Assembly: GCA_023664775.1 (NCBI GenBank)
Contig: JAMPEW010000002.1
Span: 16,027 to 80,026 of the forward strand
Direction of reading: 5' to 3'
DNA from: Clostridium sp.
GTDB taxonomy: Bacteria > Bacillota > Clostridia > Lachnospirales > Lachnospiraceae
Length of the DNA: 64,000 nucleotides
Shown: positions 1-64,000 of the stretch, piece by piece
Position numbering within the stretch: position 1 is the stretch's first letter
Layout: every line of letters starts with the position of its first letter
Position numbers and translations under genes: made by a program
The notes under the pieces: model-generated
Database searches by the model: none
What the model was told of the DNA's origin: nothing
What the model saw: the letters and a program-made list of their open reading frames with translations, nothing else

Positions 1-324
1 ATAAAAGAAAATCACCTGCCTGTAATATCTATCTATGGTTATCTCGTCCTTTTGTCCCCGACCCCTGACGATTCGGAATATATCAGACGGGCATTGGTTA
101 TGCCTCTCATGGGAATCCCACCCTCCCGCGGTTCTCGCCGGACAGCCCAATGCGGTGAAGCGTTCAAGACTGAAGTACCATTATGCCCTCTGCCTGTCAT
201 CGCCATCCTTCGGTTACCACCCGAAGGTCGAAACAAAATTTTCTGTGGCTTGCCATGTTTCCACGACAGCAGAAGGGATGTATCTGATATATTGGGTATT
301 TAGTTTTCAAGGTTCAATGAGGAT

Positions 325-363
325 AAAAAATCCCCTCACTTTTCATGCCGAAAAAGCGAGGGG
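325..363 (-). terminator. Rho-independent terminator after the 505..1146 gene
   Basis: Stem ccctcactttt / aaaagcgaggg (332-363, one mismatch). On the minus strand it is followed by a T-run (plus-strand aaaaaa, 325-330). Confidence 0.6.
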
Positions 364-504
364 TGTACAACCATGTATTATTAAATTTTTTCTAAATTCA
401 TTCTGCTCTATGATTAAAATAATCTTTCAGCAATTCAATTATTTTGCCAGCACATCGTACATTTATTATTAAATATTCCAAATATATACCATTTTAATCA
501 ACAT

Positions 505-1146
505 TCAAAAACCTTCGCATTTCCTTTGATGGTACATTTCATTTACAGATTCAGCAAAAACAGAACGAGAATGTTTATGTATATTTTTATTGCAGTTTTT
601 CTTATAGATATAATAGTCCCTTAATTCCGCCCAACATCCATTGTCCTTGAGCCATTTAATTTTACCATCTAAATATTTAAATCCACCGCCTTGATATTCC
701 CATGTGTAGTTATTTTTCCTTTTATTAAATCTTATATATTTCTGTTTTCCATTTCCGCAGTTATGTACAAGTACAAAATCACAACTATATAAAATTCTAT
801 TGTCATATCTATTTAGCTTTTTAATTGTCAATACTCTAGTTGAATCTTCGCAGTAACTATAGCCATATTTGCGTGCAACTTGATCTATCGCAGATTTGAT
901 AATACATCGAATTTCTTTCGGCGTGTAATTTTCTTCATCGTCATTAATTTCTAAATCATAATCGAAATCAAATCCAATATTAGATTTTTTATCATATGTA
1001 ATCATATTTCTGCTAGAACTACCGACAGGTTTAAATTGAAATGTAAAATCACTTCTTACTATATCCTGTACTTCATGAATAATTTTATATAATTCACTTT
1101 TAACAGGTTTAACTTCTTCAGGGCTTACATAGACAAAATTAAACAT
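505..1146 (-). CDS. Small putative nucleotidyltransferase (pol-beta fold-like), function unknown
   Basis: GS...DxD-like motif (PVGSSSRNMITYDKKSNIGFDFDYDLEI). Start moved to the ATG at 1146, 8 nt after GGAGG; the track start is a TTG. Confidence 0.4.
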   Translation of the reverse strand: MFNFVYVSPEEVKPVKSELYKIIHEVQDIVRSDFTFQFKPVGSSSRNMITYDKKSNIGFDFDYDLEINDDEENYTPKEIRCIIKSAIDQVARKYGYSYCEDSTRVLTIKKLNRYDNRILYSCDFVLVHNCGNGKQKYIRFNKRKNNYTWEYQGGGFKYLDGKIKWLKDNGCWAELRDYYIYKKNCNKNIHKHSRSVFAESVNEMYHQRKCEGF

Positions 1147-1359
1147 ACTGGTTTCCTCCAAACTATAATTATAAGATTATGTGCTAAATATAAATCATTG
1201 CATTGTAACACAAATTATAATTCTGTCAACAAGGAATTTTTAGATATTTTAAGGGGTTATCCCGTTTTTTATTACTTTTCAAGGATATTAAAGGTGATTC
1301 AGGACATCCGGACAGGTATAGGTATCCGCCGTCTAATCCTCCCTGCACGCCGCTCAATT

Positions 1360-2235
1360 TTATTCTTCTGACACATCATTACCAGCATTCATATCGGTAA
1401 AGCCAAAAACATCTTCCCCTATGGCGTTTCTTAAAAAATCATCAAACCCAGCCATCTTCTTTTTATTCGTAATAATCGAAATTAATTCCTTGCCATACTT
1501 TGTTAATTGTACATTGCCTACATAAAACTCTTTATTTTCACCCAATTCGATTTCAAAATCAAAATATATTATTTTCTTTTTTTCATTAAACCTCACACTA
1601 TGTACCATGGCTGAACTCTGAACTAACCCCGTATCTGCCAAATCTTTAATTTCTTCATAGCCCAAACCACATTTTAAATATATATCAAATTTATCAAATA
1701 GAATAACGGGATAATATTCTTCCCCTATTTTTACTGTAAAATTCGCTATTTTCAAAAAAGTAGTAGCGTCTTTATAATCTATTATCGACAAAATGTGAAT
1801 CAAAGATTTAGAAACATTGTTAGGGTTATTTATTTCTTCAGCAAGTATTTTACCCCAAATTAATGCGATATCTTCTTTACTGACATGCCTGGCTTTATCA
1901 AAAAAATATGCTAGCCAATTGTCATCCAATTTCTCCGGTTCAGCATTTTCATTAAGTGAATCTAAAGCTATAGATAAAATATTATATTGATTTTCATATT
2001 CTTTAATCAGTCTGCGTGCATTACTTATACCTGCAGCTTTTGCAAGCATGGGCATTTTTTCATCATTTTTTATCTGTTCTATCAGATAATTTTCTGCTTC
2101 CAAATGATACTTTTTATTTGCCCTTGGAATTGCTACCCAACCAATAGCATTGGATACTTTATCTATGATTTTTTCTAATAAACTTCCGGTAGCCGTAAAT
2201 GCTTCTCTTGGAATTAACTGAAAATTGTCTAGCAT
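1360..2235 (-). CDS. DUF2806-like protein
   Basis: Central motif DDNWLAYFFDKARHVSKEDIALIWGKILAEEINNPNNVSKSLIHILS matches the DUF2806 signature as I recall it. The ATG at 2235 follows AAGGGGA. Confidence 0.55.
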   Translation of the reverse strand: MLDNFQLIPREAFTATGSLLEKIIDKVSNAIGWVAIPRANKKYHLEAENYLIEQIKNDEKMPMLAKAAGISNARRLIKEYENQYNILSIALDSLNENAEPEKLDDNWLAYFFDKARHVSKEDIALIWGKILAEEINNPNNVSKSLIHILSIIDYKDATTFLKIANFTVKIGEEYYPVILFDKFDIYLKCGLGYEEIKDLADTGLVQSSAMVHSVRFNEKKKIIYFDFEIELGENKEFYVGNVQLTKYGKELISIITNKKKMAGFDDFLRNAIGEDVFGFTDMNAGNDVSEE

Positions 2236-2315
2236 ACATTTATCCCCTTGTGCCAAAATTGTTTTTCTATATTTTACCACATTCTAATACTATTTTCTAT
2301 TTAAAAAGCCAATTA

Positions 2316-2400
2316 AGGAATTTGAGGTTTTAGATATTTTAATATTAGCTCATTGTCCTAGTTATAAGTGTTTTGTACCAGTAAAATCTTCTTTCCCTTC
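2316..2400. repeat. Junction repeat copy S1 (related to 16457-16545 and 35110-35200)
   Basis: Shares the exact 16-mer agctcattgtcctagt (2347-2362) with 35129-35144. Carries paired 10-mers cattgtccta (2351-2360) and ttttgtacca (2371-2380). Its left part aaggaattt..ttagatattttaa recurs at 1231-1256. Confidence 0.5.
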
Positions 2401-2421
2401 ACAATATACCAAAATATTTAC

Positions 2422-2474
2422 AATCCTCCTTTGATACAATTGAAAAGCAATGACAATTGCGGCAAAGGAGGATT
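2422..2474 (-). terminator. Long hairpin downstream of the sigma-like gene (possible terminator)
   Basis: Perfect 12-bp inverted repeat aatcctcctttg (2422-2433) / caaaggaggatt (2463-2474) with a 29-nt loop. Only a weak T-rich tail follows on the minus strand. Confidence 0.4.
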
Positions 2475-2521
2475 TGTTATCTGCCTGATAAAATGTACAT
2501 CAACTCAAATGTTTTTTAACC

Positions 2522-3043
2522 TTACCGCTCTAACATCTTTTTGAGTTTTTCCAACACATTCCTCAGTCTCTTACTTACCGCCTGTTGGGAAATGCCATAA
2601 ATTCCTGCCAGTTCCGTTTCCGTCATTTCATCATAATAACGTCTGTGTATCATAAGTCGTTCTTCTTCACTCAAACATTGAATTGCATCCATCAGATTCT
2701 CCGTCAGAATGTTCTTCACTGCCTCTGCTGCGACATCCACACGCCAATCCTCAAGAAAATTGATTCCGCTCAAGCTTTCCGCCAACAGAGCATCAATTGA
2801 CGCATCTTTATTCTCAATAGATTGCTCCGTTAAATACTTTTGTCTGCGCCGCTCCTTATAAAACTCTCTATATTGCTCCTGCGTCACCTCCATGAGCATT
2901 CCATGCAACGGAATAAACCGCTTCATTTTATATTCTTCTTCCTTTTCCTGACGGCAACATAATTCCATATAGGTGATTTCTTCATAACCGTCGGCAGAAA
3001 AGACAAAACACTTGTTGTTGGCATACTTTTTTCTTTCCGCCAT
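2522..3043 (-). CDS. Sigma-70 region-4-like transcriptional regulator (ICE ORF7-like)
   Basis: C-terminal HTH YYDEMTETELAGIYGISQQAVSKRLRNVLEKLKKML. GGAGG RBS before the ATG. Confidence 0.7.
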   Translation of the reverse strand: MAERKKYANNKCFVFSADGYEEITYMELCCRQEKEEEYKMKRFIPLHGMLMEVTQEQYREFYKERRRQKYLTEQSIENKDASIDALLAESLSGINFLEDWRVDVAAEAVKNILTENLMDAIQCLSEEERLMIHRRYYDEMTETELAGIYGISQQAVSKRLRNVLEKLKKMLER

Positions 3044-3142
3044 ATGTCTTCCTCCGTTTCATCAAAATCTTCAAATGAATTGATGAAACGGAGGACTGCG
3101 ACAGTTATATATTATTATCATTTGGAATTAACCCTTCAAAAC

Positions 3143-3190
3143 AAAAAAACCGCTAAACTTATTCGGTCTAACTGAATAAGTTTAGCGGTT
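3143..3190 (-). terminator. Strong rho-independent terminator after the XRE gene
   Basis: Perfect 17-bp stem aaccgctaaacttattc (3148-3164) / gaataagtttagcggtt (3174-3190). On the minus strand a T7 run follows. Confidence 0.85.
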
Positions 3191-3268
3191 TAACCACACA
3201 CATTATTAAATTCTATTTATACTACAATCTGTTTCTTGTTTTTTATATTAAAATCCCTCAACATACAT

Positions 3269-3580
3269 TTATGTAAACAAATCTTTGATATCTTCCATAA
3301 ATCGTTCTACAACATCCTGTTTTTGTTCAGGTACATTTTTTAATAACTCTTCTACCTTTTGTTCCCTGGAAATATAACCTCTTATAATATAATCGGTAGT
3401 CGTTTTATAATAATCACTCAATAAATCAACTATAGCAACAGACGGACACCGTTTTCCCTGCTCAACCTTGCATATAGTATCGACGCATATTCCCACTTCC
3501 TTTGCAACCTCCCGCTGTGTTTTTCGTTTCGCTTCCCGAAGCTGCCTTAATCGGTTTCCACACTCTTTCTTGTCATACAT
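3269..3580 (-). CDS. XRE-family HTH protein (candidate antitoxin/regulator of the MazF module)
   Basis: HTH_3-like LRQLREAKRKTQREVAKEVGICVDTICKVEQGKRCPS. Overlaps the 3' end of the MazF gene by 34 nt. Confidence 0.75.
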   Translation of the reverse strand: MYDKKECGNRLRQLREAKRKTQREVAKEVGICVDTICKVEQGKRCPSVAIVDLLSDYYKTTTDYIIRGYISREQKVEELLKNVPEQKQDVVERFMEDIKDLFT

Positions 3581-3954
3581 ATATTCGTCTCCTTATCAAT
3601 TCCAAACTGTTGCATAATAGCTTTTTCCAGTTGTTTCATAACCTCAGTATTACAATCAATATGACCTGATTTGCTGATAATCTTACTTTTATCTACCGTA
3701 ACAATTTGCTCTGGCATGCATACAGAAACTGTCTCCAAAAAGCCATCTACATCCTCCGGTGTTACCTGAACATGAACCGGAATAAATTTCTTATCCTGCT
3801 TACTGGAAAACGGACAAACATTTACAACTGCGGAGCATTTGTTATTCCTATCATTGCTCACCACGATGCATGGTCTTAAACCTGATTGAACGGAACTTTT
3901 GGGATGCTGTCCCAAATTAACATATACAATATCTCCACGCATAATTCCTTTCAT
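3547..3954 (-). CDS. mazF: PemK/MazF-family endoribonuclease toxin
   Basis: GDIVYVNLG...GLRPCIVVSNDRNN...VNVCPFSS is the classic MazF/PemK N-terminal signature. Confidence 0.8.
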   Translation of the reverse strand: MKGIMRGDIVYVNLGQHPKSSVQSGLRPCIVVSNDRNNKCSAVVNVCPFSSKQDKKFIPVHVQVTPEDVDGFLETVSVCMPEQIVTVDKSKIISKSGHIDCNTEVMKQLEKAIMQQFGIDKETNICMTRKSVETD

Positions 3955-3972
3955 GTCATTCCTCCTGCACCA

Positions 3973-4344
3973 TTAATTACTCCGAAAATTTAGCGAAAGT
4001 CTCAAATCCCCTTCATCCACCGTTATGATATGTCCTCCGGCTTCAATCACCTTTCCAATCTTTGCATACGCATCTGCAATATCAATTGAAACAGATGACA
4101 TATTGACGATGAGAATTCCATCATACTTTCTGCCCTTTATGCTATTAACCATGCTTTCAAAATGACGATTTACTTCATATTGTCCAAGTCCATGTCTATA
4201 TGCCACGCCTGCTATCTCTATTCCATTCGCTTTCGCATACTCTCTAATATAATGAAGCTGTCGTTCCTCTCTTCGCTCTATATCTGCAAATTTAGTATGA
4301 ACAGATATATATGCCATGCATCTCCAAACTTTTCTTTTAGCCAT
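3973..4344 (-). CDS. Stand-alone resolvase-N-terminal-like domain protein, catalytic residues degenerate
   Basis: AYISVHTKF..ERQLHYIREYAKANGIEI aligns to the serine-recombinase AxYxRVST..Q...L motif, with Ser replaced by His and Arg by Ser. YDGILIVNMSSVS sits in place of the lvv..ldRlsR motif. Confidence 0.45.
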   Translation of the reverse strand: MAKRKVWRCMAYISVHTKFADIERREERQLHYIREYAKANGIEIAGVAYRHGLGQYEVNRHFESMVNSIKGRKYDGILIVNMSSVSIDIADAYAKIGKVIEAGGHIITVDEGDLRLSLNFRSN

Positions 4345-4535
4345 GTTTCATCCCCGCCATTTTTATAAGCTGTAGGAATACGGCATGTAAGATAACACTT
4401 CCGATGAACCATTAAACTACATGCCGTTATATCTTCCTTCTTAGAAAAGTTTACATTATTAGTCCTGATTTGACAGCTACCATATTGTGGCAGTTATGTA
4501 CCCAATTTTGTAGTAGTCATAAGCCTCTTTTTACA

Positions 4536-4844
4536 TCACTCCAAAATTTCAATCACCGCCTCCAAAATCCGATATGCTTTCTTCTTATTTTCATCACTTA
4601 ATTCTGAAATCTTAAAAAATATTTCATTTTCTATATTCAGCCTCCCGCATACAAGGTAATCAAGTGATACCTTGAAATATTCCGCTAGCAGCGTCAGCGT
4701 ATCAATTCTGCCGCATGTTCTTCCCTGTTCAATTGAACGATATGTTTTCACACTGATACCTATAAGCTGTGCGACTTGAGTTTGTGAAGCCTTTTTGCTA
4801 TTTCTTAATTTTGATAATCTTTGTCCGATATTATTTACTTCCAT
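4536..4844 (-). CDS. XRE-family HTH regulator
   Basis: IGQRLSKLRNSKKASQTQVAQLIGISVKTYRSIEQGR. Start moved to the ATG at 4844, 8 nt after GGAGG. Confidence 0.75.
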   Translation of the reverse strand: MEVNNIGQRLSKLRNSKKASQTQVAQLIGISVKTYRSIEQGRTCGRIDTLTLLAEYFKVSLDYLVCGRLNIENEIFFKISELSDENKKKAYRILEAVIEILE

Positions 4845-5063
4845 AAACATTCCTCCAAATTCATAATTTTTATTTGAATCTGGATTCTCAAGGATACTTC
4901 GCAATGTATTCCTGATATACATGGACCTTACCAATCGAAACCAATACCGTTTAATATCCAACGAACATAAAGAACGCTAAATTACAAAAGTCTGACAAAA
5001 CATATTTCTGAATCTAATGTAAACACACAGATTTCTGTTCTGTCAGACCCCGCCAAATTTTAA

Positions 5064-5642
5064 TCAATTTTTTAATTTTACAGATTTAATTACAATCACT
5101 TCTGCAATCACTGAGAACAAAGCAACCGATAAAGCATAAAATACCTGTTTTATGAATCCTGTCATATCAAAAATAGCAAACAGTAGAAGCATTAAAAATA
5201 TTCCCACCAAAATTTTTCTTCTCTGACGTGCAAAAAACATCACTTCATTGTAATCGCTTTGATAAGCGGTTGTTACAAAAGCAATCTTATGTAACAGAAA
5301 CAGTATCCCGACAGCAAACAGTATCATATACAGCTTAGGAAGCATAATTTCTTTTGCCAGAAAAGGCCCACATGTCACTAATACAACCGAGCAAAAAAAG
5401 CACGTGGAAAATTTTTTCATATGAATTCCGCATATATATGCTCTAAGCGGTAATAGCACGGATAAAACCACAATAAATTCCCAAAAGATATTCAGAATAC
5501 AGGCAATTACCAGCCCTGTACCCAAACAGAGCAGCAATTCAATTCCTGTTTGAAATCCATAATGATACATATTGTAATCTTCTTTGTCTATCACGCCTTT
5601 ATCCACAATGTAATTTGTTATTTTATCTGCCAGTGAATACAT
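5064..5642 (-). CDS. agrB: AgrB-family autoinducer-processing membrane protease
   Basis: Multi-pass membrane protein with LLPLRAYICGIHMKKFSTCFFCS (AgrB-type R..GG/H..C motif). Its start overlaps the agrD stop (TAATG). Confidence 0.8.
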   Translation of the reverse strand: MYSLADKITNYIVDKGVIDKEDYNMYHYGFQTGIELLLCLGTGLVIACILNIFWEFIVVLSVLLPLRAYICGIHMKKFSTCFFCSVVLVTCGPFLAKEIMLPKLYMILFAVGILFLLHKIAFVTTAYQSDYNEVMFFARQRRKILVGIFLMLLLFAIFDMTGFIKQVFYALSVALFSVIAEVIVIKSVKLKN

Positions 5643-5803
5643 TAGAATTTCCTCAGTTTACTTAAATCCGGCTTTTCAGGCTGATGTAAAAACAGACAAC
5701 ATCCGCTATTCGCACCAATCATGGCAAAAAAAGCTCCGAACCCTGCGATTAAGCCAATCATCCATTTGGAATATACAACATTTGCTCTCAATTTTCTTAA
5801 CAT
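5642..5803 (-). CDS. agrD: AgrD-like cyclic autoinducer peptide precursor (53 aa)
   Basis: Amphipathic leader, then ...ANSGCCLFLHQPEKPDLSKLRKF (Cys core followed by an HQPE.P tail typical of clostridial AgrD). AAGGAGG RBS at 5810-5816. Confidence 0.75.
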   Translation of the reverse strand: MLRKLRANVVYSKWMIGLIAGFGAFFAMIGANSGCCLFLHQPEKPDLSKLRKF

Positions 5804-5830
5804 ATGGCACCTCCTTACTATATTTGTCAA

Positions 5831-5893
5831 ATTATAACATATTTTCTCTACGTAAATCGAATGTCGTAATTAATACCTATTGCCAGTGTAATT
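5831..5893 (-). promoter_or_regulatory. Putative agrDB promoter with LytTR-type direct repeats
   Basis: Minus-strand extended -10 tgttataat (5831-5839). Upstream direct repeats aattacgac (about 5863-5871) and aattacac (about 5886-5893) lie 22 nt apart, matching AgrA-type box spacing. Confidence 0.45.
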
Positions 5894-5900
5894 TTTACCC

Positions 5901-5936
5901 AAAAAAAAGACCAAAGCGTCTCACGCATCGGTCTTT
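5901..5936 (-). terminator. Rho-independent terminator after the histidine kinase gene
   Basis: Minus strand reads aaagaccgatgcgtgagacgctttggtc followed by T8. Confidence 0.75.
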
Positions 5937-5951
5937 TCACTGTATCTAATT

Positions 5952-7235
5952 TTATTGTACCGTCTGTGGCAAGTACATAATAATTGTCAGCTTATATATC
6001 TTATCCTTGATATCGATATCCAGATAACCATGATTTTCCTTATCTTTTTTTCGTGTAATCAATCTTCCCTCACTGTCTTTTCTTATAATACCGTCAAAGG
6101 TATTCTCCAGAAATATGGCAAGATTTCCTCTGTCATATTTCATTTTCAAATCGATATAAGCATCTTCTATCCCCTGCTTCTGATTTGCTTCAATTGCATT
6201 ATCCAATGCATTTCCCAAAATCACACATAAATCTGCATTATCAAAGGGCAAATTATAAGGTATGTCCAGCTCCATTCGGAATTTAATTCCATACTTTTGG
6301 GCCGTTACATATTTTGAATTAATCAATACATCAATAAATGAATGACCGGTATTTGCAACTGACAATTCATCCCAAGATTTTAAATCCGCAACCTCTGCAA
6401 TATATGTCTCCAATTTTTCATATTCTTTATTTTTTGAAAGCTCTAACATATATGTAAGTTTATGCTTTAAATCATGCTTGGTTTTTCGAATTTCAAGCAT
6501 AGTACTTTCTTTCTCCTTCATATGTTCCAAGTACAAATCCAACTCCAGCTTAAAAATATCATTTTTTCTTTTTAATTCATACGCATCTATCAATTTAATG
6601 TACATCAGAAAAATAAAAGAAACCACTACCAAAAGAATCACGAATACAATTACCGATATCCATAAATCTGACTTTTCCTCTGATTTTGCACTTAACATAA
6701 ATAAATGATATGAGAAAACCATACAGCCAAGCGGAATCATCATCAAAATCCCGTTATATTTCCATGAAAAATCTCTTACACTGTCATGTCGGAAAAAAAT
6801 TGCAAGCAGCTTTACCAAAATTAACAAGATACACTCACATAAAAAGGAACCCAACAAATCATATTCTTCAAACACTATTTTGTTATTCAAAAAAAATACG
6901 CTAACCAACAGTTCACAAAGCATCCACATTGCATTATATATAATCGCAAATACATTCTTACCGATAAAAGAGCCTTCAAAACCGCAGCCGACAAAGGCAA
7001 CAAAAAGAACACTCAGCAGCAGTCGTACTATTGCAGGAATGTTACTGACAGACGGCATGGAAATTATCTGCCATCCCATATAAATCAGAATGATTACAAC
7101 GACCTGCATCCGTTTTGATTTCTCTTCAAAAAAAGTCTTATAATATTCAAACACAATGTATGCCGATAATACAGCCAGAAAAATATTAAATAGAATTTCA
7201 ATCATAACACTATCGCCCAACAAACTGTTCCTCAA
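5952..7235 (-). CDS. agrC: AgrC-like sensor histidine kinase (GHKL, HATPase_c_5 type)
   Basis: Six to seven N-terminal TM helices. H-box region LEIRKTKHDLKHKL. N-box CVILGNALDNAIEA. Confidence 0.75.
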   Translation of the reverse strand: MRNSLLGDSVMIEILFNIFLAVLSAYIVFEYYKTFFEEKSKRMQVVVIILIYMGWQIISMPSVSNIPAIVRLLLSVLFVAFVGCGFEGSFIGKNVFAIIYNAMWMLCELLVSVFFLNNKIVFEEYDLLGSFLCECILLILVKLLAIFFRHDSVRDFSWKYNGILMMIPLGCMVFSYHLFMLSAKSEEKSDLWISVIVFVILLVVVSFIFLMYIKLIDAYELKRKNDIFKLELDLYLEHMKEKESTMLEIRKTKHDLKHKLTYMLELSKNKEYEKLETYIAEVADLKSWDELSVANTGHSFIDVLINSKYVTAQKYGIKFRMELDIPYNLPFDNADLCVILGNALDNAIEANQKQGIEDAYIDLKMKYDRGNLAIFLENTFDGIIRKDSEGRLITRKKDKENHGYLDIDIKDKIYKLTIIMYLPQTVQ

Positions 7236-7944
7236 TCAATTTTGAATATTGTTCATTAATCTCTCTTCTTCTATTTTCACTTATATAATATCTCTGACCG
7301 TTCATTAATACAACATAATCAAATGCCTTATGCCGAATATATTTTACATGAACCAGATATGATTGATGTATCCGCCAAAAATCTACTTTTCTATCTTTCA
7401 ATTTTTCTTCAACCAGACTTAATTTATCATAATATGTACAGACAGTTCCATCGGCAAGATAGATATTAATGCGTCTTTTGTCACTTTCAAACAGCATGAT
7501 ATCACATATCGGCAGTTTGTAATACTCTTTTTTATATTGAAATTCGTAATAACAGGTTTCAGACATAATGTTTTTATATATCTTCAAAAAACATTTCTCG
7601 ATAGTTTTTACGGATATGGGTTTCAAAATAAAATGATACGGGTGTACCTCATAGGCTTCCAATGCATAACTTTCAAAACCAGTTACATATATCAAATAAA
7701 CCTGTTCATCCATTTCACGAATCTGCTTTGCCGTATCCAGACCGTCTAAATGTTTCATCTCTATATCCAGAAAAATCAGGTCATATCGGACGTTATTTTC
7801 TTCCATTTGCTTTAACAATGCTTCACCGCTCATGAAGTCTTCCACATCAACACGAATACCTTGTTGAAGGGATATAGTTTCTAAAATCCTCTCTAATCTT
7901 TCGATTTCTTCTATTTCATCATCACATATTGCAACATTAAGCAT
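7210..7944 (-). CDS. agrA: LytTR-family response regulator (AgrA-like)
   Basis: Receiver domain (VAICDDE...DLIFLDIEM) plus a LytTR-like C-terminal half. Overlaps the kinase gene. Confidence 0.8.
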   Translation of the reverse strand: MLNVAICDDEIEEIERLERILETISLQQGIRVDVEDFMSGEALLKQMEENNVRYDLIFLDIEMKHLDGLDTAKQIREMDEQVYLIYVTGFESYALEAYEVHPYHFILKPISVKTIEKCFLKIYKNIMSETCYYEFQYKKEYYKLPICDIMLFESDKRRINIYLADGTVCTYYDKLSLVEEKLKDRKVDFWRIHQSYLVHVKYIRHKAFDYVVLMNGQRYYISENRRREINEQYSKLIEEQFVGR

Positions 7945-7981
7945 TCCAATCTCCCCTACATGTAATTAAAATATTTTATCC

Positions 7982-8212
7982 TTATTCTTTAAAAAGTTCC
8001 TCATAAGACACATTAAAAATTGTCTTTAAAAGCTTCAAGTCACTTGCCTTGATGTTCCTTCTTCCCGTTTCAATATTTGCCAACGTACTTCTTGACATAT
8101 TGCTGCCCATTAACTGCATCTGTGCAACAACCTCAACCTGTGTCATATTTTTCTTCATCCTGATTGTCTGGATATTTCTTCCCAAAGGAATATCCGCTAG
8201 AATCCATTGCAT
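7982..8212 (-). CDS. XRE-family HTH protein
   Basis: NIQTIRMKKNMTQVEVVAQMQLMGSNMSRSTLANIETGRR. Confidence 0.7.
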   Translation of the reverse strand: MQWILADIPLGRNIQTIRMKKNMTQVEVVAQMQLMGSNMSRSTLANIETGRRNIKASDLKLLKTIFNVSYEELFKE

Positions 8213-8373
8213 AATAATACCTCAAGTTTTGTGACTTATTGGTGACCTTTTCTAGTATATACAAATGAATTAAATATAATGTCACTAATCGGAAACATTA
8301 TATAAATTAGGGCGATACAGGTATGAAACCTATACCGCCCTGACAACTTCATTTATTGATTATTTGTTTTATC

Positions 8374-11300
8374 TTATTCTCTCTTTTTCCTCCTTCCCGC
8401 AAAAAACATTCCGCAGCCTGCCAGCAGCGACAGTACTGCAATTAAAATTACAACCTTAAGCGGCGTTTCGTCACCTGTTTTCGGATGACGTTCTGCCGTC
8501 ACGGAAACCGTCTGGTCCGCATCATTCAAATCCGCATGCTCCGTTACAAGTTCCCCTGTCGCCTTCAGGTACAAGCTCTCAAATACCACAAGCTCCTTTC
8601 CCTTCAGACCATCTGCCGCAAAGGTAAACTCCATTTCAATACTGCCATCGGATGCCTCAGGTGTAAATTCCTTCTCTGCCCGCACTTCCTGTCCGTTTAC
8701 TAAAAGCGGTTTTCCTGTAGTTTTATCCATTAGTACACCCGTTATAACATAAGTTTCACCCGGTGCAAGATTTGTAAAGCTTACCGTATCCGCAACCGTA
8801 ACGGTTCCTTCTGTCACAAGCTTTTTGTCACCGTCCGCCTTATCCCTTGCCGTCGTTTTGATTTCAGGAAAATAAACCGACTGGTCATGGTCATTTATGT
8901 CCGCATGGACTGCCACTTCCTTATCGTTATAATAAACAGTCTCAAATACGACTACGGTTGTTCCCTCTAGTGCAGAAGCATCAAGCGTAAAATTGAGCGT
9001 AATCTCACCGTATGATTTTTCCGCAGTAAAAGACTGTTCCACACGAAGTTCCCTACCGTTCACAAGAAGCGGTTTCCCCGTCGTTTTGTCCATCAGCACA
9101 CCTTGAAGCTTATAATCCTTACCTGCCAGAAGCCCGCTGTAGGTTACCGTATCCGTAATCGTGATCATTCCTCCTGCTGAGGTGTGCATTCCTGTTGCCT
9201 CATCCTTTGCAGTTGTCCTTATCTTTCCAAAGGTAATCGTCTGGTCCTTATCGTCCAAATCCTTATGCTCTGCCACAAGACCGCCCTTACAGTAAAGTTC
9301 TTCAAATACAACCGTCTCCATGCCTTCCAGTCCACATACCGATGCATTAAAGGTAAAGGTTACAGTTACGCTGCCTGATACTGTCCGCCTTTTCATCTCT
9401 CCGATTTCCGTCTCGGTCACATTGCCGTTTTCGTCAATGGAAATGGCACTTCCGACTGCTGGCATTCCCGTATTAAATGTTGTTTCTGCCGTAATGACTT
9501 TTCCTTCTGCATCTTTTACCGGCTCTCCCGTCTTTTTGTTCATCAGGGTGCCCTTTACGGTGTAGATTCTGTCTGCCAAAAGATTTTCATAGCTTATCGT
9601 GTCAACCAGCGTCACATTTTCGTCTGCATTTGCCACATGGTCCTTTGTCTCGGAATCCAGTGCATTCGTATGAATTTCAGGAAAATCAACTTTCTGGTCT
9701 TCATCCTCAATGTCAGCATGTATCGCCACCTTTTTCCCTTCATACGTGCATTCCTCAAATGCCACCACATGGGTGCCCGTAAGTGCAGAAGCATCCAGTG
9801 TAAATTCAATGTCTATGATTCCATCCGTCTTGTCAGGGATAAAGGTTTTTGATACGGTTACCTTCTTCCCGTTGATTAACAGCGGCTGTGCTGCTTCTGT
9901 CTGCTCTGTTCCGTCTGTCTCAGGTTCCGTCATCAGCGTTCCTGTCATGGTGTACTTTTTGCCCGGAACCAGTCCGCTGTAAGCCACATGGTCCACGATT
10001 GTTGTTTTCCCGCCCGCATTTGCCATATGGTCTTCTGTCTCTTTTCCAAGCAGCGTAGTGGCAATCTCAGGGATTGTCACGGTCTGCTCCACGTCGTTTA
10101 TATCTTCGTGGATGCCAATGATAATGTCTCTTTTTTCTCCTTCCATTTCTTTCTCGTAATATAATCTTTCAAATGCCACAAGTGCATTTTTCTTTTCAAG
10201 TCCTGCCGCAATACCGTCAAAGACGAAGGTTACCTCGACAGTTCCGTTCGACTTCTCCGCCGTAAATGTGGTTTCTGCAGTTACCGCCTCTCCGTTTACG
10301 GTCACAGGTTTTCCCGTTGCTTTGTTCATCAGAGTGCCCTCTAAGTGGTAGGTCTTTCCCTGTACAAGGTTGGCGTAGCTTACGGTATCGACCAGTATGA
10401 TTTCCTCATCCAAAAACGTATTCTGTATGCCAGTGTCCGCATCCCTGAGACTTGTTTTCAGGCTTGGGAAGTATATGGTCTGCCCCTTGTCGTTCTTGTC
10501 CTTATGATACGCCAGTTCAATGTCGTTTATCAAAAGTGTTTCGTAGCATACCGTAACTGCTCCCTCTAATTCTGCGTCAATGGCATCAAAGGTAAATGCC
10601 ACATCAATGCTGCCCGAAAAGTCCTCTGGTATGAATGTGGTTTCTGCCGTTATCTTTGTTCCTTTTGATGTCGTAATCGGCTCTCCTGTCTTTTGGCTGA
10701 TGAGTTCTCCCCGCAGTTTATATTCGTACCCCGGCATAAGGTTTTCATACATAACGGTGTCCACAATGGTAACACTGTCATCCGCACATGCACGGTCCTC
10801 ATCCGTTTCACTGTCTTTTGCCTGTGTGCCGATGACCGGATAGAAAATGGTCTGTTCGGCATCATCTAAGTTTACGTGTGATGCATAGTTTCGATTGTTC
10901 CAATAAAGACGCTCGTATACAACAGTAGCATCACCTTCCATGCCCGTGGCATCAATGGCATCAAAGACAATCTCTAATTCTCCATCTGCCTGCTCCGGTA
11001 CAAAATACCGTATTTCTTTAATTGGTTCCCCGTTTTCATCCAGCAGTTCTTCACCGCTGTCCCTATCCATGAGGGTACCTTCCAAACGGTATTCATAGGT
11101 TGGGATTAATCCTGTATAGCTGACTTTGTCATGGATTACTACATTTTCTTCCGCAGGCGATACATTGTAACCTGTCTTTTCTGTCCATGCGGCGGTATCT
11201 ATGCTCGGGAAGGTTCCTGTCTGGTTGGTGTCCGTAAGATCCGTATGTCTGACTACTTCCCCGTCTCTCCGTGTCATTGCACCTGTCAGGTTTAAGCTTC

Positions 11301-14300
11301 CGTTTTCATACAGGGGTGCAGGACTGTTCCCCTCAAACAGGTAGGCAAAGATAACATAGGTTTCACCTGCCAGATTCCTTCCGTCAAAATGGTAGGTTAC
11401 ATCCACGGTTCCACATTTTTCCTTTTCATTGGTTACATAGTCACTGTCCACTGTAAAGGTGGTCTGTGATACAATCGGATTCCCATTGTTATCAAGCAGC
11501 GGTTTTGCATTTTCTTCATCTGCTGAAGTGCTTTGATTCATAAGAATGCCTTTTACCGTGTAGGTCTCTCCTGCGGTGAGGAACTGATAAGATACCGTGT
11601 CCACAATCGTAACGTCTGCCTCTGCCACAGATAAATGACCTTCTGTCTTCGTGTCTCTGGCATATGTGGTAATCTGCGGCTCCATGATATCGGTGATGAT
11701 GCCGATGTTGTCTATTCGTCCGTCATCTTCCTCACTTATGACTGCTTTCACGCTCAGTTCAAGCTGTTTTTCCTGATTTTTGCTGCATGGGAGTTCTTCA
11801 ATGATATAGGTATCATATGGAAGGGCAAATTTGGTATCGTCAATCAGGTTTGTATCCCATTTGCTTTTGTCTGCCGTTCCGTAAAACCAGATGCCCGTTT
11901 CCACGCAGTCATCATAGCTTGTCAGGTCTTGTGACAAATATTTATCATTGCCGTTTGTATTCTCCGTATGCTTGATATGAGAGCTGTTGGAGGAGTAGTA
12001 ACCCGCACTGTCTGTCACGACGATATGGCTTTCTCCCGTGGTAGCCGATGTGATTTTGAATGGTATATTTACCATTTCTTTTCTTGTCTCGAAGTCCAAC
12101 TTGGTAAATGCCAAATCTCCACGGACAAGGGGTTCATATACGGAGATGGCTGTAGTAGTTAATGGGTTGCCAGCGACGATGGCGCCTTGGAGCTTGTCGC
12201 CGACGTAGAGGGAGGCACCTTCGATTGCTGTAGCATTTTCTTTTACCTGACCAATAAAGATGCCATTATCAACTATTCCGTTTGCATCTCTTAATGCTCC
12301 TCCCTCTGTTAAAAGTTTATAGCCGTCAGGTGCCTGGATTTCCTCAACTGTAACAGTACCAAGTGGAAGGGTCACATAATTATTCTCATCATAATATAAA
12401 TCATCGCCCATAACTTTATACTTATCCTCAAGTGCAGCAATATAGCATTCTTGTTCCTCGTCTAAAACCGTTTTAATAACCCACGCCCTTGTAGCTTCTT
12501 GTGGCAATTGATCAATATTATCATAATATCCATCATAATACTTCACTTCAAACAAGGCACCTTCCAGAGATGCACCACCAAGTGCAGATTTCCTGTTAGT
12601 CTCCTCATCCCATTTTACTAACATAATATTTATCGGATCATCCACCGGTACTTCTTTGCAGGTAACAGAATATATTTTGTCGGGCTCTTCCAAAGTAACC
12701 TTGTGCATGGTTGTCGTCGTTCCCTCATTGCAGGTATCTAACTTATAACCTTTGGATGCCTTGGTTTCCTTCACATAATAGGTGTCGAACGGAAGCTCCA
12801 GTACAGGTAGTTCTCCATTTACATTGGTTTTCAGATTTTCCGCCTTTTCCATTTTTATGATTTTTCCTGATGCATCCTTTTCCGTGATATACTCTGCAAC
12901 AATAAGGTTGCCTCTGTCCATTTTGTATATGGTATATTCCGCACCTTCCAGCGAGTAGCATCCATTGTCCCTCGTCATGTCGGGATTACTGCTCTCCTTC
13001 GTCACCCATACGCTTGCCGTCTCGATATAATCCTGCTCATTTACCTCCGTATTACTGTCATAATTTACGGCTACAAACTGTGACTCATGACTTATCCGAT
13101 AAGAGCCGTCAGACGGTGGCTTTATCTCGGTCACTGTGTAATTGCCTGGAAGCAGCGTCAGTGTTTCTTTTCCTGCATCATCAGCATTATACATGGTTGC
13201 CGTGACCGTATTTCCTTCTGCATCTTTCGCTGAAGCAACCACCTTCCCTTTACCCTCGGAATCCGTTTCAAAGAGACCGACTGTGGTATTGTCTCCTCCG
13301 GTAACTTTGTATACGGCTCCTTCCAGATTGTAGTATTGCCTATGGCTGTCGCTCTCTGTGATACTCGGTTCCCCGCTTTCCTTCGTTAAGGACATTGTCC
13401 CATATTCTTTGTAGCGGTATATGGCAAATCCGCTTGCGGACTTACTGGTATCCCCACTTCTGGTAAACAGCCAACTGACAGGTGTTTTATCTGTGCTACC
13501 GACTTTTTCATTTAATGCATTGCAAATATTCGGAACACTGTTTGTCCATGTGTCTCCCATGATTGCCGCATGGGTTCGATTTCCCAAACCGTAAAAAATA
13601 ATGATGTCGCCTGCTTTAATGTCACCTGACTCTACCAGTGCAATAAATGTATTTTCTGCATTTACCACCATGGTATTATTGGTACTTTCCGTCGCCTTCT
13701 TTGCCTCATATACTGTATCATATGACGTACAACCCGTACCTGATGCATTTCCTACCATGTTGTAGATTCTCTCAAACCTGTCATTTACTTCGAGAAAACC
13801 ATCCTGAAGACCTCCTACAGCCGGTGTATGTGCACTGCTTACTCCTGTTTCTTTTAAGCCCTCATGTATAACTCTGGAGGTCCAGCCTGCACAGGACCAG
13901 TTGCTGGTGGCATCATATCCACCGTCACCATATCCATCGGCTCCTGAAATGAGCATGTTGTTGTTCTGGATATAATTTTTCATCTTAGTCCAGTAAGAAT
14001 TTGTCTGAATGACACCGTCTGCATAAGTCTGCAGTTGCGTTTCCATGATTTCTGCTTCCTGAAGTATCGTTTCCGTTACTCCTCCTGCTTCTTTCATTCT
14101 CCAGAATATCAGGTCATATTCATTTTCTGTTGCCGTATCGCTGAGCAGAAAGACCTGAAAGTTTTTCATCGGGTCGGGAAGCGTGCTGATACATGCTTTC
14201 AGGCTTTCAACTGCCTGTGTCTCCTCTTCCGTCAGTTCCCCATGCCTGTTACAATGATATATTTCTTCAGCGTAGCCTGAAAGCAACAGATGGGATATGC

Positions 14301-14721
14301 CTGCCCGTTCTTCTTCCGTTACTGCATTACAAGACAGGAATGTTTCTTCCATGTCAGTCTGCATGTTCTGGTACCCCGGTGCCCCATAACTGTAGTATAC
14401 AGCTTTTGCAAGGGCTTCTTCCGTAACGGGAACCGGCTCTGCCGTAATGCTGCTTTCGGACATTTCGTAATCGGGTACGATGGCATATACATTTACATTT
14501 GTACTGTCCGGCATTTCATCGGTGGAATACCAGTTGGTTGTTCTGCTACCATATACATAGGAACCGCCTTTGTATATGGTGACGGTTTCTGCCGCGTCCG
14601 TTTCCGTTGTTGACGGGCTTTCCGGTTCCGCTGCATAGGCTGTCAATACATCCAGCGGACAGTTGGTGAGCAGCATGAGTGCAGACATGACGCCTGCTAT
14701 CATCTTTTTTACTTTTCTCAT
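8374..14721 (-). CDS. Giant sortase-anchored surface adhesin
   Basis: Signal peptide (start moved to MRKVKKM at 14721, after AAAGGAG). Cna-B/SpaA-like segments (GAVYKVTGG, LEGAEYTIY, LEGALFEVKYY). Eight VaFE/ester-bond-type repeats. C-terminal HPKTG, then a TM helix and RRKKRE. Confidence 0.85.
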   Translation of the reverse strand: MRKVKKMIAGVMSALMLLTNCPLDVLTAYAAEPESPSTTETDAAETVTIYKGGSYVYGSRTTNWYSTDEMPDSTNVNVYAIVPDYEMSESSITAEPVPVTEEALAKAVYYSYGAPGYQNMQTDMEETFLSCNAVTEEERAGISHLLLSGYAEEIYHCNRHGELTEEETQAVESLKACISTLPDPMKNFQVFLLSDTATENEYDLIFWRMKEAGGVTETILQEAEIMETQLQTYADGVIQTNSYWTKMKNYIQNNNMLISGADGYGDGGYDATSNWSCAGWTSRVIHEGLKETGVSSAHTPAVGGLQDGFLEVNDRFERIYNMVGNASGTGCTSYDTVYEAKKATESTNNTMVVNAENTFIALVESGDIKAGDIIIFYGLGNRTHAAIMGDTWTNSVPNICNALNEKVGSTDKTPVSWLFTRSGDTSKSASGFAIYRYKEYGTMSLTKESGEPSITESDSHRQYYNLEGAVYKVTGGDNTTVGLFETDSEGKGKVVASAKDAEGNTVTATMYNADDAGKETLTLLPGNYTVTEIKPPSDGSYRISHESQFVAVNYDSNTEVNEQDYIETASVWVTKESSNPDMTRDNGCYSLEGAEYTIYKMDRGNLIVAEYITEKDASGKIIKMEKAENLKTNVNGELPVLELPFDTYYVKETKASKGYKLDTCNEGTTTTMHKVTLEEPDKIYSVTCKEVPVDDPINIMLVKWDEETNRKSALGGASLEGALFEVKYYDGYYDNIDQLPQEATRAWVIKTVLDEEQECYIAALEDKYKVMGDDLYYDENNYVTLPLGTVTVEEIQAPDGYKLLTEGGALRDANGIVDNGIFIGQVKENATAIEGASLYVGDKLQGAIVAGNPLTTTAISVYEPLVRGDLAFTKLDFETRKEMVNIPFKITSATTGESHIVVTDSAGYYSSNSSHIKHTENTNGNDKYLSQDLTSYDDCVETGIWFYGTADKSKWDTNLIDDTKFALPYDTYIIEELPCSKNQEKQLELSVKAVISEEDDGRIDNIGIITDIMEPQITTYARDTKTEGHLSVAEADVTIVDTVSYQFLTAGETYTVKGILMNQSTSADEENAKPLLDNNGNPIVSQTTFTVDSDYVTNEKEKCGTVDVTYHFDGRNLAGETYVIFAYLFEGNSPAPLYENGSLNLTGAMTRRDGEVVRHTDLTDTNQTGTFPSIDTAAWTEKTGYNVSPAEENVVIHDKVSYTGLIPTYEYRLEGTLMDRDSGEELLDENGEPIKEIRYFVPEQADGELEIVFDAIDATGMEGDATVVYERLYWNNRNYASHVNLDDAEQTIFYPVIGTQAKDSETDEDRACADDSVTIVDTVMYENLMPGYEYKLRGELISQKTGEPITTSKGTKITAETTFIPEDFSGSIDVAFTFDAIDAELEGAVTVCYETLLINDIELAYHKDKNDKGQTIYFPSLKTSLRDADTGIQNTFLDEEIILVDTVSYANLVQGKTYHLEGTLMNKATGKPVTVNGEAVTAETTFTAEKSNGTVEVTFVFDGIAAGLEKKNALVAFERLYYEKEMEGEKRDIIIGIHEDINDVEQTVTIPEIATTLLGKETEDHMANAGGKTTIVDHVAYSGLVPGKKYTMTGTLMTEPETDGTEQTEAAQPLLINGKKVTVSKTFIPDKTDGIIDIEFTLDASALTGTHVVAFEECTYEGKKVAIHADIEDEDQKVDFPEIHTNALDSETKDHVANADENVTLVDTISYENLLADRIYTVKGTLMNKKTGEPVKDAEGKVITAETTFNTGMPAVGSAISIDENGNVTETEIGEMKRRTVSGSVTVTFTFNASVCGLEGMETVVFEELYCKGGLVAEHKDLDDKDQTITFGKIRTTAKDEATGMHTSAGGMITITDTVTYSGLLAGKDYKLQGVLMDKTTGKPLLVNGRELRVEQSFTAEKSYGEITLNFTLDASALEGTTVVVFETVYYNDKEVAVHADINDHDQSVYFPEIKTTARDKADGDKKLVTEGTVTVADTVSFTNLAPGETYVITGVLMDKTTGKPLLVNGQEVRAEKEFTPEASDGSIEMEFTFAADGLKGKELVVFESLYLKATGELVTEHADLNDADQTVSVTAERHPKTGDETPLKVVILIAVLSLLAGCGMFFAGRRKKRE
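8480..11715 (-). repeat. Eight tandem domain repeats of about 130-140 aa inside the adhesin
   Basis: Recurring T(I/L)VD(T)VSY.nL..G..Y...G.LM.K.TG.P... VVFE.LY...VA.H.D..D..QT(V)..P.I.T.A.D pattern, counted 8 times. Confidence 0.8.
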
Positions 14722-14756
14722 ATCTTGTTCTCCTTTCATTTTTCTAAATTAGGACA

Positions 14757-14890
14757 TAAAAAGAGCACCCGCCTTTGGCGAATGCTCTTACTATCCCATT
14801 CCTAGGGTTTTATTCTTTTTTGTTTTCTCTCGTCCCTCCTTTTCAATGGACTAGACGCAGAAAGAGCATTTACCCTTGGGCAAATGCTCT
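14757..14890 (-). repeat. Two paralogous hairpins (terminator-like) between the 274-aa gene and the adhesin gene
   Basis: agagcac..(13 nt)..atgctct at 14762-14788 and agagcattt acccttgggc aaatgctct at 14863-14890. The proximal one is followed by TTTTT on the minus strand, only about 20 nt before the adhesin RBS. Confidence 0.6.
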
Positions 14891-14913
14891 ATTGTTCTAC
14901 TGTTTCTGTTATT

Positions 14914-15738
14914 TTACTTGGTTGCTCCACAGGTCGTACATTTATATCCGTCCAATACCTGCTCGTCATATGCTTTCTTGTCTACTATCCATTTTTCCTC
15001 ATAGACTGCTTCGTGGTGAACAGCAGAAACCTGCACTTTACCTATACTATAGCTAGAACCTAATGTAGCTCCTGGTTCCCAAAATGGATCATCTTCTGAC
15101 ATCGGTGGACCGCAGATAGCAAAATGTGACATTTCATCTCGTCCAAATGCCTGATGACAATAATGACATATATAACGGCTTTCATAAATCGGGTCATCAT
15201 ACGCTTCTTTCACACATACATTTTCATAATGTCCTTCCTCGTCATGATGGACGGTTCGGTACTGTGCTTCCCATGTATGCTGGTGTGTATTACCTCCATT
15301 ACCGCCTCCCTGATTTCCACCTGTTGGCTGTTCTGTTGTATTCGGTGCTTGTGTTGTGGATTGCGCCGTTGTCTGTGGCGAGTTGTTGTTGGTTGTTCCT
15401 CCCGTTGGTTTGTTACCATTGGCTGTACTGCCCGACTCCGTGGTCGGTTTTCCTGCTTCCTCAGTGGATGCCTTGGTTTCCGATTGGCTGTCTTCTTCCT
15501 CCTTCTCTGTAGTTATCTGTGTTTCCGTATGGTTGTTCCCCTCCAGATTGGCATCAGCCTCCTGCTCCTCAGGTGCGACATTTGACAAATCCTCTTTGCC
15601 AAGCATTGCGGTTTCCGCATTTTCCGCTTCTACCCCGGACTTTTTGTTTCTGATTACCGTAATCAAAACGGTAGCAGATACAGCAATTACAAGCATTACC
15701 GCAGTCACGATAATTACTGTTTTTTTCTTCCTTGTCAT
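14914..15738 (-). CDS. Membrane-anchored protein with a T/Q/G/N-rich linker and a Cys/His-rich C-terminal domain
   Basis: N-terminal TM helix (VIIVTAVMLVIAVSATVLITVI). Low-complexity spacer. C-terminal HQHTW...CHYCHQ...CGPP...CTTCG. Confidence 0.6.
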   Translation of the reverse strand: MTRKKKTVIIVTAVMLVIAVSATVLITVIRNKKSGVEAENAETAMLGKEDLSNVAPEEQEADANLEGNNHTETQITTEKEEEDSQSETKASTEEAGKPTTESGSTANGNKPTGGTTNNNSPQTTAQSTTQAPNTTEQPTGGNQGGGNGGNTHQHTWEAQYRTVHHDEEGHYENVCVKEAYDDPIYESRYICHYCHQAFGRDEMSHFAICGPPMSEDDPFWEPGATLGSSYSIGKVQVSAVHHEAVYEEKWIVDKKAYDEQVLDGYKCTTCGATK

Positions 15739-16456
15739 TCAGCTTCACCTACCCTTCTCATGAATCTTCCTGCTCACTCAGATATTAAAAAATGTCACCC
15801 ATTAGTGACATTATACCAAAACTTTTTTTATAAGTCTACTACAACAAAGACCTAATAAAATATATTTCTTTATCTGGGGATTCATTCCGATTCCTTCAAT
15901 TTATAATGGCATCACACTCCTTTTCCCACGCTTTTACCAACTCTACAGCCTCCCTTCTGTTGGAATTCATAGTGTCGGACAGCAATTTCACATAGCCGGT
16001 TCTGACCTGATTCATCACTCCCTTGCTATGTAAGTGTGCGTTTTTCCTCATCGCCCCGCACACATGGGAATTACAAACGAGCCGCTCAAAGGCGTTCACG
16101 ACGCATCTTTCGACACTATCTCCTCTCCTGCCGATTTTCGAGGATTGGGAAACCCTAATCGGTCACCCGTATGGATTATTATCCTTCCGCCACACTGAAA
16201 TCCTGCCTGCACGCTCCATCTTCACCGCTAGGTCCCTCAACTCTCACCGCATGCTCTAGCTGATAATCTGCCAAACAAATGTACCGGAATTTTACCCCGT
16301 ATAGTTTTTTCTCTAACTTATACGCTGTGGCAATTTCTCCCACAGAATTTGTAACTGCTATTCAGTTTTCTTAGTACAATATATCCAAACATAGAACTAT
16401 ATTTCTACAGTTCCATCTGCTTTGCTGTTTTGGACTTTGAATCTATTATATTTGAT

Positions 16457-16545
16457 ATTTCCCAAAAAGTCACCTAGCTCATTGTACCAATCTGTAATAA
16501 CATGTACTAATTTTCCCTTTTCAGTACAGTATTTTGCTTGGTAAA
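16457..16545. repeat. Junction repeat copy S2 (left boundary of the nested island)
   Basis: By manual alignment, 37 of 47 positions are identical between 16457-16503 and 35110-35156. Paired 10-mers cattgtacca (16480-16489) and catgtacta (16501-16509). Lies about 45 nt upstream of the integrase pseudogene start. Confidence 0.65.
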
Positions 16546-16574
16546 ATACTTGCAAGAACGACGAGAAGAGTTTT

Positions 16575-16896
16575 ATGAACACTTTAAAAAATAAGCATTC
16601 CCAACTATTTAGTTTTTTGCAAAACATAAAAGAGTCTGGATGAAAAAACGATTAAAGCATATCGAATTGATTTAAGACAATTTTCCGAATGTCTTAAATC
16701 GCATGACATCTCCGATATTACAATGGATTTCATAGAAACCTTTATTGCTTTTTTACACCAGACCTACAAGCCAAAAACAGTCAGGCGAAAAATAGCATCA
16801 GTAAAGGCATTCTTTCATTATTTGGAATATAAAGATTTAATTATCATAAAGGAACCAGCTTTTATTGCATTATCTTTTCTTATTGATTTCAAACTT
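16575..16896 (+). pseudogene. Tyrosine recombinase (XerC/D-like) N-terminal remnant, frameshifted and truncated
   Basis: An ATG at 16575 gives MNTLKNKHSQLFSFLQNIKESG, then a stop. The +1 frame continues SLDEKTIKAYRIDLRQFSECLKSHDISDITMDFIETFIAFLHQTYKPKTVRRKIASVKAFFHYLEYKDLI (SAM-like N-terminal integrase domain). No catalytic domain follows. Confidence 0.75.
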
Positions 16897-16927
16897 TAAT
16901 TATTATACATTAAAAGCATATAACAAA

Positions 16928-19900
16928 TCACTTTTCAGCTATATCATTTGCCTCCATTTTACGTATTCTATATATATCTGTATCTATATTCTCCTCATAG
17001 CTTTTTATAAAACCAGCCAATCTCATACTTTCTAAAATCTGCTTATTTTCTGGAGTTACAGCAATATTAGGTCTCCGCTTTAGTTCAAAAACCTTTGCAA
17101 ATTCACTATATGATAATAAAATCAAATACTCTTTACACTTTTCTGAAGATAATCTTTTCATAGCTGATAATAAGATTTCAAGTTTCATGTCCTTTCCAAT
17201 ATTATTAGATTGCATAATATCATCTAATAATCTTAAATCAATCTCATCAATCATGCTAATAACGGTAGTAGCATTGGCACATGCTAGCTTTACAATGATA
17301 TTTTTTCCTTTATCATTATATTCCTGATAATTTCCCAATACATACTGCAAATCATTACTATCATAATTATGTTCCATAATATAAGCAAACACTTCATCAC
17401 TTATCTTCTTCCCTCGTACAGAAACTTTTGTTCCTGTTGCATTTTGTAAAAGTAAAATCTTGTCTGAATCAGATATATGCCAGTCCAACATCTCATCTGC
17501 TTCATCTGGTGCAACCTTTTTTTCATCTACTAATTTAACATATGCAGACAAATTTTCTTTTATAAACATGCTAACCACTTCTGGATAATTGTCCCTCATA
17601 AATATCAAATTATCTTCATTCATCGGGATTATTTTTTCTTCAATAAGAATCTCAACTTTTGAATTTTTTAAGTTCTCCTCACTAAACGTATCACAACGGT
17701 ACTTAATAGTCTGCATTATTTCTCTATATTTTTCATCAAAAATTTCATTACACCGCAAACATGCTAGCCAAAACTTGTCCAAAGGCGTGCTTTCTGTAAT
17801 ATTGCCATCTAAAATTTCTGAACCATTAATAAAAGAAACCAGTATGGTATTGATAGCAGAAATATCTGAATAATATGTAACAATATTATCCAATGAATAT
17901 TTTGCCTTAGACTGCTCAATCAATTTTTCTCGCAAAACCATTTCCTCAATCTGGCTCAATATGGAAATTTTACCTTGCAATTTTTCAATATATTTTTTTC
18001 TTAATTCTATATCAATTTCTTGCAAATTAAGTATATAAATACTTATATCCTCATCGTCTGTAATTGGATACTCCTGCTCTAGCAGCTGGGCAATAACATC
18101 AGATATATTATTTCTCACATACTTGCATAATGATTGTGTCTTTTGTTTTTCTATAATTGATAAAATACTACCAATGTTTTCATCATTTATATTTATATGA
18201 TAATAACGAGATATAAACAAATGAATATTTTCTAAATCAAGTACATATAAGTTACCTTTATATACACGTTCTAATAACTCCGCATTACTAACGGATTCAT
18301 CTATAGATAAAAATTTTACTCCCAGTTTATCTATATTTTCAATAATTGAATCAACCTCTGGATTTTTTATATCCAAAAAATTCTTATTGCCTGAGATATA
18401 TTCTGTTAAACATCCAGCTATATTTATTATATCTAAATCATTAAATTCCAGTATACTGACTAGCTGAACAGAAAAATCATGTATTTGATTTTGGGATAAA
18501 ACATCCTCCCTTAACATACATTCAAAAAAGTTATTCCATCGCCTACATAACTCTATGAGAAATATATCTATCTCCTGTCCTCTATTTAAATATTCATACA
18601 GAAATTCAAAGCAATTACATGATTGCATTTGAAGCATAAATCCTTGCAAAAACAATTCCATATCAGTGTTTTTAAGAATTTCCTGAAATAATGCAAAATT
18701 TCTGGTTTCTTCCTGTGCAAAAGCAGTTACATTAAGATTTTGCAATACTAATTTTACATCATCTATTTTGTATTCATATCCCTTTGTCTTTCTGTCCGTA
18801 ATACTTCTCAAAAATAACTTATCATTTATTGTTAGACTATTTTCATAAAAAATCGAAATATAATCATTATATGTTTCATCAATATAACCATTCCAAAGCA
18901 AATACTTCAACAAAGCAAAATATTCATTTCCCTTCACATCTAAAAATTCAATATTCTTCCCTAATTCATCTGATGATGTAGTATGAAAAACTTTTTCAGC
19001 ATTTTCTCTCGTAATAATATCCTTTAATGATTTATGAATCAATTTTTCTTTTTCTATTTTTAAACTTTGAATTTCCCTCTCCAACTTGCCTTTTTCATTA
19101 TTGTCCCTATCCTCTATCGCTTGCTTTCTGTCTGCTTTTTCTTTTTGCAATTTTTTCAACTCATCATCTTTAGAGTAATAGTTCCTTAAATGTGAGAACT
19201 GAGGTTCATAAACAGTATCCAATTCCTTTTCATCTTTTAAATGCTCTTTTTCACAAAGAGAGATGCGTTGCAAATAGTCGTTTATAACATCTTCTATTTT
19301 TTCTTGCTCTTCAACAATAAATTCTTTTGTTTTATTGAAAAGAGTGTATACATATCCTCTATTTAATTGTAACTCAGCGAAATCACTAGGAAATATATTT
19401 TTATATGTTATTACCGCAAGCATTTTGTTTGGATTCAAGTCGATTTTATTCAATTTTTTGTAATAAATACAAAACTCATTATAAATATTTTTCAATATCC
19501 TTAAATCATCAATATATAAGGATAAATCTCTTAGAAAACCTTCGTCGAATAAATGATATAAGTGTCCTTCTTCTAAATATCCCTTGAATTTATTATACGC
19601 ATTTGAACTATCTATAACTGGTATAACAGGCATAATAAAATCGAAGAACTTTGTGCGATCCTTGTTAACAAATATATCATCTTTTAATAAATAGAAGAAT
19701 CGAATAACTTCATTTTTCTTTCTTAAACGAATATTTACCAGTTGGTTTATCTCTCTCAACCTTTCAAATATTGTACCAATTTCATACCGATCTATATCTT
19801 CAAATACAATCACATCTGCATCTGCTTTTTCGAACAGATATAACACCTCATTCAAATATTTATCAAAATAAGAATCATTTTCATCAGAAAAAATTTCTAT

Positions 19901-20554
19901 TTCATTTCCCTGAACGCTAAACTTTCTAAATATTCCTTTATTTCTCTGAATCTTAATAATACTATATATTATGACTGATAAAATAACTACACTTACCCCC
20001 AAAAATACAAGTCGCAAATAAGGTCCAAACATAAATTTCAACACAGAGGAAAAAACTGATTGTGGTAATAATCCAATCCATCCCACAATATTCTGAAAAT
20101 AAACAACACCTATCAAAGACAAAATAAACACAACAGATAATGCCGTAAATAGAATATTATACTTATTGCTCACTTCCCTTTTAACATGAAAATTTGTCTG
20201 CGGTATATTGGCAACATCTATCTGCTGTATCAACTGATTAAGGATTTTCCCTTCTAAAATAGTTTCTATATCCTTTTGGGCTTCACTCTCCTTTTTAGCC
20301 TCAAGCATATCGTCAGACAAATTCACATTATGATTCTTTCTAAAATGTGCCAGCGATATATGAATAAACTTCTTATCTGTATACTTCTTCTTATAAGTTT
20401 CCAACACACTGCTCTTTCCGGCACTATACGGTCCAGAAATTGCAACATTCTTTATATCATCATTTTCAAAAATGTATTGAAATGCATTTTCATATATGGA
20501 CAAATCCACATCATCCGTTGGCGTAAGTTTTTGAAACGAAATTCCATTTTCCAT
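16928..20554 (-). CDS. KAP/YobI-family P-loop NTPase with membrane insertion
   Basis: Walker A AISGPYSAGKSSVLETY. Two to four TM helices are inserted after the P-loop (LFTALSVVFILSLIGVVYF...VFLGVSVVILSVIIYSII). Walker B-like VIVFEDIDR. Start moved to 20554 (AGGAGG 8 nt upstream). Confidence 0.65.
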   Translation of the reverse strand: MENGISFQKLTPTDDVDLSIYENAFQYIFENDDIKNVAISGPYSAGKSSVLETYKKKYTDKKFIHISLAHFRKNHNVNLSDDMLEAKKESEAQKDIETILEGKILNQLIQQIDVANIPQTNFHVKREVSNKYNILFTALSVVFILSLIGVVYFQNIVGWIGLLPQSVFSSVLKFMFGPYLRLVFLGVSVVILSVIIYSIIKIQRNKGIFRKFSVQGNEIEIFSDENDSYFDKYLNEVLYLFEKADADVIVFEDIDRYEIGTIFERLREINQLVNIRLRKKNEVIRFFYLLKDDIFVNKDRTKFFDFIMPVIPVIDSSNAYNKFKGYLEEGHLYHLFDEGFLRDLSLYIDDLRILKNIYNEFCIYYKKLNKIDLNPNKMLAVITYKNIFPSDFAELQLNRGYVYTLFNKTKEFIVEEQEKIEDVINDYLQRISLCEKEHLKDEKELDTVYEPQFSHLRNYYSKDDELKKLQKEKADRKQAIEDRDNNEKGKLEREIQSLKIEKEKLIHKSLKDIITRENAEKVFHTTSSDELGKNIEFLDVKGNEYFALLKYLLWNGYIDETYNDYISIFYENSLTINDKLFLRSITDRKTKGYEYKIDDVKLVLQNLNVTAFAQEETRNFALFQEILKNTDMELFLQGFMLQMQSCNCFEFLYEYLNRGQEIDIFLIELCRRWNNFFECMLREDVLSQNQIHDFSVQLVSILEFNDLDIINIAGCLTEYISGNKNFLDIKNPEVDSIIENIDKLGVKFLSIDESVSNAELLERVYKGNLYVLDLENIHLFISRYYHININDENIGSILSIIEKQKTQSLCKYVRNNISDVIAQLLEQEYPITDDEDISIYILNLQEIDIELRKKYIEKLQGKISILSQIEEMVLREKLIEQSKAKYSLDNIVTYYSDISAINTILVSFINGSEILDGNITESTPLDKFWLACLRCNEIFDEKYREIMQTIKYRCDTFSEENLKNSKVEILIEEKIIPMNEDNLIFMRDNYPEVVSMFIKENLSAYVKLVDEKKVAPDEADEMLDWHISDSDKILLLQNATGTKVSVRGKKISDEVFAYIMEHNYDSNDLQYVLGNYQEYNDKGKNIIVKLACANATTVISMIDEIDLRLLDDIMQSNNIGKDMKLEILLSAMKRLSSEKCKEYLILLSYSEFAKVFELKRRPNIAVTPENKQILESMRLAGFIKSYEENIDTDIYRIRKMEANDIAEK

Positions 20555-21242
20555 TTCTGTCTCCTCCTCATGATGAATCAATATAGTTAATATTATAACA
20601 CGAAATTTATACAAATCTACAAAAAACAACAGGCACATACTCCTTAGTATGCACCTGCCATGTACCATATACATTAAACGCTCCTCTTATTCTTTTTTCA
20701 AGTAAGAAATAACAAATTATATTTTCATTTGATTTTCCATTTTATTGATAACATATTCTATATTTTCTCTCTCAACTATTACAATCGGTTTTTTATTCGC
20801 AAAATTAATATCCACTGAATAAATATTTACTTAGACATCATAACCCTCTGATGTGAATTTTCTACTCTGATTCATTCTTTTTCAAGACTTTTTCGGACAT
20901 CTCCACTATATTTTGAACTCTTAATATCTTCTGTCAAGTAGGGACTAAAAAAATATTTTTTATATACTACATTCTTCAGTTTCTAATGTCTAATGCTTAT
21001 TTTCTCTTCATTTACATGCTTTAATGGCATAATTTATTCATTACATGAATTTTAATATATCTAACATAAAGCAGCGACTTTGCCTAATGCCCAAAACCAC
21101 TGCTAAAAATCTTTGTCTTATTTTTGAAATAGTCTTCTTTAAATTATTGATTTTACGGTAATCAACATTTCACAATCTAACAATGAATATATATTTCTCG
21201 TCCAACATACAAAATTCCCATTACCAAAATCCAACAAAAACT

Positions 21243-23030
21243 TTATAGAATTTCAATTCCCAATATCGTAAGTAAACAACTAATTTTTGAATTCTTAATC
21301 TCTCCACTAGAATTATACCGTTTTTTGGATGCTGAAAAGAAAACATCTTTTTGAGCCCTTGTAACAGCCACATAAAACACACTTAATTCTTCCAATACCT
21401 CCTTCTCAACATGATTTTCAACTTGTATACGACAATAGTCCCCAGCATTAATCCTACCTGTTCTAAAATCACAATTTCCACACAAACTCCCAAAATTAGG
21501 AAATAAATAAGGTTCCATATCTGGAAGTATCACATAATCCCATTCTAATCCTTTTGAGCCATGTACCGTAGATACAAATACTCTGCTGTTTACATAATCC
21601 ATACTTTGCTTTAATGCTCTATTTTCAAACGTATCATTAATATATGCAATCTTCTCTTCATTTTCTAAAAAAAGATACTCCGTTAAAAGTTTATTAAAAA
21701 AAGCCTCTGTCAAAATTAGCAAAGATTGAATTACTTTACTTGATGAATCCTTATAATTTTGGCGTAACGCTGCACAAACTTTACTTAAGAGTGACTTATT
21801 TACTCGTTTTGATCTGGATTGTTCCAAAACAGTAAAAAGAATTTTCAACGCTTTCTGGTGAAATTGTATATATTCCAAATCATCATCCGAAAAAAGTCCA
21901 TAAAAGTAATCAATCAAATCATTTTCCAGCTGTTTCATAATGATTTCAGCATTCGGATTCCTCTGCTGAATTAAAATTGCAACCTTATCTTCTTTTGATT
22001 CCAAAAGCCTTCGTACCAACTTAGAAGTATTTATAGCCTCTTGCTCTTGAGTATCATGCAAGGTCAATTTAACTTTCGCATTTTCTTTAATAAATGGTTC
22101 TAAATAATTTTCTGCATTACGCCTAATATTTTTATCTAGCAAAAGCATATTTTGATTATTTCTAAATCGATAATTTTTATCTAGTTGAATTTTTGTCATG
22201 GAAAATTCAGTTTTAGCAATTTCCAACAAATTCGGAATAGCCCCAATAAATCCATATATCCTTTGCAAAGGATCGCCCATAAAAAAGAGTTTAGTATTTT
22301 GACTAATTAATAGTTTTATTAATTTCCAGCTCAAATAATTTGTATCTTGAAATTCATCAATCATAATGTAGGGATATAGTAATTGATAAAAAGCTCTTAA
22401 CTTTTGCTCATCTTCTAATAATTTTATACATAAAACCAAATATCCGTTATACGTTATACAAGATTTAGGAATAAATTTACCTATTATAACTTCATAATAT
22501 CTTTGGAATAAGGTTTCAATCTTTTCACTGTTACATTTTTTTACAGCTTCAGAAAAAAAGTGAAGCAATGCTTGTTCCTCATCATTTAACTCAATTCCCG
22601 CCGCTTCTATTTCTCCTATATTTTCTTCATTATATGCAACGAACATATTTACATCTGATATACTGCTATAAAGCAAATATCCATATAATCTCAACACTCT
22701 CCTTGCAAACCCATGATAATTTGTAATTGATATCTTAGAATTCAAAGTTGCTGGAGAACATATATCATCAATTCCCATTTGTGGCAATTTCTCAGAAATA
22801 TCTTTTTTCATCTTATATGCAGCATTTACACTAAATGTAAGAGCTAATATTTTTTTATTTGCAGGAACTATTTCTGAAGCCAATACATAAGCAACTTTAC
22901 TTACCATAGTTTTTGTCTTTCCGCATCCCGCTGGAGCCTCTAGCAAAATTCTATGATAATCACTAACGACTGCATCCATTTGTGCCTGATCTCCTTCATG
23001 TTCTAATTGAATTAATGATTTTATCTCCAC
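21243..23030 (-). CDS. gajB: Gabija GajB, UvrD-like helicase
   Basis: LEAPAGCGKTKTM (Walker A), IMIDEFQDTN, STVHGSKGLEWDYVILPD. Sits 6 nt downstream of gajA. Confidence 0.8.
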   Translation of the reverse strand: MEIKSLIQLEHEGDQAQMDAVVSDYHRILLEAPAGCGKTKTMVSKVAYVLASEIVPANKKILALTFSVNAAYKMKKDISEKLPQMGIDDICSPATLNSKISITNYHGFARRVLRLYGYLLYSSISDVNMFVAYNEENIGEIEAAGIELNDEEQALLHFFSEAVKKCNSEKIETLFQRYYEVIIGKFIPKSCITYNGYLVLCIKLLEDEQKLRAFYQLLYPYIMIDEFQDTNYLSWKLIKLLISQNTKLFFMGDPLQRIYGFIGAIPNLLEIAKTEFSMTKIQLDKNYRFRNNQNMLLLDKNIRRNAENYLEPFIKENAKVKLTLHDTQEQEAINTSKLVRRLLESKEDKVAILIQQRNPNAEIIMKQLENDLIDYFYGLFSDDDLEYIQFHQKALKILFTVLEQSRSKRVNKSLLSKVCAALRQNYKDSSSKVIQSLLILTEAFFNKLLTEYLFLENEEKIAYINDTFENRALKQSMDYVNSRVFVSTVHGSKGLEWDYVILPDMEPYLFPNFGSLCGNCDFRTGRINAGDYCRIQVENHVEKEVLEELSVFYVAVTRAQKDVFFSASKKRYNSSGEIKNSKISCLLTILGIEIL

Positions 23031-23036
23031 TTCTAT

Positions 23037-24734
23037 TTATCCAATCCTTTCTTTTATTTTACGTATCGCTCGAACATAACAAGGTGGAATCGTTGTCTTA
23101 TCCAAGCACTCTCCAATGGTTTTACCTAACAATATTCCTTTATTCACGGAAAACCAAGTAATATAAATGACTGGATACATTTTGTCATCGGATGTAAGTT
23201 CTGAAAACTTATAAGACCTATCGACACTAATTTTCTTAATATGGAATTTTTCTATCGCCTTATTCAGAGTTTTCTCCTGCATGCTTCTTTCCAGACCCCT
23301 ACTATCATATTCTATAAGTATATTTTCCAATATGTCCGTTCTGTTCTTTTTTATTAAACGATATACAATTTCACTATCAAAACATAATTGGCTTGTAAAA
23401 ATCAAGTTGTCTCTAACTGGAATATTCTTTTCTAGCTTTTTGTCCTTGTCCATAACTCCTATATTTGCAATTTTTAATTTATCAAAAAGCTCCATCAACG
23501 GAATTATTGATTCCGCACCACAAGCCTTAATTAAAGCAATCCCTTCCCGATCAAAGTCTATTCCTAACCTCTCTCCAAATAATTTAAAAGAACCATATTC
23601 TGATTCACCTTCGACAATAATAACACCCCTTGCAAAAATGGCTTCCTTCAAGTATTCAAATTGCATTAACAAATGTTTTCTATCTCTTGAATCCAAAGCA
23701 AGTTTCTTCGTATTAACAACATTTGTATTTCCTTGCTCTGAATACATTCGGATAAGTTTTTTATAATCATCTGAAATAATATTAGGAGAATGTGTAGCAA
23801 TAAGTATCTGACCGCTAAACTCATCTATTCCAAACAGCTGACTAATAATAGAATTAAATTCTTCATCCTGGCCTGATGCAATTTTTAGAATATCCTTCAT
23901 TAATGTTCTCTGTAAGTAAGGATGTAGGTGAATTTCGGGTTCATCGAATATCAATAAAGTTTGTAACTTCCTATCATGGTCTTTTATTTTTTTAGCATAA
24001 CTAATAATTTTTTCAAGAATTGATAAAACAATCAGCATATTATATTGAGCGCCATAACCGATTTCTGACACATTAACATTATTTTCATCTTTTAATACCA
24101 TTATCCTTGTTAACATCTCTTGATTATTCTGTTCGACCAATGGTTGAATACTAAATCTATTAAATGCTTCAATATTCTTCAAAATTGAATCCACATATTT
24201 TTCAAGCCTTTTTATAGCACCTTTATTCAAATAGGCGGTTCCCTCTTCCTGATTTTCAATATACTTTTTTACAATATAATTTAAAAAGGTTCCTGCTCCC
24301 TTTGTTTTGGAAAAATCCAATTCATTTTTCGGATTTCTTAATGAATCATAATTAATCAACAACAATCTTCTTATATCAGCAGGCAAAACAGACTCACCAG
24401 TTTCATAATGACTATATTTCAGATACTCATCTGGACTTTCTTGTTTTATTTTTATATTTATATAGTCTGTATTTGATGGATCAGTCAAGTCATCAAATAT
24501 GCCTTTCTCTATATCACTGAGTTTCAATCTTATAACTATTTCTATTGCTTTCATTAAATCTTGAAAATCATTTGCTTCAAAACTTTTTCCAGCAAATATC
24601 CGATTTATAGCATATAACAAATTAGTTTTCCCAATATTATTTTCTCCTACTATATAATTTAAATCATCCGAAAATGTAATCTTAACATCATTCAAATTTC
24701 TATAATTCAGTAATTTAATTCCTCGTAATTTCAC
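23037..24734 (-). CDS. gajA: Gabija GajA, OLD-family ATPase-Toprim endonuclease
   Basis: MKLRGIKLLNYRNL...VGENNIGKTNLLYAI (ABC-type ATPase N-terminus), LLIFDEPEIHLHP, IATHSPNII, Toprim GVIIVEGESEYGSF. Confidence 0.8.
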   Translation of the reverse strand: MKLRGIKLLNYRNLNDVKITFSDDLNYIVGENNIGKTNLLYAINRIFAGKSFEANDFQDLMKAIEIVIRLKLSDIEKGIFDDLTDPSNTDYINIKIKQESPDEYLKYSHYETGESVLPADIRRLLLINYDSLRNPKNELDFSKTKGAGTFLNYIVKKYIENQEEGTAYLNKGAIKRLEKYVDSILKNIEAFNRFSIQPLVEQNNQEMLTRIMVLKDENNVNVSEIGYGAQYNMLIVLSILEKIISYAKKIKDHDRKLQTLLIFDEPEIHLHPYLQRTLMKDILKIASGQDEEFNSIISQLFGIDEFSGQILIATHSPNIISDDYKKLIRMYSEQGNTNVVNTKKLALDSRDRKHLLMQFEYLKEAIFARGVIIVEGESEYGSFKLFGERLGIDFDREGIALIKACGAESIIPLMELFDKLKIANIGVMDKDKKLEKNIPVRDNLIFTSQLCFDSEIVYRLIKKNRTDILENILIEYDSRGLERSMQEKTLNKAIEKFHIKKISVDRSYKFSELTSDDKMYPVIYITWFSVNKGILLGKTIGECLDKTTIPPCYVRAIRKIKERIG

Positions 24735-24985
24735 AACTTATCCTCCTAAACTTTTCTCAAATAGCATAAAAGCATATGTTCTCTTATGCTATTACCGTAA
24801 TATTGTTATTTATTATATCACATGCTATTCTTACATTCCAGATACATTATAGTGAGACAACTACTAAGTCAATATGTTTTTCAGGCAGACTACTTTCTTT
24901 ACTGTCCCAGAGTTTCTTATTGTTTTCTCATATTTAATGTATACCTTAGTTATTATATTTTATCCTCTATGTTTCATTTAAAAAA

Positions 24986-25014
24986 ATATGCACATTGCAT
25001 ATGTGCATATTTTT
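24986..25014 (-). terminator. Bidirectional rho-independent terminator between the SET gene and gajA
   Basis: Perfect 10-bp stem atatgcacat / atgtgcatat with a 5-nt loop, flanked by an A-run and a T-run. Confidence 0.8.
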
Positions 25015-25043
25015 AAAATAATACCATCTATTTGTTCTGGAAT

Positions 25044-25535
25044 TTAGCCTTCTTTAATTTTATCTTTCAAATACTGTGCAAAATATGGATAATATTTTGC
25101 TTGTAAACTTGGTATTTTCCAGTCTCGTCCTGTAATAATATGCCTACAACAAGTGCTTCCACAATGACATTCAAAGGAATAATCCTCATTATCTATAAAT
25201 GCATAATCTATAGTAAGCTCTTCTCCAACTTTAATATCCTTTATTGCAATAAATGTAATCTCGCCATGCACTCCACAATTTGGTTCACAAGAGTGATTAT
25301 TATATAATTTCACATCAGTCTCTTCATCATGAGAAATTGCTCCTACAAAATAATCATCTGAAATAGGTAAATAACTATTAATAGTTGAAGACGAGAATAA
25401 TTCTTTTCGAGTTAAAATATGCCCGCCTTTAATATATACTATTTCTCCTTTTCTGATATATTCTTTAGCAAACATCCCCATTTTATTAATATCACTTTTA
25501 CAGACTTCGACTTTACTGCTTATAATAGATTTCAT
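25044..25535 (-). CDS. SET-domain methyltransferase
   Basis: YNNHSCEPNC, GEELTIDY, and a post-SET-like CHCGSTCCR. Confidence 0.8.
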   Translation of the reverse strand: MKSIISSKVEVCKSDINKMGMFAKEYIRKGEIVYIKGGHILTRKELFSSSTINSYLPISDDYFVGAISHDEETDVKLYNNHSCEPNCGVHGEITFIAIKDIKVGEELTIDYAFIDNEDYSFECHCGSTCCRHIITGRDWKIPSLQAKYYPYFAQYLKDKIKEG

Positions 25536-26599
25536 ATACTTTCCTCCAATAATGGAATTTCATGTAACAAGCAATGGATGCCACCACCCCCTAACAAAGG
25601 TTCTCGACTATAAATTTGAATGATGTCTCTGTCCCTAAAAATACTTTCGAACAAGTGCTTAACAGTTTCATCCGTTTCGCAATTAAATGCTGGAATTAGT
25701 ACAGCACCATTAATCATATAAAAATTCAAATACGATGCTGGTAAAATATCTCCAGCATTTCTTGATAACGCATCTGGATTAAATATTAATCCTTTTACCT
25801 CTACTTCATCCATATATTGGGTGGGTGGTAATGGAATAAAGTGAATACTGTACTTTTCATTATTTAAATTAGTAATATTTGATATGACATTATATGCTTT
25901 CCTTACACGATAATAATTGGGGTTTGTTCTATCCTCAGTCCATGCCAAACAAATTTCTTTATGATTTGCAAAAGATAATATATTATCTATATGCCCATTT
26001 GTTTCATCAGAAAATAGTCCCTGTTCTATCCAAACCATTCTTTGATCATGAGTTGCATTTAAAATAGTTTCTTCAACATACTCTCTTTTTTTAAAAGGAT
26101 TACGATTTCTATTAAGTAAAACACTTTTTGTTGCAAAAATCGTTCCCAATCCATCAGAAATGATTCCACCACCCTCAAGAACAAGATTTACTCTATTACA
26201 TGGTATATGAAAATAATCTGAAACTATAGATGCAAAGCCATCATCTGCATTCCAAGGATAATATGCCCCTTCTTTCCTTCCACCCCACGCATTAAATTTC
26301 CAATCTATAGTTTCTATATTACCGTCACAACGTATGAATGAAGGTCCAATATCCCTTGCCCAAATATCATCATATTCTGAAAAAACAACATTAACACCAT
26401 TAGGAAAAATCCCTGTTTGACTTGCAAAATTCTTAGGGCAAAACAGAAATACTGGTTCATATCTTGATATTATTGAAACCAAATCAAGAATATAACGTTG
26501 CATATGAACAGCATTATCTCTCCATATATCACTTCTAAAGGGAAACATTGCTATTGTACCATAATGCTTTTCAAATTCTCCAATTAATCCATTACTCAT
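25532..26599 (-). CDS. Agmatine deiminase / PAD_porph-family guanidino-group modifying enzyme
   Basis: FPFRSDIWRDN, DIWARDIGP, and a C-terminal GGGGIHCLLHEIP (catalytic Cys motif). 4-nt overlap with the SET gene. Confidence 0.75.
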   Translation of the reverse strand: MSNGLIGEFEKHYGTIAMFPFRSDIWRDNAVHMQRYILDLVSIISRYEPVFLFCPKNFASQTGIFPNGVNVVFSEYDDIWARDIGPSFIRCDGNIETIDWKFNAWGGRKEGAYYPWNADDGFASIVSDYFHIPCNRVNLVLEGGGIISDGLGTIFATKSVLLNRNRNPFKKREYVEETILNATHDQRMVWIEQGLFSDETNGHIDNILSFANHKEICLAWTEDRTNPNYYRVRKAYNVISNITNLNNEKYSIHFIPLPPTQYMDEVEVKGLIFNPDALSRNAGDILPASYLNFYMINGAVLIPAFNCETDETVKHLFESIFRDRDIIQIYSREPLLGGGGIHCLLHEIPLLEESI

Positions 26600-26619
26600 T
26601 TTGATTTTTCAATAACCTT

Positions 26620-27462
26620 TCATCTATTTAATTTCTTCATTTGAAGTTCGATTGCCTCTTCTGGATGATACCCTTCAAATACTCTTCCAGATTCAACATA
26701 CATATCAAAAGCAACTCCATTATACCCCCCATGAACCGGTACTATGCCGCCAGATATAAAACTTGCCTTATCAGAGATCAAAAAACTTACAACATTTGCA
26801 ATTTCAAATGTTTCAGCAAATCTTCCAAGCGGACACAACTGAGAGCCTGTACTCCTAGAGATAAATGGAACCATTTCTGATGAAATTGAATCAGTTTCAT
26901 CATAAGATTTAACCCAGCCTGGACATACTGCCGTTACACGTATCTTTTTATCATCATACCCCAAATTAATCGCCAAGCTATCAGTTAGATTTATAAGTGC
27001 CGCCTTGCTTGCAGCATACGCCATACTTGAAAACGAACCTTTCAAACCATCTGTGCTAACGATATTGATAATAACTGCTTTTGTATTCATCTGAGATTTT
27101 AATCCAGTACTAAGCATTAGTGGTGCTGTAACATTTACAGCAAAAACACGATCCCATGTTTCGAAATCATAATTATCAATATCTTCATCCCCACTAAACG
27201 CACCAGCATTATTAACTAAAGCATCTAACCTTATTTCTGAATCTTTAAAAAAACTGATTAGGGATTTTAGTGAACTACGATTCGAAATATCACATTGGAT
27301 AAACGAAATATTATTAGGATGTTTTTCATAATATTCTTTTGCCGTTGAATCTTTGCTATGATATAAAGCATAAACATAGAATCCGTCAGTAATCAACTGT
27401 CTCGCAATGGCAAAACCAATCCCTGTAGTCCATGAAACACCAGTAACTAATGCCTTTTTCAT
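26620..27462 (-). CDS. Short-chain dehydrogenase/reductase (SDR)
   Basis: KKALVTGVSWTTGIGFAIA (Rossmann motif), NNAG, YAASKAAL (YxxxK). Confidence 0.8.
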   Translation of the reverse strand: MKKALVTGVSWTTGIGFAIARQLITDGFYVYALYHSKDSTAKEYYEKHPNNISFIQCDISNRSSLKSLISFFKDSEIRLDALVNNAGAFSGDEDIDNYDFETWDRVFAVNVTAPLMLSTGLKSQMNTKAVIINIVSTDGLKGSFSSMAYAASKAALINLTDSLAINLGYDDKKIRVTAVCPGWVKSYDETDSISSEMVPFISRSTGSQLCPLGRFAETFEIANVVSFLISDKASFISGGIVPVHGGYNGVAFDMYVESGRVFEGYHPEEAIELQMKKLNR

Positions 27463-27480
27463 TTTTTACCTCCTAATTAT

Positions 27481-27873
27481 TTAATTAATTATATAATTTA
27501 ATACCAACAAAATTATTCCAAAAATAAACACCACTATCTGTACTATATAAATTAAAGTCCATTTAACATACGCATTTTTCGTTGCCTCTAAAACAATTTC
27601 TCTTTTTTTACCATAGTCAATTACATGTTTTTCAATAATATAATTTTGAAACTTGCTCAACTTTGCTGCAAAATACATACATAAAGCACCTGTCAACAAA
27701 AATATTAATGTTGAGAGATATAAATGCCAATGAGCATATATATCAGCCTTTTCAAAGCATAGACTTGTAAAAATATTCACTGATAATGCAACAAAAATAC
27801 CACTTATAAATGTATACACATTATTATTAACTAGCATTAATGGTACACATACTTTTAAATACAAAATTTTCAT
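27481..27873 (-). CDS. Small integral membrane protein (3-4 TM helices), unknown function
   Basis: Hydrophobic helices throughout. 4-nt overlap with the upstream PAS gene. Confidence 0.55.
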   Translation of the reverse strand: MKILYLKVCVPLMLVNNNVYTFISGIFVALSVNIFTSLCFEKADIYAHWHLYLSTLIFLLTGALCMYFAAKLSKFQNYIIEKHVIDYGKKREIVLEATKNAYVKWTLIYIVQIVVFIFGIILLVLNYIIN

Positions 27874-29069
27874 AATTCTCCACTAAGTTGATGCTGAATC
27901 TCCAAAAATTGTTGTTCCAGAGTTTTAAATTTTTCCTCCATCTGTATTCTAATAAACTGTAACTCTGTTTCACTATTTAAAACTGAAGCATCTGATAATG
28001 TCTTATCCGTATATATATCAGCATCTTTTTTATATTCCAATATACGTTGCTTCATGTCAACAAATGATTTATACATACTAGATTCAGAATTAGGCATTGG
28101 ATTAACTTGATCTCTATAATCAGAAATTTCTTTCTCAATTTTTAACATAATGCTGTGTGCTAACTCTGACAGAGAACGACTACGTGATGCAATATCGCGA
28201 AGTATTGCGTCTCTCTCTGAAATAAAAGTATCATCCATATCATATTCATGTGATACCTCTTCAACATCTAATACGATATCTTCAAACGAATCCAAAATCT
28301 CATTATATTGCTTAAAAAAAGACTGCCTAGTTTCTTCACATTTATCATACGATGCACATGTTTGAATTTTAGAATAATATTCATCAACAGTCGAGTTCAA
28401 CTTATCTGTAATATCAGACAATGCAGTTTTTATTACTGAAATATTTCTTTTAAATTCAGTCCTCCGTCTAAGTGTAATAGCTTTTTTTTCACAGTTACGT
28501 ATTGCGGTATTAAGCGACATTTTTCTATCTAAAAAATGCTCTTTTAATTGGGAAGCATTATCTATAAATTGTTTTACACAAGAACTAATACGCTGACTTT
28601 CTGTTACAATAAGTTTTAACCTTTCTTTTTCCTGCTCTAGATAATCAATAATTAGACCCATTTCTGCATTCCAATATTCCCCAGTGACAGGATCCTTAAT
28701 TCTTCTACAGTTCGTTACCAACTGCAACGTATTACCATTTTTACCTTTGTCATTAGCAATATTATGAAAAAGAGCTGCATTATCAATTATATCAATCTGA
28801 TCACGTCGAGCGGCTACTTTTTCATCAGGAGCTACAAATAAATCAACAAAATCTTTACCTAATACCTCTTCACTACTAAAACCATATAAAGATTCGCATT
28901 GACCAGACCAAAATTTAATAATACAATTTCTATCACTTGCCCATACTGTAAACGGAGAAGCATCAAGGATAATAAGTTTCATCTGATCTTCGTATGTAAA
29001 TGCTCTCTTGATTTTCATTTCTTCAATATACGCTATCAATTCTTCTTTTGTCATATCTTTATAATTCAC
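27870..29069 (-). CDS. PAS-domain protein with a long helical/coiled-coil C-terminal region, no recognisable output domain
   Basis: ILDASPFTVWASDRNCIIKFWSGQCESLYGFSSEEVLGKDFVDLF is PAS-like. The rest is heptad-rich helical sequence. Confidence 0.6.
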   Translation of the reverse strand: MNYKDMTKEELIAYIEEMKIKRAFTYEDQMKLIILDASPFTVWASDRNCIIKFWSGQCESLYGFSSEEVLGKDFVDLFVAPDEKVAARRDQIDIIDNAALFHNIANDKGKNGNTLQLVTNCRRIKDPVTGEYWNAEMGLIIDYLEQEKERLKLIVTESQRISSCVKQFIDNASQLKEHFLDRKMSLNTAIRNCEKKAITLRRRTEFKRNISVIKTALSDITDKLNSTVDEYYSKIQTCASYDKCEETRQSFFKQYNEILDSFEDIVLDVEEVSHEYDMDDTFISERDAILRDIASRSRSLSELAHSIMLKIEKEISDYRDQVNPMPNSESSMYKSFVDMKQRILEYKKDADIYTDKTLSDASVLNSETELQFIRIQMEEKFKTLEQQFLEIQHQLSGEL

Positions 29070-29117
29070 ACCATTTCCTCCCTCCTACTTAATTGTAAAA
29101 CTCTTATAGAATATTCA

Positions 29118-30269
29118 TTAAGGATGCAAATATGGATATGTTTTACACTCACCAAGTTCCCTATAAAGTCGACGAACCGCCCTACATTTTACTAAATTCT
29201 GACCACTAAGTTTTCCTGTTTCGTTTACTGTTTCACCCAAACAATAACCACCACAATGGAGTTTCGCTGGGCATGACTTACAATGATTCATTTCTGTCGA
29301 ACGACGCTTATTTAACGCCTTAATCCTTTCGCTATATAATTCAAACGATTTCGTATTAGCATTCCACTTTCCTACAATAAATGGCTTCATATGATATGGA
29401 TCTGCTCCTGACACAACCATATCACATGCAGATATGTAGCCATCTGGTGTTAAGTGAGGTGCATTTTGCGGAGTGCAACAACGACAATGATATGAAGATT
29501 CACCATCAAAATTAATAGTGAGAAAGCTTCCCCAAAATACTCCTTTACTTTGAGCATAATAATAAGCTTTAAGATAATTATCAACATATAAATCCATATC
29601 AAAATGATATGCATCTTTTTTTTCCTTATCCTCACATATAGGAATTTTCCCCACTGCATAAAACAAGGGATTAGTCCAAACATAACATATTCCAAGACTA
29701 TAAAAATAATCTACCATATCAATTTGCTTATCAATGTTTTTATCTGTTATAGTTACTCTTGCACCAACCATTAATTTACGGTTTTGCTTATTTTCATTTA
29801 GCCAACGGACATTATCTTCCAATATTTCTGCAGATGTTTTGCCGTTAAAATCTTGATTAAAAAAAGGATTAAGAGGGCGATTATATTCCTGAATTTCTTT
29901 CATTCCATCAAAGGACAGCCAAATAATATTAAAATTGTCTAATGCCCAATTACGTACATCTTCTGTAAATACACCATTTGTCTGAATTTCTACAGTAACT
30001 CTATCTCCTCCATTTGGATGTAATTTAGCATAAGAAGTAATTTGCTTAAGAATTTCAAATTCTTGAGTTGGCTCGCCCGGTCCATAAAATCTAATATGGC
30101 GACTATCATTATTAGAAAAATACCAGTCTATTCCAGCTTTTGCAATTTCCAAAGAAAGTGTTTTTTCTTCCATTGCATTACGTTCTTTCGCATTATAACA
30201 ATAACGACAACATAAATTGCAACGTGTTGTCAAAAAAAATGATATCATTCTTTTATTACAATGTGGCAT
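29118..30269 (-). CDS. Radical SAM enzyme with a SPASM-type C-terminal Cys cluster
   Basis: TTRCNLCCRYCYN (Cx3Cx2C), GPGEPT, and a C-terminal CKSCPAKLHCGGYCLGE. Confidence 0.8.
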   Translation of the reverse strand: MPHCNKRMISFFLTTRCNLCCRYCYNAKERNAMEEKTLSLEIAKAGIDWYFSNNDSRHIRFYGPGEPTQEFEILKQITSYAKLHPNGGDRVTVEIQTNGVFTEDVRNWALDNFNIIWLSFDGMKEIQEYNRPLNPFFNQDFNGKTSAEILEDNVRWLNENKQNRKLMVGARVTITDKNIDKQIDMVDYFYSLGICYVWTNPLFYAVGKIPICEDKEKKDAYHFDMDLYVDNYLKAYYYAQSKGVFWGSFLTINFDGESSYHCRCCTPQNAPHLTPDGYISACDMVVSGADPYHMKPFIVGKWNANTKSFELYSERIKALNKRRSTEMNHCKSCPAKLHCGGYCLGETVNETGKLSGQNLVKCRAVRRLYRELGECKTYPYLHP

Positions 30270-30325
30270 TTCCAGACCTCCATTATTAAATTTTTAAATA
30301 TAAGCATTTGATACTATTTAACAAA

Positions 30326-30667
30326 TCAGCATTTGCTTTCATTTCTCAATGTGTACCGTAAACTCTTTATCACCGACAAAATAACCTTCATCTCATAATC
30401 CGAACAATCACTCAGTTCTTTCATAAGCACATTCTTCATTTCCGAACTATCAGATACCTCCGGATAAAATACCTGATAAAGCGGCAAATCCAACTCTCTC
30501 ACTAACATACACAGCAATTCAAACTTCGGATTTCCAGTATTCTTTTCAATATCCATAATTGTCCTTTTACAGACACCAAGTTTCTCGGCTAATGCCTCCT
30601 GAGATAAATTTTTACTTTTTCTTGTTGCACGGACAATACTGCCTAATGCACTTACTGACTGGTTCAT
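30326..30667 (-). CDS. XRE-family HTH regulator heading the seven-gene operon
   Basis: IVRATRKSKNLSQEALAEKLGVCKRTIMDIEKNTGNP. Confidence 0.75.
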   Translation of the reverse strand: MNQSVSALGSIVRATRKSKNLSQEALAEKLGVCKRTIMDIEKNTGNPKFELLCMLVRELDLPLYQVFYPEVSDSSEMKNVLMKELSDCSDYEMKVILSVIKSLRYTLRNESKC

Positions 30668-30812
30668 TTCAATTCACCTCTCCTATATTATAAAACTCAC
30701 TTTTGGGCTCCACAATCTAACTACAATTCACTAAGAAGTGCATTTTTATTCACTATTTCGACAAACGAATATGATATTCCAGTTTCGTGGAACTAACAGT
30801 AGGACTTCAAAT

Positions 30813-30859
30813 AAAAATCCGGTCTATTTTGTAAGCAAACTCACTCCAAAATAGACCGG
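30813..30859 (-). terminator. Rho-independent terminator after the recombinase remnant
   Basis: 12-bp stem ccggtctatttt (30819-30830) / aaaatagaccgg (30848-30859). A T-run follows on the minus strand. Confidence 0.75.
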
Positions 30860-30876
30860 AAATCTCTGTGTCATAT

Positions 30877-31158
30877 TTAATTGTTCAATTTCCCCTCAAA
30901 CTTCCATACTATATCAATCCTGTTCCCCAGATAGACAATAATCTTTTCAATCAACTTTTCTTTCATATCCTCTGTCAGTTCTTCCTCCTCCAGAAAGACA
31001 AAAGTCTGGTCCGCTTTCCTTTGGGAGCCTTCCTGTTCTTCCTGTGTCTGTCGGAGCGCTGCAAGTTCTTCTTCCAGCTTCCCCATATTGGCATCATACT
31101 GTTTCTTTTCGTTCAGGAAGAAGCCTCTTTCCATTTTGCCTTGTAGGGGAGGGTTCAA
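30877..31158 (-). pseudogene. 3' remnant of a large serine recombinase gene
   Basis: Coiled-coil MGKLEEELAALRQTQEEQ, then ELTEDMKEKLIEKIIVYLGNRIDIVWKF, which resembles the C-terminal tail of TnpX/TndX-type recombinases. No catalytic domain. GC-richer than its flanks. Confidence 0.55.
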
Positions 31159-31223
31159 ATCAACAAGGGAATTAAAAACTCCCCACTGCTATAATTCTAA
31201 AATTACTGGTGAGGAATGTATAT

Positions 31224-31994
31224 TTATATTTCATTTTTTTCTTTGATTATGTTTCGAATCCACTCATATTGCTTTTCATATATATTATATGGATGAACTA
31301 TCTTTTTCAATCTTTCTTGATGTGAATCACTTCCTATAGATGCATAAAGACAATTTCGAGATATTATATCTTCAATAAGTGCGACATCTTCTTTAGAATG
31401 TTTAGGAGTAATTAGCTCCACTGTATCAATTCCTAAAGAAAGAATAAATTGTTCAACACTTTGAGCACTAAAGCCAGCAAGCGATTCCATTGGATGTGCC
31501 AATACCGGTATTCCTTGTGCGTTAACTATGGCACTTATTATCGTAGATGCAGGAACAGAGTGGCATTGTTCTTTATACTCAATATTATTCTTTCTCCAAA
31601 AATCTTTTGAATCTATATATTCTGGTAATGGAACATTAATCCGAAATGGATTTTTAGGCAAATTCTGTATATTAAATCCATTTTGCTTTAATATTTTATT
31701 AATAATTGAAACCCGCAATTTTTTGACCTTATTAACAATTTTAATCATCTCTTTGTTTTGAGCATTAAAGTTATATCCCAATATTTCAATATATTGTCCA
31801 TTATGATTACAACAGATTTCTACTCCTGACAAATATTTTGTCGAACCACTTCCATGATATTTTGACGGATCAAAAATATTCTCATGATCTGTAAATGCAA
31901 TTAAATTATAATTGGAATATAAATCAGGAATAGAATCTTCTATGTCTATCTTTCCATCTGAACACTTGGTATGAATATGTAAATCAATACACAC
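31224..31994 (-). CDS. PHP-family metal-dependent phosphoesterase (TrpH/YciV-like)
   Basis: CIDLHIHTKCSDG, AFTDHE, LAHP, GSDSH. Confidence 0.75.
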   Translation of the reverse strand: MCIDLHIHTKCSDGKIDIEDSIPDLYSNYNLIAFTDHENIFDPSKYHGSGSTKYLSGVEICCNHNGQYIEILGYNFNAQNKEMIKIVNKVKKLRVSIINKILKQNGFNIQNLPKNPFRINVPLPEYIDSKDFWRKNNIEYKEQCHSVPASTIISAIVNAQGIPVLAHPMESLAGFSAQSVEQFILSLGIDTVELITPKHSKEDVALIEDIISRNCLYASIGSDSHQERLKKIVHPYNIYEKQYEWIRNIIKEKNEI

Positions 31995-32012
31995 TTTTTT
32001 TAACCATCCTTC

Positions 32013-33083
32013 CTATAACAATAACGGTTCTTTTACCGTTTCTTTATTTATATAATCTGCATTTATTTGTGAAAGGTATTGACTAAAACGATAATGTCTG
32101 CACGCCTTTAATGGGCATCTTCCCTCACACATCTCTTTAGAATATATGTCTATAAACTCCTTTTCATCACTGATTTTATTATTTCTATTTGCGTTTGCTG
32201 CAATACACGGAAAAATTTCTCCCTCTGCATTTATAAGTCTATATAAGCCTGTATTTGCAAAAAAACATTTTTGGGGATGAGGAAATGTACTATAGATAAA
32301 ATCATCCAAATTATCAATTAAAAAATCATATTGTTTTGCAATATTATGGTTATATGCCTGATAACGTATTTCTTTGATAACAGAATCTTCTGCCAAATCT
32401 TCATTAAACAAAAAGTTTTGTTGATACTTTATCACTATACTATCAGCCCCTTTGTTCATTGCATAATCTAAATAATAGGGAAGGAGTGAATAGTTCCCTT
32501 TATTTATTAAAATTTTCAAAGCAACCTCTTGGCATGATTTTTTTTGACTTAAAAGGAAAGATATATTTTTATCAATACGATCAAAAGAATTAACTCCTGT
32601 TATAGCTTTACTTGTGACTTCATTAAACCCTGTAACATGTATTTGATAAAAGTCAAATTCTCTCCAAAAATCTTTGATTCCCTCAAAATTAAACATATTT
32701 GTTGCAATGCCAAAACTACATTTTTTATCTATCTTCGCAAAAAAATCTTTCCAGTATTCCTAGACCAGTGGATCTCCACCACCTGAAAAGAAAACACTTC
32801 TTAAATCATATTGTCCGTATCGTTCCAATACTGAAGACACTTGTTCTACAGTAAGTGATTTTCCATTATGTCTTGTACTATAGGAACATCCATTACAATT
32901 CAAATTGCATCGATTAGTTAAATGGAACTCAATTTCCCAAATTGCATTATCTTTGCCAATACAATCTTTTCTAATTTGAAAAGCCAATCCTATTTTATCT
33001 AACAGGAAACTATCCACACTCTTTCTGTTAGTAAAAACAATTGCCTGATGTGGAATATATTTCTCATTCCGTTTAATGTTCAT
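32013..33083 (-). pseudogene. Radical SAM gene interrupted by one in-frame TAG (32760-32762)
   Basis: FHLTNRCNLNCNGCSY (Cx3Cx2C), FFSGGGDPLV, TAG, then in frame EYWKDFFAKIDKKCSFGIATNMFNFEG... The two track ORFs (32760..33083 and 32013..32696) share one frame. Confidence 0.7.
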
Positions 33084-33178
33084 TCATTTCAACCTCAAAA
33101 AATGCAAGTAACAAGCATATAGATTACCATATATTCGTTAATTGCAAAACTCTTTTGCAATTTAGTCATTCCATATAT

Positions 33179-33817
33179 TTACAAACTAATTTTATAATTT
33201 AGTACTATCTTATCATTTTCATAATCAATGCCTATTGGTTCCGCAACCAAGTTAGCATTTTTATATTTCTCACCCAGTTGGGTAAAAATAAAATCTCTCG
33301 GAGAATAAAAATGCGGTAATGGCAACTGTATTAATTCAGTATCGTTCTCCTTCACATTCACTTCAACATAATAATCTCGTTCGACATAATTAGGTATAAT
33401 TTTAAAAAAAGATTTAGCAGGTATTGAATAACTCTTATGTGGTATTTTACCTGAAATAGTATCTTTATATCCTTGTGGCATAAAAACTGTTTCAACTTCA
33501 TTTTTATCAACCCAATGAAGCGTTCCTCCATCCTCATCAATCAATATATCCGGAATACTTAACGCTTTGCATATAAACGGTACTATAATTATATTTTTCA
33601 ATCCTATTTCATAAAGCCATGGTTCTTTGAATCCTAATACCTCAACTTTTATACCCGATTCTTCTTTAAATTCTGTAATTAAGCGAAACTCTGCAGAAGC
33701 ATCTCCTTTTTCTAAACGCCCACCTAATAATTCATACTCACATCTTTCATTTTTTCTAAGAAGTAACTTTCCATCAATCTCTATCACACCCTTAATAGAA
33801 ACACCAAAACGATCCAT
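33179..33817 (-). CDS. Nudix hydrolase with a C-terminal extension of about 90 aa
   Basis: Nudix box GGRLEKGDASAEFRLITEFKEESGI. Start moved to the ATG at 33817, 9 nt after GGAGG. Confidence 0.75.
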   Translation of the reverse strand: MDRFGVSIKGVIEIDGKLLLRKNERCEYELLGGRLEKGDASAEFRLITEFKEESGIKVEVLGFKEPWLYEIGLKNIIIVPFICKALSIPDILIDEDGGTLHWVDKNEVETVFMPQGYKDTISGKIPHKSYSIPAKSFFKIIPNYVERDYYVEVNVKENDTELIQLPLPHFYSPRDFIFTQLGEKYKNANLVAEPIGIDYENDKIVLNYKISL

Positions 33818-33848
33818 AATAATTTCCTCCATAATTAATTCACATTTT

Positions 33849-34922
33849 TTATAAACCAATATACTCAATCAATAACTGATTCCCAACAAGAAAGCCACAA
33901 ATTAAAAGTATAAACCCAATTACAAAACAAATTAGAACTTTTAGAACTTTTAATTTGACCTTTGAAGAAAAATACAATAACATTCTGAATGTAGTAAAAG
34001 CAATAATAAGTGTACCTCCAAACATAAGAATAATGCCTGCACATCTATTAAAATCATCAATTTCAACTACAATATTTACTGATGTCAAAATAAAAGCTAA
34101 AATAGACGAAAAAAACGCTAAATATTCTAAATACTGCGTTTTAATATTATCCAGATTATTTTCTATTCCTTCAAATGTTGAATTAAACTCAGCAATCTTA
34201 TTATCTACTTGATGATTTTCCATCATCATCTTAATTTGAAGTAAAAAATAATTATATTGACCTATTCTAATCATAGAATCTTTATCTACTACACCCTCCA
34301 TATCCAATGCTTTCTTAACACATGAAATACCTCGGCGATAATCTCCCGTAGACGCAATTAAACGCCCTTGAGTACAATAATATTTTGCATGATTAGGATG
34401 AGCAATGATTACATCATCAAGCCTTTCAATAGCTTTGTTGATTTGAGAAATATTTATATCAACATTTTCTTCAATAGCAAGAGCAATTATCTCAGCATAA
34501 TGATGTTTAACAGCCAAATTAGTTGGCAATACATCACATGCTTCTTCTGCATACCTAACAGCTCGACTATACCCGTCTTCTTCTCCAAGAATTCCTTTAT
34601 TACGAAAATACGTAGACATTACTATTTTATATAAATTATACTGTTTAAATTCATTTGCATAGTTATCCACATATGTATTATATTTTGAATAGTTATTAAA
34701 CTCTCGGCAAATAATGAGTAATGCGTAAAAGGCAGAGAACCGATGATTTGAATTAACATCTTTCAAATAATTTTCCACATCATTCTCTCTGTTCAATAAA
34801 TTATTACTCAGAACGACTTTTTTAAGTCTAATTGTATAATCATCATCGTTTTCATTCGGCAAGTTAGCTAATAAAGATTCAATACTTAGTATCACTGGTG
34901 CATTGTTACCTCGCCTTGCCAT
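33849..34922 (-). CDS. TPR-like helical-repeat protein with C-terminal TM helices
   Basis: The N-terminal 260 aa or so are helical-repeat-like (AEIIALAIEEN, AKYYCTQGRLIASTGDYRRGISCVKKAL). C-terminal hydrophobic helices (LAFFSSILAFILTSVNIVV, AGIILMFGGTLIIAFTTF, LICFVIGFILLICGFLV). Confidence 0.55.
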   Translation of the reverse strand: MARRGNNAPVILSIESLLANLPNENDDDYTIRLKKVVLSNNLLNRENDVENYLKDVNSNHRFSAFYALLIICREFNNYSKYNTYVDNYANEFKQYNLYKIVMSTYFRNKGILGEEDGYSRAVRYAEEACDVLPTNLAVKHHYAEIIALAIEENVDINISQINKAIERLDDVIIAHPNHAKYYCTQGRLIASTGDYRRGISCVKKALDMEGVVDKDSMIRIGQYNYFLLQIKMMMENHQVDNKIAEFNSTFEGIENNLDNIKTQYLEYLAFFSSILAFILTSVNIVVEIDDFNRCAGIILMFGGTLIIAFTTFRMLLYFSSKVKLKVLKVLICFVIGFILLICGFLVGNQLLIEYIGL

Positions 34923-35109
34923 ATTTACATTCCTTTCATGACTGTTGTTACAAACAGCTTAAGTTGCATTTCTGTGAAAATATACAAATATTTCTATTTA
35001 TTTTTACCGTTTTTTCTTAAGATGTCAATAAATTTTGTGTGAAAATCACTTTTCTAAAATAAAGATATCTGCATACATCATATTAATTCATATTTCGATT
35101 ATACTCTAC

Positions 35110-35200
35110 ATTTCTCAAAAAATCACTAAGCTCATTGTCCTAGTCACTAATGACATTGTCCTACCTCTTTAACATTTATCATTGTATTTCCCCTGTCTGC
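35110..35200. repeat. Junction repeat copy S3 (right boundary of the nested island)
   Basis: Aligned to S2 (see 16457-16545). Paired 10-mers cattgtccta at 35133-35142 and 35154-35163. Base composition changes from AT-rich to GC-richer immediately to the right. Confidence 0.65.
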
Positions 35201-35304
35201 CGTACCCTCTTCCATTGTATCCTTCACATTCTCCCGTCACCATGACAGGTCCCACCTGCCACCAAAAGGGCAGAATTCTCCCTTGGTGGCAGATGTTTGT
35301 TTTA

Positions 35305-35559
35305 TCAGAGCAGAACATATAAAAGACTGCTCTTTCCTCCATTGTCCCGATACCGCTGTTCTGTTTTTATCAGTCCTGCTTTCCGCAAATCCCTGATTGC
35401 CCGCCTGACAGTGGTCTCGGACAGCTTCAGTTCCCTTGCTATGGTTGGAATTGCCGGCCAGCACTTTCCTTCCTTGTCTGTGCGGTCGGCAAGGTAAATA
35501 TAAACCGAAATAGCCCGATGGGGGAGGTCCATCCGATAGATTAAATCATGTCTTCTCAT
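35305..35559 (-). CDS. Winged-helix/HTH DNA-binding protein of the ICE
   Basis: CWPAIPTIARELKLSETTVRRAIRDLRKAGLI. Confidence 0.65.
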   Translation of the reverse strand: MRRHDLIYRMDLPHRAISVYIYLADRTDKEGKCWPAIPTIARELKLSETTVRRAIRDLRKAGLIKTEQRYRDNGGKSSLLYVLL

Positions 35560-37534
35560 TCTGTTTTTCCATGCTCCCTTCTTCCTCTGTGCCTGTGACA
35601 GTCTGTTCGATTTTCCTGTCGTTTTTCCGTCTTGGTGCGGTTTTTATTGTTCCCTTTCTGCTCTGTGGGTGCCTGTTTTGTGGATTCTTATTTTGTCCGG
35701 GTTTACTTTCCTGCAGTTTGTACTCAAACGGCACATCCGCCTCATTCGCAAAATCACTTATTTCCTCCCCCGTTTTCATCACTATCTCCGCATCAACATC
35801 CTCATAGGATTTTTCCTCCCACAATACTTCGGAATGATACCGTTTCATAATGCCCAGCAGGATATCCGACTGCTTCGCATACTGCACGCTGCGGTTCTCG
35901 TTTTGCTTCACCATATAAGGATTGTCTTCATCAAACCGTATGCCCCACTGAAAGAACAGCTTTAGCTTTACCCGCATCGGATGGAATCCCGTCTTCATGA
36001 CCACAAACTGCCCCTTCTGCATGGATTTTAATTCATCCGCTGTCATCAGCGGCCGTTCTATCATCTGTAATGATTGCGAGGGATCATTTTTGCTCCGACT
36101 GACGGAACCGCTTAGTACGGTCCGGCTGCCAAGTGCTTTCGAGAGTATTTCTGCAGAGCTGCTGTTCGGTGCAAAACCGCCGAATATGGTCAATTGGGTA
36201 TTGTCTATGATAATCTCCGCCCCTTCCTTGCCGTAGTTTTTCTCAAGCTGTGCGAAGGATTGGATGATTGGAACAATCTGCAGACGCCTGCTTCTGGATG
36301 CAGAGAACATCATTTCCGCCGACTCTATTTTCGGAAGGGTGCCGAACTCATCACAGAAGAAAATGCAGCGGTTTTTAAGCCTTCCGCCCTGTTCATCCGC
36401 CACGGCAAGGATTTCCCGATACATCTGCTGGATAATCAGTGAGACCATGAAAAATGTGTTGGGATTTTCTTCCGGCATGATAAGGAATACCGCACTTTTC
36501 TCATTGCAGAACCGTTCCGCATCAATTTCCGTGTCAAAGCATAAGAGCTGTTCCAGCTCCGAATCCAGAAATACATTCAGTCTGGAGAGCACCGTGCTCA
36601 TGACGCTCGCCATGGACTGTTCTGCGGTATTTAATGCCGCGCCCGCAAACCATTTTGCCTTGTGCTCGTCGGGCAGAAGCTCCATAAGCTGCTGAAAGCA
36701 GTTTTTTCCCTTTTTCCCCGACGGCTCCATTAATTCCTGAATGACCTTGAACACTGATACGATATGCCGTTTTTCCGGTTCACAAAATTCCGCCACCAGA
36801 AGGATTGCGGCGGTTAATACTCCTTCGGCAGCGTCATAAAAGTATGCATTCTGCCCGAAGCTTGCGGAATCTGTCCCGGACATAATAATCGTCTTGGCGA
36901 TGATTTTGGCGTATTTTTCTGTTTTGCCCTTGTACACCAGTTGTTCGGGACGTTCCAGATACGCATCCATATATTGATTGACCAGATGGAGCAAGTTGTT
37001 TCCGTTGGAGTGGGTCGGATTCCGCAGGTCAATGACGGATATTTTGTAACCGTATTTTTTTGCTATATTTCCATAGTTCCGCATGATGTCACCCTTTGTA
37101 TCGGTTGACAGAAAGGACATGCCGCTTGCACAGGCATATTCGATACAGGCATACAGCCAGTATGCGGTTTTGCCGATTCCTGCCGCACCGAGCATCAGTG
37201 CATGAACATCCCCTGTATCTATCATTGCCGTAGTTTTCTTTCCCATTCCTTCACAGCCCACTACAATTCCCTGTGGCAGAGCCGTTCCATCTGCCGTGGT
37301 CGGCATCATTCCCTGTTCCGCCTGCCTGCGCCACCGTTCGGGTTCAAAGGGAATCTGTTGATACATGTTTCTGATTTCCGCCTTTGTCGCCCATCTTGCA
37401 GTTCCGTGCTGTCCGTCCCCGACCGTCTTTGCCTTGATTCCGTTCAGGGAATACAGCCGCCCAAGCACGCTGATTCCGCCAAGCAATGCAAACATGACGG
37501 TTCCGAGGATAATCAGGGCTGCAATATCTGACAT
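35546..37534 (-). CDS. virD4: Type IV coupling protein (VirD4/TraG family)
   Basis: N-terminal TM helix, GQHGTARWATKAEI, Walker A LMLGAAGIGKTAYW, FFCDEFGTLP. Start moved to 37534 after GGAGG. Confidence 0.85.
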   Translation of the reverse strand: MSDIAALIILGTVMFALLGGISVLGRLYSLNGIKAKTVGDGQHGTARWATKAEIRNMYQQIPFEPERWRRQAEQGMMPTTADGTALPQGIVVGCEGMGKKTTAMIDTGDVHALMLGAAGIGKTAYWLYACIEYACASGMSFLSTDTKGDIMRNYGNIAKKYGYKISVIDLRNPTHSNGNNLLHLVNQYMDAYLERPEQLVYKGKTEKYAKIIAKTIIMSGTDSASFGQNAYFYDAAEGVLTAAILLVAEFCEPEKRHIVSVFKVIQELMEPSGKKGKNCFQQLMELLPDEHKAKWFAGAALNTAEQSMASVMSTVLSRLNVFLDSELEQLLCFDTEIDAERFCNEKSAVFLIMPEENPNTFFMVSLIIQQMYREILAVADEQGGRLKNRCIFFCDEFGTLPKIESAEMMFSASRSRRLQIVPIIQSFAQLEKNYGKEGAEIIIDNTQLTIFGGFAPNSSSAEILSKALGSRTVLSGSVSRSKNDPSQSLQMIERPLMTADELKSMQKGQFVVMKTGFHPMRVKLKLFFQWGIRFDEDNPYMVKQNENRSVQYAKQSDILLGIMKRYHSEVLWEEKSYEDVDAEIVMKTGEEISDFANEADVPFEYKLQESKPGQNKNPQNRHPQSRKGTIKTAPRRKNDRKIEQTVTGTEEEGSMEKQNEKT

Positions 37535-38520
37535 GACGATTCCTCCGTTTCCCATTCTACCTCAGTTGCAGTTTCTGTTTGTTCCACTGTTTTTCTCTCC
37601 TCATTCTGACTGCTTTTCATTTCTGATTTTTCATTCATGGCTCTCAAATACAATAAATCCTCGTTCCAGTCCTTATGGATTGGTACGAGGATTTCATACT
37701 CTGCTCCCTGTTGGGTTAATCGGTCTGCGATCCGCTTATTTGCCTTTTGCCCTGCCTCATCATGGTCCAAACATAAATATACCTTTTGCAGATGCTTATG
37801 CTCTGTCAAGGAGTGAAATAAAACTCTGTCGGATACGGAACACGCCGCCGCATAGCTGTGTGCCTGCCAGTTTCCTTTGTTCATGCTGATATAGGAAAGC
37901 ATGTCGATGGGTGCCTCAAACAGATAGATTTTTTCACTACTCCCATACCAGTGAAAGCTGTATTCCGGCAGGCTTCCCGCCGCATTTCCCTTGTAACTGC
38001 TTCCGCTTCCTGAACTGCGTTTGTGTGCATGTCTTGGGATTCCGCTTTTGTCATGCCCTACGAACACGGCATTGTGATATTGGCGGGATTCATAAATCAT
38101 CCCTTTCCGAATAAAAGACAGAAGTACGTCCCTGTCAATACCTCTTTTCATGTGCAGATAGGAAAATACCCGATGCATGCTTTCATTTTGAGGCGGCAGT
38201 TCAAACGGCTTTGTCTCCCTTTCCGTCTGCTGTGCAGTAATCAATGTGCCGCAGGCTCCACCTAGCAGATATTCCACCGCCTCAGGATAGTTTTTGCCAT
38301 AGAATTTTCGGACAAAGTCTATGGCATCTCCGCCTGTCTGCTCGTACTGGTGATACCAGAGATTCCCTCGTACCGTAACTTTTTGTGAACCATCCTTCCA
38401 CTCATACTCCGAGCCGGAGCGTTTCAGTTTCTCTCCCCTGCTCCGCAGAAAATACACAAGATCCGTCCGCCTCGCCTGCTCCCGCTGTTCCTCCGTAAAA
38501 TGTTTGTATGTTGTCTGCAT
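37513..38520 (-). CDS. DUF3991/Toprim-domain (primase-like) conjugation protein
   Basis: LVYFLRSRGEKLKRSGSEYEWKDG...GGDAIDFV (zinc-less primase-like N-terminus) and Toprim-like IYLFEAPIDMLS...VYLCLDHDEAG. Confidence 0.7.
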   Translation of the reverse strand: MQTTYKHFTEEQREQARRTDLVYFLRSRGEKLKRSGSEYEWKDGSQKVTVRGNLWYHQYEQTGGDAIDFVRKFYGKNYPEAVEYLLGGACGTLITAQQTERETKPFELPPQNESMHRVFSYLHMKRGIDRDVLLSFIRKGMIYESRQYHNAVFVGHDKSGIPRHAHKRSSGSGSSYKGNAAGSLPEYSFHWYGSSEKIYLFEAPIDMLSYISMNKGNWQAHSYAAACSVSDRVLFHSLTEHKHLQKVYLCLDHDEAGQKANKRIADRLTQQGAEYEILVPIHKDWNEDLLYLRAMNEKSEMKSSQNEERKTVEQTETATEVEWETEESSCQILQP

Positions 38521-38529
38521 ATGCCCTCC

Positions 38530-40779
38530 TTATCCCTGTTTTAATCCATGTGCCTGTTTCTTCGCTTCTATTTTCCGTCTTAACTTGCGATCCACCCGAA
38601 TCCTGTTTCCGCCGTTTTCCCCCTCTTCCATACGGTTTTGCAGGATTCTTCCCGTATGATGCAGGAGGCGGAGCACACCGAGTCCTGTATACAGATTTCG
38701 ATTGTGCCGAAGGTCAGACAGAAGCTGTTTGGCATACGGATTTCCATGCTCCACCGCTGCATTTAAATATGCAATTGCCTGCTCGTAATCCCGCTCTGCC
38801 TCCCCTCCATACAGATAAATCTTTCCAAGCTGATATTCTGCATAGCTGTTGTTCTGCTTTGCTGCTCCAGTCAAATAGCGGATGGCACGCTCTATATCCC
38901 TGTCTGTTCCCTCTCCCCGATACAACAGTTTCCCCATGACATACTGTGCGACAGGAAATCCCCGGTCTGCCGACATGGTAAGAAGACGGATTGCCTGTTC
39001 TGTATTCTGCGGCAGAATTTTTCCGTCCAGATATGCCTTCCCCAGCGTATAAGCGGCATACCTGTTCTGCTGATTGGCGGATGCCTGAAGCAATTTTACC
39101 GCCCTTCCCACATCCTGTTCCATATCCGTACCACGAAGCAGTTGTCTGCCCAGCAGATATTCCGCATAACTGTTGTTTTGCCCGATTGCCTTTTCCAGCC
39201 ATCGGACTGCATTTTTCACATCCTTTTGTACATGCTCCCCTGTTAAAAACAGCTTTCCCAGCATATATTGTGCAACGGTATATCCCTGCTCCGCCGAAGC
39301 TGTCAGCCATCGAACTGCCTCCTGCGGGTCATACAGGGGAGATTCTTTGTCAAGAAACATTTTTGCAAATCCATACTGTGACCACTTGTTTCCCATTTTC
39401 GCCTCTGCCCGTATTGTCTCGTATACGGATGTCAGCTTGGGGCTATTCCCTGCCGCCTTTTTCTCTAACGGTTCTACACATTTTTCTTTCCCTACACTTC
39501 TTACAACCTCCATGTTATCCATGGTTCCCGCATCTTCCATGTCTTCCATGATTTCCATGTTCTCTATAGCTTCCATTTCCTTCATGGCTTCCTTGTTCTC
39601 CGCAATTTCCATGGTTTCCATATCCTTTATTTCCTCCGGCTCATCCATCCGCACAACAGTTTTTAATTGCATTGACTCCCGTATTATCATGTTTTTGATT
39701 GACTTGAATTCGTTGTTCTCTGCTAATGGAATTCGTTTCGGCAATTCCTGCGTATAGGTCTGTATCACTGCCTCCCGTTTCTCATACCACAGGTCATACA
39801 GGGTTTTTATCCGCCCATCCTTCTCCAGTTCCCCCACAATGGCGTCAACGATATCCTTTACATCTGCTTTCAGATAACCATAGATTTTTTTGCCGGATGT
39901 GTTGCTCAGTCTCTCATTTAACGTAAGAAGAAGTTTCTCCAACTGTGCATTGTCTCCGTTGCTCTGTTTCAGGGCTTCCAGTGTTTCCTCCATGATTTTC
40001 CGGCTGTTTTCTTTTACTTCGTTCCTATGCATGGTCTGTTTTTCGTAAATACTCAGCAAATCCTGTGCAAATATGTCTCTTGCAAAGGCAGAACGCAGGT
40101 TACTGACACCCTTGGGCGTCAGATAGCCCTCATTTTCTATTACCGAATATGCTAGCAGATGGACATGTGGATGATGGGATTCATTGTGAAAAGCGGCAAA
40201 CCATCTGAGATTTTCCATTGAAACCTTTAAGTTGACGGCAAGTGCCTCCGTCTGTGTCCGAAGCATATCCCGCCATCTGCTTCCGTTATTATATCCAAGC
40301 CGTTCCGCATCTTCTCTCCGCAGGGATATGATAACCGTCCACACATTTCCGCCATGTTTGTTCAAATCCTCCGATACCTTCGACAGATTTACTTCCACAC
40401 CCTCGTCTGTGAACAGACCATGTGTACCGAAGCGTTCTGCCCGCGGACGTGTGGCAATATAATCCGCATAGGTTTTCTGAACTATTATATCGCTGGCATT
40501 GTCCTCCAGTGCTCTTGTAATAAACTCGGATGCATTTCCAATTGTGGGCTGTTCCATATAGTCCTCATATTCAAGCATCTGTCTGCTGTCAGGAAAATCC
40601 CGCAATATCTTTTCTATCAGTTTTTTCTGGGACAGGGTTGCCGCAGCATGTTTTTTGGAGTCATCGATTTTTTCCACACCTTCACGGGTTGCAATATATT
40701 TTGCATAACCGCCCCGATTTCTTTTGCCTCCCCTATCACAAGGTTTCAGATACTTAAACTTGGTAACCAGCTTCGCCAT
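38530..40779 (-). CDS. MOBP-type relaxase fused to C-terminal Sel1/TPR repeats
   Basis: Relaxase His cluster FHNESHHPHVHLLAY. Met/Glu-rich linker. At least 6 Sel1-like repeats (AQYMLGKLFLTGEHVQKDVKNAVRWLEKA and others). Confidence 0.8.
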   Translation of the reverse strand: MAKLVTKFKYLKPCDRGGKRNRGGYAKYIATREGVEKIDDSKKHAAATLSQKKLIEKILRDFPDSRQMLEYEDYMEQPTIGNASEFITRALEDNASDIIVQKTYADYIATRPRAERFGTHGLFTDEGVEVNLSKVSEDLNKHGGNVWTVIISLRREDAERLGYNNGSRWRDMLRTQTEALAVNLKVSMENLRWFAAFHNESHHPHVHLLAYSVIENEGYLTPKGVSNLRSAFARDIFAQDLLSIYEKQTMHRNEVKENSRKIMEETLEALKQSNGDNAQLEKLLLTLNERLSNTSGKKIYGYLKADVKDIVDAIVGELEKDGRIKTLYDLWYEKREAVIQTYTQELPKRIPLAENNEFKSIKNMIIRESMQLKTVVRMDEPEEIKDMETMEIAENKEAMKEMEAIENMEIMEDMEDAGTMDNMEVVRSVGKEKCVEPLEKKAAGNSPKLTSVYETIRAEAKMGNKWSQYGFAKMFLDKESPLYDPQEAVRWLTASAEQGYTVAQYMLGKLFLTGEHVQKDVKNAVRWLEKAIGQNNSYAEYLLGRQLLRGTDMEQDVGRAVKLLQASANQQNRYAAYTLGKAYLDGKILPQNTEQAIRLLTMSADRGFPVAQYVMGKLLYRGEGTDRDIERAIRYLTGAAKQNNSYAEYQLGKIYLYGGEAERDYEQAIAYLNAAVEHGNPYAKQLLSDLRHNRNLYTGLGVLRLLHHTGRILQNRMEEGENGGNRIRVDRKLRRKIEAKKQAHGLKQG

Positions 40780-40849
40780 ATTCTCCTCCCTTCCTGCTTA
40801 TTTTCTTAAACGAAACCTGCCCTGAGATGTCCGTGCGTCTGCTTGTCTT

Positions 40850-41284
40850 TTAATCGTTCTGCCAGTCCGCCGCATCATTGAAGGAAAAAGAACCGTTGAG
40901 CCGTTTTACTTCTTTGATGCATTCTCCCCGCAGCCGCTCCAGTGAGATTCTGTCAATTTCCTGCGATGCAGCAACCACATTCATGGTAACGGCAAGCTCT
41001 ACCGCCAGCTTGAACAGCATCCTGCTGACTCGGTTATCGCTTTCTGCCACAATGCTCTTTAGTGTGGATACGATAATCGAAGAGAGATAGTCTTTATTCT
41101 TTTCTGAGGAAAGATATCCGACATAGAATAGAACCGCTTTTTCAATAAATTCACTTTGGGAATTGCAGTTGTCTTCTTTATACAGCTCCCTCACTTTGTC
41201 AAGGGTCGACTCCCGAACCCATAGGGCAAATTTTCGCTTGGGTTCCTTGCGGTTCGTTTCTCCTTGATAATTAATTGCCATCAT
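40850..41284 (-). CDS. Ribbon-helix-helix relaxosome accessory-like protein
   Basis: KRKFALWVRESTLDKVRELYKEDNCNSQSEFIEKAVLFYVGYL. Start moved to 41284, 8 nt after AAAGGAG. Confidence 0.55.
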   Translation of the reverse strand: MMAINYQGETNRKEPKRKFALWVRESTLDKVRELYKEDNCNSQSEFIEKAVLFYVGYLSSEKNKDYLSSIIVSTLKSIVAESDNRVSRMLFKLAVELAVTMNVVAASQEIDRISLERLRGECIKEVKRLNGSFSFNDAADWQND

Positions 41285-41414
41285 ATACATCACTCCTTTG
41301 TCTGTTTCTGGTATAAATGGGTTAGTCAAAAACTTTCTTACTATCAATATATGTTTTCCTGCTATCTATATCTTCTAAAAACATTATCGATTAGATTGAC
41401 ACCGCATACTTAAC

Positions 41415-41454
41415 AAAAGCAAAAAGCCCTCACTTTTAGCATGAAAAGCGAGGG
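41415..41454 (-). terminator. Rho-independent terminator after the four-gene cargo operon
   Basis: Stem ccctcactttt (41427-41437) / aaaagcgaggg (41444-41454). T-rich tail on the minus strand. The stem sequence is the same as in the terminator at 332-363. Confidence 0.65.
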
Positions 41455-41584
41455 TATATAACTGAGCTTCTTTAATAGATAAATAATCACTATGTTTACT
41501 TTAAATCTGTTTATTTTTTTGATTCCATTCTACTGCCCTTTACCATTTTTTTCCAAAACAATTTATAAAATAACCATGAAATTT

Positions 41585-42163
41585 TTAATATTTTTCCGAT
41601 ATCTTTCCCCATACCACTTCGTTAAGATATATTTTTTCTTCCTTAATAGTGATAACATTCCATTTCAGCAAATCAGAAATATTTCTATCTAACATTTTCA
41701 TATCAAAATCTTTTATTTGATAATCATTCAACATTTCTAATATTTTATCTTTTAACTGTTTTACCGTAATTCCAATCTCATATGCATCCAATAAATGAAG
41801 GGCATATATGATAACTGCACTATTATCATCTAACTCTCTTTTAGTAATTGTTCCTATGCATAAAATAGAAATAACAGCTAATTGAAGGTATTCAAATATT
41901 GTTTCTGGACTGTTAAAGGATGCAACAAATTCGATTATTGCAATAAGCACACTTTTTAAGTCCAATCTTATATTTCCTAATTTGTAAGAAGTAGCCTCCT
42001 TCCCAAGAACAATCATGGTCCGCTTAGGGTCTTCTGGAATTATTTCTAAATATTGTTCCATTATCATGTTTCCAATAGATAAGTCTAAATCTTTTCTTTT
42101 AGAATATTTTTCTAATATTTTCTGAATTTGACTATCTAATTGTTTAGCTTCATCTCTATTCAT
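41585..42163 (-). CDS. Small helical protein, unknown function (fourth gene of the operon)
   Basis: Intact ORF overlapping the upstream gene by 8 nt. No motif recognised. Confidence 0.5.
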   Translation of the reverse strand: MNRDEAKQLDSQIQKILEKYSKRKDLDLSIGNMIMEQYLEIIPEDPKRTMIVLGKEATSYKLGNIRLDLKSVLIAIIEFVASFNSPETIFEYLQLAVISILCIGTITKRELDDNSAVIIYALHLLDAYEIGITVKQLKDKILEMLNDYQIKDFDMKMLDRNISDLLKWNVITIKEEKIYLNEVVWGKISEKY

Positions 42164-43196
42164 TACTCTTCTTTCTCCGTTCTCTTTGCTCTGTCCGAAT
42201 AATTTTATCTAATTTACCATGCTCTTTCTTTAATAGCAATTGAGTCCGATATTCATCATATACATCTAAAAAACCTCCATATAGATGATTTCCATCAATC
42301 GTATCAAATACATATTTATTATCATTTGCAATAGCAAATAAATGACTAATTCGATCTTTAGGAAGCGGATGCGTATTACTATTAATCTTTTTATTATAAA
42401 GAACTCTGTCAGTATAATAAAACAAATCAAAAAACTGCATATACATTATGGGTACAAGATATGTATATTCATCTAAAATCTTATCCTGCATCTCTGCCCT
42501 GCTTTGTTCAATAATAATTTTCAAAACAATATCATATGCTACTGCATCTGCTGCAAATTCTTCTTTTTTTTCAGTTGAAAACACTTTTCCAATACTTGAA
42601 AAGTATGAATGTGCAACCTCATGTGCCAAATTAAATACTACAACCGTCCAATAACAAGTTGAGGCCAAATTCATAATCTGAACATCCTCTCCCACAATTT
42701 TCAACAATGCTTCATTGGATGCAGAATCAGGGATATCTCCTAATATGCAGATATCATTCATAATAAACAATAAATAACGAAAACAATTTCCATATACTTC
42801 TAGATCTTTAAACTCTTTCGACCATTTAAACATGATTAGAAAAAAAGACATTACTGATGATTCAAATAACTCATCTATATGAACAAACTCATCTCTTACT
42901 CCATCCATAAAAATGTAGCTATTAACAGAATGTTGGTAACTATTACATAATTCGATTTTATCTCCATAATAATTATACTCTTTCGAAAAATAGTCCTTAA
43001 CCAATTGAAACATACTATCAAGACTGTACCTTTTTGAATTTTCTTTAAGTTGCTCTTCTGTCAGCCCAGATTTATGAAAATATTTCAGCATAGTTTCTAT
43101 TCCTCTTTTTTCGTCTTTAATTGACTCTCCACCAAATCGTAAAATCTCATAATCATCTGGTGGCAAAAAGAAACTTGCATTTTCCTCATCAAACAT
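42156..43196 (-). CDS. HExxH metallopeptidase-like protein (ImmA/IrrE-like core)
   Basis: NLAHEVAHSYF...EKKEEFAADAVAYDIVL resembles the HExxH...E..A..FA signature of ImmA/IrrE. Start moved to 43196 after GGGAGGGGG. Confidence 0.5.
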   Translation of the reverse strand: MFDEENASFFLPPDDYEILRFGGESIKDEKRGIETMLKYFHKSGLTEEQLKENSKRYSLDSMFQLVKDYFSKEYNYYGDKIELCNSYQHSVNSYIFMDGVRDEFVHIDELFESSVMSFFLIMFKWSKEFKDLEVYGNCFRYLLFIMNDICILGDIPDSASNEALLKIVGEDVQIMNLASTCYWTVVVFNLAHEVAHSYFSSIGKVFSTEKKEEFAADAVAYDIVLKIIIEQSRAEMQDKILDEYTYLVPIMYMQFFDLFYYTDRVLYNKKINSNTHPLPKDRISHLFAIANDNKYVFDTIDGNHLYGGFLDVYDEYRTQLLLKKEHGKLDKIIRTEQRERRKKSNE

Positions 43197-43240
43197 ATAT
43201 ACCCCCTCCCAAAACATTCCAGCATTATTCGCTGTTATTT

Positions 43241-44464
43241 TTAAATTATTTCTGAATTCACATTATTGCAAAGAATATTTCTACCCATTTCAAAATCCAA
43301 TGTTCTATTACACTGGTAACATGAATAAAAAAATGTTTTTTGTTTGCTATTTATTAGCAGATGCATTTTTTTCCCACAATTTGAACAGGTTACTTGAGCT
43401 ACATCTGATGACCAATAATTACCCTGCAACTGATTTATTCCTAATACCACAACAAACACTTGATTGACACCGACATATTTTAATGTTCTTATACACTCTC
43501 TTATTGTTGCTCCCGTCGTAATAATATCATCAATAATTATAATATTTTTTCCTCTTAAGTAATTTTCACCTTTAAAAGCGTCAGCTATATTATCCTGTCT
43601 TTCTAATGATGATAATACTTTTTGTGTCGGATAATCCTTTACACATTTTAAATAATCCTCTAAATTCTCAATATTACATTTCTTCGCTATAATTTCAAGT
43701 ATTTTTTCAAAACGATTATCCCTTCCGACATGTACTGGAACCGCTAATACACCATCAATTTCGTTCGTTTTTTGTATTCTTTCTACTGCACAAATAAAAA
43801 GACTCGCAAATATATCGTCAAATTTTCTATAATATGATTTCCCTTCTTTTTTATTAAGAAAAATCGCAGTTGAATATGGATGCAACTGGCTCATATAATG
43901 ATAATAACCAAAGTATCTTCCAAGCATATACATAGGTATCTCTTCATCATCTACTTTAAATAGTAGTGGTATAATCATTCCTGTCATTTCTTCATTCGGA
44001 AAAATGACAACTTCTCCCAAAAATCCCTTCACACCCTTTAATACCAACTTCTTAAAGGAATTAAATTCTCGACATATTAAATCTGGTGATTTACTAGCTG
44101 ACTCATATGAGACTTTATCAGTTACCCATATAGTCCCACCCATAAATCCCATTGCATTTTCTAAAAACATACTGTTTTGAGAAACATATGCTATTTCTGT
44201 GGGTTTCAAATTCATAATTTCCAGTACGGTTTTATGTGTCATTGGACTAGGAGCAAACAATTTGATAAATGGTTCAATTTGATAAACATATTTTTTCCCA
44301 TAGGCAATAGCTATTTTTTTAGAATTTTCCTCATTAGAGGTCAAAAATAGACAGTGATATCTATCAAATAATTCTCTCCAATCTTCTATTGAGATATTTC
44401 CAAAACTATCAATATCTATTACCAATCCCCTTAAATCAGTTATGCACCTAAACATACCAGTCAC
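43241..44464 (-). CDS. ComF-like phosphoribosyltransferase-domain protein with a C-terminal zinc ribbon (ShosT-like)
   Basis: PRPP loop KNIIIIDDIITTGATIRE. C-terminal CSNCGKK...CYQCNRT. Start overlaps the upstream stop (GTGA). Confidence 0.7.
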   Translation of the reverse strand: MTGMFRCITDLRGLVIDIDSFGNISIEDWRELFDRYHCLFLTSNEENSKKIAIAYGKKYVYQIEPFIKLFAPSPMTHKTVLEIMNLKPTEIAYVSQNSMFLENAMGFMGGTIWVTDKVSYESASKSPDLICREFNSFKKLVLKGVKGFLGEVVIFPNEEMTGMIIPLLFKVDDEEIPMYMLGRYFGYYHYMSQLHPYSTAIFLNKKEGKSYYRKFDDIFASLFICAVERIQKTNEIDGVLAVPVHVGRDNRFEKILEIIAKKCNIENLEDYLKCVKDYPTQKVLSSLERQDNIADAFKGENYLRGKNIIIIDDIITTGATIRECIRTLKYVGVNQVFVVVLGINQLQGNYWSSDVAQVTCSNCGKKMHLLINSKQKTFFYSCYQCNRTLDFEMGRNILCNNVNSEII

Positions 44465-45705
44465 CCCTTAATTATCGCTGGTTCAAACCATTCTAACATA
44501 TTTTCTTTCTCTGGACTTTTATTTAATTCAGATATATATGCTTCCAATGTTTGCTGCTTGTTTTCCAAATGTCTATCAGGTCTAAATATGTTATTCTCAG
44601 CAAGAATCTTAAGAACCTCTGTAGGATTCTTTACCACTATAGCACCTCTTTTTTCGTATTTAGCTGGCCATGTAATTTTTTCTATTTTTAAGGCACTCTC
44701 AGGAATCAATATCTGCCTTCCCTGTTTTAGTGCAAAATCTGCCTGTTTTAAAGCCCCTGAAGTCTCTCCCGCCTCCATAATAACAGTGGCCAATGAAAGC
44801 CCACTCATTACTCCGTTTCTCATAGGAAAAAACCATCTTTGAGTTTTACTGGCTGGCGAAAACTGTGAAACTATAAGTCCTTTGTTCTCAATCTCAAGCT
44901 GAATTTCTTTATTTTCTGCGGGATAGTATTGATTTAAATTAGTTCCGATTACAGCAATTGTATTATATCCATTTTTTAATGCTGTTTCATGTGCAGTCAC
45001 ATCAATACCTTTTGCCAATCCAGATATAACTGTTATCCCATTTTTTCCTAATTTTTCTGCTAACCGTCTAGTATTATCTTTGGCATTTTCTGAAGCCTGT
45101 CGTGAACCTACAAGTGCTACAGTTCTCCTTTCATATAATAAGGACTTTTTCCCTCTTATATATAAAAATCTAGGAGCTTGCTCTGTCTCCGCTAAAAGTG
45201 GTGGATAATCACTACTTCCTCGCTTTATAATTTCATCATTTTCTCTAAGGCTAGAAAATGCCTTATATGCCTTACTATATTCTTTCAACAGAGTATCTTT
45301 ATCTACCTTAAAATACTCTACATATTTTTCACATATTTCAGTATTGTTCATAGGCCTATCAATATTTACATTTTCACTAAATGTAATAAATTCTGGTTCA
45401 AGTCGAGATTCTGTAATGTTTAGCACATTCATTAAAGTAGCATAATTCAATGCTTCTTGTTTTGCCTTTGTATCAATAACAAACATTCCTTTCGCACCTC
45501 CACTCTCAATTTTAGTAAAAATAGCAAGTTCTTCTTTTCTTCGATTAAGTTCATCAATATGAAAAATAGTTCCAGATGCATTTTTCTTTAATGGCTTTAT
45601 TTTTTCTTCTTGGACCAATTTGTTCAATCTTTGAACAGTAATGCCTAAAAATTCTGCCGCCTCTTTTGCAAAAAACAATTGATTTGCAAGCAAATTATCC
45701 TCCAT
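44461..45705 (-). CDS. HTH-fused DprA/Smf (SLOG) domain protein (ShosA-like)
   Basis: N-terminal excisionase/MerR-like HTH AKEAAEFLGITVQRLNKLV. DprA core VALVGSRQAS, ISGLAKGIDVTAHETAL, VIGTNLNQYYPAENKEI, FPMRNGVMSGLSLATVIMEAGETSGAL. Confidence 0.8.
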   Translation of the reverse strand: MEDNLLANQLFFAKEAAEFLGITVQRLNKLVQEEKIKPLKKNASGTIFHIDELNRRKEELAIFTKIESGGAKGMFVIDTKAKQEALNYATLMNVLNITESRLEPEFITFSENVNIDRPMNNTEICEKYVEYFKVDKDTLLKEYSKAYKAFSSLRENDEIIKRGSSDYPPLLAETEQAPRFLYIRGKKSLLYERRTVALVGSRQASENAKDNTRRLAEKLGKNGITVISGLAKGIDVTAHETALKNGYNTIAVIGTNLNQYYPAENKEIQLEIENKGLIVSQFSPASKTQRWFFPMRNGVMSGLSLATVIMEAGETSGALKQADFALKQGRQILIPESALKIEKITWPAKYEKRGAIVVKNPTEVLKILAENNIFRPDRHLENKQQTLEAYISELNKSPEKENMLEWFEPAIIKG

Positions 45706-46033
45706 AACAATACCCTCCTGTTATAATGGTATCTTATGGGTTTCAAGTTGTCAACCCTTATATTTTTCAATATTTGTTTCTTATTTCTAACCCACATATT
45801 TACTCACAAACACTGCCCTTTTATCAGATTCTCAACCCACAAGATGCCCTATCCGAAATAATACTGACCCCCTAAAGATATTCCAGCTAAATTTCCTACA
45901 GCTCCCCAAACGGTCGGCGTTGCCGTCCGAAGTAAAGCGAGTCGGGGGTGTATCTGTAACCCCGACTCTTTCTCCTGCTTGATTTTCGACCCTATATTTT
46001 TACTTCGTCTATTAAGCAACCTTATACATGAAA

Positions 46034-46759
46034 TTACTGTTTTTCCTCAAATACAAAAAATCTGTTACCGCAAAACTCATCAAAATTCTCAAACATTATC
46101 TCCACCCTATTAATCTTCTTCTCCGTATGATAATGCCCGCAATACCACTTCTCGTATTCCAGCCTGTCTTCAATTCTGTCCAGCCACTGCTCGGTAGTTT
46201 TATCCACCCGACCCTGAGCCACGCCTGTCATAAACACCTCTACCGGCTCATACTTCAGCGGTATGGTATGGCTCAGCACTACATCTACCTTCCACTTCAA
46301 TTTATCCAACTGACTTTCCACATACTGTTTTATCTCCTCAGAGGGCTGTTCATCCGACCACCAGCCATATCCATACATGAGCCGTACATCCTTATCAATG
46401 CTATATGCTCCACCCATAACAATAGTTTGTTTCCCGTCCAGATCAAATATTTCCCCATCCTTTGCAAACAACAGACTCGGATATTCTTCTTCACAATATA
46501 CTATGCCACCATGCCACGCCTTCTCCTTATAGCTATCAATGGTATATGGTCTCTGCTCGTGGTTTCCATGTATGCAAAACAGTGTAATTGGCAATGCCTC
46601 CAAAAACTCTTTTTTCTTTCTGTCGTAGATTTCTCCGCTGAAATTGACACCCACATCGCCAAGTATAATCAATATATCTTCCCGACTGGTTTCAAACCGT
46701 CTGCAAAAATTCTCTATACGTTCAAATTGTCCATGTGTATCTCCCGTTATATAAATCAT
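46034..46759 (-). CDS. Calcineurin-like metallophosphoesterase
   Basis: IYITGDTHG, ILGDVGVNF, IHGNHE, GHYH. Confidence 0.8.
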   Translation of the reverse strand: MIYITGDTHGQFERIENFCRRFETSREDILIILGDVGVNFSGEIYDRKKKEFLEALPITLFCIHGNHEQRPYTIDSYKEKAWHGGIVYCEEEYPSLLFAKDGEIFDLDGKQTIVMGGAYSIDKDVRLMYGYGWWSDEQPSEEIKQYVESQLDKLKWKVDVVLSHTIPLKYEPVEVFMTGVAQGRVDKTTEQWLDRIEDRLEYEKWYCGHYHTEKKINRVEIMFENFDEFCGNRFFVFEEKQ

Positions 46760-46880
46760 ATCTTTCCTTCCGAATACCCGCCATTCGACGGGTATTCCAT
46801 TATATTACAGCTTTCATTTCTAAACAAATATTCTGCTTATAACAGCTTTTAAGTCATCTTATCATGGAGCTGGCAGATAT

Positions 46881-47930
46881 TCAATCTTCAACCTCTCCCG
46901 CATTATCACCTTCTGACCTTTCCTCCCCATAGGTGATATACGGCACCTTCAGCCAGTGTGTCCATCTGCTCCCTGCCAGCTGTGTCCGCACCACGCCATA
47001 CCTTGTTCCCATCGCTTCCACGACCTCTCCGTTGCCGATATAGATGCCGATATGTCCTTCATGCCATACCGCAAGCCCCGGTATCTCAGGCATCGTATCT
47101 ATGGTTCCTTTTTCCACGGCATTTTCATACATGGCATCCGCTCCGATATCCGACATGCCGTTTGTCCCGTATTCTACTTGTCTTGTTTCCGTATTCAGCC
47201 ATCCGTATCCCTTTATCAGTCCCACACAGTCCGCTGTTCTTTTGCCATACCAGTTGGCACTGATAAAGTCCGCATAACCGCCTACTTCTTCCGGATACTG
47301 TTCTTTCTTGTAATCAAACAGCCTTCCATCCAGCACCTCACCGTAAGTTCCCCATACATAACCCCAGCCGGACTGTTCCGCATGCACTGCCCATTTTGCC
47401 AGGTCAACATTGTTTTTTACGGAAGGAGACGCATAATCAGAAATGTCAATATACGTCATTCGTATTCCATCCATTACTTTTGTAAACATTTCTACCGATA
47501 TGTCCGTTCCAAATGTTGCATTGACATTTGCAATCAGCTCCGCATCGGACTGTCCGTTGACAAAGCATCCGACCAGCTTTTCCAAAAAGCCGTCTTCCTC
47601 CGCCGCATCATATAAGGACATAAAATAAAGCATCTGTGCCTCATCCGCCCGTTCCGCCGTAAAGCCCGCATTCAATATGGCTGTTTTTATCTGCCCCGCC
47701 ATATCCTCCATGCGCTGCATTTCCTCTCCGCACGCAATCTCTATCTTATCCTTCAGGCTCTGGGTCTCCATATTCAGCTCACCCGTAAACATGGCAAGCA
47801 GTACCGCTATCGGCGTGACAATAACGATGATAATACCAAGCATGATTCCACAAACTGTCTTCAATGCCTTTTTATTCCCCAGCAAGGCAACGGCTATCTT
47901 TTTCAGTGCCGCCGCCACGGTAGCACTCAT
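46881..47930 (-). CDS. NlpC/P60-family cell-wall hydrolase of the conjugation apparatus
   Basis: N-terminal TM helix. C-terminal RTADCVGLIKGYGW ... WHEGHIGIYIGNGEVVEA (Cys/His papain-like motif). Confidence 0.8.
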   Translation of the reverse strand: MSATVAAALKKIAVALLGNKKALKTVCGIMLGIIIVIVTPIAVLLAMFTGELNMETQSLKDKIEIACGEEMQRMEDMAGQIKTAILNAGFTAERADEAQMLYFMSLYDAAEEDGFLEKLVGCFVNGQSDAELIANVNATFGTDISVEMFTKVMDGIRMTYIDISDYASPSVKNNVDLAKWAVHAEQSGWGYVWGTYGEVLDGRLFDYKKEQYPEEVGGYADFISANWYGKRTADCVGLIKGYGWLNTETRQVEYGTNGMSDIGADAMYENAVEKGTIDTMPEIPGLAVWHEGHIGIYIGNGEVVEAMGTRYGVVRTQLAGSRWTHWLKVPYITYGEERSEGDNAGEVED

Positions 47931-49765
47931 CGTCCACCTGCCTTCCCAAACAGCTCCGACTTATATTCCGGTGCAATAACCTGCAGCAAATATCTCTCAT
48001 TTCCGCACCGGTACAGACAGGTTCCCCTTTCCGGATAACGGATACGCTCAAACTCAGAAGCCTCAACCTGCAATGCATCCATAAAGTCCTTCGGATTAAT
48101 CTGCCCCGCATTAAACAGGAACTGATGCGTCGGAATGGAAAACAACGGTTTCGTATATTCCCGAATGGAAGGGATCAGGAAATCCTCTATATTCTGGCTC
48201 GCCAAAATGATTGACGAGTCTTTTTTCCGCACACGCTTCATGGCATTCCTGATATACTCAATGGCTGTCATGTTTGTCAGGAACAAATACAGTTCATCAA
48301 TGGATGCCGCCGTATTTCCTTTCCCCAGAAGTTCATTGGACATATAAGACAGGATATTAAACAGCATGGCATCCTTAAGCCTCTTATTGGTATCCATCAG
48401 TCCTTTTACCCCAAAGCATAAAAACTTATCATCGTTAATGTTTGTGTGTCCATTGAAATATCTGCTCTCCGCCCCTACACACATGGAATGAATGCCAAGA
48501 CATACTTCCTGCAGCATATTCTCCGTATACAGATATTTACGTGCGTGGTCGTAGGTCATGAATTCCTCCTCACACAGTTTATAAAAATCCTCCATAATCG
48601 GAAAATCTGTCGGCTGCTTCATGCTGTAATCCGTGCTGTCTGTAATGCCGAATCTTGCATAGAGTTTCATAAGCAGTATTTCTATCGTGTCAAGCTGTGC
48701 ATCCGTAAAATCCTTATACGCACGAAAGAAATCTTTTAAAAACGCTATATGCTGGCTGAGCCTCGTCACCTTTCGGAATGCTTCCGGCGTTCCTGCATCA
48801 ATATCCCCGGTACCGTCTGTCCATGCCTTAGGCTCCAGCGGATTAATCGTGTATGCTCCGGACATAAAATCGATATAGCATCCGCCCAATGCTTCCGTTA
48901 ATTCTTCATATTCCGCCTCCGGATCCAGACATATAACCGTCTTTCCCGACTCCCTGATATTCGTTAAAATGAGCTTCAGCAGATGGCTTTTTCCCTGCCC
49001 GGAATTGCCAAGTATGATTACGTTGCTTGTGGTCTTATCCTCACTCCTGCGGTCAAAGTCCACAAGAATGTTTGTGCCGAATTTATCCCTGCCGATATAA
49101 ATACCATTGGGATCTGTTTTCCCCGAAAAATTAAACGGATACAGATTTGCCGCCGAGCTTGCGGGCAGCACCCGTTCATACTGTGTTCCAAATTGATTTG
49201 CACCCACGGGCAAAACGGACAAAAATCCTTCTTTCTGCCGTAAGGTCAGCCTGTCCACGGAAATTTTGGAACGGGTCAGTTCCATTGCCACCTCACTCTG
49301 TATCTCTTTCAATGCTTCCATGTTTCCTGCCTTTAATTCGATGAATACGGAACAATGAAGCAATGGTTCTTTGTTTTTTCTGAGATTTGCCATCAGCTCA
49401 ACTACATCCTGAAGATTTCCCTCAGCTTCTATCGTCTCATTCACATCAGTTCCGCCGGACATCATTCGGTTCTTTCTTGCGGCATTCTGCATGATTTTCC
49501 GCTGCTCCATCGGTTCCACCATTCTGTGATATATCCTAAGTGTGACTCCGTTTCTGTCGGCAAGCTGTGACAAAATTGCCTGTTCCTCCGTGGACGGCGG
49601 ATATTCCCTGACTGCCCATACACACCTGTAACTGTCGCCGACAATATAATGGTCGGTAAAGAAACGCACGGCACCGGGCAAAATACAGTCAAAAAAATCT
49701 TTGGTACGAATTTCCTCCTGTTCCTCCAATGTCATAACCCTTGGCTTTCTTTTTAACATTTGCAT
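47927..49765 (-). CDS. virB4: VirB4-like conjugation ATPase, C-terminal (ATPase) part
   Basis: Walker A VIILGNSGQGKSHLLK, and SIILASQNIEDF. The N-terminus (DFFDCILPGAVRFFTDHYIVGDSYRCVWAVREYP) resembles the middle region of Tn916 ORF16-type proteins. Confidence 0.85.
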   Translation of the reverse strand: MQMLKRKPRVMTLEEQEEIRTKDFFDCILPGAVRFFTDHYIVGDSYRCVWAVREYPPSTEEQAILSQLADRNGVTLRIYHRMVEPMEQRKIMQNAARKNRMMSGGTDVNETIEAEGNLQDVVELMANLRKNKEPLLHCSVFIELKAGNMEALKEIQSEVAMELTRSKISVDRLTLRQKEGFLSVLPVGANQFGTQYERVLPASSAANLYPFNFSGKTDPNGIYIGRDKFGTNILVDFDRRSEDKTTSNVIILGNSGQGKSHLLKLILTNIRESGKTVICLDPEAEYEELTEALGGCYIDFMSGAYTINPLEPKAWTDGTGDIDAGTPEAFRKVTRLSQHIAFLKDFFRAYKDFTDAQLDTIEILLMKLYARFGITDSTDYSMKQPTDFPIMEDFYKLCEEEFMTYDHARKYLYTENMLQEVCLGIHSMCVGAESRYFNGHTNINDDKFLCFGVKGLMDTNKRLKDAMLFNILSYMSNELLGKGNTAASIDELYLFLTNMTAIEYIRNAMKRVRKKDSSIILASQNIEDFLIPSIREYTKPLFSIPTHQFLFNAGQINPKDFMDALQVEASEFERIRYPERGTCLYRCGNERYLLQVIAPEYKSELFGKAGGR

Positions 49766-49783
49766 TCTCCTCCGTTATCCTGC

Positions 49784-50371
49784 TTATCCCTCTTCCAAAA
49801 ACTGCCCGCCATCCACATCCGGCATCAGCTCCCCGTGCATGCTCGCACCGAAATATATGGCAAGAAAGCGTTTAATATCCTGTTTCTTCATTCTCTGCGC
49901 CTCAAATCCCTGCTCGGATATTACCTTCTCAATGCGGTTTGCCGTCTGAAGGACCTGTTCCGCCTTCATGGAATTGCATCTTCCCAGAAACATAAACTGT
50001 CTCGCCGTTGCCATTTCAGCCTGAATGGTATCCAGCATGTCCATATCCTTTTTCAGTAAATCCCTCACGTTCGGATTTGACTCCTCCATAAGCCGGTTCC
50101 TCAAATAAATTTTGTTATTATCAAAGCACTCACAGGAATCCGTGCAGGAAATCTCAATATTGGGTACTGCCGATAAAACCATCATCAGATGCCGGATTTT
50201 AACCTCGATATTTACGCCTGACAATACGGATATGTTGGTCGGTGCAACCAGATAAAACAAAAGCTCGCCCCTTACCGTGGCAAGCCCGTGTTTCGTAAAT
50301 GTTTTGATGCCCAAGAGTTCCTGTGTGGAACGTCCTCTTCCTTTTCGCATGTTCTTTCTCTCTCCCGCCAT
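49784..50371 (-). CDS. VirB4 N-terminal-domain protein (separate polypeptide)
   Basis: STQELLGIKTFTKHGLATVRGELLFYLVAPTNISVLS resembles the extreme N-terminus of ORF16/VirB4-type ATPases. 195 + 612 aa is about the size of one full-length VirB4. Confidence 0.6.
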   Translation of the reverse strand: MAGERKNMRKGRGRSTQELLGIKTFTKHGLATVRGELLFYLVAPTNISVLSGVNIEVKIRHLMMVLSAVPNIEISCTDSCECFDNNKIYLRNRLMEESNPNVRDLLKKDMDMLDTIQAEMATARQFMFLGRCNSMKAEQVLQTANRIEKVISEQGFEAQRMKKQDIKRFLAIYFGASMHGELMPDVDGGQFLEEG

Positions 50372-50373
50372 TT

Positions 50374-50634
50374 TTACCTCCAATAAAATTCCTGCTGCGT
50401 GGAAATGAAATAATGTACCGCATACCGAATAAAATCAAGCACGGTCGTGTCATCCAATCTTATGGTCAGAAATCCGAAGCAGAGCATTACTGCCGCAGGA
50501 GTCATAACCCTTAAATACACCAGCATTGTAACGGATATCAGTGCCGCAATACATAAAATCACAAAATCACGCAAACCCCACAGCCATAAATTGGCTGTGG
50601 CTTTCAAATTCTGCGGATATAAATAAACTGTCAT
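50374..50634 (-). CDS. PrgI/VirB3-like small membrane protein
   Basis: 86 aa with two TM helices, directly upstream of the VirB4 genes. Confidence 0.6.
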   Translation of the reverse strand: MTVYLYPQNLKATANLWLWGLRDFVILCIAALISVTMLVYLRVMTPAAVMLCFGFLTIRLDDTTVLDFIRYAVHYFISTQQEFYWR

Positions 50635-50662
50635 AAAATGCCCCCGTTTCCTTGACTGTCTG

Positions 50663-51595
50663 CTATTTCACTGCATGTGCCATGCTCCTTGTCAGATTTA
50701 CCGCCGTTGTCGTCGCATGAACCACGCTCATCATATTTACACGTACCGAACTGTCCAGACCAAACTGCTGTGCCACCCTTGGCACTTCATTTGCCGCAAG
50801 CATGATGCCAAGTGCCATCAGCATGTGCTGCGGAAAGGTAAGCAGCCCCAGAAACAACAGTGTCGTCTGCATAAATGCAGTCAGGCAAAGTGCCGCAATC
50901 TGCTTCATCCACTGGTTAAATCCATCCGTATAGCCTCTCGGTACCGAGAACATATACAATGCCCCAACCGCCATCTGTATCAGCAGAATGCCTCCCCGTT
51001 TGATATTGGCAAAAAATATTTTAATCACGCAATAGGCAAAGGCAATCAGTGATAACAGATTGAACAGCGACAGGGTTACCGTGCCGGATAATGCAAAGCA
51101 TCCCACCAGCACCGACGTACTTTCTCCCGACAGTCCGAGGCTCTGCTGTCCCGAAAATATCCGGGTCAGGTCACCAGCAAATGTATTTTGCAGACTGATG
51201 CAAAACTTATAAAGCTCTATGGGGACCGTGCCAATCAGCGAGCAGGCAAAAAAGCCTTTTATGATATTGATGGCTGTCGTCTTAATGTTTGCCCTGCCGC
51301 TCTGATATTCAATTGCCACGTCAAAGACCGCCACCACTGTTCCCGCAATAAATAGTGACCAGCCGAACAATGTGAACAGCGTAATGGTCGCTTTCATCCA
51401 CTCCAGTTCAAAAATATCGGCGCCCATATTTCCCATCAGGGTAAAAAATTCGGAAACCACATCATAAATCGTGTTATAAAACCATTCCAGCATCGCATCC
51501 CATATGGCATTTGATATATGTTCCCCCAATAACTCAAATGCCGAGCTTATGGCGTCGGCTATCCCGTCTATGAGGTCATCCACCCAACCAAACAC
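50663..51595 (-). CDS. VirB6/TrbL-like polytopic membrane protein
   Basis: About 6 TM helices. Position between the pilin-like and PrgI-like genes. Confidence 0.65.
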   Translation of the reverse strand: MFGWVDDLIDGIADAISSAFELLGEHISNAIWDAMLEWFYNTIYDVVSEFFTLMGNMGADIFELEWMKATITLFTLFGWSLFIAGTVVAVFDVAIEYQSGRANIKTTAINIIKGFFACSLIGTVPIELYKFCISLQNTFAGDLTRIFSGQQSLGLSGESTSVLVGCFALSGTVTLSLFNLLSLIAFAYCVIKIFFANIKRGGILLIQMAVGALYMFSVPRGYTDGFNQWMKQIAALCLTAFMQTTLLFLGLLTFPQHMLMALGIMLAANEVPRVAQQFGLDSSVRVNMMSVVHATTTAVNLTRSMAHAVK

Positions 51596-51709
51596 TTATC
51601 CCACCTCCCATCGGATTTGCACTCAGATATAAACAAAACTTTTGTTTTACACAGCTTTGTTTTGCTCATCTCTAAACCATTCCTTCTTCAGGCATTCTTC
51701 GTTTGAAGC

Positions 51710-52045
51710 TCATAGAATTGACCAGATATAAAGCGGTGCTGTCAATGTAAACAGCAGACAGGCAAATAAAATTGCCGGAGCGGTAAACTCAAACTGTCCA
51801 TGTTTGCGGTAATCAAAATATGCCGTTCCCAGCTTGACGAAAAACATAATCGCAAGCAGCATGTCGATTATGGGAAACACAACATTGTTGACAACCGTTT
51901 TAATCTGTCCCTGTGCTGCATTCCATGTGTTTTCAATCGCCTGTGCCACATTGCCGGAGGCATGTACGGGTACTGTCACGGCAGAAACTGCCACTACCAT
52001 TAAAGCTGCACACATCAATACTTTCATCCATGTTTTCTTACTCAT
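51710..52045 (-). CDS. VirB2/TrbC pilin-like protein
   Basis: Signal peptide MSKKTWMKVLMCAALMVVAVSAVTVPVHA followed by two hydrophobic helices. Start moved to 52045 after GGAGG. Confidence 0.55.
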   Translation of the reverse strand: MSKKTWMKVLMCAALMVVAVSAVTVPVHASGNVAQAIENTWNAAQGQIKTVVNNVVFPIIDMLLAIMFFVKLGTAYFDYRKHGQFEFTAPAILFACLLFTLTAPLYIWSIL

Positions 52046-52391
52046 TTTTTTCCTCCATTCCACTGTTTCCAAGTTCTTTGGCAAGCTCTTCATCACGAAT
52101 CATTCGAATGCGGATATTCAAATTCTTACAGAACATTATTTCAGCTTCCATCCCGCTGCTGATTGTATTGCCAAATACCCACATTTCATCGCAAAGCCAT
52201 AAAAGGCTCATACCCGCCCTTCTTCCAAGCTCCCGTTCCTTCGGTTCGTCATCATTCAGCACAAGGGCATAAAAATGCGGCACGACAGGTGCCATTCCGC
52301 ACATAAATGCATATTTTGCATACAGTTGTGCTTTTCTCAGATTGACACTTACATTCCCGCCAAGTGGTGCACAGATATACACTTTTTTCAT
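52038..52391 (-). CDS. DUF4406 / nucleoside deoxyribosyltransferase-like protein
   Basis: MKKVYICAPLGG... and ...DEMWVFG pattern. Confidence 0.5.
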   Translation of the reverse strand: MKKVYICAPLGGNVSVNLRKAQLYAKYAFMCGMAPVVPHFYALVLNDDEPKERELGRRAGMSLLWLCDEMWVFGNTISSGMEAEIMFCKNLNIRIRMIRDEELAKELGNSGMEEKNE

Positions 52392-52673
52392 TTACTCCCC
52401 ATCCCCGCTCTGTTTCTTTATGATAATGACTGCGGCAATGATACCCCCGGCAGCCGTCGTGCCAAGACCAATCAAAAAGCCTGAATTTGCAACATCCTTT
52501 GACGATGCTTTCTCCTCCGGCTCCGGCTTCTCCGTAAAATCAAAGTGATAATATTCCTTTGGAGCATATGCATCCGAATAGCTCTGCTCTGCATCCAATG
52601 TTTCCTGCGTTGCTGCCGATGATACCATACCCTGACATAAGAACAGGACTGTCATCAGAAACAGTCCTGCCAT
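52392..52673 (-). CDS. Small secreted, C-terminally anchored protein
   Basis: Signal-like MAGLFLMTVLFLCQGMVSSAA and a C-terminal TM helix GGIIAAVIIIKK. The start codon is uncertain. Confidence 0.45.
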   Translation of the reverse strand: MAGLFLMTVLFLCQGMVSSAATQETLDAEQSYSDAYAPKEYYHFDFTEKPEPEEKASSKDVANSGFLIGLGTTAAGGIIAAVIIIKKQSGDGE

Positions 52674-52701
52674 TCGTTTTAACTTTTTTATATTCACCCT
52701 C

Positions 52702-53136
52702 CTACATTTGCTGGGCAGCACTTTGTAATTCAGCCTCCGAAATATCCTCAGCCGTCCCATCCTGCATGTTCTGCTGCTCCACAAGGGCCTGTTCATACGC
52801 CCCCATTACTTTACTTATCAGTTCTATCCTTGCTTCTGCCGTAATCGGATGACAATAGGACTTGAACTGCTTTTCTCCCTGTGCATCCACATAACCGTAT
52901 GACGGCATTGCAACAAACAGCCCGTTCTTGGAATCCATAATCCTGATCTTGTGAATTGCAAATATTCCTCCGATGTTGACGCTTGCCACCGCCTTTGTCT
53001 TATTGTCCGCAAAGTCAAGCAGGGAATCAATCCTTGCCTCAATCGAAACCTTCCCCGTTTTTGCTTCTTCTTTAGAAGCCAAAGCCCGATGTCCGTTCTT
53101 TGGTTGTGCCGCTGTGGTCTGTTTTTTTACTGCCAT
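52702..53136 (-). CDS. spoVG: SpoVG-family protein
   Basis: AVASVNIGGIFAIHKIRIMDSKNGLFVAMPSY...HPITAEAR matches the SpoVG core. Confidence 0.75.
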   Translation of the reverse strand: MAVKKQTTAAQPKNGHRALASKEEAKTGKVSIEARIDSLLDFADNKTKAVASVNIGGIFAIHKIRIMDSKNGLFVAMPSYGYVDAQGEKQFKSYCHPITAEARIELISKVMGAYEQALVEQQNMQDGTAEDISEAELQSAAQQM

Positions 53137-53195
53137 TGCTTTTCCTCCTCGTTTCTTTCATATATTGCCTGCCACTGTCCTGTTTTTCATATGCT

Positions 53196-53873
53196 TTACC
53201 ATGTCATAAATAAAAAGCCCGTATGCTCCTGAATTTCCTCCTGTGTGATATCTTCATCCGGTTTTTCAAAACACTTGGCATATTGCCCCATCTGCTCCTC
53301 CGTCAGGGAACAGAGTTCCTCTCCGTTATCCCCTGCAACAAAAAATGGGCCGCAGAGTACGTCGCCTTCCACACGGCGGTTCCCCTCCATCCCGTTGATT
53401 TTGCTTTCTTCATTTATGACGGTAACCGTGTTATCCTCGTTGTAAATATACTCAACCAGACCGCCTACCGCTCTCTGCTGTCCCTGAAGTGTATTTTCCA
53501 GTTCTGTGGCATAAGGTGCCTTGTGTGGTTCCACATATAACACCCGTATCAGATTCTCCGGTTTTTGCGTGAGCCCTGTGTCAAAATCAATGTTCCGAAA
53601 GCCAACGGAACAGCAGAAATATGCCTGTCCCTCCAGCACTGCCACATCCGACACTGACAAAGAGTGTCCCCGAAACAGCGGATGTCCTTCCTGATTGAAA
53701 CGCCGGAACAGTTCCTCCATATCCGTTGTATCAAGCTCTCCGTCAAATACCTCATCATAGATTGCCGCATCAACCTTTGGACTTTCCTGAAACTGTTTCA
53801 GCATATCAAAGTCAAGGAATTTCACCCGGTTCTTATCCCGCTCGGTGTTAATCTGATATAGCTTAATTCTCAT
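53196..53873 (-). CDS. YodL-like plus DUF3846-like ICE protein
   Basis: MRIKLYQINTERDKNRVKFLDFDML...RGHSLSVSDVAVL (YodL-like), then LIRVLYVEPHKAPY...GPFFVAG (DUF3846-like). Confidence 0.65.
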   Translation of the reverse strand: MRIKLYQINTERDKNRVKFLDFDMLKQFQESPKVDAAIYDEVFDGELDTTDMEELFRRFNQEGHPLFRGHSLSVSDVAVLEGQAYFCCSVGFRNIDFDTGLTQKPENLIRVLYVEPHKAPYATELENTLQGQQRAVGGLVEYIYNEDNTVTVINEESKINGMEGNRRVEGDVLCGPFFVAGDNGEELCSLTEEQMGQYAKCFEKPDEDITQEEIQEHTGFLFMTW

Positions 53874-53884
53874 TGTTCTCCTCC

Positions 53885-54601
53885 TTACTGCATGGTCATG
53901 TCATGAGACGCATCCTCCTGCTGTGTCATTTCCCTTATCCGCTCCGCCGCCCAAGCCGGAACGTATTCCTCTTTTAATATCCCGATAATATCCTCCCGTT
54001 GATAAAAGGTCTGTTCTCCATCCTTGATATACCGTCCGTATACCTTTCTTCCCCTCGCATTCGGGCTGCAGCCAAAACCTCCGATTGCAAGAAACAACTG
54101 ATCCTCTGGCGTTTTATATTCATCCTTTAACACATGCGGATTTATCACCACAATCCTTCCGCTATAGTCCGTTTCCTCCTTCGCCTCGCAATGCTCCTTA
54201 CCGAATAGTCCGAGTGCCTGCCATTCCTGCCGCACCTGATTGATAAAACCATCCAAAACTGCTGGATGGCTTTCCACACTGTAGTCCCGGCAATGGTTTT
54301 CCTTCGGAATAAAAAAAGAACGTGCCCATTCCCTGTTATCTGCGGAAAAACGTCCGTCCTGATGTTTTTCCTTTATGGTATTGGCAAGCACCCACATGAC
54401 ACGCTCAAATCCAAACCGTGAAATGATGGATTGGGCACAATCCTGCTTGAAAACCATTCCGTCAAAATTCTCACGGATGGATGCCTCAATGCTTCTTGCA
54501 CATACACAATTTTCATTATAGCTTTCCTTCCATAATGCTTTTTCGCCACAGCGAACCGCCTCCCGCATGGAATATTTATATAATGCAGCTCTTTCTGACA
54601 T
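53885..54601 (-). CDS. DUF3849-like ICE protein
   Basis: LYKYSMREAVRCGEKALWKESYNENCVCARSIEASIRENFDG. Confidence 0.6.
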   Translation of the reverse strand: MSERAALYKYSMREAVRCGEKALWKESYNENCVCARSIEASIRENFDGMVFKQDCAQSIISRFGFERVMWVLANTIKEKHQDGRFSADNREWARSFFIPKENHCRDYSVESHPAVLDGFINQVRQEWQALGLFGKEHCEAKEETDYSGRIVVINPHVLKDEYKTPEDQLFLAIGGFGCSPNARGRKVYGRYIKDGEQTFYQREDIIGILKEEYVPAWAAERIREMTQQEDASHDMTMQ

Positions 54602-54653
54602 TCTGCTCTCCTCTTCCCGACAGATACCGTAGTTCTGCCATACTTAAATTTAC

Positions 54654-55634
54654 TTATCCTCTGCTTCTGCCTGTAATGATAATTTCTCTCAATCTTTCTT
54701 CCTCGTCCTGACAACACATCGCATCCAAATCAAGCAGTGTCAATTGTCTCGGCTGGTTCCGCTCTCTTTCGTACAGGTCATAATTACCTATGAGAAGCTC
54801 CGGAAATTCCTTTCCCGCCTCATATTTTTGCACCATAGAGTGAATGCGGTGAAAATCAAAAAACTGATATCCTGCATACAACTCCCTGATTTCCGGGCAG
54901 TCATTATAAGAGACCAGCCATTTTCCTTCTGTCTGTGCCAGCGTATCTCTCAGCCGGACATGGTCCTCCCATGAAAATCCGCATGCATACACATACTCGC
55001 TTGTAAAATATGGCGGATCACAGTAAAAAAAAGAATCAGGTCTGTCGTAATGCTTTATCAGCACCTCGAAATCCTGATTCTCTATCATGACATGATCCAG
55101 CCTCCTGCTTACCTCCCATATTAAAGAAAACAGACTGCATATGGAAAACGGCTGGCAGGCATAGCTCTTGCCTGCACTTGCATAGCTGTAACGCAGCAGT
55201 TTCAAAAACATAACCGCCCGTCTCAAATCATACTGCTCCGTGGATGCTTTATACAACTCACGAATTTCCTCCGTCTGAATCTCCGGCAGAAGAATGGTTG
55301 TCATTTCCATTTCCTGTTCCAAAAACCTGTCGTCAAATTCCTCCTTCTCAAAAAATTTCTTTATCACCCGAAAATCATCCCTTGCATTTAGATTCAGAAA
55401 CCCCAACGCACGGATAAATGCCAGCGGTCTGTCCCGCATACAGCAAAACAGATTTACAAGATTGTGGTTAAAATCATTGTATACTTCAAACTTGTCCGCA
55501 CTTTTCTTTCCAAGCAGCACGGCTCCCGAACCGCCGAAGGGTTCTATATATCTTCCGTAAGATGTCGGGAACAGGGCATATAAGATATGCAGGACGGAGG
55601 TTTTATTCCCCACCCAGCTTACAGGGGTTTTCAT
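54654..55634 (-). CDS. dam: Orphan N6-adenine DNA methyltransferase (Dam/D12 class)
   Basis: WVGNKTSVL, YIEPFGGSGAVLL, FYCDPPYF. No adjacent endonuclease gene. Confidence 0.85.
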   Translation of the reverse strand: MKTPVSWVGNKTSVLHILYALFPTSYGRYIEPFGGSGAVLLGKKSADKFEVYNDFNHNLVNLFCCMRDRPLAFIRALGFLNLNARDDFRVIKKFFEKEEFDDRFLEQEMEMTTILLPEIQTEEIRELYKASTEQYDLRRAVMFLKLLRYSYASAGKSYACQPFSICSLFSLIWEVSRRLDHVMIENQDFEVLIKHYDRPDSFFYCDPPYFTSEYVYACGFSWEDHVRLRDTLAQTEGKWLVSYNDCPEIRELYAGYQFFDFHRIHSMVQKYEAGKEFPELLIGNYDLYERERNQPRQLTLLDLDAMCCQDEEERLREIIITGRSRG

Positions 55635-55748
55635 AACCGCACCTCCTCAATCGTTTCCGGACCTTCCTCGGAATCTTCCGATGAAAGGCCTCATCCTTAT
55701 CCCTCAAGCAGCTGACACTGCTTCTTTGAACCGGTATTTGCCATACAC

Positions 55749-56315
55749 TTACAGATGCATCATTTCCTCTTCCTTCATATCTTCCCCGTCATCCGTGATG
55801 TTGACATACTCACCGATAATGTTCAGCGCCTCGGCATAACTTCCTGATGCAGTGATTCTGTCACACATTTCCTCCGCCTGTGTTCCCATTCCCTGCTCCT
55901 TTAATGTCCTTGATGCAATCCCCATCAGATTGAAGATGTTACCATCCTGTCCAATCAGCGGACAATTGGGTTTCACGGTATTCTCTTCATTTACAAAACC
56001 TCCAAGTCTGTTTGGCACATAATCGGAAAGCCATGTACCGCCAAAGGTGTCATATGTGTTTAACCGCCACACGGCCAGCTTTCCCACATTCAGCTTTACA
56101 TCCTCAAATGGGAACAGCAGACAGGTAACGCCTTCCTTCTCGAAATACATACAGGTCTGAAACTTACTTCTCTCCAATAAAATTTCCTCCTGTGTAAGAA
56201 GGTCGTTTATGCCGTCTACCCATTCCTCAAGGTTTCCCCCGCAGCCCTGAAGGATAAGCCCTTCACTGTCATGCATTCTGCGAAGCTCATCCGGCTCAAT
56301 TTTCCTGATATTCAT
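55749..56315 (-). CDS. Conserved ICE leading-region protein, unknown function
   Basis: Intact ORF with a strong AGGAGG RBS. Confidence 0.55.
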   Translation of the reverse strand: MNIRKIEPDELRRMHDSEGLILQGCGGNLEEWVDGINDLLTQEEILLERSKFQTCMYFEKEGVTCLLFPFEDVKLNVGKLAVWRLNTYDTFGGTWLSDYVPNRLGGFVNEENTVKPNCPLIGQDGNIFNLMGIASRTLKEQGMGTQAEEMCDRITASGSYAEALNIIGEYVNITDDGEDMKEEEMMHL

Positions 56316-56363
56316 AACCGTATACCTCCTGACCGATTTATATCTGCCTCCATCTCTTCATTT

Positions 56364-57689
56364 TCAAAAATCTCCCTGACATCCTCCGGTCCCATGTTTT
56401 TCCTCCTGTTCCGTAATGTCCCTTTGGTCATCCATTTCCTTTATTTTTCTTCCCAGTGCGGCAATGACGGGAACCGTTACCGCATTCCCCGCCATTTTGT
56501 AAAGTCTTCCGTCAGAGAGTCCTGTTGCCTGTGCCTTATAAAACTGCTCATCCGTAAATCCCTGTAAACGCCAGCATTCAAGCGGTGTCAGTCTGCGTAC
56601 CCTTCCGTTCCATACAACACCATGCCGGTCCTGTGCCGTAATGGTAAACATCGGCTCCCCCGCTTCCTTCATTCGTCTTCCCTGCTGTCTTACTTTTGTT
56701 CTATCCGGTGTCAATATGGCACTCGCATCTCCCATGAATACGCCTGAATGTTCTCCTTTTCTGTGACTGATGCCTGCATTCTGCCTTGACGTAATGCATC
56801 TTGCCGTGTCTGTCAGTGCAGGATTTTCATTCATGTCGATAAAAAATAACCCCTGTGTATTTGCAGGCGTTATCGTATGTGCCATTTTCTTTCCCACTCT
56901 GCCCCGACGTGAATTCAGATTTGGATACGCAAGATCGATGCTGTCACCAACATGTGCAGTCTGATACCCGGTCTTTGTATTGACCTTAATCGGTAATCCT
57001 ATATTATAAAGTCCCGATTTCCCACCAAAGCCCCCTGCTCCGCTTGTCAGCGTGCAGCTTAATCCTTTGTCTGAGTACACACGGTTTCCCTGGCTTCCGG
57101 GAATGCATTGTATAAGAGACGTTCCATTTGCTTCCGTGAAAGAAAGTATTTTTCCGGCACATCGTTCTCCAAGAAATCCGATAATGAACACTCTCTTTCG
57201 GGACTGGGCGACACCAAAATCCGCGCTGTTAAGCACCTGCCATGTGACATGATACCCCAGTTCAGAAAGTGCACCGAGGATGGTCGCAAATGTCCTGCCG
57301 CCGTCATGCGACAACAAGCCGGGAACATTCTCAAGGAGCAGATATGAAGGTCTTTTAACGGAAGCAATTCGGATAATTTCAAAGAAAAGCGTTCCTCTTG
57401 CATCGTCAAATCCGCCCCGCTTTCCAGCAATTGAAAAACTCTGACAAGGGAATCCTCCGCAAATAAGGTCGATATCCGGCAGTTCATTCGGTTCCATTGT
57501 TCTTGCATCATCAAAATACAGCTCTCCTTTCGTATCGTATATGGCTTCATAGGCTTTTCTTGCATACTTATCACTTTCACAATATCCCAGACATTCATAT
57601 CCGCCGACAGCCTCCAGCCCCGACCGAAAACCGCCTATGCCTGCAAACATATCAAAAAAACGGATTGCCATAAGCATCCGCACTCTCAT
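56364..57689 (-). CDS. dcm: Orphan DNA cytosine-5 methyltransferase
   Basis: FDMFAGIGGF (motif I), GGFPCQSFSIAGKRGG (motif IV), LLLENVPGL (motif VI), AGNAVTVPV (motif X). Confidence 0.9.
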   Translation of the reverse strand: MRVRMLMAIRFFDMFAGIGGFRSGLEAVGGYECLGYCESDKYARKAYEAIYDTKGELYFDDARTMEPNELPDIDLICGGFPCQSFSIAGKRGGFDDARGTLFFEIIRIASVKRPSYLLLENVPGLLSHDGGRTFATILGALSELGYHVTWQVLNSADFGVAQSRKRVFIIGFLGERCAGKILSFTEANGTSLIQCIPGSQGNRVYSDKGLSCTLTSGAGGFGGKSGLYNIGLPIKVNTKTGYQTAHVGDSIDLAYPNLNSRRGRVGKKMAHTITPANTQGLFFIDMNENPALTDTARCITSRQNAGISHRKGEHSGVFMGDASAILTPDRTKVRQQGRRMKEAGEPMFTITAQDRHGVVWNGRVRRLTPLECWRLQGFTDEQFYKAQATGLSDGRLYKMAGNAVTVPVIAALGRKIKEMDDQRDITEQEEKHGTGGCQGDF

Positions 57690-57713
57690 ACTATTTACTT
57701 TTTTCGCTTCACC

Positions 57714-58157
57714 TCACATTCCCATGGAAAATGCCATACCTTCCTCCTCCGAACAGCTTTCTTCCTCTTCTCTCATGTCATATGACTGTTCTTCATCGGA
57801 TTCCTCTTCCGGATTCTGATTTTGGTCTGTCTCTTCACGCTCGGTCAAATCCCGCTCCAGTTCGTCTTCAATCAGCCCGATTATAAATTCCTTCTGTGTC
57901 ATGTTGTTGCGCAGCAGATAATCCTTAATTCGTTGAAACAAATCCTCCGATACCTGAAACGCTATGGTTCTCATATTTCCCATACCCTTTTCCTCTTTCA
58001 TTCTGAATTTTGGATGGAGCTCATCCTCCAGTGCAAGTGCGACAAACTCCGCCATCGTTATGCCATGACGCACCAAATACTGCCGAACTTCTGCATGAAG
58101 TGCTGCGTCAACCTTGACTGTGATACCTTTCTTTTCATTAACAGACAATGCTATCAC
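57714..58157 (-). CDS. Tandem ribbon-helix-helix (CopG-like) protein with an acidic tail
   Basis: Two similar RHH units (ITVKVDAALHAEVRQYLVRHGITMAEFVALALEDEL and RTIAFQVSEDLFQRIKDYLLRNNMTQKEFIIGLIEDEL). Confidence 0.6.
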   Translation of the reverse strand: MIALSVNEKKGITVKVDAALHAEVRQYLVRHGITMAEFVALALEDELHPKFRMKEEKGMGNMRTIAFQVSEDLFQRIKDYLLRNNMTQKEFIIGLIEDELERDLTEREETDQNQNPEEESDEEQSYDMREEEESCSEEEGMAFSMGM

Positions 58158-58307
58158 CCTCCCTCATACTATAAAGTAGTTTTGTCTATGGTCCCTCTCC
58201 AGAGACTATCTGCTATACGCATGAAAATACCGTGGATTGGTTCTCACTCCCTCATAATTTGGAATTTTCCCCGTTCGTTCTGTGTTTTTCCCTTCCACAG
58301 GCATATT

Positions 58308-59501
58308 TTACATTCCTCCCATCATCATATGCTTCTCTTCTTTTTCCTGACTTTCTTCTATTTTTTCGCCTATGATTTCATCAAGACTCTGCCCATTGTC
58401 TATATATACAAAACCACCTGATGCTAAAAACTTACCTCCTGTATGAATTTCTATATATTCACCAAACTGTTCATATAGAAAGAAATCCTCCAGTTCGGGA
58501 CTTAATTCATATTCCTCCCTGTGTGCAATCCAGTACCTTGCCAATTCTTCCTGATTATTTATATCCGGAAGAAACATAAAACAATCCATTTTCGCCGCAA
58601 TCTGTGTCAGTGATTTACTGTCCCGCACATTGGCATATTCTGTGACTGCAGTAAGTTTCTTCCAGTCCTCCTGCTCCACAAATCCACGGACGACATTTGC
58701 AAATTGATTTACCGCATACAATCCTTCCGACTTCAGGATATCCCTCAAGTGCATTAGCCACTCCTTATCATCAAGGGTGTAAGCAAACAGATTCACGCTA
58801 CACTCCTGAAGATTTCCGGCATTCAATCTGTGTAATGCTTTGCTGATGGAAATCCCCTCACACGGAAGATAAGCATATTCCGTTTTCCCATGGAAGCTGA
58901 GTTCCGCAATAACAAGGCATTCCTCATAGATATATTGGGGGAATACCTGTCCGTCATACACCTCATCAAACGGAATTTCCTCATTAACAAACAAAATGCC
59001 ATATTTTGTTATTCTACCTCTTCCGCATTCCAACAATTTCCTGCCCATATCTTCAAAAGCAGCGGCTTCCATTTCCTCTTCGCTAAGCCCTCCTGATAAG
59101 GTAAGTTGATGCAGACGACCAACAGCTTCCATACTGCTTACATCCTGTATCAGTGTAAATCGGGACAGATTAAATGTCAGATTAATGCAGTCCTTTAATT
59201 TGGTAAATCCACAATGATGTACAGCGGCGAAAAACTGTTTTTCTTCCCTTTGATCAAGGCTTTCCAGCCGCTTGGCAAGATAGTTTAATTCATCTAAATC
59301 AACAAAACAGCCCCGTAGCATGGATAAATCTTTGGGGTCATGCACCTCTGCAATAAACAAGTTAAAATCTGATTTATCCCTCCCCTGAAACTGAATCAGC
59401 CACTGTTCCATGTCACTGTCGGCACACGGAAACGAGAGCGAAATATAATCCTGGTTATATTGTGCGGTTACTATAATCACAAACCATTCCTCCTTCTGCA
59501 A
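58308..59501 (-). CDS. Conserved ICE leading-region protein, unknown function
   Basis: Intact 397-aa ORF. The true start may be the in-frame GTG at 59480, 8 nt after AAGGAGG. Confidence 0.55.
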   Translation of the reverse strand: MQKEEWFVIIVTAQYNQDYISLSFPCADSDMEQWLIQFQGRDKSDFNLFIAEVHDPKDLSMLRGCFVDLDELNYLAKRLESLDQREEKQFFAAVHHCGFTKLKDCINLTFNLSRFTLIQDVSSMEAVGRLHQLTLSGGLSEEEMEAAAFEDMGRKLLECGRGRITKYGILFVNEEIPFDEVYDGQVFPQYIYEECLVIAELSFHGKTEYAYLPCEGISISKALHRLNAGNLQECSVNLFAYTLDDKEWLMHLRDILKSEGLYAVNQFANVVRGFVEQEDWKKLTAVTEYANVRDSKSLTQIAAKMDCFMFLPDINNQEELARYWIAHREEYELSPELEDFFLYEQFGEYIEIHTGGKFLASGGFVYIDNGQSLDEIIGEKIEESQEKEEKHMMMGGM

Positions 59502-60090
59502 GACAAACCGCTTTCATTCCAAACCTCCTGATTGCCATTGCATTACAGATAATGCGGAACATATCCGGTGAAATTAGTTCCTTATCCGCTAAATCACTGA
59601 TGGTAAGATACTTTGTACCAAGATACAAATCCTTTGCCACACCAAACAGTGTGTAGCCTTTTTCGTTTATACCATTCAGCCTGATTGTATGGAAATCAAT
59701 TCTATTTTGCCGTATATATGGCTTTGCACGTTTCCACAAATTAAAATCTGCTGTCAGCAGATACAGGGCGGACAGCAGAGCAGCGTTGTTTTGATTTACC
59801 TTTTCAATTGTTTCTTTAAATATCCTCTCATGATTCTCATTTCTATAAAGCATATGCCTCACCTCCACCTCTTTTATATATTGCTCCAAACGCTTCCGAA
59901 ATGGCTTATCCCAGATTGCTGACATAGTCGTTGTCAACAGTTCTGCATAGGAAAGCGGAGGCGGCTGCTCCTGCGTGCAAAGCATTTCGTCTTTCAATAC
60001 CGCACTTCCATGTCCCCGTGGGTGAAAGTTTGGTATCTGACACATAAGTTCCTCAATGTCCCGATAACGGGCTGTTTGCATAAAATACAT
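59455..60090 (-). CDS. Conserved ICE protein (DUF6075-like), first gene at the right end of the element
   Basis: Start moved to the ATG at 60090 after AAAGGAG. The family call is from memory only. Confidence 0.45.
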   Translation of the reverse strand: MYFMQTARYRDIEELMCQIPNFHPRGHGSAVLKDEMLCTQEQPPPLSYAELLTTTMSAIWDKPFRKRLEQYIKEVEVRHMLYRNENHERIFKETIEKVNQNNAALLSALYLLTADFNLWKRAKPYIRQNRIDFHTIRLNGINEKGYTLFGVAKDLYLGTKYLTISDLADKELISPDMFRIICNAMAIRRFGMKAVCLAEGGMVCDYSNRTI

Positions 60091-60241
60091 GTGATGTGCT
60101 CCTTTCGTTGAAATTGTTGAAATAAAAAAAGCGCTGCCTATTTCTTTTGAAATAAGTAACGCTTTCAAGTTCTTTTAGGTTTCCCTATTATTTATGCTGT
60201 TTTATATGTGATTGCAATATTACTTTTATGTATTAGAATCT

Positions 60242-60301
60242 CTAATCGCAAACCTCAAAGTCACGAATTAACAAATCCTCCATAATCAGCTTATAATCCA
60301 T
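60242..60301 (-). pseudogene. Possible truncated RelE/ParE-type toxin (19 codons)
   Basis: The ATG overlaps the antitoxin 3' end. MDYKLI... resembles toxin N-termini. A TAG follows after 19 codons. Confidence 0.3.
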
Positions 60302-60551
60302 AGCGTTCCCTTACAGATGCTAAAGATTTTCTTGCATCTTTCGTCTTTCCATCTTTTATCTCTCTTTCTGAAATCTCCAATTCCTGATAAAAATTTAATT
60401 GCTTCATTGTATGCTCATAAATATCCATACTCATAATAACCATATCACCATAGCCATTTTTAGTAATGTAAATCGGCTCATCACTTTTATGGCATAAATC
60501 TGAAATTTCAGACGTATTCTTTAAATCTTTAATCGGAATAATTTGCGGCAT
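60291..60551 (-). CDS. Phd/YefM-family antitoxin (orphan)
   Basis: MPQIIPIKDLKNTSEISDLCHKSDEPIYITKNGYGDMVIMSMDIYE. GGAGG RBS. Confidence 0.75.
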   Translation of the reverse strand: MPQIIPIKDLKNTSEISDLCHKSDEPIYITKNGYGDMVIMSMDIYEHTMKQLNFYQELEISEREIKDGKTKDARKSLASVRERYGL

Positions 60552-60817
60552 ATCTGCACCTCCTCTGTGATGTGATAATTATACCATTATTATACCATAT
60601 CTTCAAGGTGTTATGCGTATCATGTACTATGTACAGAAACCATGTAATAAAAAAAAGAAATCCATACACTCAAAAAGCCCGACAAACATCCCATTTCCAT
60701 TTGCCGAACTTTCACTTCTTGACAATTCATTTCATTACATCTTTATGACAAATTTACAACCCTTAACCACTTATCAAAATATTCAATACTTCTAAGCTAC
60801 TACCCACACAAACCATT

Positions 60818-60961
60818 CTAACTTATTACATCCGCACGTACCGTATTCTTGCTTACCCTAAATGTCTTTGCGGTCTGACACACTGTAGCATTGCTCTCGA
60901 CGATATATTTCACAATGTTGACGGCACGCTCCTCGATATAATCTTTCAAAGGAAATCCCAC
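60818..60961 (-). pseudogene. SpoIIID-like HTH fragment
   Basis: ...LKDYIEERAVNIVKYIVESNATVCQTAKTFRVSKNTVRADV resembles SpoIIID. There is no ATG start or RBS (only a GTG) and the C-terminus is truncated. Confidence 0.4.
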
Positions 60962-61092
60962 AAAAGCTGTTTTTACATTGTGTGAAGGACTTTTGGGGAT
61001 AAGAATGTTGTTTTCAACATCATCATTTATCTATGATTATGTCAAGCATCCCTTGGCATTTTTCCTATTTTGTTTTATGAACCTTTATTTGG

Positions 61093-62808
61093 CTATCTAT
61101 CCATTAATATTTCTATAACCTCTTTAACCTCAGAATCAATATCCTCTAAAGTAGTTGCATTTATTATTTTAGCAATACTGCACTGCACACCATACTTTTG
61201 CCTTATCCATTTATTCATTCTTTTTAAAAATGCCTTACCTCCGACCAGTTCTATTTTACTATCCAAACTTGTCCAATGTTCTAAAATATACTGTCTTGCC
61301 ATTTTATTAGCAGAACTTGGGTCTATATTTTTATTGTATTTAACAATAGAAGATGAATATTGGTCAAAAACATCATCCTCAAATTCATCTAAAATCTTCT
61401 CAAATTCTAAAAGAAACGTACTATACATATCCTCTTTTTGATTTGTCAACCTAAAAATCACCTTCGGAATTATAAGATAGTTTTCTATTTCTTTTCGCTT
61501 CCAAATATGTAATAAGAGATGATTCTCTTCAGCTAATTTCATCTTTGCTTCCAATAATTCTGTTGGAAAATAATCGCTGTCGAGAATGCAAAAACATCTA
61601 ATTTCATTTCTGGTTTCATCATAAAATAATTTTGAAGCACCAAATGCTTCTCGTAAATTATTAAATCCTCCCAATGCTACACTTGGTATAACACTTATAG
61701 GTTCTTCTGCATCTGGATGTAAAATATCTTGAATTTTAGAAAGAATAGTCATATCTTTGCCTTCAATAAAAATACACTTCCGTTGAATCCCTAATCTTGT
61801 TAGCGACAAATTACTAATTGAGCCTAAATTATCAATTATACTCTGCACAGCTCTCATATTGGCGGCATATGACAAATTTCTTTTTTTCTTGTCAACAATA
61901 ACAATATCTGAACATTCAACTTCAGAAATAATTTCAACCGAATGAGTCGCAATAATTATCTGTTTATACCTCCCTCGTATTAATCTAACCAATTTGCGCT
62001 GTAAATCTGGGTGCATATATACATCAGGTTCATCTAAAATAACAGTTTCTGCATCCTTTGATCGACATAAAAACCACATTATTTGTAACCACATCTGCAA
62101 ACCACTACCCATAAGTCCTAACTCAGCCAAAAACCTAGAATCACTTATAAACAATTTGATGTAATTATCATCATAATAATTATATAAAATTTCTTTAATT
62201 TTTAATTCTTTCCACGTAGACTCCGCTAGATTAACAAACTCTTTCCAATATACATCTTTATATAAGTATATCTCATTTCTGAAATGTCTAGAAAACAGAT
62301 AACTATCCATATCAGACTTAATTGTTTCTTCCGCTAATTTCTTTTCACTCTCTTTAATTAATCCCAATGGCGGTAAAATCTCTACATTCTCAATACTACA
62401 GTCCCTCGCTTTTGCTTTTGTGTAAACATTCTTACCATTTATATCATATATACAAGCATATGCACTTTCCTGATTTAAATAAATTATTATTTTATTACCA
62501 CTGTCCAGCAAGGTTGTTATTTTAGCAATTTTATCCTCATATAAATATACTACTCCTCTTAAATCAATTTTAAGTTTTTCAACTTCCAAACGAAAACCTC
62601 TTTCTCTCAGTGCAATTCCAAATTCTCTAGGCAATTCTTTATATACAGATTTGGTTGACTTCCTGATTGCTAAAGCAACTAATCTCAATGCTTCAATTAT
62701 TGATGACTTACCCGCATTATTCTTCCCCACAAATATTGCTGTCGACTTGATATGTATTTTCGTTTTCTCAAAACATCTATAATTTTCTAACTGTATACTA
62801 TCTATCAT
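61093..62808 (-). CDS. OLD-like AAA ATPase fused to a DUF4435/Toprim-like domain (fused AbiL-like)
   Basis: IQLENYRCFEKT...VGKNNAGKSSIIEAL (Walker A), VILDEPDVYMHP, IIATHSVEII, then CIFIEGKDMTIL (Toprim/DUF4435-like). Confidence 0.7.
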   Translation of the reverse strand: MIDSIQLENYRCFEKTKIHIKSTAIFVGKNNAGKSSIIEALRLVALAIRKSTKSVYKELPREFGIALRERGFRLEVEKLKIDLRGVVYLYEDKIAKITTLLDSGNKIIIYLNQESAYACIYDINGKNVYTKAKARDCSIENVEILPPLGLIKESEKKLAEETIKSDMDSYLFSRHFRNEIYLYKDVYWKEFVNLAESTWKELKIKEILYNYYDDNYIKLFISDSRFLAELGLMGSGLQMWLQIMWFLCRSKDAETVILDEPDVYMHPDLQRKLVRLIRGRYKQIIIATHSVEIISEVECSDIVIVDKKKRNLSYAANMRAVQSIIDNLGSISNLSLTRLGIQRKCIFIEGKDMTILSKIQDILHPDAEEPISVIPSVALGGFNNLREAFGASKLFYDETRNEIRCFCILDSDYFPTELLEAKMKLAEENHLLLHIWKRKEIENYLIIPKVIFRLTNQKEDMYSTFLLEFEKILDEFEDDVFDQYSSSIVKYNKNIDPSSANKMARQYILEHWTSLDSKIELVGGKAFLKRMNKWIRQKYGVQCSIAKIINATTLEDIDSEVKEVIEILMDR

Positions 62809-63169
62809 TTTTTCTCCCTTATATCCTCTATCAATTATTTAAATCCCTTAAAATAAAGCTGTTCCGTTTGTTCTCCCTCGAAAAAACATAATAACAGTAT
62901 TCCTTCTTTTTAAGATATTTCTTGTGTCTCTGCTTCCTCCACTATATTGTGCCTATCTCTTTAGGCATTGACATCGTTCGAATCAATAATTGTTTTCAAA
63001 TATGAATCTACACCATACTTACCCTAAATATTGCTTATCATATTTTGCATCCATGCGAACGAATTTTCTTTTTTATTCTTAAATTCGACCAAAAAATAAA
63101 GTTTAGAATATCTTTCCAGCAACCATCCCTTTAATTGCATCAAATTTCCTCTTACGAAATATATTAATA

Positions 63170-63538
63170 TCAATCAATTAACAGCACAATCTTCGGCATA
63201 AGAACATTCTTAAACTCATCAATCATCTGTTTCCTGAATTTGAATTTAGGTAGTGCATTTTCATTTGCTTCCTTAATAGGAAGCATAATCTGCACTTCCA
63301 ACCATTTTCCTGCATCATAAAACGAAGCATGTGATAAATCATTCTTAATCTTAGCAAACTCAGAATCACTAAGAGAGACATCATTCAACTTCGCCTTGTT
63401 GTTCTGCTCAAGTATGTATTTGAAGTTATTCCATAACTGTTCCTCTGTTTTGATATCAGGTCTGTACGTCCATTGGGACTCATCACAGTAAAGCTGGTCC
63501 ATCAATCTCTTTTCTATTACGGATTCTAATTCTGCCAT
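63170..63538 (-). pseudogene. Truncated type I restriction enzyme R-subunit N-terminus
   Basis: AELESVIEKRLMDQL...WTYRPDIKTEEQLWNNFKYILEQNNKAKLNDVSLSDSEFAKIKNDL resembles the HsdR N-terminus. Only 122 codons, against about 1000 expected. Confidence 0.55.
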
Positions 63539-63573
63539 AAGCTATCCTATTCCCATTCCATCTCTAAACGGAC

Positions 63574-64000
63574 TCACAGATACGCTTTCAATTTCTCCAC
63601 TACTTCATACACCTGTGTACCGGGAGCAGCCTGCGACGGCAACTTTCCCTCATTTATTACAGCAAGTCTTTTAGCATTTGCAAGGGCAACATCCATATAT
63701 GGTCTAAGCACTTGATACATATCAACTCTATTCTTCTCGTATTTCCCCGCTCCGATTCCAGTCAGCCACTCTGTCAGCTTCGGCCAATATTCGTTCCTGT
63801 GCAAATCCGACTGCAGAAAGCAAAAATGAAGCAGATACCATAATTCGATACACTGATTTGACCAAATTGCATGATATTCCGTTTCTTGCGTACTGTTCAT
63901 ACGGCACAAGGCAACTACTTTATCTGTATGCTCTGCTGGAAAATCATCCGTGTCATAAACCACCCACACATGACGATATATATTTGCGTTTTCTTCTGCC
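63574..64000 (-). CDS. RloB-like protein, partial (5' end beyond the window)
   Basis: VWVVYDTDDF...AIWSNQCIELWYLLHF matches the RloB-type D.D...SNPcFElWlLLHf motif. The frame stays open to the window edge. Confidence 0.65.
   Translation of the reverse strand, partial: AEENANIYRHVWVVYDTDDFPAEHTDKVVALCRMNSTQETEYHAIWSNQCIELWYLLHFCFLQSDLHRNEYWPKLTEWLTGIGAGKYEKNRVDMYQVLRPYMDVALANAKRLAVINEGKLPSQAAPGTQVYEVVEKLKAYL

Follow-up and report, generated by a model that had tools for sequence, protein, structure and literature searches.

What a run of seven co-oriented genes beside a Gabija system encodes, and whether it forms a functional unit of its own, is the question raised by this Clostridium sp. locus. 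It lies in a stretch of 64,000 nucleotides, here called the window. An initial annotation, made from the letters alone, had proposed a seven-gene operon with no described counterpart. All seven open reading frames were recovered on the minus strand at the positions it gave, from 30667 to 25044, and its domain assignments (HTH, radical SAM (rSAM)/SPASM, PAS, SDR, PAD_porph and SET) were confirmed with Pfam and NCBIfam.

Operon architecture and genomic setting

In order of transcription, the operon begins with an XRE-family HTH regulator (113 aa, 30326-30667; HTH_3, 7.9e-10, Pfam) and an rSAM enzyme with a full SPASM domain (383 aa, 29118-30269; Radical_SAM, 4.7e-9, with full-length alignments to SPASM maturases). 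These are followed by a PAS protein (399 aa, 27870-29069; PAS, 9e-7, Pfam), a small membrane protein with three hydrophobic segments at residues 19-41, 50-73 and 100-130 (the 3-TM protein; 130 aa, 27481-27873) and a classical SDR (280 aa, 26620-27462; adh_short_C2, 3.4e-45). An agmatine-deiminase-type guanidino hydrolase (355 aa, 25532-26599; PAD_porph, 2.3e-85) and a SET-domain methyltransferase with a post-SET Cys motif (163 aa, 25044-25535; SET, 4.2e-16) complete the set. The intergenic distances are, in the same order, 56, 48, -4, 18, 20 and -4 nt, in agreement with the tight packing described earlier (4-nt overlaps or gaps of 18-56 nt); the start/stop overlaps fall within the PAS/TM and deiminase/SET pairs.

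The operon is closed, and parted from Gabija, by a bidirectional intrinsic terminator (24986-25014), again as first annotated, in which an A-run and a U-run flank a perfect 14-bp stem (-15 kcal/mol, z -3.7). A second and stronger minus-strand terminator (30813-30860; -25.7 kcal/mol, z -7.7), with UUUUU directly after the hairpin, was found upstream of the XRE promoter region, where it insulates the operon from a recombinase remnant. The seven-gene operon is therefore bracketed on both sides. Its location in an AT-rich island next to Gabija and an NTPase was also borne out: GC content is 27-34% over 16-35 kb of the window versus 42-49% in the flanks, and GajA (5e-181), GajB (5e-209) and a YobI/Tmn NTPase adjoin the operon.

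The XRE protein resembles regulators attached to defence systems (PADLOC HTH_VI, 1e-11; capH; control proteins). Because other loci have in its place an XRE in divergent orientation, another kind of small HTH protein or no recognisable counterpart, it is a regulator local to the window locus and not a core member. XREs at other loci are only 25% identical to it and often lie in divergent orientation.

Conservation and mobility of a six-gene unit

The conserved core comprises the rSAM/SPASM enzyme, the PAS protein, the 3-TM protein, the SDR, the agmatine-deiminase-like enzyme and the SET protein. It recurs in fixed order at about 20 independent loci in Bacillota and Gastranaerophilales, plus one reordered locus in an unclassified MAG, and the arrangement is thus not due to chance. 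The proposed operon therefore stands as a unit of six genes kept in the genomes of many gut anaerobes, with the XRE gene outside it. The fixed order is seen in L001-L012, L014, L015, L017, L022, L029, L038, L039, L062-L067, L069 and L073-L075; L033 holds five of the six core genes in the altered order rSAM-SET-PAD-SDR-PAS, with no recognisable 3-TM gene. Wherever the 3-TM gene is present, it comes after the PAS gene. The family is sporadic, occurring in about 33 of 185,579 species representatives across three phyla, with rSAM identities of 56-78%. Gene fusions, namely deiminase::SET in 13 of the best 120 homologue clusters and SET::GNAT in L017, L030 and L065, support a functional link between the genes.

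Cassette loci adjoin recombinases, relaxases and a Mu-like prophage. The Mu-like prophage belongs to the L069 context, and L065 is an integrative mobilisable element consisting of a serine recombinase, Mob_Pre and the operon, with no other genes. Neighbouring defence genes include Gabija, Tmn, PARIS-like, SIR2, CBASS, Cas9 and Thoeris-like genes. Thus SIR2, SLFN, DUF3800 and PemK lie near the L001 cassette, PARIS-like genes and Cas9, with variable downstream content, near those of L008-L011, and ThsA_Macro and Fic near that of L062; at seven more genome loci the neighbours are CBASS II, PD-Lambda-3, PDC-S20 and KAP NTPase. By raw count, a recognised defence gene lies within 10 kb in only about half of the type-A contexts, and mobile-element cargo in general sits near defence genes.

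Features of the encoded proteins

The deiminase had been placed in the agmatine-deiminase/peptidyl-arginine-deiminase fold. Its assignment as a guanidino hydrolase stands, whereas the peptidyl-arginine type does not. The protein is about 40% identical to true agmatine deiminases, sharing their fold and Cys-His-Asp triad, and its best PDB matches are plant agmatine iminohydrolases (2e-68), with PPAD absent from the PDB matches. When the residue roles described for agmatine binding and catalysis in the plant enzyme (PMC6447857) were mapped onto the family, the equivalents of Asp89, Trp91, Asp94, Trp125, Asp220 (as Glu), His224, Asp226 and Arg301 were invariant in 121 of 121 deiminases; that of Cys366 was found in 120, the remaining one being an alignment gap. 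The gate-keeping loop is equal in length to that of the plant enzyme, while a clade motif, C[IL]LHE[IV]P, replaces CITQQQP, and the score against AguA (TIGR03380) is 315.7 bits, under the 381.8 cut-off. Judged by sequence, the deiminase is a distinct subfamily of the agmatine deiminase type. Since every agmatine-binding residue is kept, the sequence speaks for a free butyl-guanidine or amine as substrate and against peptidyl-arginine.

The nearest PDB sequences of the SET protein are MLL/KMT2 SET domains. It also matches, weakly and partially (residues 80-137, 9e-8), the bacterial SET enzyme BurB, which methylates a free amino acid (PMC12542666) and so offers a precedent for SET chemistry on a free small molecule, although BurB catalyses S-methylation (of methionine) and not N-methylation, and has no deiminase link.

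The rSAM enzyme carries its CX3CX2C motif at residues 17-24 and a complete pattern of invariant SPASM cysteines. Its best NCBIfam match is PapB (98 bits versus a cut-off of 340), and Foldseek searches with its AF2 model (pLDDT 81) gave CteB, TigE, anSMEcpe, ChlB, SkfB and SuiB as top matches of the predicted fold. CteB, PapB, QhpD and anSME, its best sequence and fold matches, are however only 17-19% identical, and the cassette enzyme differs from them in having neither an N-terminal RRE (the alignment to CteB begins at CteB residue 101, past the CteB RRE) nor a precursor gene. It also differs in the unusual uniformity of its family: of 714 homologues, the best 120 are at least 71% identical and nearly all exactly 383 aa long. 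Identity is 66-78% among Bacillota-type loci and 56-59% in the Bacteroidota-type branch.

This enzyme is far more conserved than its partners and is also found without the deiminase and SET genes. It heads other cassettes, with an SDR, a GNAT and membrane-anchored proteins of unknown fold, and its gene is in every case found beside either the PAS/TM pair or a protein with a TM anchor. The wider family built around this rSAM is modular, with alternative sets of partners, and the core chemistry may therefore not be that of the agmatine branch, which could be a tailoring or accessory module. Relatives outside type A adjoin SIR2-HerA, type I RM, MADS, MzaA, an RHS toxin and LHH/SUKH pairs.

The PAS protein had been described as having no output domain. 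This needs amending, as its PAS domain (approximately residues 40-140) is followed by a C-terminal part that AF2 confidently predicts (pLDDT 90) as six long helices and that diverges fast, mean identity being 75% in the PAS part versus 37% in the helical part. PDB fold matches (ARNT PAS-B, FixL, RpfR) are restricted to the PAS part, which has invariant Cys49 and Cys121 and a nearly invariant Cys58. Among the best 120 of 154 homologues, nearly all are 385-410 aa long and precomputed Pfam domains are PAS-type only, bar two isolated minor matches; the protein is confined to the rSAM/deiminase/SET operon type. The 3-TM protein has no Pfam, NCBIfam or PADLOC match, and its motif NNNVYTFxSGI is kept across loci. 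The SDR matches 226 NCBIfam SDR families, none of them above cut-off; its identity is 71-83% in the eight type-A loci that retain a 3-TM gene and falls to 34-52% in L017, L033 and L038, which are divergent.

Function and relation to known systems

As the best explanation we tentatively propose that the six genes are an undescribed conflict cassette, horizontally mobile and working by small-molecule chemistry, likely on an agmatine-like small amine. We infer both the defence role, from gene context, and the product. The cassette rides as cargo of integrative elements and defence islands, with the XRE repressor controlling the window locus. The deiminase, its agmatine-type active site intact, would turn the guanidino group of agmatine, or of a butyl-guanidine compound very similar to it, into a ureido group. 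The SET enzyme, translationally coupled here and fused elsewhere, could then methylate the butyl-amine end, a mimic of the lysine side chain, as the fusions and the BurB precedent suggest; where relatives have a GNAT, either as a SET fusion or in place of SET and deiminase, it would acetylate that amine. Radical oxidation by the rSAM/SPASM enzyme and NAD(P)-dependent redox by the SDR might act on this scaffold or make its partner. More speculatively, the PAS and 3-TM proteins, whose genes are translationally coupled, may form a membrane-associated sensor or effector, the conserved PAS pocket binding the product or a cue and the fast-evolving helices contacting a variable partner. Overall, the cassette would most likely serve in conflict, acting against phages, MGEs or bacteria either by way of a modified polyamine-like metabolite or by depleting agmatine or polyamines. 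Against a polyamine substrate, the sequence and predicted-fold neighbours of the rSAM are all peptide- or protein-modifying SPASM enzymes, which a protein substrate would fit better, and no arginine decarboxylase or transporter is linked to the cassette.

These neighbours lend weight to a different reading, modelled on HXS, which matures a non-RiPP protein effector (PMC13128918). Here the RRE-less rSAM would cross-link or otherwise modify a protein encoded alongside it, with deiminase, SET and GNAT, a classical trio of Lys/Arg side-chain modifiers, editing Arg/Lys charges on the effector or target. Candidate substrates are the PAS protein, whose cysteines are conserved, its 3-TM neighbour and, in other cassettes, the membrane-anchored proteins; the rSAM gene always stands next to the genes of the PAS/TM pair or of a TM-anchored protein. 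Among the best rSAM matches (PapB, QhpD, ScfB/CteB, anSME, DynA), several have no RRE or modify whole proteins, and HXS itself is a case of phage defence by an rSAM-matured protein effector. We nevertheless consider protein maturation improbable: the closed agmatine tunnel and the terminal-amine-binding residue, kept in every deiminase, are hard to square with peptidyl-arginine, and the putative substrates differ wholly between cassettes, with no common motif seen, while the rSAM stays conserved. A classical RiPP cluster with a missed precursor gene, to which the relation of the rSAM to thioether-forming maturases might point, is very improbable, given an rSAM without RRE, no protease or ABC exporter in any examined locus and, as the annotation had noted for the gaps between the genes here, no precursor-like ORF: upstream of the rSAM in 32 loci we found HTH proteins only and no conserved small ORF.

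The cassette could instead be a mobile accessory trait outside immunity, making an antibiotic, signalling amine or osmolyte, or detoxifying or modifying guanidino compounds or amines. Biosynthetic clusters typically combine enzymes in this way (rSAM, SDR, hydrolase, methyl- and acetyltransferases). The operon has AMP-binding and carrier-protein genes next to it in L005, L006 and L017, and a C. perfringens plasmid carries a distant rSAM (32% identity) within an MFS-SDR-AsnB-AMP-binding-rSAM-rSAM cluster; both observations hint at conventional biosynthesis of a natural product. In L073 SET is followed by an APH-like kinase, and Tet(M)-like and ICE genes occur nearby. We rate this as rather unlikely, though credible, since the conservation of the six genes extends to no exporter, core scaffold synthase or resistance gene, the 3-TM protein falls outside the Pfam transporter families, defence genes recur nearby with the cassette in variable hotspots, and fast divergence is restricted to the PAS C-terminal part and the TM protein, a pattern commoner in conflict systems. 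By contrast, conserved synteny and fusions effectively refute both an ordinary catabolic (AgDI) or putrescine pathway and the idea that unrelated genes lie together here by chance. The deiminase does resemble true agmatine deiminases in its intact active site, but it scores under the AguA equivalog cut-off, linkage or fusion to SET holds throughout its clade, N-carbamoylputrescine amidase, putrescine carbamoyltransferase, carbamate kinase and antiporter are absent from the examined loci, and the gene order is kept across phyla in AT-rich mobile islands.

The earlier statement that no described system is known to have this composition agrees with our searches: PADLOC, NCBIfam and Pfam hold no model for the gene set, NCBIfam matches of the core proteins are all far under equivalog cut-offs, and full-text literature searches returned no paper on the combination. 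PADLOC 2.0 gave no match for the PAS, TM, SDR, PAD or SET proteins, and only a weak one, of pVip (viperin) models, to the rSAM N-terminal core (residues 7-127, 2e-9). By its gene content and scores the cassette belongs neither to RiPP clusters or the agmatine catabolic pathway nor to the viperin, HXS or Ophion systems. Precedents for rSAM enzymes in defence are viperin, HXS (PMC13128918) and Ophion (bioRxiv 10.1101/2025.09.30.679545). Like the cassette, pVip is an rSAM found in defence islands, with a comparable proposed logic of enzymatic production of a modified small molecule, but it is a single gene without SPASM acting on NTPs, whereas the cassette rSAM is a two-cluster SPASM enzyme with five obligatory partners. 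HXS (HxsA-D) likewise places SPASM-type rSAMs in a multigene anti-phage system, yet its distinguishing features are absent from the cassette, whose enzyme reaches only 68.6 bits on the HxsB model, against a cut-off of 370. Ophion (rSAM, PHP and PRTase) shares the multigene, rSAM-containing defence layout and small-molecule (nucleotide) chemistry, with a partner set unlike that of the cassette. As a separate unit, an Ophion-like rSAM-PHP pair lies just upstream in the window (31224-33083), its rSAM gene carrying an in-frame TAG.

Anatomy and setting of the operon

The operon runs on the minus strand from 30667 to 25044 of the window, where the seven ORFs of the initial annotation are all present exactly as it had claimed: in order, an XRE protein (113 aa), a radical SAM protein (rSAM, 383 aa), a PAS protein (399 aa), a membrane protein with three hydrophobic segments (TM, 130 aa), an SDR (280 aa), a PAD_porph protein (the deiminase, 355 aa) and a SET protein (163 aa). 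The genes are indeed tightly packed, with spacers of 56, 48, -4, 18, 20 and -4 nt, and each of the domain calls was matched by Pfam and NCBIfam. None of the seven proteins reached a curated NCBIfam equivalog cut-off.

The closing terminator (24986-25014) is as perfect as had been described, its 14-bp stem having no mismatch and being flanked by an A-run on one side and a U-run on the other. A second, stronger terminator (30813-30860) lies after a serine-recombinase remnant and before the XRE promoter region; the operon is therefore insulated at both ends. The remnant, a 93-aa ORF at 30877-31158 with a GC content above that of the surrounding AT-rich island, resembles the C-terminus of a large serine recombinase (DUF4368-like). 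In the window, as in two relatives' loci (L014, L028; such handles denote loci in other genomes or contigs), a serine-recombinase C-terminus adjoins the cassette on its upstream side, which suggests a preferred cargo position.

The AT-rich island (27-34% GC over 16-35 kb) was likewise confirmed against a backbone of 42-49% GC, in which a T4SS coupling protein is encoded. Downstream of the operon lie Gabija and a YobI/Tmn NTPase. Upstream is a separate minus-strand cluster of four genes (31224-34922), which encode a TPR/TM protein (357 aa), a Nudix-like protein with a weak PDC-S07 match, an rSAM and a PHP phosphoesterase. This second rSAM gene has 356 codons with one in-frame TAG (32760-32762), and may be a pseudogene. 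An Rfam scan of the operon returned no RNA elements, and a search for repeats flanking and delimiting it found none. Elsewhere in the window, a Clostridiales-3 sRNA (Rfam RF02942; 161 bits, full length) lies on the minus strand at 16029-16247, the left edge of the island; an ORF of 2121 aa occupies 8374-14739; and further AT-rich stretches (29-36% GC) break the backbone at 1-8000, 41000-46000 and 60000-63000.

Conservation, mobility and neighbourhoods

Searches with the deiminase returned 688 homologues at E ≤ 1e-20, while an exact-sequence look-up of the window protein gave no match. The best 120 homologue clusters share 48-91% identity; in 13 clusters the deiminase and SET are fused into one protein (deiminase::SET) of ~520 aa. 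In the window the two genes overlap by 4 nt. The rSAM, PAS, TM, SDR, deiminase and SET genes form a block common to every readable context of the deiminase relatives, and the co-occurrence of SET, deiminase and rSAM genes, which the initial annotation had proposed as a check, holds in these contexts. The block was found in a Lachnospiraceae MAG (L001-L004, L012), in a gut lineage where its left flank is fixed and its right flank takes four forms (L008-L011), in a fused-gene version adjoining a relaxase (L005-L007), and in L062-L064, L065-L067 and L073-L075. With the rSAM as query, 185,579 species genomes yielded ~33 loci at 56-78% identity, in Lachnospiraceae, Acutalibacteraceae, Eubacterium, Christensenella, Anaerosporobacter, Gastranaerophilales and several Bacteroidota; ten are of the six-gene type (type A), complete or partly visible, and in L033 the order differs (rSAM-SET-PAD-SDR-PAS).

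Six of the seven genes are thus kept as a unit, and the XRE gene is not. At other loci the gene directly upstream encodes a 74-83-aa HTH_26-like protein, or there is a divergent XRE gene, or neither is present. The window operon is a genuine, conserved and mobile system. Its anatomy, conservation, gene fusions, agmatine-type active site, mobility and genomic context are directly observed; its substrate, its reaction order, the roles of rSAM and SDR and of PAS and TM, and its function in defence are what we infer.

About half of ~15 type-A contexts, as a raw fraction, have a recognised defence gene within 10 kb. Besides Gabija and Tmn in the window, the neighbours of type-A loci include SIR2_2, SLFN/AlbA-ATPase, DUF3800, TatD and PemK at the Lachnospiraceae MAG locus L001; a PARIS-like AAA_15/DUF4435 pair, Cas9, an SLFN helicase and Macro or a prophage integrase in the gut lineage; ThsA_Macro and Fic at L062; and Type II CBASS, PD-Lambda-3, PDC-S20, a KAP NTPase and Hypoth_Ymh at further type-A loci. 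L065 carries a serine recombinase and a Mob_Pre relaxase, and apart from these its small island, set among housekeeping genes, contains just the operon. This island, common to L065-L067, is minimal: bounded by SpoIIE and tRNA-synthetase genes, it comprises a large serine recombinase, the relaxase, the six-gene operon with a SET::GNAT protein (GNAT, acetyltransferase) and little else. Relatives outside type A are accompanied by SIR2-HerA, type I RM, MADS components, MzaA, Tet(M)-like genes, serine recombinases, an RHS toxin and LHH/SUKH pairs. No close rSAM homologue was found in phage and plasmid collections, and in IMG/VR a homologue lies on one contig only, in a type-A locus beside Mu-like transposition genes.

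The proteins and the sister cassettes of the rSAM

By sequence, the nearest structures to the deiminase are plant agmatine iminohydrolases (AIH; 2e-68). With residue roles taken from Medicago AIH (PMC6447857), 121/121 members of the clade keep unchanged the equivalents of Asp89, Trp91, Asp94, Trp125, Asp220 (as Glu), His224, Asp226 and Arg301 of the gate loop, and 120/121 keep the catalytic Cys. A clade-specific C[IL]LHE[IV]P stands in place of CITQQQP. The protein scores 315.7 bits on AguA TIGR03380 against a cut-off of 381.8, though every substrate-binding residue is kept. Judged from these residues, the site is built as in an agmatine enzyme, with a closed tunnel and binding of the terminal amine. 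The initial annotation had left the guanidino hydrolase between agmatine deiminase and peptidyl-arginine deiminase; the 121 sequences argue for the agmatine type and against the peptidyl-arginine type.

In the SET protein the motifs NHSCxPN and ELxxDY are accompanied by a post-SET Cys cluster. MLL-type SET domains are its nearest match, and BurB, which methylates free methionine (PMC12542666), was also matched. In the PAS protein model (pLDDT 90) a canonical PAS domain is followed by six long helices. Foldseek matched the PAS part only and gave no structural match for the helices; the initial annotation, which saw no output domain, needs amending in that a C-terminal helical region is present. 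The family (n=154) has essentially one architecture among the 120 members listed, with the PAS part 75% conserved versus 37% for the helical part. A LOV- or heme-type PAS was dropped as unsupported, since inspection of alignment and model placed the conserved Cys/His off the canonical positions. The TM gene, translationally coupled to the PAS gene, encodes a conserved NNNVYTFxSGI motif.

The rSAM aligns end to end with the SPASM maturases PapB, ScfB, anSME and DynA (NCBIfam), and its SPASM cysteines (CX13GX4C, CX2CX5CX3C and the last Cys) are all invariant. Only 16 residues precede the CX3CX2C motif, and the alignment with CteB starts at CteB residue 101; beginning straight at the motif, the enzyme therefore lacks the RRE of CteB-type enzymes. 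The nearest folds to the structure model (pLDDT 81) are CteB, TigE, anSME, ChlB, SkfB and SuiB (Foldseek; TM 0.63-0.70, identity 16-19%), neighbours that indicate the fold class of the modelled protein and not its reaction. The family counts 714 homologues; identity is no lower than 71% across its best 120 clusters, nearly all of them exactly 383 aa long.

At 66-75% identity for the most part, members of this family also head cassettes with other partners (L013, L016, L018-L021, L023, L024, L026-L028, L030-L032, L037, L041, L043, L070; 56-59% in L037 and L043). One arrangement comprises the rSAM, a different SDR, a ~350-aa TM/coiled-coil protein and a GNAT (L013, L016, L018, L019, L028, L032, L070). 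In another, a two-TM protein of unknown fold adjoins the rSAM (L020, L023, L027, L031, L041) or also lies upstream of it (L039, L043); L024 and L026 have two such proteins after the rSAM, with a second, oppositely oriented rSAM and two SDRs alongside. L030 combines rSAM, GNAT, two TM proteins, SDR and SET::GNAT, and L043 rSAM and SET. Four roles recur in these cassettes: rSAM, SDR, an amine-modifying enzyme and a membrane-associated protein.

Apart from GNATs and unrelated SDRs, the sister-cassette partners are two groups of membrane-anchored proteins without a detectable family: one combines two TM helices with a domain bearing the motif EIWIxSxD...GVxYxYxxP, while proteins of the other have a coiled coil in addition to TM helices, and their domain bears S...YY...WA...EW...R motifs. 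For the TM-anchored domains (groups c7/c12 and c6/c17), single-sequence Pfam scans gave no family, profile searches against PDB sequences no match, and profile-profile comparison no relation between the groups. In L018 (Blautia schinkii, 9217-9750) and L016 (9120-9749) the rSAM-SDR-TM-GNAT cassette is apparently inserted in a bacillosamine-type glycan locus, where a truncated sugar-transferase gene stops at the insertion and CapD/DegT/transferase genes are duplicated on either side.

Known systems and possible functions

PADLOC 2.0, recommended as a check, has no model for the core proteins save a partial viperin match on the rSAM core, and gave no match for the PAS, TM, SDR, PAD and SET proteins. 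That match (pVip) covers residues 9-127 only, whereas a viperin should match over its full length, including the C-terminal NTP-binding part; viperin also has no SPASM domain, and viperins rank below SPASM enzymes in Foldseek (TM about 0.47). Ophion (bioRxiv 2025.09.30.679545) consists of rSAM, PHP and PRTase, and the operon has neither a PHP nor a PRTase gene; PHP occurs in the window only in the separate upstream cluster, whose rSAM and PHP pairing resembles Ophion with Nudix replacing PRTase. Gabija is made up of GajA and GajB only, is set apart from the operon by the terminator, and is absent from all other loci carrying the operon. Full-text literature searches found no published description of an agmatine deiminase/PAD_porph, SET and radical SAM combination. 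As had been supposed, the cassette is apparently undescribed. It lacks defining features of a RiPP cluster, of the AgDI pathway, of viperin, of HXS and of Ophion. HXS, Ophion and viperin offer a parallel in function (rSAM in defence), and the cassette is a member of none.

Our tentative preference is for a conflict cassette that would join agmatine-type small-molecule chemistry to a PAS/TM sensor-effector module. A specialised-metabolite cassette without immune function is a less probable though serious alternative; it would probably yield a new class of natural product, spreading on mobile elements of the gut microbiome. Somewhat more doubtful again is a protein-maturation system like HXS (PMC13128918): the rSAM resembles maturases, but HXS has an HxsB/HxsC pair, an HxS-repeat effector and HxsD, whereas the operon has one rSAM, which scores 68.6 bits on HxsB TIGR03978 against 370, and ORF, Pfam and NCBIfam scans recognised no HxsA- or HxsD-like gene.

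A classical RiPP cluster is very improbable. The SPASM domain with its auxiliary-cluster cysteines recalls RiPP maturases, but the rSAM has no RRE/PqqD-like leader-binding domain, the cassette has no protease or exporter, and the precursor gene that should adjoin the maturase is absent. The intergenic gaps of the window operon hold no precursor-like ORF of at least 25 aa, and upstream of the rSAM in 32 loci no ORF of that size other than HTH proteins is conserved, in agreement with the initial reading. Ordinary agmatine catabolism, or a chance assembly of genes, has equally little to commend it: the deiminase is of agmatine type, but the Pfam-annotated neighbourhoods of ~10 loci lack the AguB or putrescine carbamoyltransferase, carbamate kinase and antiporter of the AgDI pathway.

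A butyl-amine, of which agmatine and N-carbamoylputrescine are examples, mimics the side chain of lysine; deiminase, SET protein and the relatives' GNAT can therefore be read as acting on both ends of one agmatine-like molecule. It is conceivable, if unlikely, that conflict systems headed by the 383-aa rSAM form a new modular class, in which an invariant rSAM/SPASM enzyme would work with an SDR, an amine modifier (SET or GNAT, with or without agmatine deiminase) and a coiled-coil or TM protein associated with the membrane, and that the product made here from agmatine is a methylated/ureido polyamine derivative. Such a product could act as an effector against viruses or bacteria, or serve the PAS/TM module as its ligand, and would be a first example of polyamine-based chemical immunity. 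A conflict function would also bring a new enzymatic logic to bacterial immunity, in which radical chemistry is combined with an agmatine/polyamine-type amine modified by a deiminase fused to SET, and would give bacterial SET domains a small-molecule role. The rSAM family is unexplored and found mainly in uncultured gut and rumen anaerobes; its uniform enzyme with interchangeable partners offers a tractable entry, one enzyme in many contexts.

The wider rSAM family may also extend to acyl or aminoacyl chemistry, as hinted by two kinds of neighbourhood. An AMP-binding enzyme and a carrier protein adjoin two divergent type-A operons (L005/L006, 3068-5986; L017, 16327-18101), and on a C. perfringens plasmid (L068, NZ_CP102303) an rSAM of 32% identity lies inside an MFS-SDR-AsnB-AMP-binding-rSAM-rSAM cluster.

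What the first reader, a model, noticed from the sequence alone, without database searches (positions are those of the whole stretch)
31224..34922. Four-gene operon TPR-TM, Nudix, radical SAM, PHP: candidate nucleotide-centred system
A tight operon has its own AT-rich promoter region at 34923-35100. It starts with a helical-repeat protein ending in 3-4 TM helices, a sensor-plus-membrane-effector-like layout. Three enzymes that typically act on nucleotides or phosphoesters follow: a Nudix hydrolase with an unassigned extension of about 90 aa, a radical SAM enzyme, and a TrpH/YciV-like PHP phosphoesterase. One interpretation is that a modified nucleotide is made and turned over, coupled to a membrane protein. 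The operon lies in the same island as Gabija and abuts a truncated serine recombinase gene, so it arrived by insertion. The radical SAM protein does not show the viperin-type motif context, so this is not an obvious pVip locus.
Basis: partly seen in the sequence, partly recalled or inferred. Interest (0 to 1): 0.75.

Follow-up and report, generated by a model that had tools for sequence, protein, structure and literature searches.

The report
Broken copy of an uncharacterised nucleotide-enzyme operon
This is a real four-gene operon (membrane helical-repeat protein, Nudix hydrolase, radical SAM enzyme, PHP phosphoesterase) that recurs on mobile DNA next to anti-phage genes and matches no described system, but the copy here is dead because its radical SAM gene carries a stop codon.

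Summary
The minus strand of 31224-34922 holds four co-oriented genes: a TPR-like protein with three C-terminal TM helices, a MutT-type Nudix with an unassigned ~85-aa C-terminal domain, a twitch/SPASM-like radical SAM (rSAM) enzyme and a TrpH/YciV-type PHP phosphoesterase.

The same set in the same order recurs in at least 7 other lineages (rSAM identity 36-63%). A second architecture replaces PHP with a PP2C phosphatase. The two distant TPR-3TM relatives sampled again sit beside a PP2C and a Nudix, with other enzymes in place of the rSAM.

The system is rare and patchy: 12 of 185,579 species genomes, including an archaeon, and none in IMG/VR. It usually lies on mobile elements or within about 10 kb of known defence genes. 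Here it shares an ICE cargo islet with Tmn and Gabija.

It is not a viperin, MoaA, Ophion or HXS orthologue. In this window, TAG replaces a near-invariant Trp codon (W108) in the rSAM gene, so the locus is a pseudogenised copy.

Best reading (inferred, about 0.4): an undescribed anti-phage or conflict module in which the rSAM alters a nucleotide, the Nudix and phosphatase strip phosphates, and the membrane protein senses or executes.

The parts
35000..35028 (-). Best sigma-70-like promoter candidate (TTGACA-17-AAAAAT), 78 nt upstream of the first gene, in the AT-rich leader
   Evidence: 10 of 12 matches. This is a consensus match only; site counts in the region are not above the shuffles.
33849..34922 (-). 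Gene 1: cytoplasmic TPR-like helical-repeat domain (about residues 1-230), coiled-coil linker, then three C-terminal TM helices (357 aa)
   Evidence: There are 36 close homologues. A profile search finds 310 representatives at E<1e-30, nearly all about 350 aa and matching full length.
33879..34124 (-). Region encoding the three TM helices (about residues 267-348). F270, F271, G303 and F309 are invariant; R313 is nearly invariant.
   Evidence: Kyte-Doolittle scan and alignments A5/A6. The basic TM2-TM3 loop and acidic TM1-TM2 loop imply that the N-terminal domain is cytoplasmic (inference).
33179..33817 (-). Gene 2: MutT-type Nudix domain (residues 1-125) plus an unassigned alpha/beta C-terminal domain (residues 128-212); 212 aa
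   Evidence: The Nudix box is G33-x5-D39-x8-T48-E49-F50-x-E52-E53-S54-G55, and the three catalytic Glu positions are invariant. AF2 pLDDT is 91.9. Foldseek matches MutT, NudG, RppH and Ndx1 with TM 0.7-0.82 on the target. The C-terminal domain has no Pfam hit.
32013..33083 (-). Gene 3: radical SAM enzyme (356 codons), pseudogenised. It has CX3CX2C (C59/C63/C66), a GGGDP SAM motif, four invariant C-terminal Cys (C273, C293, C323, C328 = twitch/SPASM-like auxiliary cluster) and a conserved 45-aa N-terminal extension.
32760..32762 (-). In-frame TAG replacing the near-invariant Trp108 codon (TGG) of the GGGDPLxW motif
   Evidence: translation; W108 is conserved in at least 90% of 43 aligned sequences, and all 42 homologues are uninterrupted at 345-378 aa.
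31224..31994 (-). Gene 4: TrpH/YciV/Cv1693-type PHP phosphoesterase (256 aa) with all metal ligands conserved (H6, H8, D13, H37, E59, H167, H199, D223, H225)
31166..31184 (-). Terminator-like hairpin followed by a T-rich tail, directly after the PHP stop codon
30877..31158 (-). 93-aa ORF of backbone-like GC (42%). It is possibly the C-terminal remnant of a large serine recombinase and marks a seam between two cargo operons.
   Evidence: DUF4368, E=0.034, below threshold; GC. Not confirmed.

Best explanation
SHOWN. The locus is one copy of a conserved, horizontally mobile four-gene module with the order TPR-like 3TM protein, Nudix with a C-terminal domain, twitch-type radical SAM enzyme, TrpH-type PHP phosphoesterase. 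The module is rare, phylogenetically patchy, absent from the phage collections searched, and usually found in mobile-element cargo or beside known defence genes. A sister architecture uses a PP2C phosphatase instead of PHP. In the two remote relatives sampled, the membrane protein again sits with a PP2C and a Nudix, and other enzymes take the place of the rSAM. In this window the rSAM gene carries a nonsense mutation at a near-invariant Trp, so the module is inactive here.

INFERRED. It is an undescribed anti-phage or conflict system built on viperin/Ophion-like logic.
- The rSAM enzyme uses SAM-derived radical chemistry to alter a nucleoside phosphate.
- The MutT-type Nudix cleaves the pyrophosphate (NTP-like to NMP-like). 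The phosphomonoesterase (PHP or, interchangeably, PP2C) removes a remaining phosphate. Together these either mature the product to a nucleoside or clear it to protect the host.
- The cytoplasmic TPR domain, anchored by three TM helices, couples the enzymes to the membrane as an infection sensor, a scaffold, or a membrane-damaging effector.
For: Conserved gene set and order:
- Type A (window order) occurs in L001, L011/L040, L015-17, L019 and L036-39. L018 and L035 also match but are cut by the contig end.
- Type B, with PP2C, occurs in L013, L031 and L032-34.

Catalytic residues are intact family-wide: the rSAM Cys triad plus four auxiliary Cys, the Nudix Glu triad and the PHP metal ligands.

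Enzyme classes:
- Nudix fold: MutT/NudG/RppH/Ndx1.
- PHP: TrpH/YciV/Cv1693 nucleotide-phosphoesterase group, not the CpsB type.
- rSAM: PDB neighbours include DesII, BlsE, MoaA and viperin, which act on nucleotides or nucleotide-sugars.

The PHP/PP2C swap points to a shared phosphomonoesterase role.

Wider modular family:
- 310 TPR-3TM representatives at E<1e-30.
- L045: UDPG-dehydrogenase-like + EPSP-synthase-like + PP2C + TPR-3TM + Nudix.
- L047: TPR-3TM + SDR + PP2C + Nudix.
- The PP2Cs are mutually homologous.

Defence and mobile-element context:
- Window: Tmn, Gabija, a DprA+PRTase pair and an AAA_15 ATPase on one ICE.
- Cas9/Cas1/Cas2 within 3 kb in L015; an integrase/relaxase element in L016.
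- A TIR effector (6e-32) in L039; IetA-like (3e-43) in L031; a GajA/AriA/Ppl-like ATPase in L045.
- Lit-like Peptidase_U49 in L013.

Distribution: 12 of 185,579 species genomes, spanning Bacillota, Synergistota, Fusobacteriota and Methanobrevibacter. None in IMG/VR.

Precedent: Ophion (rSAM+PHP+PRTase) is an experimentally validated defence system.

Two decayed copies, the window and L041, fit a costly accessory system.
Against: - There is no functional data. No component matches a validated defence family above threshold in PADLOC. The hits are only weak ones to pVip, PDC-S07 and CorA.
- The rSAM fold is as close to the peptide maturases SkfB, SuiB, CteB and anSME as to nucleotide enzymes, with all TM scores at 0.5-0.6. 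Its best curated hit is a cofactor/protein 'maturase'.
- Sub-modules occur alone: rSAM+PHP in a housekeeping context (L008), and solo Nudix-CTD genes beside unrelated metabolic genes.
- PP2C enzymes are classically protein phosphatases. The PHP/PP2C swap could therefore equally indicate a phosphoprotein substrate.
- Some loci lie inside polysaccharide-synthesis regions (L001, L013; L026 has an adjacent GT2).
- The generalisation to the 310-member TPR-3TM family rests on only two sampled remote loci.
- The Nudix proteins of those two remote loci are not orthologous to the Nudix-CTD.
Confidence: 0.4

Rival explanations
1. Protein-maturation model (HXS-like). The twitch/SPASM rSAM post-translationally modifies a protein of the operon, either the TPR-3TM protein or the flexible conserved 'IPHKSYS' loop of the Nudix-CTD. 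The phosphatase (PP2C or PHP) acts on a phosphoprotein. The matured membrane protein is the effector.
For: The closest folds include SkfB, SuiB, CteB and anSME. The best NCBIfam hit is a 'radical SAM maturase' at 1e-16. PP2C is a protein-phosphatase family. HXS shows that an rSAM-matured protein effector can be an anti-phage system. The Nudix-CTD has an invariant, low-confidence loop at residues 125-150.
Against: There is no RiPP-recognition (RRE) domain; the N-terminal extension is only about 45 aa. No conserved small precursor ORF exists: the Nudix-rSAM gap is 2-95 nt, and the 24-aa ORF in the window is not conserved. There are no HxS repeats. The PHP is of the nucleotide-acting TrpH/Cv1693 type rather than the CpsB/YwqE type. 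No kinase is in the operon. Solo Nudix-CTD genes exist without the rSAM.
Confidence: 0.17
2. Surface-glycan or nucleotide-sugar tailoring cassette. The rSAM (DesII/BlsE-like) remodels an NDP-sugar, the Nudix and phosphatase release or recycle the nucleotide, and the membrane protein links the pathway to envelope assembly. Any phage resistance would be indirect, through receptor change.
For: DesII is the top structural match at 1e-10. L001 and L013 lie within polysaccharide loci containing PS_pyruv_trans, Polysacc_synt and GT2 genes. L026 has a GT2 gene directly downstream. The remote type C locus carries UDPG-dehydrogenase-like and EPSP-synthase/MurA-like enzymes.
Against: Most loci, including the window, L011, L015-17, L031, L032 and L036-39, have no glycosyltransferase or flippase nearby. 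The Nudix is a minimal MutT type, not the GDP-mannose-hydrolase type. In L013 the module sits with a Lit-like protease and small unknown genes as an apparent insertion into the glycan locus. Three TM helices with a cytoplasmic TPR domain match no known glycan-assembly component.
Confidence: 0.15
3. Small biosynthetic cluster for a secreted nucleoside-type antimicrobial. The rSAM modifies an NTP or NMP, the Nudix and phosphatase dephosphorylate it to the nucleoside (by analogy with oxetanocin OxsB/OxsA and polyoxin PolH/PolJ, from my own knowledge), and the membrane protein gives export or immunity.
For: The enzyme logic of rSAM plus pyrophosphatase plus phosphatase fits. The EPSP-synthase-like enzyme of the type C locus recalls the NikO/PolA step of nucleoside antibiotic pathways (the analogy is from my own knowledge). 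The rSAM is weakly similar to agnC7 of the agrocin 84 plasmid, at 24% identity.
Against: There is no transporter or dedicated resistance gene. The context is defence islands, not biosynthetic clusters. The similarity to agnC7 is only at the generic rSAM level.
Confidence: 0.1
4. Housekeeping cofactor, tRNA-modification or nucleotide-sanitation pathway that merely happens to lie in the island.
For: There are generic sub-threshold similarities to MoaA, the tungsten-cofactor maturase, MutT and the pAp phosphatase. The rSAM+PHP pair of L008 sits among housekeeping genes.
Against: All scores are far below the equivalog cut-offs: MoaA 34 against 231 bits, W-maturase 61 against 380, MutT 18 against 98, pAp phosphatase 60 against 400. 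The system is present in only 12 of 185,579 species genomes. It is patchy across phyla and carried on mobile elements. It is dispensable, since it is pseudogenised here and in L041.
Confidence: 0.03

Closest known systems
Ophion (OpnA rSAM + OpnB PHP + OpnC PRTase), anti-jumbo-phage system of Pseudomonas (bioRxiv 10.1101/2025.09.30.679545)
   Same: Both combine a radical SAM enzyme, a PHP phosphoesterase and a third nucleotide-metabolism enzyme in one small operon found in defence contexts. A nucleotide-interference mechanism is proposed for Ophion.
   Different: It is not orthologous. hhalign aligns only 68 columns of the rSAM core to OpnA and gives 18.9% probability for OpnB. OpnA lacks the C-terminal Cys cluster, and OpnB is not of the TrpH type. 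The window has no PRTase in the operon; it has a Nudix-CTD and a TPR-3TM protein that Ophion lacks. The hosts are anaerobic Bacillota, Synergistota, Fusobacteriota and an archaeon rather than Gammaproteobacteria.
Prokaryotic viperins (pVip)
   Same: An rSAM enzyme in defence islands. A nucleotide substrate is plausible. Viperin structures are among the Foldseek hits (E about 1e-7).
   Different: The viperin HMMs are far below threshold: NF038283 scores 20 bits against 180, and PADLOC pVip scores 28 bits over a partial match. The window family has a 45-aa N-terminal extension and a four-Cys auxiliary-cluster domain that viperins lack. pVips are single genes, with or without a kinase, not four-gene operons.
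HXS system (HxsB/HxsC rSAM maturases + HxsA effector; PMC13128918)
   Same: A SPASM/twitch-class rSAM inside an anti-phage operon whose end effector acts at the cell envelope.
   Different: The HxsC model scores 25 bits against a cut-off of 268. There is no HxS-repeat substrate and no second rSAM. Nudix and PHP enzymes are absent from HXS.
TrpH/YciV (RNase AM) and Cv1693 3',5'-nucleoside bisphosphate phosphatase family of PHP enzymes
   Same: Full-length profile matches to 9etk, 7ug9 and 2yb1, and the complete set of metal ligands.
   Different: NCBIfam equivalog scores are 57-60 bits against cut-offs of 375-400. This is a divergent operon-specific clade that can be replaced by PP2C.
MutT/NudG/RppH-type minimal Nudix pyrophosphohydrolases
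   Same: The fold and the catalytic Glu triad. The Nudix domain is 30-35% identical to annotated NUDIX hydrolases.
   Different: The Nudix box has a one-residue insertion, and T/K/I replaces the box Arg. There is an extra conserved ~85-aa C-terminal domain with no Pfam or structural match. The Pfam NUDIX score (18.4) is below the gathering threshold (21.1).

Membership tests
Radical SAM superfamily | CX3CX2C cluster motif plus a GGE-type SAM-binding motif and a partial TIM-barrel fold | tested here: met
   C59/C63/C66 are invariant. 'FFSGGGDP' is conserved (S100, G101-G103 and P105 invariant; D104 nearly invariant). Pfam PF04055 scores 31.6 bits, above the gathering threshold, on the N-terminal fragment. 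The AF2 model has pLDDT 91.7 with rSAM neighbours in Foldseek.
SPASM/twitch rSAM subgroup | C-terminal CX9-15GX4C and further Cys residues ligating an auxiliary [4Fe-4S] cluster | tested here: met
   C273-x14-G288-x4-C293 plus C323/C328 are conserved family-wide. Pfam SPASM hits are recorded for four family members. The number of clusters, one or two, is not testable here.
Prokaryotic viperin (pVip) | Match to viperin family models above threshold | tested here: not met
   NF038283 scores 20.3 bits against a cut-off of 180. PADLOC pVip scores 28 bits and covers only 5-154 of 262 profile positions.
Prokaryotic viperin (pVip) | Produces 3'-deoxy-3',4'-didehydro-NTP | not testable with these tools
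   Requires an enzyme assay with LC-MS.
   MoaA models score 28-34 bits against cut-offs of 231-325. No QueE model appears among the 25 (of 39) NCBIfam matches shown. MoaA structures have TM about 0.53 only.
Ophion | OpnA-type rSAM orthologue | tested here: not met
   hhalign of A2 against OpnA aligns 68 columns of the generic core, probability 85%.
Ophion | OpnB-type PHP orthologue | tested here: not met
   hhalign of A4 against OpnB gives probability 18.9% and covers only the N-terminal HxH motif.
Ophion | OpnC PRTase encoded in the operon | tested here: not met
   No PRTase lies in 31224-34922 or in any of the related loci. The PRTase at 43241-44464 belongs to a separate DprA-PRTase pair.
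HXS | HxsB/HxsC equivalogs and an HxS-repeat substrate protein | tested here: not met
   HxsC scores 25.4 bits against 268. No HxS repeats occur in the four proteins.
Nudix hydrolase | Nudix box GX5EX7REUXEEXGU and the alpha/beta/alpha Nudix fold | tested here: met
   The fold is met: Foldseek probability 1.0 and TM 0.7-0.82 on the target. The box is near-canonical, with E49, E52, E53 and G55 invariant, a one-residue insertion, E changed to D39, and R changed to T48. The Pfam score is just below the gathering threshold.
TrpH/YciV/Cv1693-type PHP phosphoesterase | PHP metal ligands (HxH, D, H, E, H, H, DxH) and a full-length match to family structures | tested here: met
   All ligands are invariant in A4. 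Profile hits: 9etk 7e-19, 7ug9 6e-12, 2yb1 2e-11. The equivalog cut-offs for RNase AM and the pAp phosphatase are not met, so this is subgroup membership, not orthology.
CpsB/YwqE PHP protein-tyrosine phosphatases | Sequence match to CpsB_CapC or to solved CpsB/YwqE structures | tested here: not met
   No such hit in Pfam at E<=0.1 or in the PDB profile search at E<=1.
TPR repeat proteins | Pfam TPR repeats above threshold | tested here: inconclusive
   The window protein gives only sub-threshold hits: TPR_14 and TPR_2 at E about 0.05, and MamA at 1.5e-4. Relatives P0158 and P0200 carry TPR_1/TPR_2 hits. No structure was predicted.
Known defence systems in PADLOC v2 | Any component matching a defence HMM convincingly | tested here: not met
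   Only weak hits: CorA-like 4.7e-3 (TM region), PDC-S07 1.2e-6 (Nudix domain), pVip 3.6e-7; none for PHP.

The most novel reading that the evidence does not exclude
The window operon is one member of a large, undescribed, combinatorial family of conflict systems, with at least 310 TPR-3TM clusters at 50% identity. The family is built on a constant triad: a cytoplasmic TPR domain on three TM helices, a metal-dependent phosphatase (PP2C or PHP), and a Nudix hydrolase. Interchangeable 'warhead' enzymes plug into this triad: a twitch rSAM, an enolpyruvyl-transferase plus a UDPG-dehydrogenase-like enzyme, or an SDR. Each would make a different altered nucleotide or nucleotide-sugar, either to poison invaders or as a signal that gates the membrane protein, with the Nudix and phosphatase as the built-in off-switch.
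Probability: 0.22. Interest if true: 0.85.

Novelty: new variant of a known kind. Interest (0 to 1): 0.62.

Why it matters
Radical SAM chemistry in immunity is currently known from three systems:
- Viperins, which make chain-terminating nucleotides.
- Ophion, whose mechanism is unknown.
- HXS, which matures a protein effector.

A fourth, non-orthologous rSAM module would widen the chemistry that bacteria, and at least one archaeon, use in conflicts. This module is paired with phosphate-stripping enzymes and a membrane-anchored helical-repeat protein.

The PHP/PP2C swap, and the reuse of the TPR-3TM, phosphatase and Nudix triad with other enzymes, give concrete, testable hypotheses about which parts are 'core' and which are 'warhead'.

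The family is concentrated in gut, rumen and oral anaerobes on conjugative elements, where few defence systems have been tested. For this particular genome the practical message is the opposite: the copy is a pseudogene and should not be counted as an active system.

Tried and rejected
- Exact-protein look-up of the window's TPR-3TM protein: not on record.
- Viperin, MoaA, QueE, PqqE and HxsC assignments were rejected on curated cut-offs.
- Ophion orthology was rejected by profile comparison against the published OpnA and OpnB sequences.
- A CpsB/YwqE-type protein phosphatase was rejected.
- RiPP cluster: no RRE domain and no conserved precursor ORF. The nearest plasmid rSAM (C. difficile pTW11, 27% identity) is in a true RiPP cluster but is only generically related.
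- Phage origin: no relatives of the Nudix-CTD or the rSAM in IMG/VR. There were no PHROG hits except generic rSAM ones. BFVD gave only generic Nudix folds, so the C-terminal domain remains unmatched.
- Plasmid collection: no TPR-3TM relatives, and only generic Nudix, PHP and rSAM hits.
- Riboswitch or other RNA in the leader or operon: nothing above chance in Rfam.
- Serine-recombinase remnant: could not be strengthened beyond the weak DUF4368 hit.
- ICE backbone: no megablast match in plasmids.
- Literature searches for rSAM+Nudix+PHP, PP2C+Nudix+TPR and similar combinations found no description of this gene set.

Full report
**1. What is in the sequence**

The minus strand of 31224-34922 carries four co-oriented genes.

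- Gene 1 (34922..33849, 357 aa) has an alpha-helical N-terminal two-thirds with only sub-threshold TPR signals: TPR_14/TPR_2 at E about 0.05 and MamA at 1.5e-4. A coiled-coil linker and three hydrophobic segments (about 267-287, 294-316, 326-348) follow. The charge distribution of the loops puts the N-terminal domain in the cytoplasm (inference).
- Gene 2 is best started at the ATG at 33817, which has a GGAGG 8 nt upstream, not at the TTG at 33868. This gives the 212-aa protein seen in 52 homologues.
- Gene 3 (33083..32013) is a single reading frame of 356 codons broken by TAG at 32762-32760.
- Gene 4 (31994..31224, GTG start) is a 256-aa PHP protein.

The strongest sigma-70-like site of the region (TTGACA-17-AAAAAT, 35028..35000) lies in the AT-rich leader, and a hairpin plus T-run (31184..31166) follows gene 4. 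Promoter-like sites as a class are not enriched over the shuffles.

The operon is 29.7% GC against 47% for the flanking backbone. No Rfam element is present.

**2. The individual proteins**

*rSAM.* The Pfam Radical_SAM hit is above threshold on the N-terminal fragment. A search of 5.8 billion proteins found only 44 relatives, all uninterrupted at 345-378 aa apart from the window's own fragment and one 423-aa hit at E=5.5e-4.

- The alignment shows an invariant C59/C63/C66 triad and a conserved 'FFSGGGDP' motif. It also shows four invariant C-terminal Cys arranged as CX14GX4C...CX4C, a twitch/SPASM-like auxiliary-cluster signature.
- Several basic residues are invariant: R71, K190, K219, R329 and H330.
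- The window's TAG falls on Trp108, which is conserved in at least 90% of the aligned sequences ('GGGDPLxW'). TGG to TAG is one transition. The N-terminal fragment would carry the cluster motif and the C-terminal fragment the rest of the barrel, so the enzyme is almost certainly inactive.
- An AlphaFold2 model of the 82%-identical intact homologue P0001 is confident (pLDDT 91.7). Its PDB neighbours are DesII (1e-10), SkfB, SuiB, CteB, BlsE, MoaA, viperin and anSME, all at TM 0.5-0.6. This places it in the twitch/SPASM neighbourhood without pointing to a substrate class.
- All curated NCBIfam models are far below their cut-offs: W-cofactor maturase 61 against 380, MoaA 34 against 231, viperin 20 against 180, HxsC 25 against 268.

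*Nudix-CTD.* This is a compact family of 82 sequences down to 46% identity.

- The AF2 model (pLDDT 91.9) has an N-terminal 125-residue domain that superposes on MutT, NudG/ORF135, MutT2, BdRppH and Ndx1, with TM up to 0.82 on the target.
- The Nudix box is near-canonical, and all three catalytic Glu residues are invariant.
- Residues 128-212 form a separate alpha/beta domain with no Pfam, PDB or BFVD match.

*PHP.* All nine metal ligands are invariant in six orthologues. A profile search of the PDB hits 9etk (7e-19), 7ug9 '5'-3' exoribonuclease' (6e-12), Cv1693/2yb1 (2e-11) and 3e0f, and no CpsB/YwqE protein phosphatase. It therefore belongs to the nucleotide/oligonucleotide-acting PHP subgroup but is not an equivalog of RNase AM or the pAp phosphatase.

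**3. Gene-neighbourhood conservation**

Contigs encoding diverged rSAM homologues, plus genome and metagenome scans, gave about 16 non-redundant loci.

| Architecture | Loci |
|---|---|
| Type A, the window's four genes in the same order | window, L001, L011/L040, L015-17, L019 (Ca. Mediterraneibacter), L036-39/41; L018 (Blautia difficilis) and L035 are cut by contig ends |
| Type B, TPR-3TM + PP2C_2 phosphatase + Nudix-CTD + rSAM | L013, L031, L032-34 |
| TPR-3TM + short Nudix + rSAM | L042 |
| rSAM + PHP only, among housekeeping genes | L008 |
| Nudix-CTD + rSAM + GT2 (Methanobrevibacter) | L026 |
| Divergent Nudix-CTD, then rSAM + 312 aa + second rSAM (Propionispora) | L003 |
| rSAM + NHL-repeat protein + ordinary Nudix + NTP_transf_5 | L005 |

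Solo Nudix-CTD genes occur in Synergistota and Fusobacteriota beside unrelated genes.

The four genes clearly co-occur. The core is rSAM plus Nudix-CTD plus TPR-3TM, with an interchangeable phosphatase.

**4. A larger family**

An exhaustive profile search with the TPR-3TM alignment found 310 representatives (50%-identity clusters) at E<1e-30 and 1,135 at E<1e-10. Almost all are about 350 aa and match full length. That is far more than the 44 rSAM relatives.

Two remote members were inspected.

- L045 encodes a UDPG-dehydrogenase-like protein, an EPSP-synthase-like protein, a PP2C, the TPR-3TM protein and a 280-aa Nudix. It lies next to a GajA/AriA/Ppl-like ATPase.
- L047 encodes a TPR-3TM protein (476 aa), an SDR, a PP2C/SpoIIE-like protein, a 284-aa Nudix, a 651-aa unknown protein and a HAD hydrolase.

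The PP2Cs of types B, C and D are mutually homologous at 27-31% identity. The Nudix proteins of C and D are homologous to each other (2e-25) but not to the Nudix-CTD.

So a triad of TPR-3TM, phosphatase and Nudix recurs with different accompanying enzymes. With only two remote samples this is a lead, not a census.

**5. Context and distribution**

The window is a Bacillota-type ICE. It has a CD1115-family VirD4 coupling protein, a primase-like protein and a giant TQ-ester adhesin, and it carries several low-GC cargo islets.

- Tmn and Gabija.
- A seven-gene operon containing a second rSAM/SPASM enzyme.
- The operon studied here.
- A DprA+PRTase pair and an AAA_15/AAA_21 ATPase.

Elsewhere the module lies near defence or mobility genes.

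- Beside ParAB and 3 kb from Cas9/Cas1/Cas2 (L015), or beside an integrase/relaxase element (L016).
- Near a TIR effector (6e-32) and another rSAM (L039), an IetA-like ATPase (3e-43, L031), and HD and AAA_15 proteins (L001).
- Near a Lit-like Peptidase_U49 (L013).

Only 12 of 185,579 species-representative genomes carry the Nudix-CTD. They span Bacillota, Synergistota, Fusobacteriota and Methanobrevibacter. None of 2.9 million viral contigs encodes the Nudix-CTD or the rSAM. No plasmid record carries the TPR-3TM protein.

A second decayed copy exists. L041 differs from L038 by 5 mismatches in 3.8 kb plus 7-bp and 16-bp insertions that break the TPR-3TM and rSAM genes.

Rarity, patchiness, mobile-element carriage, defence neighbours and repeated inactivation are the usual signature of a costly accessory conflict system.

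**6. How it probably works**

The enzyme classes, the intact active sites, the operon structure and the context are shown. What follows is inferred.

The most economical chemistry is this:
- The rSAM modifies a nucleoside phosphate. The conserved basic residues and a MoaA/DesII/BlsE/viperin-like barrel are compatible with this.
- The MutT-type Nudix cleaves the pyrophosphate.
- A phosphomonoesterase removes a remaining phosphate. That PHP of the Cv1693/TrpH type and PP2C substitute for each other argues that the shared activity is phosphomonoester hydrolysis.

Nudix followed by a phosphatase is an established route from a triphosphate to a nucleoside, for example NudB plus a phosphatase on dihydroneopterin triphosphate (from my own knowledge).

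The available evidence does not say whether this pair matures the rSAM product or clears it, either as self-protection or as signal turnover.

The TPR-3TM protein could be an infection sensor, a membrane scaffold or a pore-type effector. The weak CorA-like PADLOC hit on its TM region (4.7e-3) is only a hint.

My estimates are about 0.55 that the module is a defence or conflict system of some kind, and about 0.4 for the specific nucleotide-modification reading.

**7. Rivals**

- Protein maturation, as in HXS. For: the peptide-maturase fold neighbours and PP2C. Against: no RRE domain, no precursor, no kinase, and a nucleotide-type PHP.
- Nucleotide-sugar or surface-glycan tailoring. For: the DesII top hit, polysaccharide-locus neighbours in L001, L013 and L026, and the UDPG-dehydrogenase-like and MurA-like partners in L045. 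Against: most loci lack glycan genes, and the Nudix is of the MutT type.
- A secreted nucleoside antimicrobial. The enzyme logic fits, but there is no transporter or immunity gene.
- A housekeeping cofactor or tRNA pathway. Effectively excluded by the curated cut-offs, rarity and dispensability.

**8. Comparison with known systems**

The closest known analogue is Ophion (rSAM OpnA + PHP OpnB + PRTase OpnC), validated against jumbo phages in Pseudomonas. I retrieved the OpnA and OpnB sequences from the preprint's Table S1. Profile comparison shows only superfamily-level similarity, and there is no PRTase in the operon. The module therefore works perhaps like Ophion but is not a member of it.

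It is also not a pVip, MoaA, QueE or Hxs enzyme. Literature searches found no description of the four-gene set or of the TPR-3TM, PP2C and Nudix triad.

**9. Verdict**

The module is best classed as a new variant of the rSAM-based conflict systems, with possible membership in a much larger unrecognised modular family. No function has been demonstrated.

The copy in this window is a pseudogene. That lowers its local biological importance but not the interest of the family.

Noticed in passing
window 25044-30667 (- strand): A second tight low-GC operon lies immediately downstream of the recombinase remnant. It encodes an HTH_3 regulator (30667..30326), a PapB-like rSAM/SPASM maturase (30269..29118, NF047865 6e-28 but below cut-off), a PAS plus coiled-coil protein (29069..27870), a 130-aa unknown (27873..27481), an SDR (27462..26620), a PAD_porph/agmatine-deiminase-like enzyme (26599..25532) and a SET-domain protein (25535..25044). 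This is an unusual combination with no PADLOC assignment.
   Followed up: partly
window 41585-45705 (- strand): Another low-GC cargo islet holds a DprA-domain protein with an HTH (45705..44461), a 407-aa PRTase-domain protein (44464..43241) and two unknown proteins (353 and 192 aa). It resembles the DprA-PRTase defence pair (identification from my own knowledge; only Pfam was run).
   Followed up: partly
window 61093-62808 (- strand) and 16928-20674: Further defence-type cargo on the same ICE: an AAA_15/AAA_21 (OLD/AbiEii-like) ATPase, and a 1248-aa Tmn/YobI-type NTPase (PADLOC Tmn 1.8e-74). Together with Gabija, this makes the element a multi-islet defence carrier.
   Followed up: partly
window 35123-35162 (- strand): Two tandem copies of AGGACAATGNNNTTAGTGA, unique in the window (0 of 100 shuffles give 2 matches). 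They sit exactly at the GC jump between the ICE backbone (wHTH gene 35559..35305) and the operon's promoter region. They could be an operator or an insertion seam.
   Followed up: partly
L041 4388 and 6408 (relative to L038): A near-identical copy of a type A operon (5 mismatches in 3.8 kb) carries a 7-bp insertion in the TPR-3TM gene and a 16-bp insertion in the rSAM gene. This is a second independently decayed copy, or an assembly artefact.
   Followed up: partly
window 33142-33160 (- strand): A perfect 8-bp inverted repeat, TTGCAAAA-GAG-TTTTGCAA, lies in the 95-nt Nudix-rSAM spacer, together with a non-conserved 24-aa ORF (33169..33095). Other loci have spacers of only 2-33 nt, so this is probably local.
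   Followed up: no
window 5064-7944 (- strand): An Agr-like quorum-sensing set lies in another low-GC stretch of the element: AgrB (5642..5064), a GHKL histidine kinase (7235..5952) and a LytTR response regulator (7944..7210).
   Followed up: no
P0239 (Acetoanaerobium sticklandii, WP_013360612.1, 700 aa): A TPR-3TM relative of twice the usual length, in which the profile matches residues 348-698. It may be a tandem duplication or a fusion with an unassigned N-terminal half (no Pfam hit).
   Followed up: no

Follow-up and report, generated by a model that had tools for sequence, protein, structure and literature searches.

A probable ShosTA-family gene pair beside a candidate Lit-like two-gene module in a Lachnospiraceae-type ICE

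DprA-like antitoxins are paired with PRTase-containing toxins in ShosTA and in PsyrTA/RqlHI. In ShosTA of E. coli (APEC O1 / KTE181; PDB 8zva-8zvd, 9vzo), carried at a P2-like prophage hotspot, shosA (327 aa) lies directly upstream of shosT (424 aa), with near-zero spacing between the two genes. ShosT combines an N-terminal HAD/PPase-fold domain, which uses N53, K54 and R56, with a C-terminal PRTase domain bearing an acidic DD PRPP loop, and mutation of D331/D332 abolishes its toxicity (PMC11961720). In ShosTA, antitoxin and toxin do not bind each other (PMC11961720, PMC12961424). Among zinc peptidases, Lit (Peptidase U49) of the E. coli e14 prophage works as a single gene, and ImmA/IrrE (M78) and RosmerTA pair a zinc peptidase with a small protein on mobile elements. 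The DprA-ComFC proteins of natural transformation combine a DprA core with a ComF-type PRTase that has a zinc-binding element; from work on H. pylori ComFC, the two are reportedly functional partners on ssDNA.

We analyzed a block of four genes (positions 41585-45705) in a window of 64,000 nucleotides, the whole stretch of DNA under study. An earlier note had described the block as an AT-rich insert between the relaxosome and T4SS genes of an ICE, and this description was confirmed. The ORF check of the window gave four co-oriented minus-strand genes, here g1 to g4, with a GC content of 0.28-0.35 (about 0.30) against 0.45-0.49 in the flanks; MobL relaxase, DUF3991-Toprim and T4 coupling protein genes lie on one side, and NlpC/P60, VirB4-like ATPase and TrbL genes on the opposite side. 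The best-scoring minus-strand promoter-like site in the region (TTGACA-17-TACCAT, 45726..45754, minus strand; 10/12 consensus matches) lies 5′ of g1, where it is a candidate promoter by consensus match only; next come a GGAGGG ribosome-binding site and the ATG of g1. A strong intrinsic terminator (41427..41454, minus strand), with an 11-bp stem containing 5 GC pairs and then CTTTTTGCTT, follows g4. The g2-g3 junction (43197..43240, minus strand) holds a weak hairpin at 43220-43234 and lacks the upstream promoter-like TTGGCn-17-TAnnAT that stand-alone g3-g4 cassettes carry. The 44-nt length of this junction and the 8-nt overlap of g3 and g4 (ATGAATAG) are as claimed. The g1 promoter probably drives all four genes as one transcript, and the overlap predicts translational coupling of g4 to g3.

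The first gene, g1 (44461-45705, minus strand), encodes a 414-aa protein that ORF and domain matches mark as a ShosA-like putative antitoxin, with HTH_17 at residues 5-60, a SAM-like linker, a DprA/SLOG core at 158-358 and a 55-aa tail. Pfam matches to DNA_processg_A (2.4e-63) and HTH_17 (4.4e-6) bear out the excisionase-type HTH fused to a DprA/Smf core that had been read from the letters. The PADLOC ShosA model PDLC03961, a broad model, matches g1 (3e-73) about as well as E. coli ShosA itself (2e-85); identity between the two proteins is 34% over the core. PDB matches include S. pneumoniae DprA (1e-31) and ShosA 9vzo (3e-20), and the score against the TIGR00732 dprA equivalog, 192.7, is barely above the cutoff of 191.15. 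The g1 core is nearer in sequence to genuine competence DprA than to E. coli ShosA. A g2 relative always adjoins g1.

For g2, the ATG at 44455, which has an AAGGGG site 8 nt before it, is a likelier start than the GTG. It gives a 404-aa protein (43241..44455, minus strand), the length of the window's own g2 protein in a public collection (P0121), against 407 aa from the GTG (43241-44464). The overlap of the g2 start with the g1 stop that had been noted holds for the GTG and disappears with the likelier ATG. The ORF, an AF2 model, and fold and profile matches point to a distant ShosT-like putative toxin composed of a HAD-like N-domain (about 1-150), a PRTase domain (about 200-345) and a C-terminal Cys4 zinc ribbon (357-382). 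A Pfam Pribosyltran match (1.9e-8) agrees with the ComF-like PRPP loop and C-terminal ribbon ascribed to this protein, and the individual motifs named for the block (IIIDDIITTGAT, the four ribbon cysteines, and HEVAH and EEFAAD) were all found. The best PDB fold matches of the model (pLDDT 92) are ShosT 8zvd, 8zvb and 8zvc (E 4e-10 to 4.5e-9), with both domains aligned; ComF 7p0h comes fourth. The g2 family profile matches E. coli ShosT in hhalign (probability 87%, E 3.6e-6) and the HAD dehalogenase 3um9 (3.7e-4). D309, D310, T314, G315, T317 and the ribbon cysteines show no variation across 50 homologues, the invariant DD corresponding to ShosT D331/D332, and the HAD motif I aspartates D14 and D16 are conserved. 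In PADLOC, g2 had no match to the ShosT model PDLC03012, and PDLC03962 matches it at 7.7e-8 over the PRPP loop only, against 3.1e-53 over the full length for E. coli ShosT. By these scores g2 is a far outlier to the curated ShosT models.

The proposal that g1 and g2 form a ShosTA-like pair is upheld by the PADLOC ShosA match of g1 and by the ShosT fold and hhalign matches of g2, the PADLOC check being clearly positive for g1 and giving for g2, among the ShosT models, only the PDLC03962 match. The DprA-first order, formerly taken as a departure from ShosTA, is no difference, because E. coli shosA precedes shosT directly; the extra HTH of g1 was rightly counted as one. Among relatives, conservation is far higher in g1 than in g2 (85 vs 62, 66 vs 50 and 65 vs 29% identity), in keeping with an antitoxin that acts without binding its toxin (PMC11961720, PMC12961424). 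We infer that g2 is the toxin, a monomer-type PRTase that would bind or consume PRPP via its invariant DD loop, with the HAD-like domain assisting and the zinc ribbon perhaps tethering it to nucleic acid. The DprA-like antitoxin g1 would neutralize the damage indirectly, via ssDNA and RecA, while its HTH probably autoregulates the operon. Infection would free the toxin by halting synthesis in the host or by filling the cell with ssDNA.

The g3 ORF spans 42156-43217, and its second ATG, at 43196, preceded by the ribosome-binding site GGGAGGGGG, yields a 346-aa, mostly helical protein (42156..43196, minus strand). The ORF, motifs, profiles and AF2 model mark it as a Lit/M78/M48-like zincin metallopeptidase; the residues of HEVAH (192-196), EEFAAD (212-217) and THP..R (275-282) do not vary among 50 homologues. 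Precomputed Pfam annotation assigns homologues to PF10463 (Peptidase_U49), and the Pfam copy used in our analysis gave a weak M78 match in 29/50 family members. Comparison with E. coli Lit by hhalign gave E 0.003 and probability 10% over ~53 aligned columns at the active-site helices; matches to Lit models (PADLOC 0.0016, NCBIfam 0.013) are far under the model cutoffs. Among viral models a phage M48 peptidase matches best, and the AF2 model (pLDDT 85) had no match among solved structures. On these profiles g3 is a zincin remotely similar to Lit (U49), M78 and M48, its link to Lit being weak. ImmA/IrrE-like, the label given to it, suits the motif, although the family stands just as far from Lit and M48.

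The 192-aa g4 (41585..42163, minus strand) is an orphan partner of g3, with no match in Pfam, PADLOC or PDB. It evolves faster than g3, and its family has a near-constant length of ~189 aa; in 46/52 genome loci the g3 relative is immediately followed by a g4 homologue. One natural fusion protein (P0459) joins a g3-like domain (profile probability 99.3%) to a g4-like domain (97.5%), and its gene adjoins hsdR, a TIR gene, hsdS and hsdM in a type I R-M/TIR locus. Across 46 loci, g3-g4 has 35 different upstream contexts; neighbors include TIR, type I R-M, MADS, TOTE, nSTAND, PDC-M62A, integrase and ICE genes, integrases being the commonest (6/149) in what is a descriptive count, not a statistical enrichment. 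We regard g3-g4 as a candidate new, uncharacterized Lit-like two-gene module. We infer that g3 is held or directed by the ~190-aa g4 and that the pair most likely serves as a second system of abortive infection: a phage signal would set off cleavage of an essential host protein.

The distribution of the genes separates the two pairs. Neither g1 nor g2 occurs within 7 kb in any of 52 g3-bearing species genomes, and five metagenomic lineages also have a self-contained g3-g4 without a DprA or PRTase gene. Viral-contig relatives of g2 have an adjacent g1 homologue in 16 of the 16 confirmed cases and g3-g4 in none; one ICE (L017) and one prophage end (L020) likewise carry g1-g2 without g3-g4. All four genes are found together again only in L022 and L023, where g3 is ~90% identical, in keeping with recent common descent. 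The four-component system of the earlier note is contradicted because each pair occurs without the other; independent occurrence of genes 3 and 4 was the outcome that the note itself had named as counting against it. We consider it probable, as a whole, that the block is accessory defense cargo of a Lachnospiraceae-type ICE in which two independent two-gene modules stand side by side, recently joined, with g1-g2 a divergent ShosTA-family pair of the type IV toxin-antitoxin / abortive infection kind. The two-module view is based on domains, fold similarity, conserved catalytic motifs, independent distribution, the fusion, and mobile and defense contexts. A ShosTA variant and a candidate new Lit-like module thus take the place of a four-part system, and co-transcription leaves room for functional cross-talk of the modules in this element.

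That g3-g4 is instead an ImmA-ImmR/IrrE-DdrO-type protease/substrate pair, or a RosmerTA-like pair of peptidase antitoxin and g4 toxin, rather than a Lit-like suicide protease, is a serious though unlikely alternative. HExxH...EExxAD is an ImmA/IrrE-type motif, and the M78 matches, the integrases heading the neighbor list and the faster evolution of g4 point the same way. However, g4 has no detectable HTH or other family match, g3 lacks the HTH of RmrA, no XRE-type repressor partner is present, and no Rosmer model in PADLOC matched g3-g4. The cassette also occurs away from integrases, outside mobile elements (L001) and next to R-M/TIR genes, and the fusion into one polypeptide is easier to reconcile with a sensor-effector than with a repressor and its protease.

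It is improbable that g1-g2 comprises DprA and ComFC-like factors protecting or processing incoming ssDNA during ICE transfer or transformation, with no toxin-antitoxin pair. A recipient does receive ICE DNA as ssDNA, S. pneumoniae DprA is the closest PDB sequence to g1, which clears the dprA equivalog cutoff, and g2 weakly matches ComF/GntX models, with ComF fourth among its folds and a zinc ribbon beside its PRTase domain that recalls ComFC. Yet g2 scores 53 bits against ComF TIGR00201 (cutoff 233), a comFA neighbor was seen at no g1-g2 locus, and the HAD-like plus PRTase architecture and the best fold matches are those of ShosT; the ribbon, moreover, is N-terminal in ComFC and C-terminal in g2. 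The bona fide ComFC with comFA context that the earlier note had raised was not what we found. The pair also occurs at prophage ends and on viral contigs, settings in which uptake of ssDNA plays no part, and sits here as AT-rich mobile-element cargo outside the conserved backbone.

Very improbable, and largely refuted by distribution, is a four-component system with g3-g4 serving the ShosTA-like pair as its own regulator or as an additional effector: the single strong promoter-like site and terminator common to the four genes, the short g2-g3 gap with no clear promoter and the arrangement kept in L022 and L023 would suit it, but the combination is absent from all 52 genome and 16 viral loci, each pair occurs alone in many contexts, the sole recurrences have a g3 ~90% identical, and some lineages fuse g3 to g4, never either to g1 or g2.

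Under the two-module reading, g1-g2 shares with ShosTA a DprA-like gene directly 5′ of a ~400-aa partner at near-zero spacing, the two-domain toxin layout with its acidic DD loop, and mobile-element carriage, here in an ICE and in relatives at prophage ends. It differs in the excisionase-type HTH, in the Cys4 ribbon absent from E. coli ShosT, in being missed by the specific ShosT model and barely found by the broad one, in an N-domain that conserves D14 and D16, in contrast to the N53, K54 and R56 used by that of E. coli ShosT (PMC11961720), and in its Clostridia/Lachnospiraceae hosts. In PADLOC, g1 also matches PsyrA (1.2e-33), and g2 matches the C-terminal PRTase region of PsyrT (6.8e-13), covering only 547-683 of 689 model positions; the N-terminal part of PsyrT is a large RecQ-like helicase region, in place of the HAD-like domain of g2. 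Like Lit, g3 is mobile-element cargo with HExxH, EExxAD ~15 residues on and then (N)THP....R (HEISH, EEREAD and NTHPAAYERI in Lit; HEVAH, EEFAAD and NTHPLPKDRI in g3), but whereas Lit acts alone, g3 is paired with g4.

The four minus-strand genes examined here, g1 to g4 (41585–45705), are carried by an integrative conjugative element (ICE). The first, g1 (44461–45705), is an ORF of 414 aa that encodes an HTH–DprA protein. It is followed by the PRTase gene g2, which can be read from a GTG (43241–44464), the likelier start being the ATG at 44455, which has an AAGGGG ribosome-binding site before it and gives a protein of 404 aa; the window's own g2 is held in this 404-aa form in the public protein collection (P0121). 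Next come g3 (42156–43196; 346 aa), a zinc peptidase gene whose ATG stands behind GGGAGGGGG, and g4 (41585–42163), which encodes a small partner of 192 aa. An earlier note, made from the sequence alone, had described a 44-nt gap between g2 and g3 and an 8-nt overlap between g3 and g4, and both are seen in the sequence. One good promoter-like site lies upstream of g1 and a terminator with an 11-bp stem lies 3′ of g4, while the g2–g3 gap holds only a weak hairpin. Near the g1 promoter, a search for an operator found weak direct repeats only and no inverted repeat.

The GC content of the block is 0.28–0.35, compared with 0.45–0.49 in both flanks. On one side, it is flanked by an RHH-like gene, a MobL-family relaxase gene (38530–40779, minus strand) with a C-terminal Sel1/TPR repeat array, an unusual fusion, and genes for a DUF3991-Toprim protein and a type IV coupling protein. 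On the other side are a calcineurin-like metallophosphatase gene just upstream of g1 (46034–46759, minus strand), followed by genes for NlpC/P60, a VirB4-like ATPase, TrbL, two DNA methylases and ArdA. Because of these annotations on both flanks, the position that the earlier note had assigned to the block, within an ICE and between the relaxosome and T4SS genes, is confirmed. We sought an empty-site ICE via the flanking metallophosphatase; its 80 metagenomic relatives (75–83% identical) lay on other backbones and none had g1–g4, so that the insertion boundaries of the block are set by GC content only. These relatives (L096–L175) are on mostly human-gut metagenome contigs. Nearly all of them are without the ICE relaxase and NlpC/P60 genes, and the metallophosphatase may therefore be cargo too.

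We characterized g3 by its motifs, homologues and predicted structure. Residues H192, E193, H196, E212, E213, A216, D217, H276 and R282 are invariant in 50 homologues and make up the motifs HExxH (192–196), EExxAD (212–217) and H276...R282. The same three motifs occur in E. coli Lit, which has HEISH, EEREAD and NTHPAAYERI where g3 has HEVAH, EEFAAD and NTHPLPKDRI; the THP....R element is also typical of M48 peptidases. Alignment of g3 with Lit by hhalign gave an E-value of 0.003 (10% probability), the PADLOC Lit model gave 0.0016, and the NCBIfam Lit model PRK09672 gave 0.013, with 14.7 bits against 274. With the Pfam copy used, PF10463 had no match in g3 itself, and g3 homologues are assigned PF10463.16 (Peptidase_U49) in a newer precomputed Pfam at E ≤ 1e-5. 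Weak matches to M78 (PF06114) occurred in 29 of 50 relatives (best 1.6e-5) and matches to M48 in three, with no PF06114 match in g3 itself at E ≤ 0.01. Since these statistical links are weak in every direction, we describe g3 as a predicted Lit/M78/M48-like zincin rather than as Lit itself. Its model is confident and mostly helical (pLDDT 85); the fold search against the PDB returned nothing below E 0.6, and the best match in BFVD, a phage M48 peptidase, was weak (E 0.6), so the fold is not assigned beyond zincin-like. Against PDB sequences, neither g3 nor g4 had any match by sequence or profile search.

Nearly all proteins returned by the profile search of the full library with g4 were about 189 aa long, and a few were fusions. 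In one of these, the 508-aa protein P0459, residues 101–320 match the g3 family profile (99.3% probability) and residues 360–506 match the g4 family profile (97.5%). Its gene (658–2184 of locus L176) directly precedes hsdR, a TIR_2 gene, hsdS and hsdM. The g3–g4 cassette occurs in accessory contexts, with an nSTAND NTPase, a PDC-M62A candidate, IS66 and a prophage beside it. In a census of 149 nearest neighbours, which is descriptive and not an enrichment test, the commonest were integrases and transposases, the ICE genes DUF6674, LPD16/18, YodL, DUF4316 and SpoVG, and the conflict genes TIR_2, DUF4062, type I R-M, Tpt1, AEP-TOTE and MADS; Metallophos genes were among the nearest neighbours in 3 other loci. 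The pair is absent from PADLOC v2, and a literature search on U49/Lit-like two-gene systems found nothing relevant. We prefer to read g3–g4 as a putative abortive-infection protease and a subunit that would regulate it or act as a sensor. It may instead be an ImmA/ImmR-like or RosmerTA-like pair. It differs from ImmA/IrrE (M78) systems in having no adjacent XRE-type HTH substrate: g4 matched no known family, HTH included. We describe g3–g4 as an uncharacterised Lit-like peptidase/partner pair.

Whether this pair belongs with g1–g2 was addressed by searching for relatives of g3 and of g2 separately and inspecting the loci that encode them. In each of five g3 lineages (58–76% identity), the peptidase gene overlapped a downstream gene for a protein of about 189 aa, a true g4 homologue (33–58% identity), and no DprA or PRTase gene lay near g3. 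In the reverse search, two g2 relatives (62% and 50% identity) each had an HTH–DprA gene of 411–413 aa before them, and g3–g4 was absent from both loci (L017 and L020). One of these loci belongs to an ICE-like region that includes genes for ArdA, a D12 methylase and YodL, and the second to a prophage end, after tail-fibre and CHAP endolysin genes. The four-gene order was repeated only in the closest relative (g3 90%, g1 95% and g2 88% identical), and the four-gene combination was common only to L022 and L023, two loci that both have g3 about 90% identical.

A larger sample, in which g1–g4 were compared with 94 loci by tblastn, gave the same separation. The g3 scan took one genome per species and found a g3 relative at 52 loci, nearly all of them from Lachnospiraceae or other Clostridia: g4 was directly downstream in 46 of them, the exceptions being truncated matches or contig ends, and neither g1 nor g2 occurred within 7 kb in any. 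Among 16 confirmed g2 relatives on viral contigs, a g1 homologue was adjacent in all 16, and g3 or g4 was beside none. The two pairs thus occurred together in 0/52 genome loci, 0/16 viral loci and 0/5 metagenomic lineages. Upstream of the g3–g4 cassette, 46 loci showed 35 different contexts; downstream of it, 41 loci showed 26. The earlier note had taken the block as a four-component ShosTA system with a protease module. We reject a single system, since each pair stands alone across lineages; g3–g4 was found independently of the DprA–PRTase pair, the very outcome that the note had itself set against its proposal. The lineage distribution and the g3/g4 fusion indicate that g3 and g4 belong with each other and not with g1–g2. 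Stand-alone g3–g4 cassettes have their own promoter-like region (TTGGCn-17-TAnnAT), which in the window and in L022 is replaced by the g2 3′ end and a short AT-rich spacer; g3–g4 in this ICE would therefore probably be transcribed by read-through from the g1 promoter. Two cassettes appear to have become physically joined here, recently and within a cargo hotspot. The four-component reading was attractive, and its correction illustrates that two neighbouring defence cassettes in the cargo hotspot of an ICE can easily be taken for one system.

The remaining pair, g1–g2, was compared with E. coli ShosTA. ShosT consists of a HAD-like pyrophosphatase domain (1–164) and a non-canonical monomeric PRTase (165–424) and requires D331/D332 for toxicity, whereas ShosA, a DprA-like dimer, has ssDNA and RecA as binding partners and counteracts ShosT without direct contact (PMC11961720, PMC12961424). 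The g1 protein combines an HTH_17 domain with a DprA core (Pfam DprA, 2.4e-63), and the core is 34% identical to E. coli ShosA. A search with the PADLOC ShosTA models, suggested in the earlier note, succeeded for g1 and in small part for g2: g1 matched the broad ShosA model PDLC03961 at 3e-73 (E. coli ShosA, 2e-85 on the same model), whereas g2 had no match to the specific ShosT model PDLC03012 (E. coli ShosT, 2.6e-294) and matched the broad model PDLC03962 at 7.7e-8 only at model positions 161–212 of 237, the PRPP loop (E. coli ShosT, 3.1e-53). The C-terminal PRTase of g2 (Pribosyltran, 1.9e-8) carries a DD...TG.T loop in which D309, D310, T314, G315 and T317 are invariant in 50/50 homologues, and its Cys4 ribbon is invariant too. 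An AlphaFold model of g2 from 50 homologues (pLDDT 92) had the ShosT structures 8zvd, 8zvb and 8zvc as its best PDB matches (E 4e-10 to 4.5e-9), aligned end to end, with H. pylori ComF (1.5e-6) and ordinary PRTases ranked behind. TM-scores were low, about 0.32, because the two domains are oriented differently to one another. The N-terminal part of the g2 family profile matched the HAD dehalogenase 3um9 (3.7e-4), and hhalign aligned the family with E. coli ShosT over 226 columns (g2 77–338; 87% probability). The ShosTA-like reading of the first two genes, already proposed in the earlier note, is thus upheld by the ShosA model match, the ShosT fold matches and the hhalign result, and these comparisons support g1–g2 as a divergent, predicted ShosTA branch.

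The identity of g2 as a bona fide ComFC, which the earlier note had linked to a comFA context, is rejected on score (ComF TIGR00201, 53.2 bits against a cutoff of 233.55; GntX, 50.9 bits against 304) and on context, as no comFA or competence neighbours were found for g2 relatives (ICE or prophage genes in L017 and L020, viral contigs for the others) and no ComFA-type helicase was listed among the annotated loci.

We retrieved the E. coli shosTA locus (L177) through the PDB ShosA sequence. It sits in a P2-like prophage hotspot, with ShosA (3216–4199; 327 aa) directly upstream of ShosT (4201–5475; 424 aa), the latter having N53, K54 and R56 as published. The window genes are adjacent and co-oriented as are shosA and shosT, with the end of g1 at 44461 and the start of g2 at 44455 or 44464. 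The DprA-first order, which the earlier note had listed as a difference from ShosTA, is therefore canonical. On viral contigs, relatives with the PRTase gene first and the DprA-like gene second also occur (L086–L091), and one (L087, 1–2429) encodes a 481-aa PRTase protein with a canonical HAD motif I (FDLDNT) and two zinc ribbons. Across loci, g1 is much better conserved than g2 (85/62, 66/50 and 65/29% identity), a pattern that fits what would be expected of an indirectly acting putative antitoxin. The excess of DprA-like over PRTase conservation relative to the window, observed in L017, L020 and L079–L083, could reflect fast toxin evolution or partner exchange.

The same ICE carries a second, larger AT-rich cargo region at about 16–35 kb with Gabija and Tmn. 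The Gabija pair (21243–24734, minus strand) is complete, with GajA at 23037–24734 (PADLOC, 5e-181) and GajB at 21243–23030 (5.3e-209), and a YobI-like P-loop NTPase of 1248 aa in the same block (16928–20674, minus strand) matches PADLOC Tmn at 1.8e-74. Counting the ShosTA-like and Lit-like pairs, the window ICE thus has at least four defence units. Further genes of the large cargo block code for PAD_porph (agmatine/peptidyl-arginine deiminase-like), PAS-domain and radical SAM proteins (25044–30269, minus strand). A 571-aa AAA_15/AAA_21 ATPase (61093–62808, minus strand), with AriA/AriAB (PARIS), NsnB and OLD/GajA as its best PADLOC matches, is encoded past the ArdA end of the ICE backbone, where the DNA is AT-rich. 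The backbone itself encodes a D12 adenine methylase, a C5 cytosine methylase and an ArdA-domain protein (54654–59501, minus strand); the methylases, called orphan, form with ArdA an anti-restriction set alongside the defence cargo. A 2121-aa surface protein (8374–14739, minus strand) with eight T-Q ester-bond domains, a SpaA-type domain and a thioester domain is probably an ICE adhesin for mating-pair formation. In L017, the gene next to the stand-alone g1–g2 in its ICE (8465–10357) encodes a 630-aa PNP_UDP_1 and HAD protein that weakly matches PADLOC PDC-M60C and a PN-superfamily effector model, and may be another nucleotide-targeting defence gene.

Tentatively, and at somewhat less than even confidence, we suggest that g3–g4 is an undescribed two-component abortive-infection system, a Lit-like zincin with a dedicated 190-aa sensor or inhibitor (fused in some lineages), widespread in gut Lachnospiraceae and here transcriptionally hitched to a divergent ShosTA bearing an HTH and a Zn ribbon, giving a layered defence that would travel with the ICE. 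The natural fusion protein and the defence-island neighbours make g3–g4 a testable candidate defence system of human-gut Firmicutes.

Compared with known systems, g1–g2 resembles ShosTA in its DprA-like (SLOG/Rossmann) antitoxin candidate, found by sequence-model match, in the intact PRPP-binding acidic pair of the g2 PRTase (D309/D310, corresponding to ShosT D331/D332) and in the two-domain architecture of g2, an N-terminal HAD/PPase-fold domain plus a PRTase. It differs in the HTH of g1, which E. coli ShosA does not have, in the Zn ribbon of g2, which E. coli ShosT does not have, and in the large sequence distance on the toxin side, where current models miss this clostridial branch. The HTH on the antitoxin and the zinc ribbon on the toxin bear on how ShosT senses or acts near DNA. 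Lit is a single-gene system that cleaves EF-Tu with the T4 Gol peptide, whereas g3 is paired with or fused to g4; the fused form, P0459, lies beside type I R-M genes and in this recalls PrrC, which is found inside a type I R-M locus.
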